This document shows, in pieces, positions 1-64,000 of a stretch of 64,000 nucleotides of DNA (the stretch's first letter is position 1; the number at the start of each line of letters is the position of its first letter). The DNA comes from Cenococcum geophilum (taxonomy: Eukaryota). The stretch is from the NCBI GenBank assembly GCA_050273025.1, contig CP158635.1:806001-870000 (forward strand), read 5' to 3'. The position numbers and the translations under genes are program-made. The notes beneath the pieces are model-generated. The model had not been told where the DNA came from. It did no database searches and was given only the letters and a program-made list of their open reading frames with translations.

Positions 1-1702
1 AAACCTATATTCCGACTATTACGTCTTAGGTAACCTTAGTAACGAATTTATTAAAGAGTATTAGCAGTACTTTACTTCTACTAATTAACGCTCTTGTACC
101 CTAATTAATAATTAGCTTGTTATTTATACGGCAACCATCTCTTAGTAGTCTACTCCTACCTCCTAGCTTAAAGTCTCTTTTTAGACATTTATTAGCTCTA
201 TACTCGCGGATACGCCTAAGTTATTAAATTCCATTACGGCTCAAATTTCCAGGTTATCCTAGTGTGGTGCTTAAAAACGCATTAAAGGTTAATCAATTAT
301 TATAAAACTGTGATAGTAATAAGAATAGCAAGAAAGGATCGGATTAAGAGGACGCGTATATATATATATAAATCTTACAGGTATTTCAGCATCCTAAGAT
401 ATTAAAATGCTCCACTAAAAGTTATTATAAACAATTACACCGCTATATGGCAACTAAAGCCGGCTAGATGCCCTAATAGCGGTATTATATAACCGTTTTA
501 GAAATAAGGATTAATAGCTATTACGTGGTTAATAGAGATAGGAAATATAAAATACGGATCTTAGGGTTGCTTGGCTAATGGTAGTATATATAATCTTAAT
601 TCTTATTAGCTTATATAAGTATCCAATTACTAGGATTTAGAAGAGCTATAAGTCTAATATATATCCTATTACTTAGAGATCCTGGTGCCAACTAATAGTT
701 TAAAGCGCTATCTTAGGTAAGGGAATTTTACAAGCCGCACCATTAAATACCCTTTAGGGGCTTTTAATACGCTCTAGCGTCTTATTACCTATAATATAAT
801 ACAATAGGGCGCATAAAGCCGCATATCCCACTTAAAAGCCCCACTCTCTCAGTATTACTATTAACGTATACTACTACTACTAACGGACAGGTAACCCAAG
901 GGATTACCGTATCGTATGCCTGTATATAGGAAAGATAAATAATCTATATCATTTAATCCTTCCTAAAGTCCCCTAAGATGTAGTCTTAAGAAACCTAACC
1001 ATTTATAGTATAGTTACTGGTTTATATAGAGCCCGTCTAGCCAAAAGAGTATTACCAGTTAGCGCCTTAATATTAGTAATATCATTTTATAGTTTAAGGA
1101 GCGGTAATAAGGCGATCCGTATTCCAACGCCATTGGCGCTGCGATTTATAACACGGCAACCTCTCGTACTTAGATCCTAAGCGTACATTTATGCCCACAA
1201 ACAAGTAACCTTAAATTAAGCCCCTATAGACGGTTAAGGCGGCACCGCTTAGCTTATTAAATTATAGTAATATCCTCTCTTCCTTCTAGTGTTACAAACT
1301 TACGCATTACTAGTATATATTAGGGGCGTTTTAGCAATCCTCCTAGCATGCTCCCTTATAACTTATTGTCTTATATAGCACGAACTAAATTTAACTGCTT
1401 ACCTTAGGGGGGGGGTTAAAGCAGACTAACTAGCATCTATAGCATATCTATTCCTTAGGCCAAGAGCGTATAAGCTGCCCTTAACTTTATATAAGAACTA
1501 GGGAATAGGCTTTATTAATAATACAAACCTAATTATATACGGGCTAATAGCTATAAAGAATTGCAGAATACTAGAGAAAGTTTATAACACCTATATAGAA
1601 TAGGTAAAATAATATAAAGTCCAATTCTTACTAGAGAAATACTAGCTAATCTATTTTATAAGAAAACGTAACTAATTTATAGATCTTTAGTATATAATTT
1701 AT

Positions 1703-2660
1703 ATTAGTCCTTAAAATCGGACTCTACACCTATATATAGTGAGGTCTATAAACCTACTAGTCTTTAGACTTAGTAGAGCTAACGTAAAGACGTCACACAG
1801 CTATAGGTAGGAGGTAGTGGTGGTTGACGAAATGTTATAGGGGGTAGTGAAAAGTTTTTATATAGGATGGTGAGATCTCAAAAACCACTACTAACGGTAA
1901 CCCCCTTCATAGTAGATAACTGCTATACTCCTATTTAACCCTATATAATCCTTACGGATATAAGATAAAATTTAACGTCCCCTGACCCCTAATTAAAAGC
2001 ATTAACAACCTTATATTAACGGATAAACGAACATAAATAAATAAACGAGCAGCGAGTAAATATACGGCCCCTCTTAACCCCTAAAGTGATCGCCCGCGGA
2101 ATATACGGTCACTCGCTATTTTATTACTATCGTAGCTACCTAGCAACCTAAATTACAACCTACGGTTTTCCATATCTCCTTTTAACGGAGTAGTAACCCT
2201 TAGAAAGGGCCTAGCTGGGGCCTAAGTATAAAAGATACCTAAATACAATATAATATAATATATCCCGCTGTTAGTAATACGGTAGTTAGAACGGATAAAT
2301 CCCCCTTACGCCTTTAATAGCTTTAGGGGGGGAGGTAAGGCGTATATAGTAATAGTTAATAAGAGATAGCATATAGGGGACGGTTAAGATATGGGAGAAA
2401 CAATATATATACGGCAATCGATTAGCAAGGCCTAGCTAGGGCGTAGTGAACCCTAGCTTAAAATAAGCTAAAGAGGGAAGTAGTGGTTTCTAAGGAGTTT
2501 AAAACATCTAAGGAGGAGGACGTGCTGTAGGCCCGTAGGGCCGCTGCTATATATAAATATGGCAATTTAGGGTTTTTTATCCAACTAAGGTGGCTTATAG
2601 GGTTTTTCCTCCCCTAACTGTAGGGGTTTTCTTCCTATAAACTATAAGTTTTCCCCCTAT
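1703..2660 (-). repeat. ~950-bp non-coding element, copy 1 (inverted relative to 30357..31308)
   Basis: Reverse complement aligns by eye in blocks with 30357..31308, e.g. GGAAAAACCCTATAAGCCACC, GGCCCCAGCTAGGCCCTTTCTAAGGGTTACTACTCCG and GTAGTGGTTTTTGAGATC. Confidence 0.9.
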
Positions 2661-3544
2661 AACGGAGTAGTCTACGTAGGCCAAGTAGGATCCCTATTAG
2701 ACGTTAATTAAAGAATTATTATTATTATTATAATAGTTTAGCGCGCTTATATAGTGCGGTATACCTAATAACTTAAAGTATAGCGCTCTTCTAAAAAAAA
2801 ATCTATAAATAGTTATATAAAAATGTCTATTTAAAGCGAAGTTACGCCTTCCTCTAAACAGCAACATTAATATCTATCATAATTAGCCTTTTGGCTTTTC
2901 GCTTTAAAATAAGGCTTATTTAATAGGGATAATATAATTAAACCTTTAGGTAAGAACTGGGCTTAAGCCATAGATCCGGCTCGAGGGCTTTACTTTCTTA
3001 GTATCTCTACACACTACTAAGCGACGAGATTTAAAGGGATTGCGATTTTATTCCTTTATTTTTAAGTTAAACTACAAAACCATTCTAATTCTCTTTACGT
3101 ATAAAAATCAGATCCCGCCAATAATAGGTATTAAGTAAGTAAAACGGAATATGCTCTAAAGGCACCTGTAAGTAAAGATTAAACACGCGAACCCTAATAG
3201 GAGAATAAAGCAAATATATAGAAGAACAAACAATTAAAGGAAGGATAAAATAACCATACTAATTTGAACTCCCTTATCTATCTACCCTTGTATTAAAAGC
3301 CGGTCTATAATAAGTAACGTCTAAAAGCGGATTATAGGCAGCCCTAGAACCCTAGCCACAAGCGCGCTACGTATTTAGTAATTCTATAATCATCACTTTA
3401 AGACATAAAAGCCGTTCTTTAACAGTAGATCCTCCTATAGCTAGATTGGTAGCCTATAGAGGAGGTTAATAGCTATTATCTAGTGGGGGAGTTGCGTAGG
3501 GAGGCGGAGGAGTTGCGTAGGTAGGCTAAGGGGTTTAACCTACT

Positions 3545-3672
3545 ATAGCTCCTATATTTGCGGTCCTAGTAGTAGCTCCTATATTTATAGTTCTAGTAGT
3601 GGCTCCTATATTTGTAGTTCCAGTAGTGGCTCCTATATTTATAGTTCCAGTAGTGGCTCCTATATTTATGGC
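3545..3672. repeat. 27-bp tandem repeat (~5 units; 9-aa unit resembling NMGATTGTx on the minus strand)
   Basis: GCTCCTATATTTRTAGTTCCAGTAGTG units read directly. Confidence 0.9.
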
Positions 3673-4289
3673 CCCACGTTTACATCTTAGTCTTATGGCT
3701 CTCTGCCGCGTTTCTAAAGGAACAAAATCTATAGGGGAAATTCTAGATACTGCGTATAGCCCTTTTAATAAACTTTTAACCTAGGGACGATTATAATAGC
3801 CCTTTAGCGTGCTTTTGGCGTACTAATACACTCCGGGCTAGTCTATAAATACTAGCTTTAAATATTATATTAGCGCGTTTAAATACCCTCTAGCTAGAGG
3901 AGTACTATAACGTCTAAAAACGCTTCGGCCCGTAATCCGTATCTACCCTTTATCCTTAGTCCTTAGGAGGTTAACTAGCGTTAGCCAAGATAAATGGCTC
4001 CTCCCCTTAATCCTATATCGCCTCTATATAGGCGTTAACTACTACCTTCCCTCCTATAAGATGTAATACAACTAATTTATAATCTAAGAAACCCCCTTAA
4101 GGAGCGGGAGTTTGTAGAAGTACTTAATATCTACTAGCGTATAGTCTATAGCCTACCATCTCTCTTTTAACCCTATTATTATAAACCTATCCTTTACGCG
4201 AATACAGCATAGGTCCGGCAGTTAGTATTACACTATTTAAGGCTTAATTTCCGCCTGTACTATTAGCTGCCCCTATACTTAGAATTCCT

Positions 4290-5110
4290 TAAGAAGGCTA
4301 GTTTCCGCCTAAATTAGTAGCTCCTTAAGGAGGCTAATTTCCGTCTAGATTATTATTGCCTCCCAAAGGAGGATTTCCGCCTATATTATTATTGCCTCCT
4401 AGAGGAAAAGGAGGATTTTTGCCTGTATTATTATTGCCTCCTAAAGGAGGATTTCCGCCTATATTATTATTAGCTCCTAAAGGAGGATTTCCACCTATAT
4501 TATTATTGCCTCCTAGAGGAGAAGAAGGATTTCCGCCTAGATTATTATTGCCTCCTAAAAGAGGATTTCCGCCTAGATTATTATTGCCTCCCAGAGGAGG
4601 ATTTCCGCCTATATTGTTATTGCCTCCCAGAGAAGGAAGAGGATTTCCACCTATATTGTTATTGCCTCCTAGAGAAAGAGGAGGATTTCTACCTAGATTA
4701 TTATTGCCTCCCAAAGGAGAATTTCCGCCTAGATTATTATTACCTCCCAAAGGAGAATTTCCGCCTATATTATTGTTGGCTCCTAAAAGAGGATTTCCGC
4801 CTATATTATTATTGCCTCCTAGAGAAAGAGGAGGATTTCTACCTGGATTATTATTGCCTTTTAAAGGAGTATTTCCGCCTATATTATTATTAGCTCCCAA
4901 AGGAGGATTTCCACCTAAATTATTATTAGCTCCTTAAGGAGACTAATTTCCGCTTAGATTATTATTGGCTCCTTAAGGAGGGTTTCTACCCGAATTATTA
5001 TTGCCTCCTAGAGGAGGGTTTCCGCCTATATTATTATTACCTCCCAGAGGATTTCCGCCTACATTATTATTAGCTCCTTAAGGAGGCTAATTTCCACCTA
5101 TATTATCGTC
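4290..5110. repeat. 36/42-bp tandem array, about 20 units, encoding PLGGNNN(I/L)GGNP on the minus strand
   Basis: GGAGGATTTCCGCCTATATTATTATTGCCTCC units; ORF track 4334..4900(-). Confidence 0.95.
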
Positions 5111-6409
5111 ACCTAGCTAATTCTAATTAGGCGGAGATTTAGACTATAGGCTAACTTTACACTAGTATCTATAAGTTAGGACCGAAAGGCTATACTTTAG
5201 ATACTTAGCTACTAAGCCACTAAGCGGAATGCAGTCTTAGTAGAACCCATAGTTATAAGGTAAGACTACTATTTAACCTCTCTACGTCAGCACATCTTAG
5301 TATATAAGGCATTCTATTCCATCCCTAATAAAATCCTAATCTCTATTTAGGAAACGAGTCTAAAACCTAGCAATCTAAGTAGGATAGACTAGACATCCGT
5401 TATTAAGGCCACTACGCTAAATACAGTCCTAGTATATAATATGGCTATAGCGCATATATCCATTTTATATATCTATAAACTAACTATTCTTGACCTTATT
5501 CCTTATAACCCGATAACAAGAGCCATATTGGGAAAAGTAACTACCGGATCCTATTAGTTCTACTAAACGAAATACTTATTTTAATATATCCTTTAAAAGT
5601 TATAATAGAAGCTTATTCCAATCTTTTTCTAATACTTCTTCCTACCTTATATAGACCTCCTATAGAGGGCCAACTTATAGGGGGGGCGAAGTAGAAGATA
5701 TATTAGGCTCGGCAGCTTCTCTAGGGCTTAGTGGTTAAGATCGGGTTTTAGGTTACTATAAAGGTAAGGAAGGTAAAGAAGTAGCGTTTTTACTAGAGGA
5801 TTCCCCCTATAGCCTTAGTAAGGAGGAAGAAGACTTACTAGGCTCTAATAGCTATTATAAGTCCTTAAGCGTAGTAGCTGCAGCAGTAAAAACGGAAGTA
5901 GGATTAAGAGGCAGTGGCGGAAAAAGAAGTAGTAGCGGTACGCCTCTTCTAGTTACGGCACTTATATTTATAGGAGTTTATCTTATTAGACTTCTTACCA
6001 GGCTTTTTACTATTAAGTTTCTTTTACTAGTTAAGAGAGTCTATAGGTTAGGAGGAGCCTCCTATCCACTTAAACGTGCGCTTTATTGTTTAGGACTTAA
6101 GGGTACTTAATTAGTATTAATTAGTCGCAGCCAGGAAGGCATACTCTAAAGAAGCTAGCTATAGTATTAGGCCAGCTAATAAAACGCTATAAGTAAGATA
6201 ATTTTAAAGCAAATACGCAGGATATAATTACCGTAGTTAATAAAGCATTATTCCTTTTATACCCCTTTTTCTACATTATCGGGACTTTAGAGGACGAAAG
6301 TAGTCACCTAGTTTAAGGCCCATTTTTAGGCTCTATACTAGAGTGGCTAGAATATAAATAGTTAACGTTTTAGAAATAGACCTAAAATAGAGATAACTAG
6401 GGGCACTAC

Positions 6410-6944
6410 TAGTCTATACGTCAGCTACTCTAAAATAGGGTCCTTAAGACTAAAAGCGGGTTATAAATAATAATAGTAAAAAGGGACATATTTAGGTCCT
6501 AGAGTTCTCCGCCTAAAGTATTTTCTACTAAATAACCGTTAAAAGCGTATCCCTACCTGTCTTATAGACTATAACATAAATACTAATTCCAGCTACTAAA
6601 CTAAGGTTTTAACTACAGAACCCTACACTATAAATAAATCTTTTTTTATTAAGTCCTTAATATAAAGGGCCGAGGAATTTCAGAAAAGAAACTAACTAGA
6701 GACTCTTTAAAGGCTTATAAGGGAGAATTTCCTCTTATAGTAACGTCTTATACGTTATTAGGAACACTAGTACTCTATACTTAATTTACTATAAAAGGTC
6801 TATAAAGCTATCCGGTTAATATAAAAGGTGCTTAAAAAATACACTTATAAGGAAATAGTAGCTAAGCGAGATTGGCTTGCGTTTTAGGGAATTAAAAGGG
6901 AATCTACTAAAGGTTTAGGATTTAATCCAGGTAGGTGGATTTAG
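6410..6944 (+). pseudogene. Small coiled-coil protein of unknown function, module gene 2, copy A
   Basis: Reconstructed ...RAEEFQKRNQLETLQRLMRENFLLQQRL...AERDWLAFWGI...NPGGWI*. Paralog at 13730..14288. Start approximate. Confidence 0.6.
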
Positions 6945-6989
6945 TAAAAGCTGCGAACGCTACTTATTAGGAAAATATAGCAAAAAATT

Positions 6990-8000
6990 GCATAATCCAT
7001 TACTGGGTGCTTCCTAAGTAGGTGAAGTCCTACTATAATATCTTAGTAATTGCCTAACTAGTAACTAACTAACTCGCTATATACTTTGCGTAGACGATAG
7101 CAGTTATAAATAGTCGTGTTTTACTGGTTTCGAGCGCTAACCGTCTCTTAAATATATGCTTTTACCTTACTATAGAGTAAAGAACTAAGGAGATAGTTAG
7201 TACTTAGTGGCTTAGACCTATCCCTCTTTTATTACTATAGCTTAGACTAGTCTCCGCCTTAAATAAAGGTTCTAAATTTAAGGTCTATAATCCTTATAAG
7301 GGGATATACTAAGTGCCTAAAAACTAAAACCTAGCGAGGAACTAAAATATGGCCCTTTTAGATAAGAAAAGACCTATAGATAGCCAAGAGGAATAGGGCC
7401 TAAATTAAACTTCCTTTATTTAGCAAGAGTAGTTAAGAACTTATATAAACTTAAGCTATTTTAAGAAGTAATTGGTGACGTTAGATAGCTTAACGATTTT
7501 AGGTATAGCGTCTAGGCATTTTCTTAGAATAGGAGGCTGGGATCTCTTGGTGAAGGATAATATAAGACTTAATATTTCCCCTCCACTCCCGCGCCACCAC
7601 ATCTACTATTCTTTAAATTTTTAAAATATCTGGTGACCATTTTAGAAGCCAAGAAGGTCTAAAAATAGCATTAGGCTAAGCTAGCTTATACCTTAACTAA
7701 ATTAATAGTATACTAAAGAGGGCTTTCTAAGAGCACTTATATACACCCCCGCCTTAGCCTAATTAAACCATAAGCGTTTGCGGGTCTACTAAACTAGTTA
7801 CTTAGCCATACCCCTAATTATAAACGCGAGCAGCTAGCGGTAGAGTTACGCCTAAAGGATATAAGCTAAGCGACGAAAGTATATTCTATAATAAGGAAGG
7901 AAGTTAAATTAGGGAAGGCGGCTTAGCCTAAACCCTATATTCTGCGTAAATATTAGCAACGTAAGATTTCCTTAGCTGGCTTTTTAGGCAAATATATCTA
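6990..8000 (-). pseudogene. Module gene 3, copy A (5'-truncated, internally deleted), unknown function
   Basis: Blocks match 18950..20450, e.g. GTCCTACTATRATATCTTAGTAA and TTAAACTTCCTTTATTTAGCAA. Confidence 0.55.
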
Positions 8001-8457
8001 TACCTTTATCCTCAGAAAATAAATATTTAAGGGGATTATAATAACATTGGTTCTTTGCTTTTTAAGTTAAACTATAAATAAATATTATATTTCTCTCTAT
8101 GTATATAAATAGGATTCTGCCGATAATAGGTATTAAGTAAGGTAAATAGAATAGCTAAGCTTAAAAAACCCATAAGAAATAATTTAACGCGCGAATTCTA
8201 ATAGGAGTATAAAGCGAGAATTAGTTAATTAATTAAAGAAAATTAAAAGAGCCTAAATAGAATAAAACTAATTCTAATATAAGGCCTTACTATATACGGG
8301 TAGTCAACGCAAATCTTATTAGGCAATTTTATTATTTTCTTTATCTATCTATCCCTATATTAAAGCCGGTTTATAATAAGTAACGTCTAAAGCGGATTAA
8401 AGGCAGCCCTGTAACCGCGTACTTTCTAAAGTTATATATCTACCTATTCTATCCACG

Positions 8458-11400
8458 CTACGCATTTAATAATTCTGTAATTATCGCTTTAAGATATAAA
8501 AGTCGTTCTTTAACAGTAGATCCTCCTAAACTAGCTAGATTAGTAGCCTATAAAAGAGGTTAATTACTAGTATCTAGTAAAGGAGTTACGTAGGGAGGCT
8601 AAGGGGTTACGTTTAAATATAGAGGCTAGTTATTAGGTCCTATAGCTATTAGGCTAATAGGCGTAATATAGCTAGTACCTAGTAGAGGGGTTATATAGTA
8701 AGGCAGAGAAGCATAAGCTTTTATTGTTCTAGTAGTGGCATTCTAACATCTACGTCTTATAACTCTCTCCCGCGTTTTAAAAAAAGTAAATACTAAAGGC
8801 AAAATTCCGGATTCGCGGTAGAGGCCTTATAGGAGACTCTTAACCTAAAGACGATTATAATATCTCTCTAGTATGCCTTTAGCATACTAATATATTCTAG
8901 GCTTGCCTAAAAATTTTAGCCTTAAATATTACATTGGTGCGTTTAAATATCCTCTAAATAGAGGAGTAGTATAGCGTTTAAAAACGCTCTAGCCCGTAAT
9001 AGTTATCTCCGCTTTAGTTTTAGTTCTTAAAAAATTAATACTACTCTCCTTAAAGAGAAATAGCTATTCTCCTTAATCGGTTATATATTCTTTATATCCC
9101 TTAATAACAGCGTTCCCTCCTAAAAGATATACTGCAACTAATTTATAATTTAAGTAACCCCCTTAGGGAGCGGGGGTCTATAGAAGCAATTAATATCCAC
9201 TAGCATATAGTCTATAGCCTACAATCTCCTTTTTAACTCTATTATTATACACCTATCCTCTAGACGTATGCAGTCTGGGCCTAGTAGATAGAATATCTAA
9301 GGGTTAATTAACTCCTACGGATAGAATCGTACCATTAGGGGGCTGGCTTCCGTCTCTATTATTATTACCTCCTATAGTTAGGACTATACTACTAGGGGGC
9401 TAGTTTCCGCCTCTATTTTTATTACCTCCTATAGGTAGAATAGTATTACTAGCGTTCCCTAAGGTTCCATTACCGCTACGCTACTCTTAGCTGCCATTTT
9501 CTTGCGGTGTTGCATTTCCGCTAGACTCTCCATTATTATTATTATCCTCTTAAATTAGCTTAAGCGTACAGTAAAGCGTTTCCATAATGGGATAATTATG
9601 GAATTTGCGAATATATTTAACTATATACAATCTAACTTTCTACCAATTATTATCTATAGTGGCTCTCCTATATATCCTTTTATGGGGCAACCAAAAGTTA
9701 AAATAAAATATATTGCTAGTATCTTAAAACCTAATTTGGTTCGCGTTATAAAATATAAGCCTTACGCTACCTTTATTTGGATTATTGTTTGTTAAGGAGG
9801 TAATCGCGGTAATGATTACGTTATAGAAAGTAGTGTTATGCTAGTCTCTCCCTATATCCTAGACTCGAGGATCCTATATATTAAGATCTGGGTTATATTC
9901 GGAGAAATACTATTATATTAAAATGCTGCTTATACTACTTCTAGGATCTATATAGTTAGTATAGAAATTATTTAGCTATCTATCTAGATTAAAGTTAGCT
10001 ATATCCTGAATTTCTTATAATTTCCGTTTCTCTTTTTTAAAGATATACCAAATTTTAGGATAAATATAAAATAACTTGCTAAGTAATCTATCCCTATCTT
10101 AATTCCTTATTATAGCACTTTCTCTATAAAGAGGTAGTGAAGCGGTACCTCCTATATTAGGAGGTAGTAGGGGAGTACCTACTCTACTAGGAGTTAGGGA
10201 TAGTATATAAACTTTACGCTAACTTCCGTATATTAGAACCGAATTTCTGCATTTAGGACACCTATTTGCTAAGCCGCCGTCTTTAATACAGTCTTAGTAG
10301 AACCTATAGTCGCATAGTAAAACTGCTAATTAAGTAATCTATATTAGTCTACTTCTACATATAAAGCACTCTATCCTAATTTTATTTAATATTATATAAT
10401 CCTTTGCTTTTAACTCCGGTAAATAACTCGCAAAACTTATAGACTAAGTAGGATAGACTAGGTATCCATTATTAAGACTGCTACGCTTAATATAGTTCCA
10501 GTATATAGCATAGCTATATTATATATATCCAGAATCTCCGTCTATCTACACCAAATCCCTTATAGCCTAATAATAAAAGCTATATATTAATTCTACGTTA
10601 TAAAAAGCCTCCGATTTTTCCACTAAGTAAAATACTCCTGTTAGTATATACCGGGAAAGCTATAACGGAGGTTTATTCTAATCTTCTTCTAGTGCTTCTT
10701 ACTACCTTATATAGACTTTCTATAGAGGGCTAAGTGCCTACTATAGAGGTAAATTAAAAGGTTGGTCTAATATATTAGGTAGCTAGTTTATAGTTTCCTC
10801 TCTGGGGGTTAGTGGCTAAGATTAAGTTTCTACTAACACTGGTTACTAAGGTTATTAGGGGATTAAAATAAACTTAATTAATTTTATAGGTTGTTACTAT
10901 AGAGTTGACGAAGATGACAGGATATTAGGAGACTCTCTAGAAATAGGATTTTTCTCTTTAGGGGTTACTGGCTAAGATTGGGTCTCTAGTAATACTGACT
11001 ACTAAGGTTATTTAAAAATTAAAGTAAACTTAATTAATTCTATAGGTTGTTATTATAAAGTTAACGGAGATAAGGGGATATTAGGAGACTCTCTGGAAAT
11101 AGGATCCCTAAGAGGCGATTACTGTTCACGCGTAGATGAGGTAGTAACTTCCTCTTTAGGGGCTAGTAACTAAGATCGGGTCTCTAGTAACACTAACTGC
11201 TAAGGTTATTTAGGAATTGAAGTAGACTTAATTAATTCTATAGGCTGTTACTATAAAGTTAACGGAGATAAAGGAGAGATATTAGGAGACCCTTTAGAAA
11301 TTGTATCTCTAGAAGGCGATTACTATTTACCTGCTAAAGTAGACAAGGTGCCAGATTCTACAGGTTATGATAACTATTCTTACTACTAGCTAAAGGGAGT

Positions 11401-11862
11401 CAGAGTAGCGTTCTTACTAAAGAAAGGCCTATTAAAAAGTTCTAGTAGCTATTATAAGCGCTTAGAGGCAGATATAATAGCTATAGTAGCAGTAGGAATA
11501 GAAGTAGACTTTATAGATTGTTGTAGGGGAAAATAAAGTAGTGGTGGTATGTTTCCTGCGGTTATAGCACTTATATATATAGGAGTTTAACTAGTGCGCT
11601 TCTTGTAAATTAGTAGATTACTTTGTCTTAGGGATAGTATAGAGTTAAAATAAGAAGTAATATTAGATTAACGACCTCACGCCTAAGGTACTAAGCCTCT
11701 TCTTAGTAGTAAATCGTAGCCCTACGGCAACTACGAAGTAGGCTCCCTACTAAGATGTGTGCTTTAACGTCCACTGGTTTATTTACTAGCGGATTACGTA
11801 GCGGATAAGTTTAAGGCTTATACTTACTTAATATTAAGTAATAGGGGATATAAATAAGGCAT
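8458..11862 (-). pseudogene. Module gene 1, copy B
   Basis: ATG at 11862; conserved blocks collinear with copy A; same C-terminus ...ERLL(C)L(E)A.ITELLNA*. Confidence 0.7.
10805..11310. repeat. Three ~155-200-bp tandem units inside gene 1 copy B
   Basis: CTAAGAT...ACTAAGGTTATT...ACTTAATTAATT...ATATTAGGAGAC recurs at about 10805, 10961 and 11159. Confidence 0.9.
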
Positions 11863-13005
11863 GCCCTAGACCATCTAGTTTATAAAATTAGGCTAGCTAA
11901 TTAAAATCCATAAGTAATTTAAGTAGAAGAACGTAAAATAATTTTAGGGTATGTAGGATATAATTACTATAAAGCACCGTCCTTTTATGCTTCTTTTTAG
12001 CATTTGGAACTCTAAAGACTGGAAAGGGGCCACCTAGTCTAAGGCCCATTTTTAGGCTCTATATAAGAGGGACTAAAAAGCGGCTTCTATTAGCTATAAT
12101 TAGTTGCCTATACTCTAAGGGTTAGCTTTACCATCCTACATAAGGACCATATTCTAGACCCCTTTTATATTCTTAGGATATCTAGGGCAATTACATAAAT
12201 GCGGTCACTCCTACACTTATATTAATAAGTTCCATAACAATAAAAAAGGCTATATATTTACTTACTATTATATAAGTTTTTATATTTTCTACTAGGCTAG
12301 GTCTAGCTTAAAATTAAAACCTTAGTAGCATCGCCCTAGCTATAACTGTATTCGCTAGTAAACCTGCGCCAACTCCTTTTTATCTTTTGCCCTTAGTAAA
12401 TAGCTTGTACCCTTATATAGAGGCGACTGTTCAAATCTAGATTGGTAATCTATTAGGCTCTAGTATTATTAGCCTTATTAATTTCGCTATTATATCTAGC
12501 TCTTATAGGCCTAAAAGTACCTCTCTCTTAAACTTAACCTTAATAATATATTATGGTCCTTATTAAACGGATAGATCTCCTACTATATACTCTGTAACCT
12601 CTTGGTCTAATATTACTATAATCCCGCCAAACGCTACCAACTTATCCTTTAACTTTAACGCAACTACTAGACCTTTAGTTTAACCGTTTATAACGCCCAC
12701 GCTAATAGACCCTAGCATTCTTACTAGAGTAGGTGTTCTATCTAAGCAGGGCTTCCCAAATATTTCCACGCTTTTATTTACTATCTTTATTTAGATAACT
12801 ATAGTCCTAATCTAACGCTAATATAGTTTCTTACTTTACTGCTTTATATATAGATATATAAAGGTAGAGGCGATAATACAATTAATTAGAATTATTTATT
12901 AGCACTTACTTTACGCCAGAAGATTACTATTAAACTTATTAGTTATTAGTAGAGTATTACTCTATTTATATCGCAAGTGACGCCGTTATAGATATATTAT
13001 CTAAG

Positions 13006-13171
13006 CAGTGATCTTATTAAATAGGAGTGGAGTAGATTTAGCCTTAGATCTACTCTAGTCTAAATTGCTTTAGGCTTAGTGTCTTCCTATATTAGCTAGA
13101 AACCTACCTAAAGAGGTATAACTTTACATTAGATCTAATACGAGGTAGATTTAGATCTAATAAGATCACTA
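13006..13171. mobile_element. 166-bp non-autonomous hAT-type MITE
   Basis: 17-bp terminal inverted repeats CAGTGATCTTATTAAAT / ATCTAATAAGATCACTA (mismatches are RIP-type). Perfect 8-bp target-site duplication TATCTAAG at 12998..13005 and 13172..13179. Confidence 0.85.
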
Positions 13172-13729
13172 TATCTAAGCAATATAATTTAGGAATAATC
13201 CTTAGATTTACAAATAAAGATAAATAGATATTTAGCGCACTATATAAGGCTAATCCCCTTAACCTATAAGGAGATATCCTTCTTACTCTTCCCTAGTATT
13301 ACTAGCTAGATCTTCCATCACTATAGGTTCCGGTAACAGCATAGCAGGTCTTCTAAAATGGATTTAACTGGGCTTATAAAAGCGCACCACAGTTACCTTA
13401 TCTCTATTAGTAGAAGATTTCTCCTGTATTCCTTTTATAATGCGAGGGGAGTAAATTGGCTTATCCTCTGATATAGGCCTACAAGAGCTCTTTTTAGGCC
13501 ATATTAGCGCACAACCGCATCCACAGAACATACTAATTTGTTTAATTTTCAGTTAAAGTAGTAATTAATCTTCTAGATTGAAATGGCTTAGATTAGCTTA
13601 GTAGTGTTTCTAGAGATACAAAAATTAATTATAATAAAAGCACGCTTAAATAGACCATTAAAAGGTAGAGGCGCCTTATAAATAATAGTTGCCGTTTTAG
13701 AAATAGACCTAATATAGAGGGTATATTAC

Positions 13730-14288
13730 TAGGAGTACTATTGTTCCGTATATTAACGGGCCCAAAACCGGGTCCTTGGCCGGAAGTAGGTCCTAGATAA
13801 TAATAGCAAAAGGGACACATTTTAGGTCCCTAAGTTTCCCGCCTAAAAACTGGCACTTAGCAATGTTTTCCACTATATTACCATTAAAGTGTACCCCTAC
13901 TTATCTTATAAACGACAACATAGATACTAACTCCAGCTATAAAACTGAGATTTTAACTATATAACCCTCTACCCTAAATAAAACTTTCTCCATTAAAACC
14001 TTAATAAAAAGGGTGGAAGAGTTTTAGAAAAGGGACTAACTGGAGACTCTTAAAAGGCTTATAAGGGAGAATTTCCTCTTACAGCGACGTCTTGTACGCT
14101 ATTAGGAATACTAGTATTCTACACTTAATTTACTATAAAAGGCCTATAAAGCTATTCAGTCAATATACAATGCGCTTAAAAAATACACTCGTAAGAAAAT
14201 AGCGGCTAAGTAAGACTGGCTTACGTTCTAGGGAATTAGAATGAAATCTACTAAAGATTTAGGATATAGTCCAGGTAGATAGATTTAG
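13730..14288 (+). pseudogene. Module gene 2, copy B
   Basis: Collinear with 6410..6944 and shares the DWL.F(W)GI...WI* terminus. Confidence 0.6.
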
Positions 14289-14574
14289 CTATATTAATGT
14301 TGCTTTAAGGGCTAGCAACTTTTATCTCTTTATTAGTAATTGCTTTAATAGTTTATAGGCATACTTCCGATATATTGCATTATAAAGGCCTAAAACTTTA
14401 ACGTCCGTCCCTTAGTCAAGAGACGCACCCTATAAAGAGACAAATTATAGGTACTTTGTGTTAGATATAATAAAATAAAATAGCCGCGTTCCGGAATTTA
14501 TCTTTCTATTTAGATTAAAGATTAAAGTTAATCTAAAGCTTATAAGCTTTACTAAATAGAAAATTATATATATA

Positions 14575-15481
14575 GGGATTAAATATATGCTTAAGCCACT
14601 CTAAGCTAATCTTAGAGTCGGTATATCCAGATTTGGAGCACGCATACTGCCATCTAAGGGTTTAGAACGTGGTCTAGTTACTTTAATAGGTAGTAGCAGG
14701 CCAAATAATCATAGGTGTTAAATACCTACCGTCAGCGCTAATGCATTCGATTATAGTAACCATCGTTTGCTTAATACGCGCACCTCTATAGTCTTATATA
14801 TCGTCCTTACCTATAAGGACCTTAACGGAGCCTAGCATAGATAGCATTACTCTAGTCTTATCCATGTTATATATATTTTCTACCAAAATGGCTAGATCTT
14901 ATAATACCTACCCAATCTTCTTAAACCAGTCTATAATCTTCTTATAGATATTTTTCTCATAACGGTTCCAGTCCAGCGCCTTAACTATTCTTACTTTAAG
15001 TTCTAGATAACAATTCTCTAGGGCCTTAGCCCAATTCTTACCTAGGGGTTTACATAGTCTTTCCTATATCGGCCAGTTACAGGTAGTAAGGAAGGCTATT
15101 AAAGATATATACTTTATCCGCACTAGCTATCCAAGATAAGACATTTATAATAAGAAATCTACGACGGCTTTATCTTCGTATAGGTTAAGATACTCTTAGC
15201 TTTTAGCCTTCTCTTTAATTAACTATCGTCCCTCTATACGATAATAGAGGGTAGTATAAGGAACTTTCCTATAATCTGCTAGTATATGGTATAATTTAGG
15301 AACGCTAGAAGGCACTCCTTATGCTAGTACTTAACTAGCTCAGTTTATATTAGCTTACTATGGTAATAGTAATAGGAGGGAATAAACAATAGTAAGGTGG
15401 GTAAAAGACAGCGCGGAGTCAGGGACCGAGCCAAACCCTAAAAAATAGCCTATTTTAGGCATATCCATTTTTAGCCGCCCT
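14575..15481 (-). mobile_element. 3'-truncated Fot1/pogo-like (Tc1/mariner superfamily) DDE transposon relic
   Basis: Minus strand reads GKNWAKALEN..ALDWNR..ENIYNMD(E)T(G)VMLSMLGSVKVL..IECISADGRYL.PMIIWPATT..SGYTDSKISLEWLK, typical of fungal pogo transposases. TIR-like CAGGGCGGCTAAAAATGGA at 15481. Similarity stops near 14575. Confidence 0.9.
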
Positions 15482-16064
15482 GGTTTCCAAATCCTTAGAT
15501 TTTTAAGGCCGTACTAGGCGGCAATCAAGGAGCAGAAAGCTGCGAGAGTTCCAATATCCTTAGCGAACCTTGAATTTTCTATACTAACTCTAAACGTTCA
15601 ATTAATAACACGCGTATAGGGCTGTAAGCTATGGCTCAGGAACGAGCGAATTATACTTTAAGGAGTTATATAACCCTAGTCTATACTTTATAAACCCTTA
15701 GGAGTGCGGGGAGACTAATATACAGAAGATAGAGCCCACTCTTTACAATAGGGTCTTATAAATGTCAATAGAGGCGTTAATAGATTAAACTTAAAAAGAA
15801 CTAATAAATCTATAATGCTATTTCAGGTGCAAGTCAATATAAATTAGCTGTAAACGTAGGAGACTTAACTATAAAGTCGATTCCTTATCACGTAATTTAA
15901 CGGCGCTAATGTGGCGAAGTACTTTGCTACGATGTAGCTAAGAACCTAAAACAACTCCGGTCCTAACAAGCCGCCCCTTAGTAATAAATAATCGCATAAC
16001 TCTACTTAATCTATATTCTACCTAACGTCTTCCATACAATACCGCGGTTTAAGAGCCCCTAAAA

Positions 16065-16947
16065 ATGCAAATTAGATAGCCAAAGAGCTATATAAGAGAT
16101 AATTTAGTAAACTAGGGAAGCTTTAGCTTTGTTTATCTAGACGCCTTATTAGGGAGTGTTATTAAGATCCCTTACTTCGAAAATAATAATATAATTCTCA
16201 TTAAAAGAGCTATATACGAGCGCTTTAACAAATATGGCGGTAATATAGGGCTTTTATAATATCAAGGGCGTTGCAACGCTAGTATTCGGCTTAAGTTTAT
16301 AAGTAATTATAATCTCTAAGCCCATCTTTAAGATTATAAGGATAACGTTACTTTAGAACAGCAGCTTTAATAGGGACAGGAAATTGCGGATACGGTCGCT
16401 TTTATCTATTCAAACGGCGTGATCCATAGGGACCTACAATGCTGTAATATTCTCTTAGACCAAGATTTGCATACAAAAGTCGCCGACTTTAGTAGCTTAT
16501 CTTTAGATGGCTCTGCTCTCCTTGTTACCGTAGCTTATAGTTATTAATACCCTAGAGAGCTACTATCGGTATAGGCAGACATCTTCGCCCTTAGATCTAC
16601 CCTATATAAGGTAGTAAGTAGCCAGACTTCTTTTAATAGTTAGACTAATAAAGAGATTAAAGAGTTATTTAAAAGCTATTAATTCCCTAACATAGAACAC
16701 TTAGGTCTTATAGGCCATATCATTATAAACTACTAAGAAGGAAATTACTACAGTGCAGATAAAGTCGCAGAAAAATTCAAAGGTATGTTATTTTCGCTAA
16801 AAACTTCGTTGCTAATAATAAGTCTAGAGAGCCGTTAAATTACTCCTAAATCCTTCGATCCCTCTAAAACAGTAGTATTAGCCTTTATAATATCGGCATT
16901 TAGGTTACTTGCGGCAGTCTTATAGGTTTGGAGATTAGTACGTTAAT
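16065..16947 (+). pseudogene. Ser/Thr-type protein kinase with C-terminal hydrophobic tail
   Basis: VIKIP, ERAIYERF, VIH(G)DLQCCNILLD..KVADF, ADIFAL(G)STLY motifs. GT..CTAA..AG intron at about 16783..16826. Confidence 0.9.
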
Positions 16948-18889
16948 AAGCACACTTAACGTCAAATATACTATTAGATATAGTTAGGGCAATTTCCTTT
17001 CGCCAAGGAACTACCTAATTGTATAATTACTCCGTTTTTACCCTTTATCGGCTTTTGGTTTAAGTAAGGAGTTTTACTATCTAGTGCGTTTAGGCAATAG
17101 TCCCAGATCTTATAGTCGACTATATAGTTACACGCATACTTTTTAGGAAAAGATATATAGTGGTATATCTTATTTACCGTGCTCTCGCAGTATAATTTAA
17201 TAAATATTTATAGACGTCTTGGAAGGTTTTAAGATGGTAGTTAATATTTAAAATATTTAATAATAGGAAGCGGGGAAGAGATTACGTGCCTATAATGATG
17301 CTAAAATATATTCTAAAAATAGGATAGTGTTAAAATTAATACTATAAAAATACAGTTTAATATAAGCATGCTAATGCATATTAATACATACTAAATCATC
17401 ACGCCTTAGTAGACATCCCTCCTCCGCCTAGCGAAATTCCCTAAATACATATTTATAAAAGCAGAGTGTTTTAAAACTTTTAAATTATATATTTTTTTAA
17501 TAGAGCTATTAATCTAGGACCCTAAAATTTATACTTAGGCCTATAGTTATAATAGAGTAGGGGGGAATAGCTAAAGTAGCTCTTGACGCCACTAATAGGA
17601 CGATCAATAGCATAACCGACTATAGTTATTTTCTCGCTATAGAGTGGTTTCTATATAAAGAAATAGCTGAAGAATAAGAAGATATTAAGTATAACTTTAT
17701 TAACTTCCGAGTAAAAGACTTTAGAGGTTAAAACCGCAAATTTGTCTCTTAACGGGGTGCGTCTCTTAACCCAGGGACGGATATTAAATCTCTTTAATCT
17801 AGATTTCTTATATACTCCTCTAACTACGTTAAAGAGATAAGTAGAGACGCTAGGTAACCCCCTCCCTCCCTCTAATAAAGGCTTTTTTAAGCAGCCGTAA
17901 TACAGGCAAAACATAGTACATTATATAAGAAATTAATATAGTGCGCGCACTTGCAAATTCCAAAAGGTGCTAAATAGTAACCGAGTAATAATAGGGGTAA
18001 GAGAAGGCGGGTTATTATTTAAGCTATATACGTTTTAGTAGCCAGTTATATAGAGCCTAGAGCTTAATTATATAAGGATAGCCTATTTTGCTCCTAAAAA
18101 TAAGCGGTCCTAAAAATAGACTTCTTTTAACTAAGAATGTTGCCCACATATTCCTACTAGGGTTAGGCAGTTAAGCACCTTATTAGAATAGAAAAGAGAT
18201 ATAATAGATATATTCCTCTATCTCTACAGAGTCCCATACTAATAAATAGTCGCTCGCTATACAAATTCCACTTAGAGTAACTAACAAGCTATCGGCCAGC
18301 AACAGCGTAAAGTATCCCCAAATAACCCAGCTACTTTGACTTTATGCTATCTTTAAGCTCTCCTACTACGCTATCTATAGTCCGCTTAAGTTCTGCAGTC
18401 TATACCTTTAACTTTTTAACAGAAGTATCGATCTCCTAATAAAACCTATTACGTTATTAGAAATCGAACTATTAGTAGGTCTTAAACTATTACCTTATCT
18501 TCTATTTCTCTAATCTATAAGCATATATTAGCTGCGTTTAAAAACTTCCCGCCTATATAGAGACTTACTCATTCTGCTAGTTCCTAAAATTATTTTAAAA
18601 GTTTTTAAAATCATTCTATAGGGTTATAAAAAGCTCTTTAAGTTTCTCCGCTCTATTTTAAAGCCCTAAAACGACTTGCTTAAGTTCCTTAAGTCCCTCT
18701 TTCTTACTTAATAGCTCAAATAAAACATTTTAATCTTTAATAGTAGGCTATATCTACAGCAGCGAATCGTCTAGGATTATGGCCGGAAGACTGGATAGAT
18801 TATCCTATACGGGCCATCCCTAGGCGGTTATTGGCAGATTGGCTATGCCAATCAAATTATATAATACGTCCATAAATAGTTGCGCATAG

Positions 18890-20800
18890 TGCTTATCGGG
18901 AAGCCATGGCGGAAAATCGCACGATTTATAGCAAGGGTAGCTTTCTAAATAGGTAAAGTCCTACTATGATATCTTAGTAACTGCCTAGTTAGCGGCTAAC
19001 TAAGAGACTTACTATATACTCTATGTAGACATAGTAGCATACAAACACTTATATTGTCATTAGTTTTAAGCGTTAATCGTTCCCTTAAATATTACGCTTT
19101 TACCTTCTACTACTACAGAGTAAAGAATTAATGGAAATAGTCTATGCTTAGTGGCTTAGACCTATTCCTATTTTATTATTATAGCTTAGACTAATCTCTC
19201 CCCTTAAAACCAAGGTTTTAGATTTAATATCTTATTGCTACGCCTTGTCCTAACTCCTATTCCCCATAGGTTAATTATAAATAACTATAGATTTATACTA
19301 TCTTCTAGCATTAAAGACGAGAGTCTATTAGTACTAAAATGCATAGTAATCCTGTCCTTAAGGATTATTATCCCTTTATACTGTCCGCCTTAAAGCCAGT
19401 CCCGCGCCTCTTCCATAGCCAGATCTACAGCCCCCTCACTCCTTAATAACCTCTTATTAGCATCCGCTGTAAATAGCTAAAGTCTTATATGCAATCGTTG
19501 GTGTGCTAAATACTTTTAGAGATAGCCTCTATCCTTATAAAGCTTTTTATTAATTAAAGTTTAAAGATAAAGCTCCTATACATTAGATATATTTATTTAT
19601 AATAGCCGTGTTCTATTTAAGAGTGCATAGTAGATTTTAAAATTATAGTTAAGGCCTTTCTACTATAATTCTTATAAGAGGGTATACTAAGTACCTAAAA
19701 ACTAGAACCCCGTAAGGAACCAAAATATAGTCCCTCTAGATTAGGAAGGGCCCCTAAGGCAGCAAAAAAGAATACGGCTTATATTAAACTTCCTTTATTT
19801 AGCAAAAGTGGTTAAGAACTAACGCTAGTTTTCTTTAGCTATTCTAAGAGGTAATTAGTGACGTTAGTATAGTATTATACCCCTAGCGAAGGAGTTTACC
19901 GCCTACCACTTGCGCGCCCCCTACGCCGTAATATTAGGTATACCCCTTAGCGAACAACTATCCGGCGTCTTACCTTATTAATAAGATAATAGGTCCGTGT
20001 ATATAATACTAAAAGTTCATTAATCTAGGCTCCTTATTGGCTAAAATCTTATTAATAATATTAGATATAACTCGACGGTTAAAGGGATAGGGCTAGGAAT
20101 TTGCCTATTACTTACACGTCCTCCTCTTAGCAGTATAGGGCGTCCTCCTTAGCGCCACAATATGGGGTATATCTCTTGGCGAAGGACTATAGGGCTAGGA
20201 GTTTGCCTATTACTTACGCGTCCTCTATCCGCGCCGCAACATATACCATTCCGTCGGACTTCTTAGAAGTTTTTAGAATTTCTAGGCTCAGTAATAGTAA
20301 TTTTAGCTTTAAATAAAACTTTAAAGTGCAGACATAGCGCTTAAACTTTATTTTAGAGCTTATCCTCTCCTAGGAGGTATAAATAGTAACATTTGCACTA
20401 AACAGCACCGCCCGCTTAGGCTCTATATAACTCTAACTTTTCTTCTTTTTACGGATATAAGGCATTCCATCTATTAAGCTAGAAGACACTAATTTAAGCT
20501 AAAGTCTACTAATCTAAGCCAGAGCCCTCTAATATACGCCGTCCTTTAGTTAAAATATGGCCCCTTAATAGCCCGGACGTTATATTAAACGTAGTAATAT
20601 AGTCTAGGTAAAACCTAAAAGTCTTAGGTACCAGTTCTATCTAATTTATTAGGTGACCCGCATTAACACATAAAGAGAACTATTAAGTTCTCACATTAAC
20701 GCTTAACCTTAATCTCTTCCTGTTAACTAGCAACTTCTTACTATTAATAATAGGCTTTACGATACTTTATAGATTATAGGTATCTCTTATACAAACCTAT
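18890..20800 (-). pseudogene. Module gene 3, copy B (more complete), unknown function
   Basis: Long protein-like frame after reverting RIP (VTNYLLEQLK...AVDLAMEEARDWL). Paralog at 6990..8000. Boundaries approximate. Confidence 0.55.
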
Positions 20801-20910
20801 ATAACTTTTGAGCTACACTCGCTGCCTACAAGCAGAACTGTCTTTAGTGCGCTAATATATACAAATCTCTATATATATAGTATAAGAAAGCGATTATAGA
20901 ACTTAGCGAC

Positions 20911-21459
20911 ATGGCAAATAAGTATCTGTCCCTATATTAGGAACTAGAAAGTACTTAAAAAACCATTTATACCTATAAGTCTAGGATTTAAGAATATAAG
21001 CGACGTCTAGGTAGTAAGGCCATTTTAGGTAACAATAAGGACTATAATATAAGTAAGGCAGACTAGGATACGGTAGAAAATGCCACCGTAATAAAGGAGG
21101 TACTCGAAGGCAGGATTAAGGAGCTCTTAAATAAGAAGGCTAAGATAATACGGGGGTATACGAACAAAAAGTCTAAGATAATATAAGATTATAAGAATAA
21201 GAAGTCTAAGATAATACGAGATTATCTAAACGAAAAGTCTAAGATAATATAAGATTATTAAAATGCATTAATTAATGCTGCTAATCGTATTAGTGCTACC
21301 AAGAGCAAAATTAGTAAATTTAAGCGGATGCAATTAGAATTAGTAGGCCTAAAGTCATCTCCGGAACCGATCCGGTCCCTAAGTGTTGGGAAAAAACCAC
21401 ATAGAAAGAGCTTAGAGCAGTAGGTAATGCCCCTTAGGAGGGGCAAAAAGTATAGGTAG
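20911..21459 (+). pseudogene. Small coiled-coil protein with four 11-aa repeats
   Basis: Single frame from ATG 20911 with RIP stops; four 33-bp units at 21130..21261 (reconstructed NEKSEMIRDHx). Confidence 0.65.
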
Positions 21460-22959
21460 GTAGCAATGGGGCGTAATATAGGGATATAAAAGTATAATAG
21501 AGTTAAAGAATAGCACTAGCATTCTCTTGTTTTTAGAGCGTATAGTAGGCATATAGTTACACTTGTTTATATATTAGTTAGTTTTAATTTCATCTTTAAA
21601 TAGCGTCTCTCCCTAATGCCAACATTTAACTAAGTAAAAACTTTAGACCGTTAAATGCTGATAACTATATAAAGGGTCCAAGAACTAATACCCTATATCT
21701 AGCACAAGCTAGAAGAGTAGCCACTAAATTAATTAGCGAGAAGTTACTAATATTATTCTCCTATATTACTAGAACTTTTATATCTCCCTTATAGAAAGGA
21801 TATAGCTTACGCTAGGTATAAGCTTTTCTAAGCTCCGCGGACCCTAGTATTATAGTAGAAGCCGTAAACTAGAACCCTATAATTTCTAAATCTAATACGG
21901 ACTAAAAGTGGGCCCTAAGCACTAATAGTAAACGACTTTCGCCCCTAGCGTAATGCTATAAAGATACAAATCTATAGCCGTAAGCATAAACCTATAGATA
22001 ACTCTTAATATAAGAATTATGCCCAGACATAAGCGAATAAAAATCTATCTTCTCCCCCCTACTTCTAATAGACCTCCAACGCCTACCGCTGCTAATATAG
22101 AAATTAGCTGCAATAATAAGTCACCTGTAGTAATTAAAGCGACTAAAGACAAATTATAAATATCTAAGGAAATGCCGACTCTTAATCTTTAATAGATGCT
22201 TAAGCGGACGACGCGGGAGAATGGCTAGCTTACGCTAGAGCTTCGGCGTCTATGGCAAAAGTACTATAAAAGTATATATATTGTAGTAAAAGCAAGGCTT
22301 GTTATTAAATCCCTTTAATAGGTACTTAATAATTGCCAAAAGTTATAGAAGGAAATTGAGGATGAAATTGCGTAGGGGTTAAATTAAGTTAAAATAATCG
22401 CCAAAATTATATTGCCAATATATCGTTAACTAACGATCTTTAGTACCGGCTTCCTTACTATATATATATAAAGGTTCCAAAGCCTATTTTTAGAGTTAGA
22501 ATCTTTAATTTATCCCTATCTATAAACCCTCCCAATTAATAAAATATTAGTTCCTTTAGATATACTCTAATAACTTCCTACAGTTAAAATACTATAATCT
22601 CCAACCTACTTTCTATCCAGCTAAGTGATTACAATTACTATATCCGTACAATGCTTAGGGTATAACTAGCGAGCTGCATTTACTAAATTGCAAGAGGACT
22701 TTAGAGACTTTTAGGTATTTAAGAAAATCTACCCCTTTAAATCTATAAGCTTTGCAGTGTATAGGAATTAAATAAGTAACTTAATTATAAATCTATGGAA
22801 ATTAAGCAGTATAAATATATAAAAGTAGACCCTAAACTCTAAAGCTTATAACTTATTTCTAACGTATCTAAGACATATAAGGGTAGTGCTGATGTAGGTA
22901 AAATAGGGTAATATATAAGGTCCGGTAGTTGGTTATAAAATCTATTATATTAAGCAAAC

Positions 22960-24805
22960 CTACACACTTCCTCTAATGTCCTTTAATCTTTTAAGATTGA
23001 ATACACTCCTTAGCCGCCCGTTATATCCTCTAGGTAAGTATAGATAAAAGTCCAGTTCCTTTAAATAAATATCCTTATCCAACATGCGTTAAACAATCTC
23101 GCGAATCTTATTGCTCGTCTTATTATTTATGCATACTATTTTTATATTCAGCAGTGATTAAAAGGCGGACTAGTCGTTATAACTTATAAGAAACCACTAT
23201 ACGACCCTTTTGACCTTCAATTTTAGATCTAATCAGACTTTTAGCGTTTATAATAGTGTACGTTATACTAATACGCTCTCTAAGGTAAATAATATCTCCT
23301 TACTTTATTTAGCTAGAAAGATAGTTACCTAAGATAAAAAGCTAAATGTCTAGAATCTAACACCTAATTAATATAAATACCTTATATTATATCTAGAAGT
23401 AGATAAACCTTATTAATGTCTCTACTAAGCAGCTTTACTATTATATTAGCGACCTAAGCCGCATGCACTTTAGAGAGGTTATTAGTAAGTTATTCCTATA
23501 GAAGTATAAGAGAGCTTACGTTTAGAGTCTAATTCCTAAAATAAAGCGATCCTTTAGGTTTTTACTTCGCAATTATAGCATCCCTCTAGAAGCTATATAA
23601 TATACGAAAGCTAACCTACTATTCCAATCCCTGTAGCAAATAGTAAGACCGTCCTATATAATTCGAGGTTAAGTTTATTCCTATACGGTCCCTTAATTAC
23701 GGCTCTTATTTTAGAATTATGGACGAGATTATTATTAGCGTATAAGAATAGGCTCCTAGTAAATCTACTCCTTTTCTAGATAATTAAAACCATAACATTA
23801 TTGCCCTTGGCATCGCGATACCACTAGGATACGTAAAAGGGATGTGACTGCGTAAATAAGGTATAGTTCACTCCTAAAATATAGAGGTATATATACTAGC
23901 CAGCTTGAGGCTTCTAAGGCCTTAATAGTTGGATATATATATAGACTGCATCCGGAATGGGTATCTCCCTCCTATAAGGTATCTTAATAGCTATTTGTCG
24001 TATTCTTGCTTAATTTAGCGGCTTTCTATACTTAACGTTGCGGTATAGCACTTGACTAAATTGTAGGACAGCTATAAATATCTAAAGGCATATTGCTGCG
24101 AATAAATATACCGCTAGCGGCGTTAATAACTCTTTAGATGGACTATAAAGATATATTATAGCTATAACTATAGCGCCAAGTATTAGGTGGAGCTTCGAGA
24201 AGATTTTATAGGCGTATTGACGTATACTAGCGACAGAAGAGAGCAGCACGATAGCTATAGTAATAGCAGCCTAAAGAGCTCTATTAGCTTATATTTGCTT
24301 CCTAGAACTAAATTTAGCTTATTATTAGCGCCGCCACATCTAAATATGTACGTAGGTTAGGCTTCCGTAAAGATATAGCCGCCGCCGTATAAATAAGGCC
24401 TTTAACTATAGCCACTCTTCCTAATTATTAGTGTATTTAGGCGTAGGTACTAAGCCTAATTCTATAGCGGCTAGCAATAAGATTTATCTAGGCCCCTAAT
24501 AACAGTGGCGTAAGATTAATCGTAGACATTAGTCTAGAGCGTCTTATCAGCCTAGAAATATCTTTAACTTAGACAGTAATGTAAAGAACGTTTGCTACTA
24601 AGAATGCCAGAATTAAAACCGTGTTAAATAGCGTTGTCTTTCCAGAACCTCTTAAATATTAATAGATCTGTAGATAAAATACGTACTTGTAAAAATAAAA
24701 TATTGCGTAGGTACGGGCGAATTTAATAGTTTTTAATAGCGGAGAAGCGGTAATAAATAAAGCTACAAGGCCTAAGCCCACTAAATACCATTGTATAATA
24801 TCCAT
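22960..24805 (-). pseudogene. Ferric reductase / NADPH oxidase-family transmembrane oxidoreductase (Starship FRE-type)
   Basis: Transmembrane helices with heme His (..H..LGRVAIV.GLI; YEIFSKLHLIL), FAD motif QSHPFYVS, NADPH motifs (E)GPY(G) and VLLFATGIGI.G, C-terminal LKELDF; several introns. Confidence 0.9.
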
Positions 24806-25649
24806 AGTAAGTAAGAACGGTGATTTTCAAAGCCTATAAGCGCGGCGTACGCTTACTATCCGTGCTTTATGTTTAACCAACTTTAGCTTAGAATATACTA
24901 ACATTAGTTATACTTTAAAAAGGTAGGATAACGGAAATAGGTCCTTTGCCAAGAGCAGTAATATTATTAGATTGGCGGCAATTTAGCGTGCTAGATAGAG
25001 CCAACTTATTCTAGCAGTAGATTGAGTACTTTTATTAGTGGCATTAAGTGGATTTAAGAGCTTTGGCGCTTTTAAAGCGCTAATACTATACCTAAAATAG
25101 AAGTCCTTAAGTAGTAACAGGTACGTGTATAGGGGGAAGTAGTTAGGGCAGTAAGGGGCATAAGCTTACATAGTTACTACCTATATACATACTATACACG
25201 GGCCTATCCCATTCTTCTATAATATACTTTAATTAGATATAAGTTTAATAAGTCTAAAATTATATCTATTTTTTTTCTTCTAATACCTAAAATATATTAA
25301 GACTTGCTATAAATAGTATATATTAAAACTGGAGCGCTGCGGCGCTTAATAGATGGAGTGGATTTTGCCTTAAATCTACGCTACGCTAATCTAATAAGAT
25401 TACCGGCTAAGAGCCTTAAGCTTTTTTTAAAAATAGAATTTTCGCTAATATACGGCCGGCGATCCAAGACTAAAGGATTAGGAATATTTACATACTTTAT
25501 AGTGTACACTATAGCGAAGCAAAAGCAGTTAGTTAAACTTTATAATAAGCAACTAAAGAGACAGTTGGATGGCCTAAAAAGTAAATACTACTAGTATAGA
25601 AAGCTAGAAAATATTAATTTAGCATTAATTATCTAGAACCGCAAAAAAA

Positions 25650-26240
25650 AAGAGATCTATATATATATATTAATAGATCTAGAGTTATAGTGGCCGTCTA
25701 AGGAGCAAGTTATAAGTGGGTAGTTAAGTTACAGGTATCTTTACTTCTAACGTCCAGTAAGCAGCTAGCGCATCCTAAGTCTATAAACAAGCTACCTATA
25801 GATATAGAGAGAATTAGGTTAGGAAAGTATTTAAGGCCTATAAGTACGGCTAGGAAGAAGAGATTAAAAAAGGTTAGGGAAGCGATTATATCTAGGGAAT
25901 TAATATCTAAAGAAGGGCAGATATCGGAAATAAATTTACCTAAAAGATTAGTTATAAAAGACGCACTAATCTTTCTAGAACTGCTATCGTTTAATTTAAC
26001 TATACTAAAGAGGAGAAAAGTATAAGCGGGTTTCCTTCGGCGTCTACTATATTAGGACTGTGGTTATTAGGAGTTAAATAGAGGAGGTAATAGTAAGGGT
26101 GTAGCCTTAGGCTTAATAGATTAGAGGGGAGCGAGGAAGTGTATAATCAGAGTTATAAGATAAGTTAGAAATTAGCGTATAATAAGACATAAAAGTATCT
26201 ATTACGACTTAGGTTTATAGGTAAGAGAATATAGTTGCAT
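25650..26240 (-). pseudogene. Unknown protein whose Pro-rich N-terminus is paralogous to 36460..36620
   Basis: Shared block encoding about QxIEPxATPLPLPPLF in both places. Confidence 0.4.
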
Positions 26241-27387
26241 TAAGTGGGCAGCACCTTTCGTATTCCGCTATAGGGAACTTTATAGCATATGTAACAAAAC
26301 GACTACTACCTAACTCCACTATCACTATTATCAATAATAACAATAACGTTATTTTCGAGTCGTAAGCTAATATAGCACCATCCGCCTAAGTATTTAAACC
26401 CTTACACACCGCGCTAAAAGCCCCGCATTAGACAGTTTACAAACACTCTACCTACCTTAGTTAATTTCATTCTACCTATATAATCTTAAAACGTTAAAAC
26501 CGAACTAAACCCTTATTATACGGCATAATCAGCATATTAAGCACCTTAACAGACTTCCTATGCAATGACCCCTTAGGGTATTAAGGTATTAGAGGTTATA
26601 AAGGGCATAGATATAATTAATATAAAGATAAATAGGGAACAACTTAAGGGCTAGTTAATTTGGCTTTAAAGGCTATAGATAGAGTCGATACTAAAACTTA
26701 AAGGGGACGTTAAAGGTGCTATAAAATCACTTAAGGAACGCCTTTAGAGCTAGGTCGACAAGGTCAGAAGTGCATTAATATAATATGGCAATTCAAAAAT
26801 ACCTAGATAATCCCATCCGACCTATTATAGCGCCTATTTAAAATCGGAAATAGCCAAAGAGTGTCTTAGGTTTTAGCAACGTGGGGCCTACGGTGCAGTA
26901 ACCTCTAACATTTAGGCGATTTCATACAGCAGAACGTAAGGTAGAGACGGATAATAGGTCTAAGTTAAGAGGGATTAGAAGAAGAGAACAATTTACAATA
27001 ATATAGTGAAATCGCTTATTTCGCAAGACAAATGTAGTAAGAGGCAGGATAGGATAACGCAGGTAGGGCTATAAGCGACGTTTATTTCTAAGAGGACTTA
27101 GGGAGAGGTTTTAGAACAACGTACCGCTATATTAGGACAAAGGATATCTTTTACGGTGCGGTGCTTAGATAGAGGGCTGCTTTAGATTTAACGGACCACC
27201 AATATATCTACGATTTTTCCTAAAAGCGGTCCCGTTAAAGGGCTAAAATTAAACCCTAAATATAACCCAATATAAATAAGTTGTGCTTAAATAGTAGTAA
27301 ATTCACTCTATATATACTATAACCTTATAAGAACCTAAACATTAATTTATTCTATCCTTTATCTTATAGCATTTCGCTATATCGCTA

Positions 27388-28340
27388 ATATATATATTTC
27401 ACTTCCTTTTAATAGCTTTTCTATACTACTAAGGTTTTACCTATACTTAGAATAAATAACTTACGGTTATTAAAAACGGGATCTTTATAGGGGCTAATGG
27501 TTACCCTTATAGATATATCTCTTAAACTAATCCCAGCTTTAATAATAATATAATGACTTATCTATTACCGCTATTAGCCTTAGAAAGAACAAGGGTAGAT
27601 AGCTTAGATCTTCTATATGCTCCAACACAGAAGATCACTAATTAAATAGTAAATTTTCTACGACTTTAGGTCTCGCTAGGGGCTTATATAGCTATAAAAT
27701 ATCTTAAAAATAGATATATTACCCTACCGCAAAACCAGCTAGGTAAACCAATAGCGGCTAGGACGGTTTACGTTTTTAAAATAACCTAGCTAAGTAGCAG
27801 CGAAGTATTGACGGACGTACTGCAGTGGATAGTAAATGGCGCTAGCGGTGACCAGAGAGAGAAACTCTTAACTACTTAAAACTTTAACAATAACAGATAC
27901 TATTAAATTAATAATAGCAACCTCTCTATAGTATATTAGAAGAAGTTTCCCAACCTAACTCCTAGTTAGCCTAGATCTGCTAATAAATAATAGTATAAGA
28001 CTAATCTTATTATCCCTACGGATCTATAACCTAATTCTATATATATAGTATACTAGGTATAATAATGGCTAATAGAATCCGGCGCTTTAGGACTACCTAA
28101 TAGGAAAAATAAGTACTATATAACCTGCTTTAACCTTAATATTATTGCCGGTCCTATCTAAGGGGAGCTATTAAACCCGCTTCCGCAGTAGAACCCCTAA
28201 ACTACTACTATTTCCAACTTCTAATCCTACACTATATACACTACTAATCCTCTTTTAACTAGTAGCGTCTTAGCTGGTAGGTTCTAGATAATTTTAAGGG
28301 CTAAAGTAGGTAATTATAGATATAGTAAATAGTACAACTA
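27388..28340 (+). pseudogene. Secreted fungal protein with probable N-terminal His after the signal peptide (DUF7492-like by recollection)
   Basis: Hydrophobic leader, then reconstructed A-HTWNEQL..NGYP; also KYLENGHITLPQNQPGKP, QNFDD.RCYQIN, EQWCETD, YTVYWVWQWP, KDEYYTTC. The His codon is now TAT (RIP-type change). Confidence 0.75.
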
Positions 28341-28350
28341 ACAGATAGCA

Positions 28351-28447
28351 ATTATCCCTTCGCATATAATTTGCGTTTATTTATTATTAACAAGAACTGG
28401 CTAATTAAATTAACCAAATTAAATTGTTCGTGTTTAGAAATTCTGGT
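28351..28447 (+). repeat. ~100-bp element, inverted copy at 36871..36969
   Basis: ATTATCCCTT..AATTTGCGT..TTATTAA..AACTRGCTAATTAAATTAA in both copies. Confidence 0.8.
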
Positions 28448-30165
28448 ATTCCCACACGGACCAACTTAGAGATAGACGTCACCGTTTAAAGGAATAGTTT
28501 CCGTAATTCTATAGTCGTTTCCCTTAGTATATTACTCTCCTCGTATATATCTTATTTCCGTTTATAATCGTCAAATATACTACTCTGCTTTAGAATTTAG
28601 TAATTTAAGAAGCCGGCAGCTGTTAGAAATTTTCTCATTAACTTATATCCAAAAATAGTAGCGAGAATCAGCCCTTATAGCTAGGGTAAACTATTTTTAT
28701 TATATAAGGGACCAGTTCTAGTCCCGTCCGGCCTCATATAAAAGTTTAAGGGGTTATCCTATCTATAAAGAAGCTGTCGGCCTATCCTATATCTTACTCT
28801 TCAGATTAATCGCTATCTAAAATATAGCTCCTTCCATTATTTGTCGCTTTAATAGCTCCAATTATTCTAGGGTCCTAGGATTAGTATAATTACTCTACTA
28901 ATAGACTTCTGAATATTATTATAGATGCTAGTTAAGGAGCTAGTGGCCCAGTAGTGGAATTTTTCTTTCCGCTATTTATTAACTGCGTTAGCGCCCAACC
29001 CTAATTCTAACCCCAATTTCTATCACTAGGAGGTACTAAAGGACACCCCCCCCGGCCTACCTAATAACTTTTTAAGCTAACAAGCTCCTAGAGCCGCTCC
29101 TTACAGGCCTAAATATCCCTAATTCTACCAGTAACCTTATAATCACTAGAGTATCCGATCAGAATGGGTTTACTAAAACCAATACTGCTCTTTACATAGC
29201 GAAGTTCTTTCCCCTTAACGGAGTTAGCTGCCAAGTAATTGTATCTAAAAAAGAGTTAATAGATCTTTCTAGTACAATACCCGTAGATCTAGGTATAGAT
29301 AATAGGGTTATACCTATTGAGTTTATAACCTATATATATCTCCTCCAAGTTATGCCAGTTATCCCCTAAACATCTTATTATTAAGAACGTCGGTAGATAT
29401 CTTAAACTCCTCCACCTAGCGAACCGCTTCTTTTAAAAGACTAGTACTCTTATTCTAATTACTATTAGAGCTAATAAAATGCCTAAAGATGGTTTAAATA
29501 GTCTTTCTCTATTAAAATGAATTGTATTAATTGCTTAATCCTTTAATCTATTAAGAAATACGGGGATAACACCGTTAATCTATAGCATTGCCTAAACGTT
29601 AAGGGGTTTAAAGAGCTAATAGAATAGTATTATAGCTGCCCTAACGAAACACCTATACTAAGTTTATATAAAGACCATTATTAAAGGCACTCCTAGGCTA
29701 AAGACACGGAGGTAATATATAAGCTACTTATCTATCTAATAAACACTAAATATAGAGAGTAGGTTTAGTAGAAGTAGTAACTAAAGAAGGTAATTCTTCT
29801 CTTATAGGAGAGAGTCGCCCTATGCCGTACTCCTATAAGTACGGATATAGGAAATCTCTAGGCATTTCAACTCTATTGTTTAAGGATCTCTCTCTAGGGA
29901 GCTTAACTATATAAACTAATGCGTAAGTAACTTCTAAGCTTATATTAGCGTAGTAATAGTAATAAATCTATATAACGGACTTAGGGCAATAAAACCCCAT
30001 TACTTTTATTATACTTTTAATTTTTCTATAATCGGGTCTTAAGCAAATATACTCTTCTATATTTTAGCTAAGTGCTATAATATAACCTTTCTAGTATCTC
30101 CGTAATCGACGTCTATTATAAAAAGAGTATTACGGAATGGTTAAATTTCTAATCTTGGAACATTC
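28420..30165 (-). pseudogene. Intron-containing gene relic of unknown function
   Basis: Long protein-like frames after reverting RIP (e.g. KEKFHHWATSS..FYMRPDGTRTGP); no family recognised. Confidence 0.4.
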
Positions 30166-30356
30166 TAGGTTACTAAGTTTATCGCTAGGTGCGTTTAGCA
30201 TTAGTTATTTTTAAATAAATAAGGTAGACCTAGTTAAAGGTTATTTAGACCCTTTATATTAGCTAAGTAACTTACTTAATTTTATAATTAATAATAATTC
30301 TTTAATTAACGTCTGATACGGATGCTATCTAGCCCTACGCAGACTACTCCGTACAC

Positions 30357-31308
30357 AAGGGAAAAGTAATATTAATAGGAAAAAACCCTTGCTGCTGGGG
30401 GGGAGGAAAAACCCTATAAGCCACCTCAGTAGGATAAAAAACCCCGATTTGCCATGTCCGTCCGTAGCGGCGGCCCTATAGGTCTACGGCTACGTCCTAT
30501 CCTCCTTAGATGTTCGAACTCCTTAGGAACCACTGCTTCCTTCTCTAGCTTACCCTAGCTAGGGTTCACTACGTCCCAGCTAGGCCTTGCCAATTAATTG
30601 CCGTACTGCTGTTTCCCATATCTTGGCCATCCCCTATATGCTATTTCTTATCTAACCATTACCATATACGCCATGCCTTCCCCCCCCTAGGGCCTATTAA
30701 AGGCGTAAGGGGGATTTATCCGTTCTAACCACCATAATACTAATAAGCGAGCGGGATATTATGTTGTATTTAGGTATCTTTTATGCCTAGGCCCCAGCTA
30801 GGCCCTTTCTAAGGGTTACTACTCCGTCGAAAGAAGACAGGAAAAACCGTGGGTCGCAATCCAGGCTACTAGGTGGTATTTGGTAGAAAAAACGGCGAGT
30901 GACCGCATGCTCCGCGGGCGATCGCCCTAGGGGTTAGGAGGGGCCGTATATTTGCTTATTCGTCTACCTATTCGTTTACAATCGCTCGTTTATTAATATA
31001 AGAGGTTGTTAATGCTTTCTATTAGGGGTCAGGGGATACTATTAAATGCCGTATATCTACGTTGGATTGTATAGGTGCCTTAATAGGAGAATAGCGTAGC
31101 TGAATTGTAGAGGGCCATAGTAGTGGTTTTTGAGATCTTACCATCTGAAAATTTTTCACCACTACCCACAACGCTTATAACCACGACCACCAGGTCCTAT
31201 CGCACGCTATACAACGTCTCTGCGTTGGCTCTGAGTCTGAACTTTAAAGACCTAGGTTTGTAGCCGTCACTACGTATAGGTGCAGAGTCCGTTTTCGACG
31301 GCCTAATT
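30357..31308 (+). repeat. ~950-bp non-coding element, copy 2 (less RIP-damaged)
   Basis: Inverted match to 1703..2660; non-triplet indels between copies; several self-complementary segments. Confidence 0.9.
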
Positions 31309-31665
31309 TTATAATTAGGTTGGGTAGAATTATACTTACGATCTATTCTAAATATAAAGCTCTATATACAAAGTAAAGAAATTATAGGTTCTTATACCGT
31401 TTTTATTAGCCGTTAAAACACGTATTAGCTGGTAAAGAAACTACAGGGACCAGTTTTGGGTACCCTTAAGAGAGCCCCGTCTTAGTCCCCCGCTACTAAA
31501 AATAAAGGACCCGAAATTGTTACTTCTAACTTTATGGAAGCCCGTTTTTAGGCCTTATTAGAATAATATTTATTGCGCATAAATCCTAAGGGCTATATAT
31601 CTAGCTGCGTCTTCCTACTACGACTCCATTAATATACTTAAAACAGCTGGTCTGCTCTCTTAATT

Positions 31666-34600
31666 ATAAAGCGTTGTTACCATATCCACTAGCTAAGTCT
31701 CTGCACCTAAGGCAATGAAATTGCTCTTTTAGAATCGGACAGGCTCTAAACTCTTACTAATTATATTCCTGATCCCAATATATAACCCAGTCTATTCGTA
31801 CTAATTGGTAATATAGCGAAATTAGTCGCCCTCCGAGAGCTATTTAGGGTAAAGAGGGCGCGAAAGTTTATAAATAAGTAAAGCGTAGGCGAGATACATC
31901 TCCACCTTAACCTATTTAGCATTTTTTACGGCAGACCGGTACTTCTTATAGATAGCAATCTTCCTAAACAAAGTCTTAGGGGAAAGATAGTTATAGCCGA
32001 TAAGTGCTGTAAAACAATATGGCGAACTATTTAGAGAACCCAAGCTAAGCTATCCGGCCTTTCTCTAAACGAAATTATAAATAGCATCTATACCCGCCTG
32101 CTTTTTCCTTTTATAGATATCTTCTGCTTCTTTTATACTAATCTTAGTTCTTTTAAACAGATTGCCTACTACATTACTACGTGGTTAGAGAAAGGCCACT
32201 TATTAACCCTTCCAAAGAGTACGTACCCGAGGGTAGTAATCGTAACCGAGAAGATACCTCTGGGAGCAGAAAGCGAGGCTAAAGAGGCCTTTTTATGGTT
32301 ATTAGGAGAGGAAACAATAAAGGATCTGTCTAAGCTAATATTAGTAATTAATATAGTCGCTCTTTTCCCAAACGGTATAATGTCTATTAATGCTCGCTAT
32401 AGACGCCTAAAAGAGCGTCTGATGAATAGTTTAGATTAAGTGCGAAAGAGTAAAGAAGATGGACGAACTTTATTCTCTGTAACTTATTTCGCCGCCTTTC
32501 TTAAGTACGCCTATAGGAACTTTTTAGAAACTGTTAATAAACCCTTTAATTTTATTAGAGCGTCAAGGATCTATAACCCCGTTGCTTCTAACCTAGTGGA
32601 ATATCTATTAAATTTCCTAAAATATATTAAGTCGACTAATAAGCTAATAGAGTTTGTAGTTCCAATAACTGCTTCTAGTCTCTTTTTGGACAGCTACCCG
32701 CCTAAAGCATATAGTAAGTATTACCCTACTAGAAAATTAAGTCATGCTAACTTTAATATAGCGTTTAAACCTAAGACTGTATTTAATATAATTTATAAGG
32801 ATGTCTTCTGCTAGGTAAGTAAGGCTTAAGTTATAGCCTTTAAGTAGTCCAACCATGTTATTTTACGAAGTGACTTTATTAATATGGTCGAAAACCAATT
32901 CGTTTACTGCTTTTAATAATTTACTTATAATAATATAACTACTATAGAAATTTATAAGAGCAACCTTATACAATTCCAAGACAGATGGCGCCATATACAG
33001 AGCAGCAATATATATCTGTCTTATTTACGTAGGAGACCGCAGTATTACTTACCCTGCGGGCACTATATTTGCGAGAATTGCATTATAGTGTTTGGGGATC
33101 GCTGCAAAGACGACCCCTAGATCTTTAAAGTGCGCCACTACTTTCTCTATAGAGAAGAGATGCTAAACAATATAAGCGTAAAAGTACACCCTCTAACTGC
33201 AGGAGTAGGAGTCTTATATATTAATGGAGGAGGTATACGGGGTATTATGCTATTAATGCTAATAAAACAAATATAAGATCGTGTCGGTCTACCAATTCCC
33301 TTTCAGTGGTTTATTAAAGTTGCTTTTAGGGTCAGTATAGGTAAGAGCTCTATACACTTTAAAGAAAAGAAATTAATACTTATAACTTAAGGAGCGGTAA
33401 TCGCTATAGATTATTACATTAAGGGACGGCCCCTTAAAGAGTCTATCTAGATATTCCTGGAGATTGCAAAACGTGTCTTTAAACGGCGGAAGGCTTTTAA
33501 TATCCCATTTATTTCCCGTGCATTTAAGTTAATAGTATTATATTTTACTAACGGTTTATACTTAGCTTAAAATATTAAGTCCGTCCTAAAAGAAGTCTTT
33601 AGTATAGATAAAAGCATTCTAGACTACTTTTATGCAACGTCTATAGGAATAAAGATTGGCTTACCAGTCGCTATAGTTAGCAGTCATTTATTATATTGTA
33701 TATTTACTAACTATAACGGGGTAGGTATACGGGACGAAGATTAAGGTAAGCTCCCTATATATAACTTAGTATAAGAGTCGTCTAACAAACCTAAAGACAA
33801 CGCCGTTATAAGGCTAAAGGATGGCTATGGAAGAGTGCCGCTTTAGGAAATATAAGATTGAATAAACCCTACCATTAGATAAGACTAATATAAAATTTAG
33901 CGTATAATCCGCATCTATAGCGCCTGAGTATGCTTTAGCTTACCTCTTTTATACCTAAAACTAACTATACTTTATAGTTTCTTTCCGCCAAAATATATTA
34001 ATAAGGTTGGTATATTTTAAGATATAGAACTCCTTAAGAATAACCCCCTACTCTAGGCGCTTTTAGAGGTATTAGTAATGTTTCCACTTGTTAAAGAACC
34101 TAACTTTATTATATCTTTAGGTACTAGTAAGCCAAGGCCAAAAAATTACTAGGTATCTACGGATAACTACTATAGTATTCGGAAAAACGGAATATTCTTT
34201 AGAACACGTGATCTAATCTTGGAGAAAATGCGCGATAAAACGGTAAGATGGGCCTATAAAACTGTTAGACTGGCGGTCCAAATTCTTAATAAAATTTACC
34301 GCCTTAGTACTGACTTTAATACTACTAAACCAAGACTTAACGATATAAGAAGTATACCTGAACTTAAATCAAAAGTCGAAATGGACTACTCCCTATCGGC
34401 CCGGATTGATACTATAGCACGCTATATAATTGTATCTCTATTCTATTTTAAATTAGACTCTCTTTTAGAGAGATATAATAGGAAGTATATAGTTACCGAA
34501 TATATTTTATACTTAATAATACGCAGTAATCTAGCCTTTAGAGCCCTGTTAAGTAAATTAGCAAATAACTCTACCGGGTTTTTAATAAATAATTGGCCGA

Positions 34601-34863
34601 TTCCCGGAATATTTAATAATACTTCCTTTATAGGTAAAGACGGGAACTTCCAGAAACGAGTTAACCTAGATACTTTTGGGAAATTTACAATATCTCTAAA
34701 GGAAGGTAACGCCGAGCCTTGCAATATTAGTAGGTTACCTTTCTTAATAGAGAACCTAATAGCCGCTTAAGGTCTAAATGCTCCCTTTAGCAGAGCAGAC
34801 CACGGTAAGCGAAAAAGGTTATCTGTATACGATACTCTCCTAAGGAAGCGGCAACGTATTTAA
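31666..34863 (+). pseudogene. RING-finger + patatin-like phospholipase (Starship PLP-type)
   Basis: (C)LS(C)LRRRPQYYLPCGH(C)ICENC RING; VHP.TAGVGVL(C)I(D)GGG.RGI oxyanion motif; AF(G)VSIG GxSxG elbow; FQD..LLENDP; multiple GT-AG introns; C-terminal basic RKRQRI*. ORF-track pieces 32440 and 34219 are fragments of it. Confidence 0.92.
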
Positions 34864-35129
34864 ATAATAACAACTACTTCGGGTAGACTTATGCAAAGAT
34901 TTAATTCAGAGAATATTCTATATAGGAGGCAGGTATAGAGGGGCGGGACGAAGTAAAAGTAGTAAAAAAGATTGCATTATCTTTGCCCACCCCCAGCTAG
35001 AATATCCTGCGTACTTTTCTTATAAACAACTTTAAGATAATATCTAATAATCTAATTGCAGAACTTATGTTTATTTATTATATACCATCCTTTTCTATAC
35101 TACTTATTATATTTTTTATTTTTAAGTTC

Positions 35130-36640
35130 TGTGGATATTATTTCTTCTTCTCTAATATCACACCATTGGTTAGGGGTTTTTTTTAAAGGCGGCTCTATAA
35201 TAGGCGCTTAAGCTTAGTACGGACACAGCGGAATTTTTCTTTTAAAAATTCCAGCCATTTAACCGGATTTTTGATTTGTTATAATTTAAATATTTTAGAA
35301 AGTAACTAAGATATATTTAGGCTTTTGTCTTATTAACCCAGCTTATACTTTTCCCTTGCGTTTAAAGGTTCTGCTACAAAATTTTTCTAAAATCTTACTA
35401 TACTCTTGCAGTCTTTGTAGGGCTTGTAATATTGCAATATATAAATCCCAGCACTGGCCTTAATTAAATCTATCTTAATAATCCTATTACGGCACTTAGT
35501 CTCCTTAGAATAACGACAGTGCTTCGCACCTTATAGATACTTTACCGTAATATCCGGTTTGGGAAATTAGGAGCAAATACGGTATTATAGCACCTCTCAG
35601 ATGCCTTATACCTTTTAATTACGCTTACCTGGCTATTGGACTTCCGCGCCAACCAGTATATTTAGCTTTAGACCCCTAGTACGAGCTTCTAGTCGTTTGC
35701 GTAAATACACCTGTTTATAATTACGTGGTAGAACGAAGATAGGATAGAGATTAATCTTCTCCTAAAAGAACACAGCCGACGAGGATTTATCTATAAATTA
35801 GTCTATTAAAAAGAAAATAAGTTCCTAAGCTGGGTTGACGGGCCTTATAGATTACCCCCTAGGCTAGGTAATTTTGGAACGGCAATTCTAATAGCTAAAG
35901 GTATTGGAATCGCGGCATAGAAAAAGACGGCGAGAAGAGACACTATAGCGCCTTTTAAATTGACTTTATTTGTAATTTTAACCTATATGTCCGCTCCTTA
36001 TATGCTCTATATTCTATCTATAAAAGTGCTTAAAAGAAGTATACTGTTTAGTTTAACTCCTCGTCTAGCAAGCCTTTTACCTTAGCTTTATTTATTTACA
36101 CTTCTAATTATATATTTACCCAGAGCATCTTATATATAGACGGGCAATCTACGCCTTTAACTATATTAGGTCTTAGCTTTATATTTATAGCGATACTATT
36201 ACCGCTTTCTTCTTAGTTGGAATTAGAAACATTGGCTATTATATTTTAACTTTCTGCTTCTTTAAACGTCTTATTATCCTCTAGGTTACTTACCTCTGAC
36301 TTAAAAGCGGAGTTTAACGGACTTTAGCCTGCGATTGCGGTAATATCTGGGCGGTTAGGGTTAACAAAACTTATTAGAACTATATTGCCTTGGCTAGGCC
36401 AAGTATTGCGTTCTATTTGGCCTCTTTAACGTAGTAGAACTGGAGCTTATTAAGGGGTAAACAGAGGAGGTAAAGGCAAGGGAGTAGCTTTTAGCTTAAT
36501 AGGTTAAAGACCAGGGGAGCGAGGAAAGGCGTTATTAGAGTCGTAATTTAAGTTAAATATCAAAATATAAAGAGACGTAAAATTATTTAGTAGGACTTAA
36601 GCCTATAGGCGAGAGAGGCTTTATAGGCTAAGAATCAGCT
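35130..36640 (-). pseudogene. Gene relic of unknown function
   Basis: Pro/acidic N-terminus shared with 25650..26240, followed by a protein-like frame. Confidence 0.4.
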
Positions 36641-37732
36641 TAGGAATATAGTGCTATTTAAACTTCGCTTAATATAGCTTAATAGAGGATAGAGCTACGG
36701 GAACACGTTATTCTCTAAGTTTAGGCCCCTATTATATAACCACTAACTACTTATAAGTTTAGTAGGCGAGCATCCTAAAAGGATATTTCCTCTCTAGATG
36801 CCACAGCTAAGAGCTTAATAGTGTTAGATATTCTAGCAAAAAGGACTTAAGATTAAGTAGTCCGTGTAAAACTAGAATTAAAACAACGCAAATAGCCTTA
36901 TTTAATTAATTTAATTAGCTAGTTTTTATTAATAACTATAGGACGCAAATTAGTATGTTAAGGGATAATATAATAAAGCTAATAATAGGCTTTCCTAACG
37001 GCTTGTGCTATGTACCAATTAAGGACTTTAGTAGCCACCTATAGTATATTCTTAGCAGCTAGCAGCTTGTTTTAACGCTCTAAAAGCTCCTCCTATTCGT
37101 CTCTAGGAACCTTAAACTAAATAGAGCGTATTAGACATAGTAAGTTTAGCTTTCTCCTATAAGCGTCTACCGATCTTTATTCCTAAAAGTCGAGGCTATA
37201 CTTATATTCTGGATTGCTAGGAATCGCTTCCATTAAGTCTTAGAATGTCTAGTAATAGCCTATATATTACTAGCTTTGGACCTAGCGGTAAGACTTATTA
37301 TACGTAGTGGCGTTAAAATTATAGGTAGCTCTGTATCGCCCTCTTTATCGTAAGCCTATAATAACTACCCTGCTTTATTATAAGACACCTATTTTAGAGA
37401 GCAGTTAATTAGGTTCCCCTTACTGCGTTGCAGATATAAGAGGAGCCGGGACTATTGGGCATAATAGCCAAGTTTTAGTTCGCATAGAAGGAACTAACTA
37501 TAGTGCTAGCTACGTCCAACAGGGCGCGAGGATGTACGCTGCTACTTTAGTCACATTTTCCCCATTATTGCCTTAAGGCCTTCACTATGTGGACTGGTTA
37601 TTAAGAAAGGAGAATTTATTTAATAGATTACGAAACCCTCCTAACGCTCCGTATAAGCTAGAAAACAGAATTTGCTTATAAAGTAAAAGATTACCTTTAG
37701 CAGACTTTTATAAAGCTCCCCATACTCCTAGC

Positions 37733-38268
37733 TATTTATAATAATTACTATAAAGCCTAATACTAAGACTATATAACTGTATTATATATTAGTAAGCTAA
37801 TAGCTAAAATCGGAGGGGTTTTATATATCCCGGTTGCGACTATAATATAACTGGTCTCCTTAACGGTGTAGAATATAATAGAAACCACTAATGCAAACTA
37901 TATACTAATTAACCAAATAGAGAATATAAATATAGGGTAATTCTGTATATGGACTAATTACGTAAGCTAAAGATAAATAGTAGTTAAATAAAAAAAACTA
38001 GACGCGCTAGACCGGCTTATCTCTGGAACATTTATATATTGCTACTAAGGCGTAAATAAGTGCTATAGAAAAGTAACTAAAGAGCCCTATTTTAATAATA
38101 GAGGGGTTTAGATTCCTATAAAGCCAAGCCATTATAGTAAAGAGGGTAAGGTAAATAAATCTGCCAATAGGAGCCATAATTTTAAATATCTAAAAGGAAA
38201 AGAATAAAGGTGAAAGAGGGAGAGGGCTAGCTTATAAGGACATTATTTATTAGAAATAAGGCGAGCTA
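37733..38268 (+). repeat. Left arm of a ~0.5-kb inverted repeat
   Basis: Reverse complement of 43742..44199; differences are mostly transitions, plus one ~77-bp indel. Confidence 0.95.
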
Positions 38269-41200
38269 TATAACGCTATATTAGTCAAGCGGCTTCCTAG
38301 GTAGGTTAGCGCCTAATATAAAAGACGGCACCTAGGGCGTCCGACTATCGCGGTTAACTAAAATAGCCTAGCTTCCGCTATTAAAAAAGGGAGAATCTTC
38401 TTCCATACTCTATATTGATCTTTTTAGTATCTATTTTGCTTAAGTAATTCTATTTAACTAACGACATTATCCATCCTGTCTATTCTTAGTAATTCTGTCT
38501 AATTATTTATTAACTTTAACTTCCATAACTCTAAATAACCATTTAACTGCAGCCCATTCTAGGTACACTATATAAATACTAAAGAATTATATAGCTTTAA
38601 GGGATTGGGGTAAAAGGCTAATATTTTCTTAGTCTGTAAAACAGTTAGGGCGTAGAATATACCTATATAGTAGCTCCTAACCTTAATAAATATGGGTTTA
38701 GCGAATGTTATAAGGAAAATCTCTTTACGTTTATTTTTAAATTTCCACTTCTAGTTGTAATCTATACCTTTTTTTAAAGCTATTTAATACGCTGTCTTAT
38801 ATAGGAAACTAAGATATAAAAGAGAGAGTAAAAGACTAAGGGAATTTTAGGCTGATAAAAATGGGTTGCCTTACTAAGATATAAAATATAGTAAACAACC
38901 AATCTAAAGTTAGATTAGTTAAAACGAATTAAGCTAAATAGCAATAATTGAATTAGCGGATAATACTGCTAATACTACTAGTAGTGCGGCATATTTCTGT
39001 TCCCCGTTAAGCTTAAACCTTAGGTAAGTTTTTTTTACGTAAGTTATACAAATAGTATAACGGTGGCCTTTTATGGTTTATTTGCGAAAGTTTATATATA
39101 AAGGGCGGCTAAAGAATATAGCATAGACCATTGCTATAATAGGGTCGCCATAGGTAATAGGTAAAATTGATGCCGCTTTAGGAGTAACAAGGACCGGTAA
39201 ATACCTGTCTTAAAAAGCGGTAAGATTAAATTAAGGGCGAGAATGCTACAGATAAGGTCCCTAGGGAGGTTATACTTCGCCTTACTCTCCAGCCATACTC
39301 CAGGCGCTATTAGTATTGCGATATTATATTCTAGGGAAAAATAAGATTTATTCCTTAATAGGAATAGAGATAGGGTAGGAAAATATCTTACTAATCCGAA
39401 CACTTAGTCCTTAAGATTTAAGGCCAGCCACTATTTAGAGCTTTAGGTCTTCTAAGTATATAAAAGGGTATAAACAAGCACTTGAAGCCGCAACCGCTGC
39501 CGCAACTTTAGGCCCGCCAATGTACCCGGCTATTAAGATTCTAAGACTTACCCCTATACCAGTTAAAGCCGCATCACGAAGCACTTTTATAAAATCTTAA
39601 TTAAGCTTTATTATACGCTCCCCTAAATTACCTAAGGCTAATTCTCTATCTTATATATATAGAATATAATTAAACTAGCTCTTACACCAGACCGGGCGTC
39701 TATTATGCTTAAATTATGCCAAGATCTCAGTACTATAGTTACTAGTCCCGCGGAGGTAGTCTAAATATTAAGTTATATAATTTCTGCGCTTAGAGGATTA
39801 GCTGAAATAAACACCAATTGTCTTAATAAACTATAACTTCGTTAATTTCGCTTAGTAATCATGCGGATAATAGACTTACTTTAACTTTTCCTAGCTCCGG
39901 CTCTAAAAACTCATTAAATTTATATAAAGAAGCCTTATCTGCTTTAGAAATGTTCTCTCTGTCTTTAGGGACCCAACGACCCGGGAACATTATATTGGTC
40001 ATTTGTTCCATAATATACTCTAATAAAGATAAAATATATACGTTTAGGCGTACTTTAAGTATAGGTACTAAACAAAGAAGTTAGTAGCTTATAATAAGTA
40101 ATAAAGGGGTGTAATATACCTCTAGAGACTGTATATTAGTATAGTCCTTTAGTTATATTTATATATTGTTAATAAAACCTAGAATAGCTACGCGACTAGC
40201 TGTATACGTATACTGCATAATAAAGGCGGTTTGGCCTTAGTAATGAGAGGTAAGAGTATATATAGATTTAAATTAGGTTGCGATACAGTGTAAATCTAAC
40301 GGTGTTAACCTATTATAGTAGGTAGGCGGAGATAGCTTTGGGTAGTATATTCTAGTCTAAGTAGTAAAGTATCTATAGCTCTATACGTAACAAAGACTAC
40401 CGCTAGTAGCTTAGGGTATATTAATTAGGAACAAGAGGCGTTATAAAAAGTAGGAGGAAGGTGCTATAAAGTAGGTGCTTTAATAATTAACGGGGGCGTA
40501 AGTTAGAATTAGGGTACTAGGCAGATTAAGCGTTATAACTAACATATTAGTAGCCTATTATAAATAGCTTTTTAGCTTTATAGTAATATAATTATTTAAG
40601 GGCTTACCGGATGTCTTAGCCTACTATAAAAGATATAGCAGCTTATAAATATATTAAAAGAGGTTACTTAAGGTTTGTTTTACTAAGCACTAAATAGTAG
40701 CACGTATACTAACGCCACGTGAAATTATCCGTTCTGCCCCTCTAGAAAGTCTAGGCCGCCACTAAATAATCATACTTACCCCTCCCTTTTCCCTTTTTAA
40801 TAAAGGCCGCGCCTATCCTCTATAATCTATACTATAAAAAACCCATCTCAAATAGGAGGCTATCCCTAGATTAGGGCTAATTTTAGTAGAATTAGGGAAA
40901 GAGCTAAAGGATAAGTAGAAAGAGAGCAATAAAGATATAAAGATATACCTAGATAAACTTTTACCTCCCCTTATAGAGCTTATATAAAAAGTAGCGGATC
41001 TTTACTAGGTAAATTAAAAAGAAAATTATATCTTACGCTTTTACTAAAATGGTTATAGATTTGGCGGAAAGAAGTTAACTTCATTTAAGTAAAAAATAAA
41101 TTATTTTACTTTCTCCTCTCTATTGGCTTAATCAACTTAATTCCTATATAGGCGCTAGATGGTATACTAAAAGTTAAAAAATAACGTTTTAAAGTAGGAG

Positions 41201-41679
41201 AAATAACGTATATTATAAAGGGAGTTAATATATCTCTAGCTATAGAATTTCTCTTTCTTCGCTAAGCTAAGGAAGAAGATTATTAGGCTTAGGTAAAAGG
41301 TAATCTAAGGAAATAGCATGCATTCTTATAAAATTAAAGTCTATATTCTTATCTAATAGAAGACTTAGAGGCTAATCGTAATAATATCCCCTTATTGTCC
41401 CTAAGTTGTAGTTTAATACCAGAAGTAAACTTTAAGGTATATTAAGCTCCGTATTTAGATTAACTCTTTACATCTAAATTATTCCTTTATTTATATTAGA
41501 TGGCGTTTTTAAAGGTTAAATATTCTAGTAAGATATGGAAGAATAGGATAAGTAAGACTGCATATTATTTCAGGCTTTGCCGTTAAAATAGTAAAGAGAG
41601 TTGGTAGTAATAATAGGATTTATAGCTAATAGAGTAGGTTAGCAGCAGTATTTTATACTTCCTTAGTGAAATACCATAA

Positions 41680-43250
41680 GGAGAGTAGAAGTACGTACTA
41701 TTAAATAAAGCAGTTATAACATCAGATAGTAAACTTATTAGCTTTATATCTTGCGTTTCTTATATCTGCTCTTAAAGCTGATCCAAGAGATTAGAGCCCT
41801 TATTATCCGCCATCTTGTCGTCCGCTATCTCGTTATCCGCTACTACATCATCCGTTATCTGGTCGTCCGCCACTACGTTATCTATTATCTTATCGTCCGC
41901 CTCGCTATTGTTTATTTCTATAATAAGGTTAAAATTTAAAGGATTATCCTAGTGGTATATTTAAAGGTTCTCCTTTACAACCTCTTCGTTATATTTTATA
42001 ATGCGGTATAATTTTAATAAGTTATAGGTATTACTAGTAATTTCTAGTAATAAACAGATAGGGTAAAACGGTCTCCATCCTTAAATCTTAGTAAATAGTT
42101 TAATATATTTAGGACGTCCTAGGTATTTTTTAAATTCGGAGGAGGTATCTTAAAGATAATCTATAAAAATTTAGTACCTTTTAAACGGTAATGCGCCTAA
42201 CCGTATTAGTAATCTCCTAAGGTATAAGTAAAATTACGTACATAAAACGAAGATTTTAGAACTCCTATGGCCCCAACCTTTTTAGTATAACTTTAAAATC
42301 TGCTAGGATATTTAGAGCGCGCCCTAATAAAGACGTACTAGGTGCCTCGCCTAAGATTTGCCAAAGACTATTTATATTATTTCCTTAACTTCTTTTAGAT
42401 CCTAGCCTAGGGATATTATTAAATAGTAAAGAAGGGTAAATATAATAGTCTAGTAACGGCTTAATTAATTATAAAACTCTCCTATCTTTTTATTCCGTTT
42501 TTAGGATTCCGTTTAATTTGCTATAACTTCTTTTAACGTAAAGCTATTATTTTCCAAAAGCAAGCCGCGGTCTTAAAGTACCTCGCTACAACCGAGTAGA
42601 AGTAATATTATAACATAATTCCGTTTAACAGATTTAAGGTAAGTAGTATTCCTTCTACCTTACCATTTAGACGCGTTAGAAACGCCTTTAGTAAGTCTAC
42701 TTAACCGCCATATTTAAGGGGGATCTTTATCTTTTTAGGGAGTTAGAGGGTTAGATTAGTGCTAAGACCAAAGTAGAGAGCTAGTTTATCAACAAGGCTA
42801 AGGCTAAGAATTAATTAAGAGGAAAGGTAGAATTGGGGCGCCAGATTAATGCTAAGGTAGAGGTAGTAAAGTTAGAACGCTTTGCTAATACTAAAGCGGA
42901 GAGCTAGGATAAGGGGCAATTTAATTTACTTAATTTCGAAGGTAAACAACTTCCTTCCTAAGCGAAGAATAGGATTCCTTAAGGTAACGAAGGTACTTTT
43001 CTTTATCTCCTCCAAAATTATAAAGACTTTTTCTGCCGTTTATATTGTCTCTTAACTTAGGGCTAAGCTTATTATACGTTAGAGGGAGAAATTAGAAAGA
43101 GACCTATCCTAAGTTAGCGCGCTAATATATAACTAACTATATAGGCAAAGCAATAACGCCATTAGAAAGTCGCTTTCCTTCCCCACTATAAACCTTACGC
43201 TTTCCGTAATCCATAATCCATTATATATTAATTAATCAGTTTGGTCTCTG
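41680..43250 (-). pseudogene. Unknown protein with acidic pentapeptide-repeat tail
   Basis: Reconstructed RHLVRLHQGAL..KGWGHRSSEIFVL; 15-bp repeats at about 41800..41905 encode (ADD)(E/V)(M/V) units. Confidence 0.5.
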
Positions 43251-43741
43251 TATCCTATTAGGGAGACATAAAAGCTTTTAGCGGATATTAATATTAAGTC
43301 TAATATCCGCGGCGTTCTATAAACGATTTGTGAAAAAAAGAGGTACAGCTTCCAAGACGGCATATCCTTAATTTAAAAGAAAAGACAAGGTTATAATAAT
43401 ATAGAGCTAACTTCGCCTAGTTTAAATAAGCATGCACGTTTACCTTATATGCTGCATTTACTACCTTAAGCTTTTTTATACAGCTCTTATTTATTACTCC
43501 TTTTACTACTTAGTATAGTTATTATAGAAAGCTTATAAGTTACTAGCTCTATTAAGAAACAAAGGGTTTATACTCTCCTCTTTTTCTATATAGCGTTACC
43601 TAAAACCCATTACACTATTATATATAATTAGCCTCTAAATCCAGTACTAGGAGGTAACTAACCCCTAGACGCCCTAGGTGCTTTCTTTTATATTAGGCAC
43701 TAACTTACTAAGGAAGCCGCTTAATTAAGTTATTTTAGTAG

Positions 43742-44199
43742 TGGCTCGCCTTATTCCTAAAGAATAATGCCTTATAAGCTAGCCCTCTCCCTCTTTCGCC
43801 CTTATTATTTTCCTTTTAGATATTTAAGATTATGGCTTCTATAGGTAGATTTATTTACCTTACCCTCTTTACTATAATAGCTTAGCTTTATAGGAATCTA
43901 AACCCCTCTATTGTTAAAATAGGGCTCTTTAGTTAGTTTTTTATTTAACTACTATTTATCTTTAGCTTGCGCGATTGGTCTATATATAGGATTACCCTAT
44001 ATCCGCACTCTCTATTTAGTTAATTAGTGTATAGTTTACATTAGTAGTTTTCGTTATATTCTACACCGTTAAGGAGACTAGTTATATTATAATCGCAACC
44101 GGGATATATAAAGCCCCTCCGATTTTAGCTATTAGTTTCCTAATATATAGTATAGTTATATAGCCTTAGTATTAGGCTTTATAGTAATTATTATAAATA
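43742..44199 (-). repeat. Right arm of the ~0.5-kb inverted repeat
   Basis: See 37733..38268. Confidence 0.95.
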
Positions 44200-45001
44200 A
44201 ACCCGTAAGTCCCTACTTTATTTAACTACTAGTATATATTTCTAATTCTTATAAACGGAAGGCCAACCCACTACTGCAACGAATGTCTTTGGAGATTTTT
44301 CTAAGTAGACAGCCTTAACGCATTAGAGTCTAATATATACCCCTTAAATACTAAGGTTAATAGTAAACACATAAAACACAAAGTTGGATTTAAAGAAATT
44401 TAGGGAAATATTAATGGGAGTGGCTGAATCGGATAGCTATACGATTTAATTCCTACAATCAAGGTTCGTAGAAGAGAAATAGCACTAACTAACTAATATT
44501 ATAACCTATAAGGCTATAATATCTAGCTTTTACGCTTTTACGCTCTATCCTCTATCTGTATATATCTTTATAGTATTTAATTATATGCTAGAATATTAAC
44601 AAGCTTAGGTTTAGGCCGGGGCTTCCTAATATTAAGAGCAGGACCCTTTTCTATCGTTATTAATCTGCGAGCTAAGCCTTAAAAACCTACTAGAAGATAC
44701 TAACCCCTCTTACGTGCGAAGCGTCTAGGTAGGCGACGCATCTCCCTAAACCTAGATTTTTAAACGTGACGTATTAACCAGATAGCGTTCTCCCGCTTTA
44801 CGTCCTTATACCCCCTATAAGGAGCTATATCTAGCATACGTAGATTAGACGGGGGTCTTAGTAGAACACTGGCTTACTTTTAATATGTACTGCGTTTAAA
44901 AAGGAGGACGGCTTGCCAGCTTAGCTTAGCCTATATATAATAGGGAGCTCCTTACCCTAGGATTTATTCTGTTAAATTTATAAATATAAGCTTAAACACA
45001 A

Positions 45002-45860
45002 AATGCAAACTGCTTATCCTTCTCCACCCTTAGGGCCTCCCGGCCTTTGTGCAATATCTTTAAAATCCTCTTTAATAGCTAAGGACCCCGCGCCCTTAAA
45101 TAACCCACAAGTTTTAAGGGATCTTATTAGTCCGGTATAGTAGATAAAAGTTATACTTATTAACTAGTACGGCAGCATCTATAAATATCTAATAATTAAG
45201 TGCCTTATATATTAGGTATAACTAACTAGAACTTTCTAGTACTTACGCTTACTATATTTAGACGCTGCGAGATTCCATACTAGAAGGGTTTAAGAATCCA
45301 GAGATTTATAATTCCATTCTATATAACGAATTCTTTTTAGAGGATACGGAGAAGAGGATTATTCTATTATACGCTTGGGAAGCATTTATAAAGAAGCGTA
45401 TATAGAAGGGGAAATCGGGGCACGTTATAACAGTAGTCAAATCTACCTTACTTTTTACCCTTATATTCAAGGGTTAACGCTGCGTTAATTTACCTATATC
45501 CTTATGCTGCTCCCCTAAGGTATATTAACTCGAACTTGGCACGAGAGCTATCTCTTACCACTATTCTAGAGCATACGTGCTACGATTATTAATGCCTTAA
45601 GGTGGTGTAAGGGAACTACGAATACAATTAAAGCCGTAGAACAAAACTGCTACTATCTTAAAGGCAAAAATGGTGCAATTTTACTAGGGAGCTACTGCTA
45701 CTTACGCGGTATAACGGCCAATCTAATCACTTGGGGTGGTTTTACGTCTCCTATACCTGTTCTAACTCCTATTCCTTCTTAAGAGAAGTTATATTAGGGG
45801 TCGGAAGAAGATAGGAAGCTAGTCTTAAAGGGAGATATAGAGTTAGAGGAGATGATCTAA
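45002..45860 (+). pseudogene. Protein with probable tandem fungal ubiquitin-like domains
   Basis: IKVILI(D)QYG..(P)..CL.Y [intron] TLRDSILEGF..FFLEDTEKRII..AWEAF resembles the fungal ubiquitin-like pattern (DAxGR..P...C..W...G.II.P..W). A second weaker unit has an intron at the equivalent position. Confidence 0.45.
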
Positions 45861-46599
45861 AAAGTAGATATGTTTTACATTCTTCTAACTTAATTAATTA
45901 CTTACTAATATTAATTCATTTCTAATTCTTAGACTGTTAAATTAGTTAGGGGTATAACTATCTTTTTTTAATATAGGACCCAGTTATAATATAAAACGCT
46001 TATAAAGTATAAGCTATATAACCGAGCATCTAATAACCTAGCGTACGCTAGTAATTACAATAGTAAAGTAGCCAGATTTAGGCCGAATGGTATAAAAGTA
46101 GTCGTTATGCAATGCATACGCCATAAGCTTACCCCTACTATAGACTTTAAGACAAGCAGCAGTAATCCATTTACATTTATAGCTAGCTATCTTAATTTAG
46201 ATCAGTGCGTTCCATTTTAGACGCCAGCTTAAATGCCATATCCCTTCTCCTTGCATATAGGAATAACAAAGTGGCTTATTATAAAGGCTTTTTTTTAGGA
46301 GGGGGGAATTAGAATAAGGCACGTATAACCTAGGCTATTATAATAGAAGCGGACTGGGAGTAATTATCGCGTTTAGAATAGCTTACGTATAAGAGACGTG
46401 GCGCTATATATATAAACTTGCATAAAGGTATATATTAAGCCCGCTTCTTCTTTAATCTAATTAACGAAATAATTAGCTATATAAAAGCTAACTATTCTAG
46501 CAATCTAAATAAAATGGTATATTAAGCAGCAAGAGTAATTTAAGAAAGGACTAACACTCTAGCATTAAGCCCGAACAGTCCTTTAGTATATTATTAGCA

Positions 46600-47800
46600 C
46601 TTAAGTTAGTAGGAATGTATAACCTTATAACCAAAATACTAAATAAAACGAAATAAGAATAGACGCTGGCTCTTACAACAAATCTTTTAGATCTTATTTA
46701 GCGCACTCTTACAATATATAAGACCCCTTTGCTTAATTTAATACCTACTACTCCTACGACTTATAATAAGAACCTTCTATAGGAGTTAGTACGAACCACA
46801 GCTGAAAAAATTGAAAAGATACTTAAAGACAAACAAAGCTTTAATGTAAAGAATGTCTAAGAAGTCCTAACTTCCATAGAGCGGGATTTTAAACCCGCTA
46901 ATAGAATAATCTTAGTTATTAAGGATGCACCTAGAGGAGCGCTTTACTTTAATACTCTACGCTAGGCTATGTTGGATAATCAGCCAGATCTAGCTCTTAT
47001 CTGTATAATAGGGCTTTCCTACTCCCCGGTATTTAAACTCTAGCGGCTAAATTACTCTAAATACCTAGGGGATATATTGGTAGACTTCTAGCTCTAAGCC
47101 TTTGACGCTTTCTTAAGGGGCGCTGAAATCATTGTTATATATAATAGGTATAATTCACTTAAAGAAAAAGAGTTTCCCAAAAAACTTCCTTGAAGATGTA
47201 TCTGTAGAAAAAGGACCAGTAATAGGGTTATTGTTAGTGCTCTCGTTATAACGGGCTTAAAAAGGACATTATCTAACGATAACAGAGGTAAACACCCTTA
47301 TTCTATAATAATAAACTGCTAATATAATATAATAGCTTACCTTAAGTACCGTAAAGAATGTACCGTAAGTCTAGGTCGAGATAAAGATATAAATGCTGTT
47401 TAGTTATACTCTGACTAAACAAAAGATAAAAAATTAGAGTATATATTATATAGAGATTTAATACCTTTAACTAATTAATTATAGATACTTCGATAGGTGT
47501 AAATTAACAGTTAATACACTTACGGTACTTAAGCCTTATTAGCGCCGTAGTTATAGGACATTACTGCTAAACGTATATACAAAGTTAGCCAACTCTAATA
47601 GTGCCAAAATGGCTGGATTATTTACATTATAGAGCTAAAAGATTGCTAAAAGAGCTGGATTTAATACTAAAGATCTCGTTATGCAGTATAGGGAGGAGTC
47701 TTTTGTTATAAGCCTTGGTATTCGCTCTGTTTTAGAAGTTTAAGTTATTAAGATAGGAATTAAAAAACAGTACTAGCGAGAAATAAACCAATTACAAGAA
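46600..47800 (+). pseudogene. GNAT-family N-acetyltransferase with N-terminal helical extension
   Basis: Acetyl-CoA motif A reconstructed as LTVLEPYQRRGHGTLLL (47520..47570); upstream LRQAMLD.QPDLA..SPVF..RPNYS.YP; downstream KRAGF. Confidence 0.7.
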
Positions 47801-48469
47801 TATATGTCTTAGGGAGCTTCCCAGATAAGAAATCCTACAGGCTTTACAATAACCTCCCGGATAAAAAGCTCTGTAAACTTAGTAATAAGAACAACTCCAA
47901 TAGCGCGCCCTTTTAGGGAAAGGGGTAGGGGGGTGGCAATAGAAACAAGGGGTAGGTGACTAAGTTAATAACCGAGTTAATAACCGAGTTAATAGGAGGT
48001 AGCTGAGTCGGTAATAAGATAACCTAATTTAGGTTAATAGTAAGTAAAGAATAAGGACTCTATCTATTTAAACTATAAGAAAAAGAAGCTATTTATATAT
48101 AAGGTAGGTGTCTAAAATAATAAAGGGAGGGGGAGTATATAACTAAAATAGGGGTAGTAGTATAACCGGAATAAGAACAAAGATAGGGTAATAGGCTAAA
48201 TTCAACCTAAATCAAAAACTCTTCTCTCTTAAGAATATACCCTGCACCGAATGCCAATTAAAGAAATATGCGATTCTATAGACAGATAGCTCTTATTTAT
48301 CGAAAATATATAATATAATGGAACTAAACCAGCCGTGAGTTTGCATATTATTAATTGGATAATTCCTGCTAATATCGAACCTGAAGAGCCCTATTGTAAT
48401 TGGCGAATCTTAGGGAAGGTAAAACAAAATAAACTATTAGACTAGTAATAATATGAGTAACCTTTACGC

Positions 48470-50099
48470 TTAGTTATTTTTACGCCTATGTAACTTTATA
48501 TAATCTTAAAGAATCTCTTTAGATGCTAAACCCTTGCTAGCGGATTGTTTATAGCTGGATATAGGGCATTTGTATTAAGGGCCGTGGACACGGTTTATAT
48601 ATCCCTAAAGAGTTCTTTCTAAACGAAACTCTTGGCTGGTAGCTCGTTCGCAGTTAATATTAGGGCAATAATAGGAACTAGAGCTGTAGACTATTATTAT
48701 ATAATTTTAAAGACTATCTTTGCAAGATAACCCTCTTTTAGTGGCTTCTTTGCAATTGGGTATACTGCAGTAAAATTAAAGAGAGCTATAAGCCCTCCTT
48801 TTATGTATAGAAAGAGCTTCTTTAGTACCCAGCCCTTTGCCCTTAAAGAATTTGCAATTAATATAAGAGCAAAGATATAATTTAGAATGTCCGTCTATAT
48901 AGCGGCGAAAGTGGGATATATTACGAAAGCCTTTACTAGTAGCTCGTTTGCAGTCGGGATAGGGGCATTTCTTTTTGTTGCTGTAAACATCCCTAATATA
49001 GCGGCGAAGAGCAGCTTTAGAGGGCAGGCCTTTGCCTTTGGCTTAAATATAGGTAATATAATAGCAAAAATATGCTCTAGAACTGTGGGAATCTTTTAAG
49101 TAGCGGGTAAGGGCTTTTTTTAAGGATAGCCCTAGGCCGGTTAATTGTCTATAATCTTGGTAAGGACAATAAACTCTTTTAAGGTTGTGGTGGTCTTTAA
49201 TATAGCCGCAAAGATCTTCTTCCAAAGGTAAACTTATCCTAATAGCCTTCTTATAACCTAGTAAAGGGCATAAATATTTTATTAGTTCTAAAGCGGCGCT
49301 ATACTAGGAAAGGATTTGTGGTCTATTTAGAATGCTTATATAACGGTTTAAATCGTAACGCTTAATATAAGCGGTAAGAGCTTTTTTAGAAGAAAGGCCT
49401 GCGCCCTTAGTATAACGGCAATCTATATAGCTGTAATAATATCTTATCTAACCGTGTTTTGTTCGTCTATGCAATCTAAGATAGACTTTATAGTAGGACC
49501 CCTTATAAATATCGCATAAATATTAGTTCCTAAGTGTAGAGCTATAATACTTATATATAAAATTTACCCTTATTATAGGATAAAGAACTTTGTCTAGAAG
49601 GCTATTTGTTTTATTATTAGGTATTTAAAAACTAGGAGGTTCCAATTACCCTATTATTAAGACATGATTCTCTTAGGCGAGATAATTAAGGTTATAAGCT
49701 GTTTAATTTAAGATCCTTAGGTTAATAAGATGCGGTAATATTGCTATTAACTCTATAGCAATACTGTGCGTAACAGCAGCTAAGCTTTACTATTCTTCTA
49801 TTCCAGGAAGATCTTAAAGAAGTTAGCATTATTAAAATAAGTCATAGCTAAGGGAATAAAAAGCTATTATAGTCTATACTTAAGGTAGGGATACCCGCTC
49901 TAGTTTTAATAACCTCCTTATAAGGAAAACGAACGCCCCCCTCGCTAACGGCTTTACTCGCAGCCTCTTTACGCGTCGTGCTTAATAAACCTCGCTCTTT
50001 AAAGGAGGCTTTAGTTATTAACCTTAGCATATAGGTAGGCGTTCGCCCCTTACGTATGGGACTTTAGGCTGAGGAAGTTTATCGGGTAATTGGCGACAT
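48470..50099 (-). pseudogene. Multi-C2H2 zinc-finger protein (about 10 fingers, mostly C-X4-C-X16-H-X3/4-H)
   Basis: Units such as CPYQD(C)RQ.TGLGLSL.KALTR(H)LKDSH and CPYPDCKRATSKGFRNISHFRR(H).DGH; ORF track 49043..49225(-) shows part of the array. Confidence 0.85.
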
Positions 50100-50204
50100 T
50101 TTTATAAAGAAGTTTAGATAGCTATGGTAACAAATATAGGGCAAGGCGTAGACGATTAATGTTAAAGAATAGAAAAAGTAGTAGGACCTTAATCTTTATG
50201 GGGT

Positions 50205-50280
50205 CCTAGCCCTCCCTGGTCCTCCCTAGCCCTCCTTAGCCCTCCTTAGCCCTCCCTAGCCCTCTTTAGCCCTCCTAGCC
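50205..50280. repeat. (CCTCCCTAGC)n 10-bp tandem array, about 7 units
   Basis: Read directly. Confidence 0.95.
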
Positions 50281-51849
50281 GCTTTACAGAACCTCTATAT
50301 AATTCATTATCGGAGGGCGGGCACTACTACTTAATCTAAGTTATTTTCTAAGGAATTAAACCCACCTATTCTTTCCCTTTAAGCCTTACTACCTAACCTA
50401 TATTTAGTTGCTCTAAGTCTAATAAAGCCTCTAGTTTATAATTCTCCTCTTAGTACTAAAAGTTGTTTCTATTTTTTACATTTATAGCACTTACCTAGAC
50501 TTTACTACTAGAGCCTTATATTATAGCCTTAAACTTGTTTAACGGAGGTTAGCTATAAGGCTTATCCGCTTTAAAAGATCTAGTATATATTGCTAAGGAG
50601 ACTTAGGGAATATAAGCTTACATACCTTAAGGGCCAATTATTGAATTAGATATCGCTATAATTTAACGGTTTGTTATGGGACTTAGCGTATTATATTTAT
50701 CTATTTTACTAGGCATCACGTGCTAGCGAATCTAGTCGACGATTATACCCCGCTAAACCTGCCCTACGTAGCTCAAATTTTAGAGCAATAAAATAACTAT
50801 AACTTTAGAGTAAGGGCTATACGGCCAACTAACAAGTATATAGATATTAAGGTCGTTAAGCGCGGCGGGCAAAAGCTCTCTCTAAAAACGAATCTTAATA
50901 AGGCTTTGCAAGCTCTTTATAAGGATAGGTGTCTCGTCCTTAAGGGAGCTATAAGTGTTAAGCCTGCTTCGCCGGAACACCTAGCCTCCTTAAACTATAT
51001 TAAAAGAGATATTGTTTTAAATAAAGTAAGTATATTCTAGAGACTTTTAAAGAAGGACTGATATTGTCTAGGCTGTCCGAACGATACTTTTCTCGGCTTA
51101 AAATAACGATTTTTTTATTACGGCTTGCTTTCCCGTCCAATCTAGTCGTAGTAAACGCATAGGCTAAGATCTAGAATGGCAAAAGATGGTATCAATTAAA
51201 GAACTTATAGGGGCTTAGTGTTTCCATTTTGGTGGAGATTAGGATGTTTTATAGATAGTTTAGATTAATAGGTCTCCTTATAAAGTAGATAGTAGATAGA
51301 TAGTAAAAGTAAGAGTAAATAGGGGCGATATATATGTGATATAAAACCTTATAGAGTCGTATTTACTAACAATATTAAGCTTTATTTGTTATTACTGGTT
51401 ATTACGCTTAAAACCTTACCTTAAGAAGCAACCAATTCCTAATATGCACGCTGTCGTGGTTTTATACTTAGGTAAAGGGTTTTTTAGGTACGGAAAGATT
51501 AACCACCAAGTGGGCGATAAAATTGAAGAGCTAGCCGGAAACAACTGTTCTTATAATAACAATTACATAATTTAGAAACAGGAAGCTCTATTATAGTAGC
51601 GTACAAAGTAAATTAATTTAAGACTACTATAGTATAGTCAGCCAGAATCTAAATAGAATACCCTTATATAGCAAAATTTCTATTTATATAAATCTACTAG
51701 CATATAGTATAACCTAGCACCTTAACGCTATACGTTTATTTAAAAATAATAGTGCTAATCCGTAGTTATGGAGCAGGAATTAACTTAAAAGAATGCGTTA
51801 TTTACTCGCTTTAGCGCTGCCGGATAATATTAGAAGCTAGTTAATAATA

Positions 51850-52923
51850 CTTAGATCTAAGGCTAAATTGCGCAATAATCCACCCTATAGCATCTTTTAG
51901 TTAGTTATAGTATTATAGGGGAGAGAACTTTAATTAACTTACTATAATGTCCTTAATAAATGCCTTTTTATTATTACCACTTAAAGTAAGTCCGGCAGGC
52001 ATTATATTATTTATAGCTTAATCTCCTAAGAGCGGCTAGTATATTATCTCTACCGGAGGATTAGAGGGTGCCGCACTAAACATATTAAAAGCCCTAGGAG
52101 GATTAAAGGGCGCCGTATTAAACATATTAAAGGGTGCCGCACTAAATATATCTAAAACATTGTGTAAAAAACACTGCGTTATTTGCTTGGTAAGAGAATT
52201 TAAAGGTACTTCGTCTAATATGTCGCTAAAAGGCTATAAAAGAGGTATTATATTAATATCTTTATATGGCTATAAGGGTAATTGCTTAGGCAGCCCTGGT
52301 CTAGACCTATAGGACCCTTAATTAATAATATTCTCCTAAACTAACCCAGAATAATAGCCCTTTAAGTAACAGGCAAATGCTGCTAATACTCTAAATTGCC
52401 TATTGCAAAGTTTATAGTAATAATTGCATTTAAATTAATGCTTATTCTTAAGGTGTCTTATAAGATTATCCGCTTAAGTAAAATCCTTAGTATAGAGCGG
52501 ATATAGGAGTTTAACGCTTCTAAGCTTCCTAGACTCCCTAGGCTCTTTAAGCTCCCTAAGCTTTTTAAGCTCCTTAGGCTTCTTAGGCTCCTTAGTAGCG
52601 CTTTTACCAGATTTTCCCTTTTTTAGAAGTAATACCCGTTTCTAGAGGTTCTGTAATTTCCATATAAAGAAGGGAATAAAATCCTTAGCCCGTATAACCT
52701 TTTTAGTATAACGACGCTTCCTAGTCTATTCGTTACCCTAATATTTAAAGATTAACCTATAATGTTTTCGAGCTGCGCTTATATTGCGATAATTAATAGT
52801 AGGCATATTTTGGTCCTAGAGTTACTAAACTAAAACTATAAGTAGATATAACTAAGACTAGGTCAATCTTATACTTATAGTTATTATATTAACTTTAATA
52901 GTGTTCCTTTTACCTCTAAACAT
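51850..52923 (-). pseudogene. C2H2 zinc-finger protein (one clear finger)
   Basis: (C)PL(C)TKDFT(R/Q)ADNL.RHLKNKH at about 52438..52506, preceded by 9-bp E/K/P repeats. Boundaries approximate. Confidence 0.7.
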
Positions 52924-53099
52924 CTAGTATAGCGTAAAAGAAGTAGCGGTAATATTAGCGCAGAGTAGAAACTGAATATTAAGTATAAACAAACACGTTA
53001 GGAGAACTGAGGGGTAATATAATAACTCTTAATACGGAAATTAAAGCGAGTAAATTAAAACCCTAGTTATTCTTCCGCCTTACTAGCTAGGATAAGTTA

Positions 53100-54380
53100 G
53101 TTTTTATTTACTTTATTTTCTACTATTGTTCTAGCCTAAAGTAGGGAAGTATAGTATAATACGAAGTTAAAGGGATTACTAGATCTCTTTAAATCTATAA
53201 GGGCCGCACTAAGAAGAAGGAAGCGAAGGGAGGTATTAAGAGTTATTATCTAAAAAATTATTCGCAAGCTTAGATATTCGCTAACTCTTATAAAAACCCT
53301 TTTAAGAACCCTTATCTTTGGCCGCTATAGGGAGCGTTCCTAAGAAAGTCTAAAGAATTTAAAGTAGGATATAGTTGCGCGTTAATATCTAGAGGATAGG
53401 AGGCTGTATAATCTACAACCTGTATTAGTAATAGAAAGGATATACTAAAAGTCTACTAGTAACGCTACCTTAAATAGCAGAGCCGTATATTTAATGCATT
53501 TTATAGTTATTAGTATTTAAGGCAGGATTCATTCCGTAAAGCCCCAGTAGGTCTTCGCCTTTAGACATTTTAAGAGCTAAAGAAGTGCTTTCGCAGTAAG
53601 ATATCTGCATTAGGGACTCTTAGTAGCTATAGAGTTCCTATAAGTAACGCTCTTCCTAATATATAGTATAAGTACTAACCTTATAGAACGTTCTTCTTCC
53701 CTCCGTTCTATAATTCCTATCTCATTTAATTCTAGGCTAATATAGTAAGTAGTGTTATATTCCTTCCTAAAAGCGCTATTTATAAGGGTTCCTTCTAAGC
53801 CTATTAAGCTAGATTAGTCTTAAGCTATTCTTAACTAACCCTAACTATAATCTCCGTACCTTCTATAAAATCGTTTAAAGCTTTACTCTAGTCTACGGGA
53901 ACTTCGCTAACTCTAGTATCTTTACTATAAATAGCGGGTTTCCTCCTACGGCGGGCGGTAACGGTACAATCCAACTTGTATATTACGCAGTTGGTGCATA
54001 GTGCTCCATTTTTACTAAAGTTGCACCTTATCTTTTAGTATCGGCAATAGTTGCAAGCCTGCCTGGCCCTTAACTATTTCCTAGTCCTAACAGCTCTAGA
54101 CGCAGTATTACTAAGCCTTTACAGCTTAGCGGTATCTTCTAAATTGGTATCTACGTCAGTGCTAGATATAGGCTATAGGGCGGCGCCTTTAATCTCTGGC
54201 TTCGATACTAGCAACTCTCCGTTATAATAGTATAAACTTTATAACTCGTATCCTTTTATATCGTGCTTAGAGATACTATTAGCTACTAATAAGGCGACTA
54301 ATTGCCTATTCTTCTCTACTAAAAGCTATATAAGAGCTTTGTTTGCCTATAAGGTACTAGCTTGTTTTTTAGGGCCGCAA
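53100..54380 (-). pseudogene. Zn(II)2Cys6 binuclear-cluster transcription factor
   Basis: RARQACNYCR..KIRCNFS.NGA.CTNCVI.KLDCTVTARRRRKP; all six Cys codons intact at 53966..54055. Confidence 0.88.
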
Positions 54381-54595
54381 TATAAGCTTTCCGTCAACGA
54401 CGTTAATCCTCTTTAGTGCAGTCTTAGGCCTATTTAAGTTAGCCTCTAGGTACTGTATAACAATCTATATAATAAAATATTAAGGCTACCGTCTCTAAAT
54501 TTCCCATACTAATATAATAGTTAAAGGATAGTCTATTATAGATTATAAGCAGGACTTAAAGTTTAAGTTTCCTTAATATAGTACTTCTTAGTACT

Positions 54596-54737
54596 CTAGC
54601 CCTCCCTAGCCCTCCCTAGTCCTCCCTAGTCTTCCCTAGCCCTCCTTAGCCCTCCCTAGTCCTCCCCAGCCCTTTCTAGCCCTCCCTAGCCCTCCCTAGT
54701 CCTCCCTAGCCCTCCCTAGCCCTCCCTAGCCCTCTTT
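54596..54737. repeat. (CCTCCCTAGC)n 10-bp tandem array, about 13 units
   Basis: Read directly; same unit and strand as 50205..50280. Confidence 0.95.
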
Positions 54738-54799
54738 ATAATTCCCTTATAATTATATAGGGACTATAAGGCTTTTTAAGGTTTTTATCCCTACCCTTT

Positions 54800-56217
54800 C
54801 TCCTAGGCTTACTAGCCTTATATATTTCTACAGCCCTTAATCGGCCTGACCCGTTATCTAACCTAGGATTTCAGAGTTTAGATTTGGAGATAGAATAATT
54901 TCCCTAGCTTAGCGCTGGGCGTAACACTAGGGCACAGCTAACTAAGCTAGAGAGATATATTAACCGGCTAGTAGAATAAAATATTTCCTTATAAAGCTAG
55001 ATAAATTATAGGATAGCGGGCTATAAGTGTGGTTTTTTAAGGTAAGCGGAAGGTACGTTAGTAAAGCCTTAATATTCTAAAGCTACTAAGAACATTTTAA
55101 TAAGGCTAACTTTCCTATATTCCGGCAGCGCTTTTTTAATCTACAATTTTGCCTATAGCAACCCTAAGTTTAGTAACGGACATTTGCCAGAAATCTATTT
55201 TACCGGCCGCCTTAGACCGTAATGGAGTTTCTGCCTCTATAAGCGTCACCAGGGCCGCTTATAATACCTTAAATAATTAAAAAACTTCCGTTAATATCAC
55301 TAAAACCTTATAATATTAATTAGCCTATACTACTTGCCGGAAAGCTAAAACGAGATATAGTAGGGAATTTCTATGCGGCTTCTGTAAGACTTTAGGTCGG
55401 AGTTATAACTATTAGGATATTTTGGCTATAACGGACAAAGTAGGCGGCTAACTATAAGTCTGGCGGCCTAAACCGCCGGGCTATAGCCACGCCTGGAATT
55501 CCGAATTCCTATAGAAAATGGATTACGTTTTAGCGAATTAAAATAACATCTAAACAGGAGATATAGGTCACTAGCTAAATGCCTAATAACACGCGTATAA
55601 CTATCTAAACTAGCCTAGGTATAATATTCCCGGTACCTATAGCTAGCGAGGTAGACTTATTAGAGGTAGTTGCCTTAATAGGCTGTGCATTATTAGTACG
55701 TCTCCCTCCTAGATCCCCTTTAGTTTACTATACCGCTATTATAGTTACATTACTAATATGCATCTATATACAGCTTATTATGCTCCTTACTGCCATCTAA
55801 TATAAGAGCGTAATTTATGTTAGTTTTAAGGCCGCCTGGGAACGTTTATACTTGCTAGTAGGATTAAGTAAGACAAAGGGTAATAGTTAAAAATTAGTGG
55901 CCTATATAAACATAATAGAGGTAAAACTGCTTAAGGGCTGTTAGTTATGGTAGCTAGATGCCGCTAGGTAGAAGGCGATTTTCTTATATGCTATTGTTTG
56001 CTATAAAGATGGGATATAAGTAAATTATATAGAGGCTGCTAGTCTTATGCAAATAACTATATATAAAGAGCCATATCTTATAATATATATAAGCGTCCTT
56101 AAATCTAAATATATACTGGGATATTAATAGGACGGATATACTAATAAGCCTTATAAAACTCGCATTAATGTTAAATTTCCCATTCGAAGTTCTCTTAGGT
56201 TGTTTTAGCAGCCTTAA
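54800..56217 (+). pseudogene. Second Zn(II)2Cys6 protein, divergent from the first
   Basis: A(C)TTCRKAKTR(C)S(G)EF(P)CGFCKT.GRS(C).Y at 55326..55406; three Cys codons are TGT>TAT RIP changes. Boundaries approximate. Confidence 0.75.
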
Positions 56218-57049
56218 AAATAGCTTAGATGCTATTATTTCTATATACTAAGTATTCTTCGTAAGTTTACGGATAATCCTACACCTTATAGTAGTCATAT
56301 TAGAAGTTAAAATATATTTATAAATATTATAAAAAATTAGAGTAATCTAGACAAACCTAATAATAAACTTTAACCTCGCCTAATTTATTTAATTTTTATA
56401 GGTTATTTTATTCTATATTTTCCTAAAATATATTACAAACTTAGCCAATTAAGGCATGAGCATAGTAGTAGGATGTATATAAGCCTGTGTAATTAGATTA
56501 TCTATTAATAAGGATACAAAGCTAAAAAAAGGAAAAGAAAGGAAAAGAATAGTTATACCGCTTAATATTAGGCTTTATATATCCTCTAATTACATACTAT
56601 AGTTACGTATCTGCTACTTTCTGCTATCCCCCACAGATTGCCGTTTTCTATTAGTGCCGTAATAAAATCTAGCTAACTTAGGCCAAAATCTTGTATAATT
56701 TTAACGGCGTTTTAATTGCCTTAATAAGCTTATAAACTTAATATCGCCTAAATTTTAATAAAAGCGTTAGTTTTTGCTAGATCGTTAACTTGTAAATATT
56801 TATCCTAATAAATTATAATAGAAATCCAAACGGCACCCTACCCACGCTTATATATATCTTTTTTTTATAAACTTCTTAGCTCTATCTACTATTGCCATTT
56901 ACTTTAAATGCTTTTTAGCAGATATAGCCTAAAGTTATTATTATAGGCTTTTGGTCCTTCTAGGCCGTAGCTACAATATTCTATTAAGAGATCGCTAAGC
57001 TAGGGAAGAAAGGCTTAGTCTAATTACTAACTAAGCAATGCAGATACGC

Positions 57050-58680
57050 AATGGTTCTACAGCCCTTAATTCGTTTATTACCTCTTATCTAAACTCTAAA
57101 ATGGCAATATATAGTAAGTAACCCTGTTTAAGTGCTATCTTAAACTAATAAGCATAAGGGAATCTTCTACCCTTCTTCTTAAACAGCTTAGTTGCTAAAT
57201 TATTCCCCCTACTACTAAAGAGTAGTTTCCTCTCCCAAATATTAATATTACCCAGTTATAGATATTCCTAATTTTCCCGTATATAGCGTGCACTTAAGGC
57301 TCTTAAAGAGCGGCTTAGTAACCTTAAGAAGAGCATTGGAGTGCTATTTATTAAAGTAATGCCGTTTAACTCTAATAAGGTAGAGTATGTTCCGAAGTAT
57401 ATTAAATTATTAAGTATTGGTATTACACGTTTAGAGGGCCTAGTTAGTGCTTTATTTAATAATATAGGTAAAGCTAGGGTTATAAAGTAAAGGGGTAAAG
57501 GCGAGGTTTGTCTAGTTATTAACTATAGCAGAAAATATGGATTTAAGAAAAGATTACGCAGGCATATTTAAGACACGTCTGGCCTAGGCTATAGGATTTA
57601 GGCTAAGGCTATTGCTTGTACCTTCTGTATAGAATATAATATTAATCTCCGCAGTATTAATAGTCTCTGGGTTTATAACAAACAGTTTTACCCTAAAATA
57701 TCTACGTGCTAAATTAAAGTTTACAAACCATTTATAAGAGTTATTTTGGGTAAGTACCTCACAAAAGCTTTATTTAATCCGCTTATGCTAATATTAGTAT
57801 TATTTTTTAAGACTCTAAGATCAGCTTCCGACGCGGAAGCCCTAATAAGGAGCGTAGCCGAAGAGTTTTCTAGGTTATACTATTCTTAGAATGCTATAGC
57901 CACCCCTTAGAACAAGCCCCCCCTAGGTTCCACTACTACCGGTTTTAAGTTTAATTTAGATCCTCGCGGAATAGTAGTAAGGAATCTTAGCGAGCTTGGT
58001 TTTAATGCCCTGGCGGGTTTTAACTATGCTTTTATATATAATATGGCTAATATTAAGTTTAATATAGACCCTTATAGAATAGCAACAGGGAACCTTAATA
58101 AGCTTAGTTTTAATGCCCCGGCGGATTCCAATAGCGCTTTTATATATAATATGGCTAATATTAAGTTTAATATAAACCCTTACGAAATAGCAATAAGGAA
58201 CCTTAGCAAGCTTAGTTTTAGTGCCCCCGTGGGTCCTAATAGCGCTTTTATATACAACGTGGCTAATGTTAAGTTTAATATAGACCCTTATAGAATGGCA
58301 ATAAGAAACTTTAATAAGCTTAGTTTTAGTGCCCTGGCGGGCTCTAATAGCGCTTTTATATATAACGTAGCTGATTTTAAGTTAAGTATAAACTCTTATG
58401 GAATAGTAATAGGGAACCCTAGTAAGCTTGGTTTTAGTGTCCCTATAGGTTCCAATAGCGCTTTTATAGGCAATGCTATTAGTTTTAATTTTAACCTAGG
58501 CGGTTACGGTAACCTAAGCATTAATTAAGAGAGCTGCTTCTTAAGCGGCAGGGAGGAGTGGCAATAATTTTTCTAATAGGCTACTAGATATAGTGTTTTA
58601 GTTTAATATATAGACTACATTAATATAGCAGGCGGTGTTTTAAGCATGGAGTTTTATTTAGTGGCACTTTGATTTTTCTA
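57050..58680 (+). pseudogene. Unknown protein with C-terminal 36-aa tandem repeats
   Basis: Protein-like frame upstream; ORF track 58043..58528 covers the repeats. Confidence 0.5.
57935..58510 (+). repeat. 108-bp tandem repeat, about 5 units
   Basis: Unit starts at 58043, 58151, 58259 and 58367, with a diverged unit before. Confidence 0.95.
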
Positions 58681-60349
58681 AGTAATTAAATAAGTTAGGA
58701 TTTATGGCGAATTTAAGAGCGCTTCTAAACATAGTAAATAACTATAGCCCTTCCTACCCTACTAATGGGGTTTGGAGTTAACCTCCTAACCTACCTATTA
58801 TAAAGAATAGTATCTTCTCCGTAAGCTTTAATCCTTACTATATTATTTGTCGTCTTACCCTAAAGACTTATATTATAAAGTATATGCCATTTTTGAGTTA
58901 AGTCTCCCCTAAGATAATAACAAATAATTTTAATAACCTCTATCTTGCTAGCAAGTTCCTTCTAGTCCTCTAACCGCCTAACTATTAAACTAGAATCCTT
59001 AGGGAACTCTCTGTTATTATAATAGGAGCTTACGAATTTGCCATCGTGAGGTAGGCTTAGGGTGCTTAGGATACTTTAAATATGCTAGTAGGTGTTAGCT
59101 TATATTGTGACTAATATTTATAAAGGAAGCTAAACCGGGTTCTGCTTAACCTGCTACCTTAATATTTCTGGCCTTAAGCCCGTAATATTTTTTAATACTA
59201 ACTAGCTATTATTTTTAAGAGTTTAGCGGATAAGAGCTTATGCAGAAGGCTAAGAAAGATCTAAGGTATTGGGTTTTTCTATATCTTTTTTAAGAATTTT
59301 AACTTAATAAGAACTTATCTCTAAATAATACAAAAAATGTTGGCGTGGGGTAGTGTGGGATATTGTTCTACTATTAATGCTAAGAAGTGCTCTAGACGAC
59401 GTTAGTGCCTAACATCTTAGTATATAACCGTTGGTGCTTCTAAAAGAGACGAACCATTATTACCGTTATTAAGCTTAAGTGAATTTGTTCCTACTAAAGT
59501 TATTATTAGCTTGCACTTTTAGCTCTAATAAATTATATACTAGCTTGGTAATAGTCGCCGTAGGGAGCCTAAGCAACGCTTTTGGCATTTTTACCTGCCT
59601 GCTAGCCAGGTCGTCTTATCGCACGCTTAGTTGGAAATGGATTAGATATTCTATTAGCATTAGCTAGAGGATAATAGGAGAATTCCTAAAGTTAATAAGA
59701 GAGGAGTCTGGTGTTCAAAACGATAGAAGGGTGCTTACTCTTAGGTAGGGGATTTAGGTGTAAGTTTGCCTTATAATATACAAATTAGCCTATATAGGGC
59801 GCATTACGCCCTACTTCTATCCTTCCTAGCGCGATGCTGTAATTTACTTTCTTAGCCTTTGTCTATGCTAGAGCTTGCCACCTAGCTCTAGTAGTCTGTT
59901 AAGACTTTATATAGGTTTTATCTAGTTAAAGCAGCATGCCTAAAGGGAGGATTAGTATAGATAATAAGTATTATAGCTGGGCCTAGGTTAAGAAGACTAA
60001 CTAATTAAGACTAATAGTTTACTAGGGCTTTTATGCATTACTAAATAATTAAAATATGTCCTATATGTGGGTAAAAGCCGTCACCTACTTACTCTGATAA
60101 ATCGTAGATCGCAACACCACCTTTTATATAGAAAATGTGGAGATTTAGATACTAATAGCTAATATATAGAGTTAGAGATAAAGTAGAGGTAGTTCCTTAT
60201 TTAATCCTAATTATTAAGCCCTATAACAAAACAAGACCAAAATTTAAAGGTCTAAAGTATGGGCTTTAGGACTAAAGGCGTAACGCCTAAAAGCCTAGTC
60301 TAGCCGCTAAGTCTTATAAGGCATAACGACTATAATTAATAGGTCTGCG

Positions 60350-60550
60350 TATACGGGCACTAGGATTAAAAACGAGACGCTATAAAGCATAGGTGCCTAG
60401 ATAAAAAGTGACCCTATAAAGCACGGGCGCCTAAATAAAAAGTAATCCTAAAGCACGGGCTCTGGCACTAAAAGTGATCTAAAGCTTAAGCTCTACTATA
60501 AGAATTCCAGAGTATAAGCATCTAGGCTAAAAACGAGACGCCTAAAAATG
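60350..60550. repeat. Degenerate ~30-33-bp tandem repeat
   Basis: AAAGCACGGGC...TAAAAAGTRAYCCT recurs about 4-6 times. Confidence 0.7.
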
Positions 60551-63500
60551 CGATGCTCTCTAGCTGGGCCACTAAGGTTTATCGCGGGGGACTGATTAAA
60601 TACTATCCGAAGCCGATTATGTCTACTTTAAGCGCTAAGTAACGGAGCAAAATGAAGCAAAACCGTATCCTAAAAGTATGCTGGCTGCGTGCATATGTAT
60701 ATATATCGTGGCCCTCGTTTATTTATATAGATACTCTTCGCCGCTATTATAATAAAATTAATAACTCTCCTTTAGTATATCTTAACTACTTATATATTTA
60801 TCTACCTAAGTTTCTACTTCTATCTTTATTTTTATAATAGAAAACAGAAAGTAATACAATAAGCTTTAGTGCTAGCTGCCCTCCTCTTATTACCCCAATT
60901 TATTTCTACTATTGTTTTAGTTATTATTAATGCATTTTGGGATTATATACGCTATACGTCAAACTATAGTTAATTTTTAGGCCAGAAACAGAACTAATAT
61001 CTTATTATAGCTGACGCAAGATTACCGCTTATTATTTTATATAGGTTTGCAACTATTCCTCTAATCGCTAAAGTAATTTATAAAGTAAATTTAAAGAGGG
61101 GTAAAGCTAATGAATATAGTATACGTCGCTAAATAAAGTTCTTTTTAAAGCTAATATTGGCAAGCCAATTTTTACGGGAATTGGGGCAGTAGTGTTCTTA
61201 TTAAGAATAGCACTCTTTAGACTATAGGTTCTTCCTATATACTCTCCTAACCTTTCCCTCTAACCTATATCTATAGTTTAGTTGCTAAAGCAGGCTATAT
61301 ACCCCTTTTAGAGAGTTCCTACTTTTGGTTTATATTAGAGGTTAGCCTTATTAGCCTTAAAGAGATCTTTATTGCCTATATATATTTAATTCTCCTTAAA
61401 AGCCGTATTAAAAGTAAGAGCGGTTTTATATATAGTTATAGCTCCTACCGCCAACAATTACTCCGTTTGTTTATTATAGAGAGTAACAACCTTGTCCAAA
61501 GGCACACTATAATAGTCCTTATAAACGCTATTATAGTACTCCCTATCCTAGCGTATACGGCGCTAGCACCTACTTATAAGGACTATAATATCCCTTTTAT
61601 AATGGTAAACTTCTCCTTATAAAGTATGTCTAATTTATTACTAACTAGCTAAAGTTTTAAATTGCCTATATTGGCTAGAGAAGACCCTAGCAAATTATAG
61701 CGTAAGCACCTTCTACCACCCTAGCCAGTCTATTGCCCTCTTGTCCCTCCTACTATAAAAAGTCAGATAATAGCCAAACTGCTTTTATAAGCCCTTTGCA
61801 GCTTTCTTACTCTTTTTTAAAAGATAGTATATACTAAGGATTTTATTACGCGCGAGATAGAATAGAGGCAATTTTAATATAAGGAGATTGGTATATACTT
61901 GGCTTAACGCCGCTTAATTAGGACTTTTAGTATCTTTGGTTATTAATATCTTACTAGATCTATATATACCATTTTTAACGGCTTTCTTATACCCAATATA
62001 TTGCTTATATATTAAGATATAACAGTATAATTATTTTAGCCTTGCCTACTTCTGTTATTAAAATGGATTTAGTATAGCCTCTAATGAAAATATACGGTAC
62101 TAAATGCATGTCTATTTGGGGCTTACGCCTTATATAGATTTACAGGCGCCTTTTATAAGTTCTTATAATCCTTACCCGCATCCCTCCTTATCTACTATCC
62201 TCTTCACCTACATTCTCCTATACCTACCACTGTACTTTTAAACAAAATTTTAAATGCTAGTATAGAGAGAGGTCCTCTATAAGACCGATTTAATAGCCCT
62301 AAGCCTTCTCTTAAATTTACTTACGGTATAGTTACCGTTAAACCTAATTAGAGATTGAAATCTGTGTCTTCTCCTGTTTTATCTTCTCCTACTCTTCTTT
62401 TTATTTCCTTCCCTTCTCCTCTCCTCTCTCCTAACCTCCCTTCCCCTATCTTTACTGAAATTGAAGATTGTTAGTCTAATAAGGTAATGGAGGAGGAGAT
62501 ATAGGTAACTTTATCTACTTATTAAGAAACTAAAACTAATAAAGACAGATAAAGAAAGCCCCTTAGTAGATACTTACGCCAATTAAGGAGCAAGCCGACG
62601 GTAGTTTACAGCATAAGTGCGACAATTCGTACTTAGAAACTAAATATGATGAACTATATAAGATTGGGGTAAGAATTTGTAGCTTTATAGAATGAAAATT
62701 TGCTTATATACTAGTGTAGCTTATAGTAGAAGCTAGTCCTCTAGGATTATACATCTTACTAGGTTATTACCTCCGCATCTATTATATTCTTTCCTAAGTA
62801 AATAAAGTATTAATGCGCTATAATCCATAGGTATAACACAAACCCTATAAGGTTCTTCCGCCCTCTTTTAAAGGTTTACTACCTAGCCGCTAGTTCTACT
62901 AGGATAAGACCACCCCTTCGGACACCGCAGTTATTTATAGGCTGGTCGTGCTATTTATACAATTTTAGGGAAAATCAGGGAAGATATAGATCATTGGTGG
63001 GTGTTAGCAGGCGCCTATAGTAATAAAGCTAGAATATAGCACCTTCGCATTAGTACGGGATATGCAATAGGACTACCTTCGCTAAAGGTTTAGGGTCGCG
63101 TATCTATAGGTAAGAACTATAGAGTAGTTAAACAAAACAATAGATTGTCTTTACTGTATAGTATCCCTATCTTTATATAATATTATTAAAGTATACCTCT
63201 GTCCTACTTTCTACGTTAAAGTGGTGAGGATATATTGATTATATTTTCTACTTTTTTTCCCCTTCTATAAGAATATACGCCTTATATACAAGATAACCAT
63301 CTATTCGCTCTGCTCTAGGATATTTAATAAACATTTCTAACTAACCGGTATTATAAGCCTTAGGCTCTTCTTAATAGATTACGCACTTTTAGAGGTAAGA
63401 TTATAATAGTGAAAGAGTTATCGGGCTGGGATTTACTTCTAGTTCTATATAATATAGAGGAAGCTATTAAGGTGCTTTAGGCGTAAGAGGTAATAGAAGT

Positions 63501-64000
63501 GTTTTAGGTGTTATAGGTTTTATAGGTGTTATATATATTAGTATCGTAGGTATTGGTATTATAGGTGTTAATATTATAGGTATTAGTGTCGTCGGTAATA
63601 AGGTCGCGTGTTTATTACGCTAGTTCTCTAAACACGCTATAGCTAGAACATTTATTATAAGGCCGCTAAGGAGACTTATTTTTAAGGGAATATATAGACT
63701 ATATTCTAAATCCGCGGCGTTTTAAAATAATAATAGTGTTAAGGCACGCTCTAGGAGAGCGCCACTAGGCCACTTAATTTAATAATATAGCTACTCTTAT
63801 TCTATTAGCTAATAAGCAAAAGCTAGCTTAAACCTCTAGAGCCACTCTTAAGATATAAGCCCGAACTCTTTATTAAATACTCTCCCGCCTATTTAAGAAA
63901 AAAACTCTCCTAGGAGATATATATACCCTATTTAGGTACTTTCCCTACCTAAAAAGGCTAAAGCACCATATATAGGCCTATGTTCTACTAAATGCAACGC

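What the first reader, a model, noticed from the sequence alone, without database searches (positions are those of the whole stretch)
30357..31308. Conserved ~950-nt non-coding, hairpin-rich element: candidate structured RNA or cis-acting site of the giant element
Seen: two diverged copies (here and 1703..2660, inverted) keep long near-identical blocks separated by non-triplet indels, so this is not coding. Self-complementary segments with counterparts in the other copy: GGCGA..CCGC/GCGG..TCGCC (30894..30926); GTAGTGGT/ACCACTAC (31120..31165); CCCT-TTCTA-AGGG; two crossing helices TACGCC/GGCGTA and CCCCT/AGGGG (30667..30712, pseudoknot or switch geometry); and a terminal GCCGTC/GACGGC stem (31263..31302) whose counterpart reads CCTC/(G>A)AGG, an apparent compensatory G:C to C:G swap. 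Each copy appears to sit upstream of a same-strand gene relic. Inference: an ncRNA, structured leader or origin/transfer site carried by this element family. I know no described Starship RNA matching it.
Basis: partly seen in the sequence, partly recalled or inferred. Interest (0 to 1): 0.78.

Follow-up and report, generated by a model that had tools for sequence, protein, structure and literature searches.

The report
Degraded copies of a fungal retroposon
The two look-alike 1-kb stretches are mutation-riddled copies of a high-copy, non-coding "copy-and-paste" mobile element (a SINE-like retroposon) of a filamentous fungus, not a structured RNA or control site belonging to a giant element.

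Summary
The repeat is real: two inverted, full-length copies, A at 30291..31303 (sense on the minus strand) and B at 1706..2731 (plus), 76-77% identical, with mostly non-triplet indels. It is not a private feature of this region. Fifty-one of those copies are full length, with the same two ends and largely unrelated flanks. Direct repeats of mostly 11-18 bp flank 50 of 52 copies, including an exact 14-bp repeat around A. The 3' end carries a (TAC)n tail of variable length. One DNA contig joins A's flanks across the element, an empty site. No frame is open beyond chance, and there is no Pfam, Rfam or tRNA match. Folding energy equals that of shuffles, z about 0. RNA reads cover the element strand-specifically and leave the flanks silent. 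C-to-T changes are RIP-like. Verdict: a non-autonomous non-LTR retroposon without a Pol III head, an ordinary new member of a known kind. Its partner LINE was not identified.

The parts
30291..31303 (-). Copy A of the retroposon, full length (1013 nt). Sense strand is the window's minus strand. RIP-degraded, 13.6% from the family majority consensus.
   Evidence: nhmmer, model positions 4-1033.
30277..30290 (.). Target-site duplication of copy A, the copy next to the 3' tail (TAATTTTATAATTA on the plus strand).
   Evidence: Read directly. The TSD script found it. In run X1 a joint 30276->31304 has 14 letters that fit either side.
31304..31317 (.). Target-site duplication of copy A, the copy next to the 5' end. 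Identical 14 of 14 to the other copy.
30291..30298 (-). 3' tail of copy A. It reads ATTATTAT in sense, the C-to-T-degraded form of the family's (TAC)n tail.
31263..31302 (-). 5'-terminal stem-loop (GCCGTC...GACGGC) at the first 40 nt of the sense RNA.
   Evidence: 96.7% of cells paired in 50 relatives. One pair is GC in 40 copies and CG in 5, and those 5 are the variant subfamily.
1706..2731 (+). Copy B of the retroposon, full length. Sense strand is the window's plus strand. It belongs to the variant ('GGTCCTC' 5' end) subfamily, is 19.9% from the consensus, and has no recognisable target-site duplication.
2714..2731 (+). 3' tail of copy B, (ATT)n. This is the degraded (TAC)n, about 5 units.

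Best explanation
The two stretches are independent, old insertions of one family of about 1.0-kb non-coding, non-autonomous non-LTR retroposons. The family is 'SINE-like' but has no Pol III-type head.

Likely mechanism:
- Source copies are transcribed from their exact 5' end (GGCCGTCGAAAT...). This is probably by RNA polymerase II, because the sense strand carries T4-T6 runs.
- The RNA ends in a (TAC)n tail.
- It is copied into new AT-rich sites by the reverse transcriptase and endonuclease of an autonomous LINE, through target-primed reverse transcription. This leaves 11-18-bp target-site duplications.
- After insertion, copies A and B were degraded by repeat-induced point mutation (RIP), like the rest of this 34% GC window.

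Shown: unit boundaries, dispersal, target-site duplications, tail, absence of coding capacity, strand-specific family transcription, RIP-like decay, and subfamily membership of A and B.

Inferred: LINE dependence, polymerase II transcription, and priming by tail/target microhomology.
For: Dispersal and unit boundaries:
The family profile hits all 123 (133 hits), and 51 are full length.
- All 50 flanked full-length copies share the same two ends.
- Flanks are almost never alike: 10 of 1225 5'-flank pairs and 3 of 1128 3'-flank pairs show any similarity.

Insertion signature:
- Flanking direct repeats occur in 50 of 52 copies, missing in B and L067. Lengths run 8-20, mostly 13-18, mode 15. By my count on that listing, 37 of the 50 begin with TA.
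- The tail is (TAC)n with n>=2 in 31 of 49 scored copies, and (TAY)n with n>=2 in 43 of 49. It varies from 1 to 6 units.
- 5'-truncated copies with intact 3' ends exist, such as L037, L077, L056, L026 and the 64-nt L054:329-393.
- Run X1 has one contig (depth 68.7) joining 30276 to 31304, with 14 letters shared by both sides. That is an unoccupied site.

Copy number and transcription:
- In DNA runs X1 and X5 the summed contig depth over the element is roughly 75-250 and 35-95 times that of the flanks.
- In raw RNA reads (X21) depth is 324-554 for first mates on the plus strand and 12-45 on the minus strand. Depth is 0 in 20 of the 22 flank-only bins and at most 1.86 in the other two.
- The strand bias excludes DNA contamination. 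With the usual library chemistry it puts the RNA on the minus strand, the polarity given independently by the tail.

Non-coding, and no Pol III-type source:
- The longest stop-free stretch has a median of 88 codons (maximum 163). The shuffled consensus gives a mean of 100 and a maximum of 223.
- No Pfam family passes in six frames of the best copy; the best E-values are 0.15-0.19.
- Rfam at E<=1 finds nothing in the element. ARAGORN finds no tRNA in 9 loci.
- Sense-strand T4 runs lie near positions 150, 258, 452 and 556, and T5-T6 runs near 863 and 893.

Decay and subfamilies:
- C-to-T rates are CpA 0.25, CpG 0.17, CpT 0.065 and CpC 0.034.
- B's five nearest relatives by transversions (0.020-0.031) are exactly the five variant-5'-end copies. 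The A-B distance is 0.055.
Against: - No autonomous LINE sharing the 3' end was found. The 28-nt 3'-end motif occurs in the window only in A and B, and no whole genome was available.
- At about 1.0 kb, with no tRNA, 5S or 7SL head, it is not a canonical SINE.
- 92% of what was laid from X21 runs on into unlike sequence. The RNA therefore comes from other family members, and transcription of A or B themselves is not shown.
- The RNA strand rests on the usual library convention and was not verified for this run.
- 3'-truncated or rearranged copies are about as common as 5'-truncated ones in this sample: 12 against 15 hits. The sample was also chosen by an internal motif, so 5' truncation is only weakly supported.
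- Summed contig depth is not a copy number, as the tool itself states.
Confidence: 0.88

Rival explanations
1. The repeat derives from a cellular long non-coding RNA gene. Its transcripts are passively retro-copied by a LINE, possibly as a chimera with a short LINE 3' end. The model is the 1.1-kb WEIRD RNA and the MINE chimeras of Magnaporthe. On this reading the family is a set of processed pseudogenes rather than a dedicated retroposon.
For: - It has the same size class, is non-coding, is abundant as RNA, and has an exact 5' end and 10-20-bp direct repeats.
- Passages of PMC2104539 describe WEIRD/MINE with 10-20-bp repeats.
Against: - There are hundreds of copies with several subfamilies, 7-22% from the consensus. 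That implies many successive source copies, which is typical of a self-propagating retroposon lineage.
- The tail and 3' region are constant across subfamilies.
- No 5'-truncated LINE segment of variable length is attached, unlike MINE.
Confidence: 0.07
2. It is another class of transposon remnant: a solo LTR, a MITE or a Helitron fragment.
For: - It is a short, non-coding, high-copy unit in a repeat-rich, RIP-affected region.
Against: - The flanking repeats are mostly 11-18 bp and variable, not 4-6 bp.
- The ends read GGCCGTCGAAAT... and ...AAAGAGTTAC(TAC)n. They show no terminal inverted repeat and no TG..CA.
- The simple-repeat tail varies in length.
- No second copy sits at LTR distance in 50 loci; flanks are largely unrelated.
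Confidence: 0.03
3. It is a functional structured RNA or cis-acting site (leader, origin, transfer site) belonging to a giant mobile element.
For: - Local helices are kept in relatives at 84-99% pairing.
- The 5'-terminal stem has one double change, GC to CG, in 5 of 50 copies.
- The family is transcribed.
Against: - The helices are almost invariant sequence, which says nothing either way. The one double change is a single subfamily event.
- Folding energy equals that of shuffles.
- alifold covariation is no stronger on the sense strand (10 pairs) than on the antisense strand (16 pairs). It is mostly GC<->AT, which RIP can produce without selection.
- There is no Rfam match.
- The unit is dispersed with its own target-site duplications in at least 123 contexts.
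Confidence: 0.02

Closest known systems
Eg-R1 and EGH24-1, the 'SINE-like' non-autonomous non-LTR retroposons of the barley powdery mildew fungus (Blumeria)
   Same: Both are high-copy, non-coding or nearly so, and abundantly transcribed. Both lack A-box/B-box Pol III promoters and carry internal T runs that argue against Pol III, so they are classed as SINE-like rather than true SINEs (passages of PMC6022598; here).
   Different: No sequence relationship was tested. Eg-R1 is reported to have an AAUAAA signal and no genomic tail. This family ends in (TAC)n, and AATAAA was seen in only 1 of 5 good copies, at position 1014, beyond the tail. The host of this family has RIP-like mutation, whereas Blumeria is reported to lack RIP.
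Mg-SINE with its partner LINE MGL, and the WEIRD/MINE retro-chimeras, of Magnaporthe
   Same: These are LINE-mediated insertions flanked by 10-20-bp direct repeats. Mg-SINE mimics the 3' end of MGL. WEIRD is a 1.1-kb non-coding, highly expressed RNA that is retro-copied (passages of PMC2104539). That MGL and Mg-SINE end in (TAC)n is my recollection; it occurs nowhere in the text of that paper (0 occurrences of 'TAC').
   Different: Mg-SINE is recalled as about 0.47 kb with a tRNA-like Pol III head, and no such head is present here. WEIRD occurs only fused to MGL pieces, whereas this unit stands alone with constant ends.
Canonical fungal SINEs (for example the AfuSINE families of Aspergillus fumigatus)
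   Same: Both are non-autonomous and flanked by short direct repeats, given as 4-14 bp in the abstract listing of PMC5063351.
   Different: Those are tRNA- or 5S-related and short. This family is about 1.0 kb with no tRNA or 5S match.

Membership tests
Non-autonomous non-LTR (LINE-dependent) retroposon | A discrete unit with constant ends, dispersed in unrelated genomic contexts | tested here: met
   51 full-length copies share the same ends. 10 of 1225 5'-flank pairs and 3 of 1128 3'-flank pairs show any similarity.
Non-autonomous non-LTR (LINE-dependent) retroposon | Target-site duplications of variable length (about 7-20 bp) directly abutting both ends | tested here: met
   Found in 50 of 52 copies, lengths 8-20, mode 15. 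Copy A has an exact 14-bp repeat. One contig in X1 shows the empty site.
Non-autonomous non-LTR (LINE-dependent) retroposon | A 3' tail of A-rich or simple-repeat sequence of variable length | tested here: met
   (TAC)n with n>=2 in 31 of 49 scored copies, and (TAY)n with n>=2 in 43 of 49, ranging 1-6 units.
Non-autonomous non-LTR (LINE-dependent) retroposon | No reverse transcriptase or other conserved ORF | tested here: met
   The longest open stretches are no longer than in shuffles. No Pfam family passes in six frames of L002.
Non-autonomous non-LTR (LINE-dependent) retroposon | The 3' end is shared with, or recognised by, an autonomous LINE of the same genome | not testable with these tools
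   No whole genome is held. The 3' motif occurs in the window only in A and B.
Non-autonomous non-LTR (LINE-dependent) retroposon | 5'-truncated copies with intact 3' ends | tested here: inconclusive
   Several exist (L037, L077, L056, L026, L054). 3'-truncated or rearranged copies are about as frequent (12 against 15 hits), and the sampling was anchored on an internal motif.
Canonical SINE (Pol III-transcribed) | A head derived from tRNA, 7SL or 5S RNA, with internal A and B boxes | tested here: not met
   Rfam at E<=1 gives no match in the window copy or inside the element in 8 good loci. ARAGORN finds 0 tRNA in 9 loci.
Canonical SINE (Pol III-transcribed) | A short unit (about 100-600 nt) free of internal Pol III terminators | tested here: not met
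   The unit is about 1010 nt. Sense-strand T4 runs lie near 150, 258, 452 and 556, and T5-T6 runs near 863 and 893.
Solo LTR | TG...CA termini and a 4-6-bp target-site duplication | tested here: not met
   The ends are GGCC... and ...(TAC)n. The duplications are mostly 11-18 bp.
MITE / DNA transposon | Terminal inverted repeats and a short target-site duplication of fixed length | tested here: not met
   The two ends, read directly in L002, are not complementary. Duplication length varies from 8 to 20.
Described structured RNA family (Rfam) | A match to a covariance model, or structure above chance with covariation | tested here: not met
   There is no Rfam match in the element. Whole-element z is about 0. 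Covariation is no stronger on the sense strand than on the antisense strand.

The most novel reading that the evidence does not exclude
Some members of this family escape RIP and are still active. On this reading its abundant, strand-specific 1-kb RNA, seen in RNA-seq and in fungal metatranscriptomes, has been taken over by the host. It would act as a long non-coding RNA, or as a source of small peptides in the way the ROPIP1 peptide is encoded on Eg-R1 in powdery mildew. The conserved 5' stem and the 3' hairpin would then be functional RNA modules.
Probability: 0.08. Interest if true: 0.5.

Novelty: new member of a known kind. Interest (0 to 1): 0.2.

Why it matters
Mainly as annotation. This about 1-kb unit, and probably hundreds more like it in the same genome, should be masked as a retroposon. 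It should not be read as a regulatory RNA or as a hallmark of a giant element.

It is a clean fungal example of a long, head-less, LINE-dependent retroposon with a (TAC)n tail and strong strand-specific transcription in a RIP-active host. It could serve as a marker for insertion polymorphism. It could also be a handle for finding the active LINE that mobilises it.

Tried and rejected
- Whole genome: none is held for this window, so copy number and the partner LINE could not be sought there.
- Earlier notes of this scan returned nothing by place, by sequence or by words.
- Rfam on the window copy and on 8 well-preserved loci gave only a 22-bit bxd_5 match (E 0.16) in a flank of L036, which I take as chance.
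- ARAGORN found nothing.
- Coding reading: rejected.
- Global and local folding z-scores gave no signal.
- Covariation by alifold on 26 of the 50 metagenome copies (those with GC >= 0.475; A and B left out) gave 10 sense and 16 antisense pairs with double changes in at least 2 copies. The structure was derived from the same alignment, so the excess over the slid controls is expected. Most changes are GC<->AT. I rejected this as evidence.
- Partner LINE: a RIP-tolerant search for the 28-nt 3' end found only A and B in the window. Short 3'-only hits in loci (L054:329-393, L030:194-432, L007:867-1088) have too little upstream sequence to tell a truncated copy from a LINE end.
- Organism: the profile matches what passages of PMC12910237 report for Cenococcum geophilum. 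That profile is heavy RIP, about 150-200 Mb contig sets, abundant repeats and abundant Tad1 LINEs. I have no sequence test of this, so it is a guess only.
- Literature: searches turned up no description of this family. One search was uninformative. These searches cover the held open-access library only.
- I did not scan the rest of the window (6001..27000 and 35001..64000) for protein domains, so the 'giant element' context was not evaluated.

Full report
**What is there**

The window is AT-rich throughout (GC 0.28-0.41 per kb) and almost without open frames: 10 stop-free stretches of at least 120 codons in 64 kb.

- The reported repeat is real. blastn pairs 30282..31295 with 2733..1714 at 76.3% identity over 1059 columns, and nothing else in the window matches.
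- A profile built from the family finds exactly two full-length copies, 31305..30281 on the minus strand and 1707..2731 on the plus strand.
- Over 992 aligned positions the two copies have 766 identities, 159 transitions and 67 transversions.
- There are 22 indels, only 2 of them multiples of three, and identical blocks of up to 40 nt.
The unit runs 66-70 nt further at one end than reported.

**It is a dispersed mobile unit**

Reads and contigs of four public runs were laid on 28000..35000.
- In the two DNA runs the four bins inside the element carry summed contig depths of 70,512-234,861 (X1) and 4,402-11,656 (X5). The flanks carry about 500-1,450 and 66-172. The tool warns that this is not a copy number, but it marks a high-copy repeat with sharp edges.
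- One X1 contig (depth 68.7) joins 30276 directly to 31304, with 14 letters that fit either side.
- The sequence shows why: TAATTTTATAATTA stands at 30277..30290 and again at 31304..31317. That is an unoccupied site plus a 14-bp target-site duplication.
- The flanks are themselves several-fold deeper than single contigs. The empty site may therefore be a paralogous copy of the host repeat rather than an allele. Either way the element is an insertion.

- All 123 match the family profile (133 hits), and 51 hits are full length.
- The 50 full-length copies with at least 50 nt of flank all begin and end at the same bases.
- Their flanks are unrelated: 10 of 1225 5'-flank pairs and 3 of 1128 3'-flank pairs share any similarity.

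**Anatomy and polarity**

In the orientation opposite to the window's plus strand at copy A, every copy starts GGCCGTCGAAAT. A subfamily starts GGTCCTCGAAAT.
- Every copy ends ...GACGTTAATCAAAGAnnTAC(TAC)n, followed at once by a repeat of the sequence that precedes the 5' end.
- Direct repeats were found in 50 of 52 copies, missing in B and L067. Lengths run 8-20, mostly 13-18, mode 15.
- 37 of the 50 begin with TA (my count on that listing). The tail/target junction therefore usually reads TAC|TA, which suggests priming by microhomology. This is an inference.
- The tail has at least 2 TAC units in 31 of 49 scored copies, and at least 2 TAY units in 43 of 49. It varies from 1 to 6 units.
- In A and B the tail has decayed to (ATT)n.
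- Truncated copies with intact 3' ends exist (L037, L077, L056, L026, and a 64-nt remnant at L054:329-393). They are not clearly commoner than other damaged copies.
- Variable target-site duplications of this size plus a simple-repeat tail are the signature of target-primed reverse transcription by a LINE. That is established knowledge of non-LTR elements.
- The Magnaporthe MGL system gives 10-20-bp repeats (passages of PMC2104539).

**Not coding, and not derived from a small RNA**

- The longest stop-free stretch per copy has a median of 88 codons (maximum 163). Shuffles of the consensus give a mean of 100 and a maximum of 223.
- Six frames of the best-preserved copy (L002) match no Pfam family; the best E-values are 0.15-0.19.
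- Rfam at E<=1 finds nothing in the element, either in the window or in eight good loci. ARAGORN finds no tRNA-like gene in nine loci.
- The sense strand carries T4 runs near positions 150, 258, 452 and 556, and T5-T6 runs near 863 and 893.
- A full-length Pol III transcript is therefore unlikely. The same argument was made for Eg-R1 of powdery mildew (passages of PMC6022598).

**Transcription**

- In raw RNA reads (X21, about 12% of the run read) depth over the element is 324-554 for pairs whose first mate lies on the plus strand. It is 12-45 for the other direction.
- 20 of the 22 flank-only bins have depth 0, and the other two have at most 1.86.
- Metatranscriptome contigs (X15) cover the same bins only.
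- The 10-40-fold strand bias cannot come from contaminating DNA.
- By the usual convention (first mate antisense) the RNA is the minus strand. This agrees with the polarity read from the tail.
- 92% of what was laid from X21 continues into unlike sequence. The RNA therefore comes from other, better-preserved family members, and A and B themselves are not shown to be expressed.

**Structure claims**

They are almost invariant, and nearly all the changes seen are one-sided.
- The single double change is in the terminal stem (GC in 40 copies, CG in 5). It belongs to five copies that form one subfamily.
- Copy B's five nearest relatives by transversion distance (0.020-0.031) are exactly those five. 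The A-B distance is 0.055.
- The 'compensatory swap' is therefore real, but it is one event between source lineages. A and B are independent insertions, not a local duplication.
- Whole-element folding energies equal those of dinucleotide shuffles: z is 0.14 and 0.02 for sense, -0.04 and -0.44 for antisense (30 shuffles each).
- Local z medians are -1.29, -1.17 and +0.29.
- alifold on 26 of the 50 metagenome copies gives no more double-change pairs on the sense strand (10) than on the antisense strand (16). Most are GC<->AT, which RIP can create without selection.
- A conserved 5' stem and a hairpin about 35 nt before the tail may serve transcription or reverse-transcriptase recognition. This is inference.

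**Decay**

- Copies lie 7.4-21.7% from the majority consensus: A 13.6%, B 19.9%.
- C-to-T changes occur at rates of 0.25 in CpA, 0.17 in CpG, 0.065 in CpT and 0.034 in CpC.
- That is the context bias of repeat-induced point mutation, and it points to a filamentous ascomycete host.
- The species was not determined. The resemblance to published descriptions of Cenococcum geophilum (passages of PMC12910237) is an untested guess.

**Verdict**

This is a non-autonomous, non-coding, about 1.0-kb non-LTR retroposon family. It is SINE-like in behaviour but not a canonical SINE. It is represented here by two RIP-degraded, independent insertions.
- The partner LINE, the polymerase and current activity remain open.
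- I found no description of this family in five informative literature searches of the held library. Repeat databases could not be consulted.
- It is an ordinary finding, of annotation value.

Noticed in passing
window 27457..28150 (+): A stop-riddled relic of a DUF7492-domain gene (Pfam PF24320, E 2.6e-38, read with X at stops).
   Followed up: no
window about 31700..34900 (+), RING-like matches near 33028..33087: A long, stop-interrupted reading frame with weak RING-finger matches (E 0.004-0.009, below the curated cut-offs). By my reading of the translation it is followed by a GGGIRG motif, reminiscent of patatin-like phospholipases (recalled). No Pfam patatin hit was found.
   Followed up: no
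window 28000..30276 and 31318..35000: The DNA flanking copy A is laid by many contigs at 88-99% likeness. Its summed depth is about 10 times that of single contigs in X1 and X5. Copy A therefore sits nested inside another multi-copy, RIP-affected repeat.
   Followed up: partly
window 4286..5109: A tandem array with self-matches at offsets of about 36-42 nt, 77-83% identity. It is open in several frames and translates to a repetitive peptide-like pattern.
   Followed up: no
window 57945..58494: A tandem array with a 108-nt period, about 80% identity between units. It overlaps a 205-codon open stretch at 57911..58528.
   Followed up: no
window 3029..7488 vs 8025..19872; 37733..38341 vs 44199..43668: Colinear diverged duplicate segments at 69-79% identity. 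There is also an inverted pair of about 600 nt at 88-89% identity, about 5.3 kb apart. These may be other degraded repeats, or the ends of another element.
   Followed up: no
window 50205..50305 and 54595..54744: Two patches of a short-period (about 10 nt) repeat, related to each other at 82-95% identity.
   Followed up: no
L030:194..432: A weak hit (E 8e-18) covering only the last about 270 model positions, beside a full-length copy in the same locus. It may be a truncated old copy or the 3' end of a related (LINE?) element. Only 193 nt of upstream sequence is held.
   Followed up: partly
L011, L073, L022, L021, L010 (3' ends): A group of copies carries a (TAA)n-like tail and a variant 3' motif (TTAAGCAATGAAT...) instead of TTAATCAAAGA...(TAC)n. 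This may be a distinct subfamily with a different tail.
   Followed up: no
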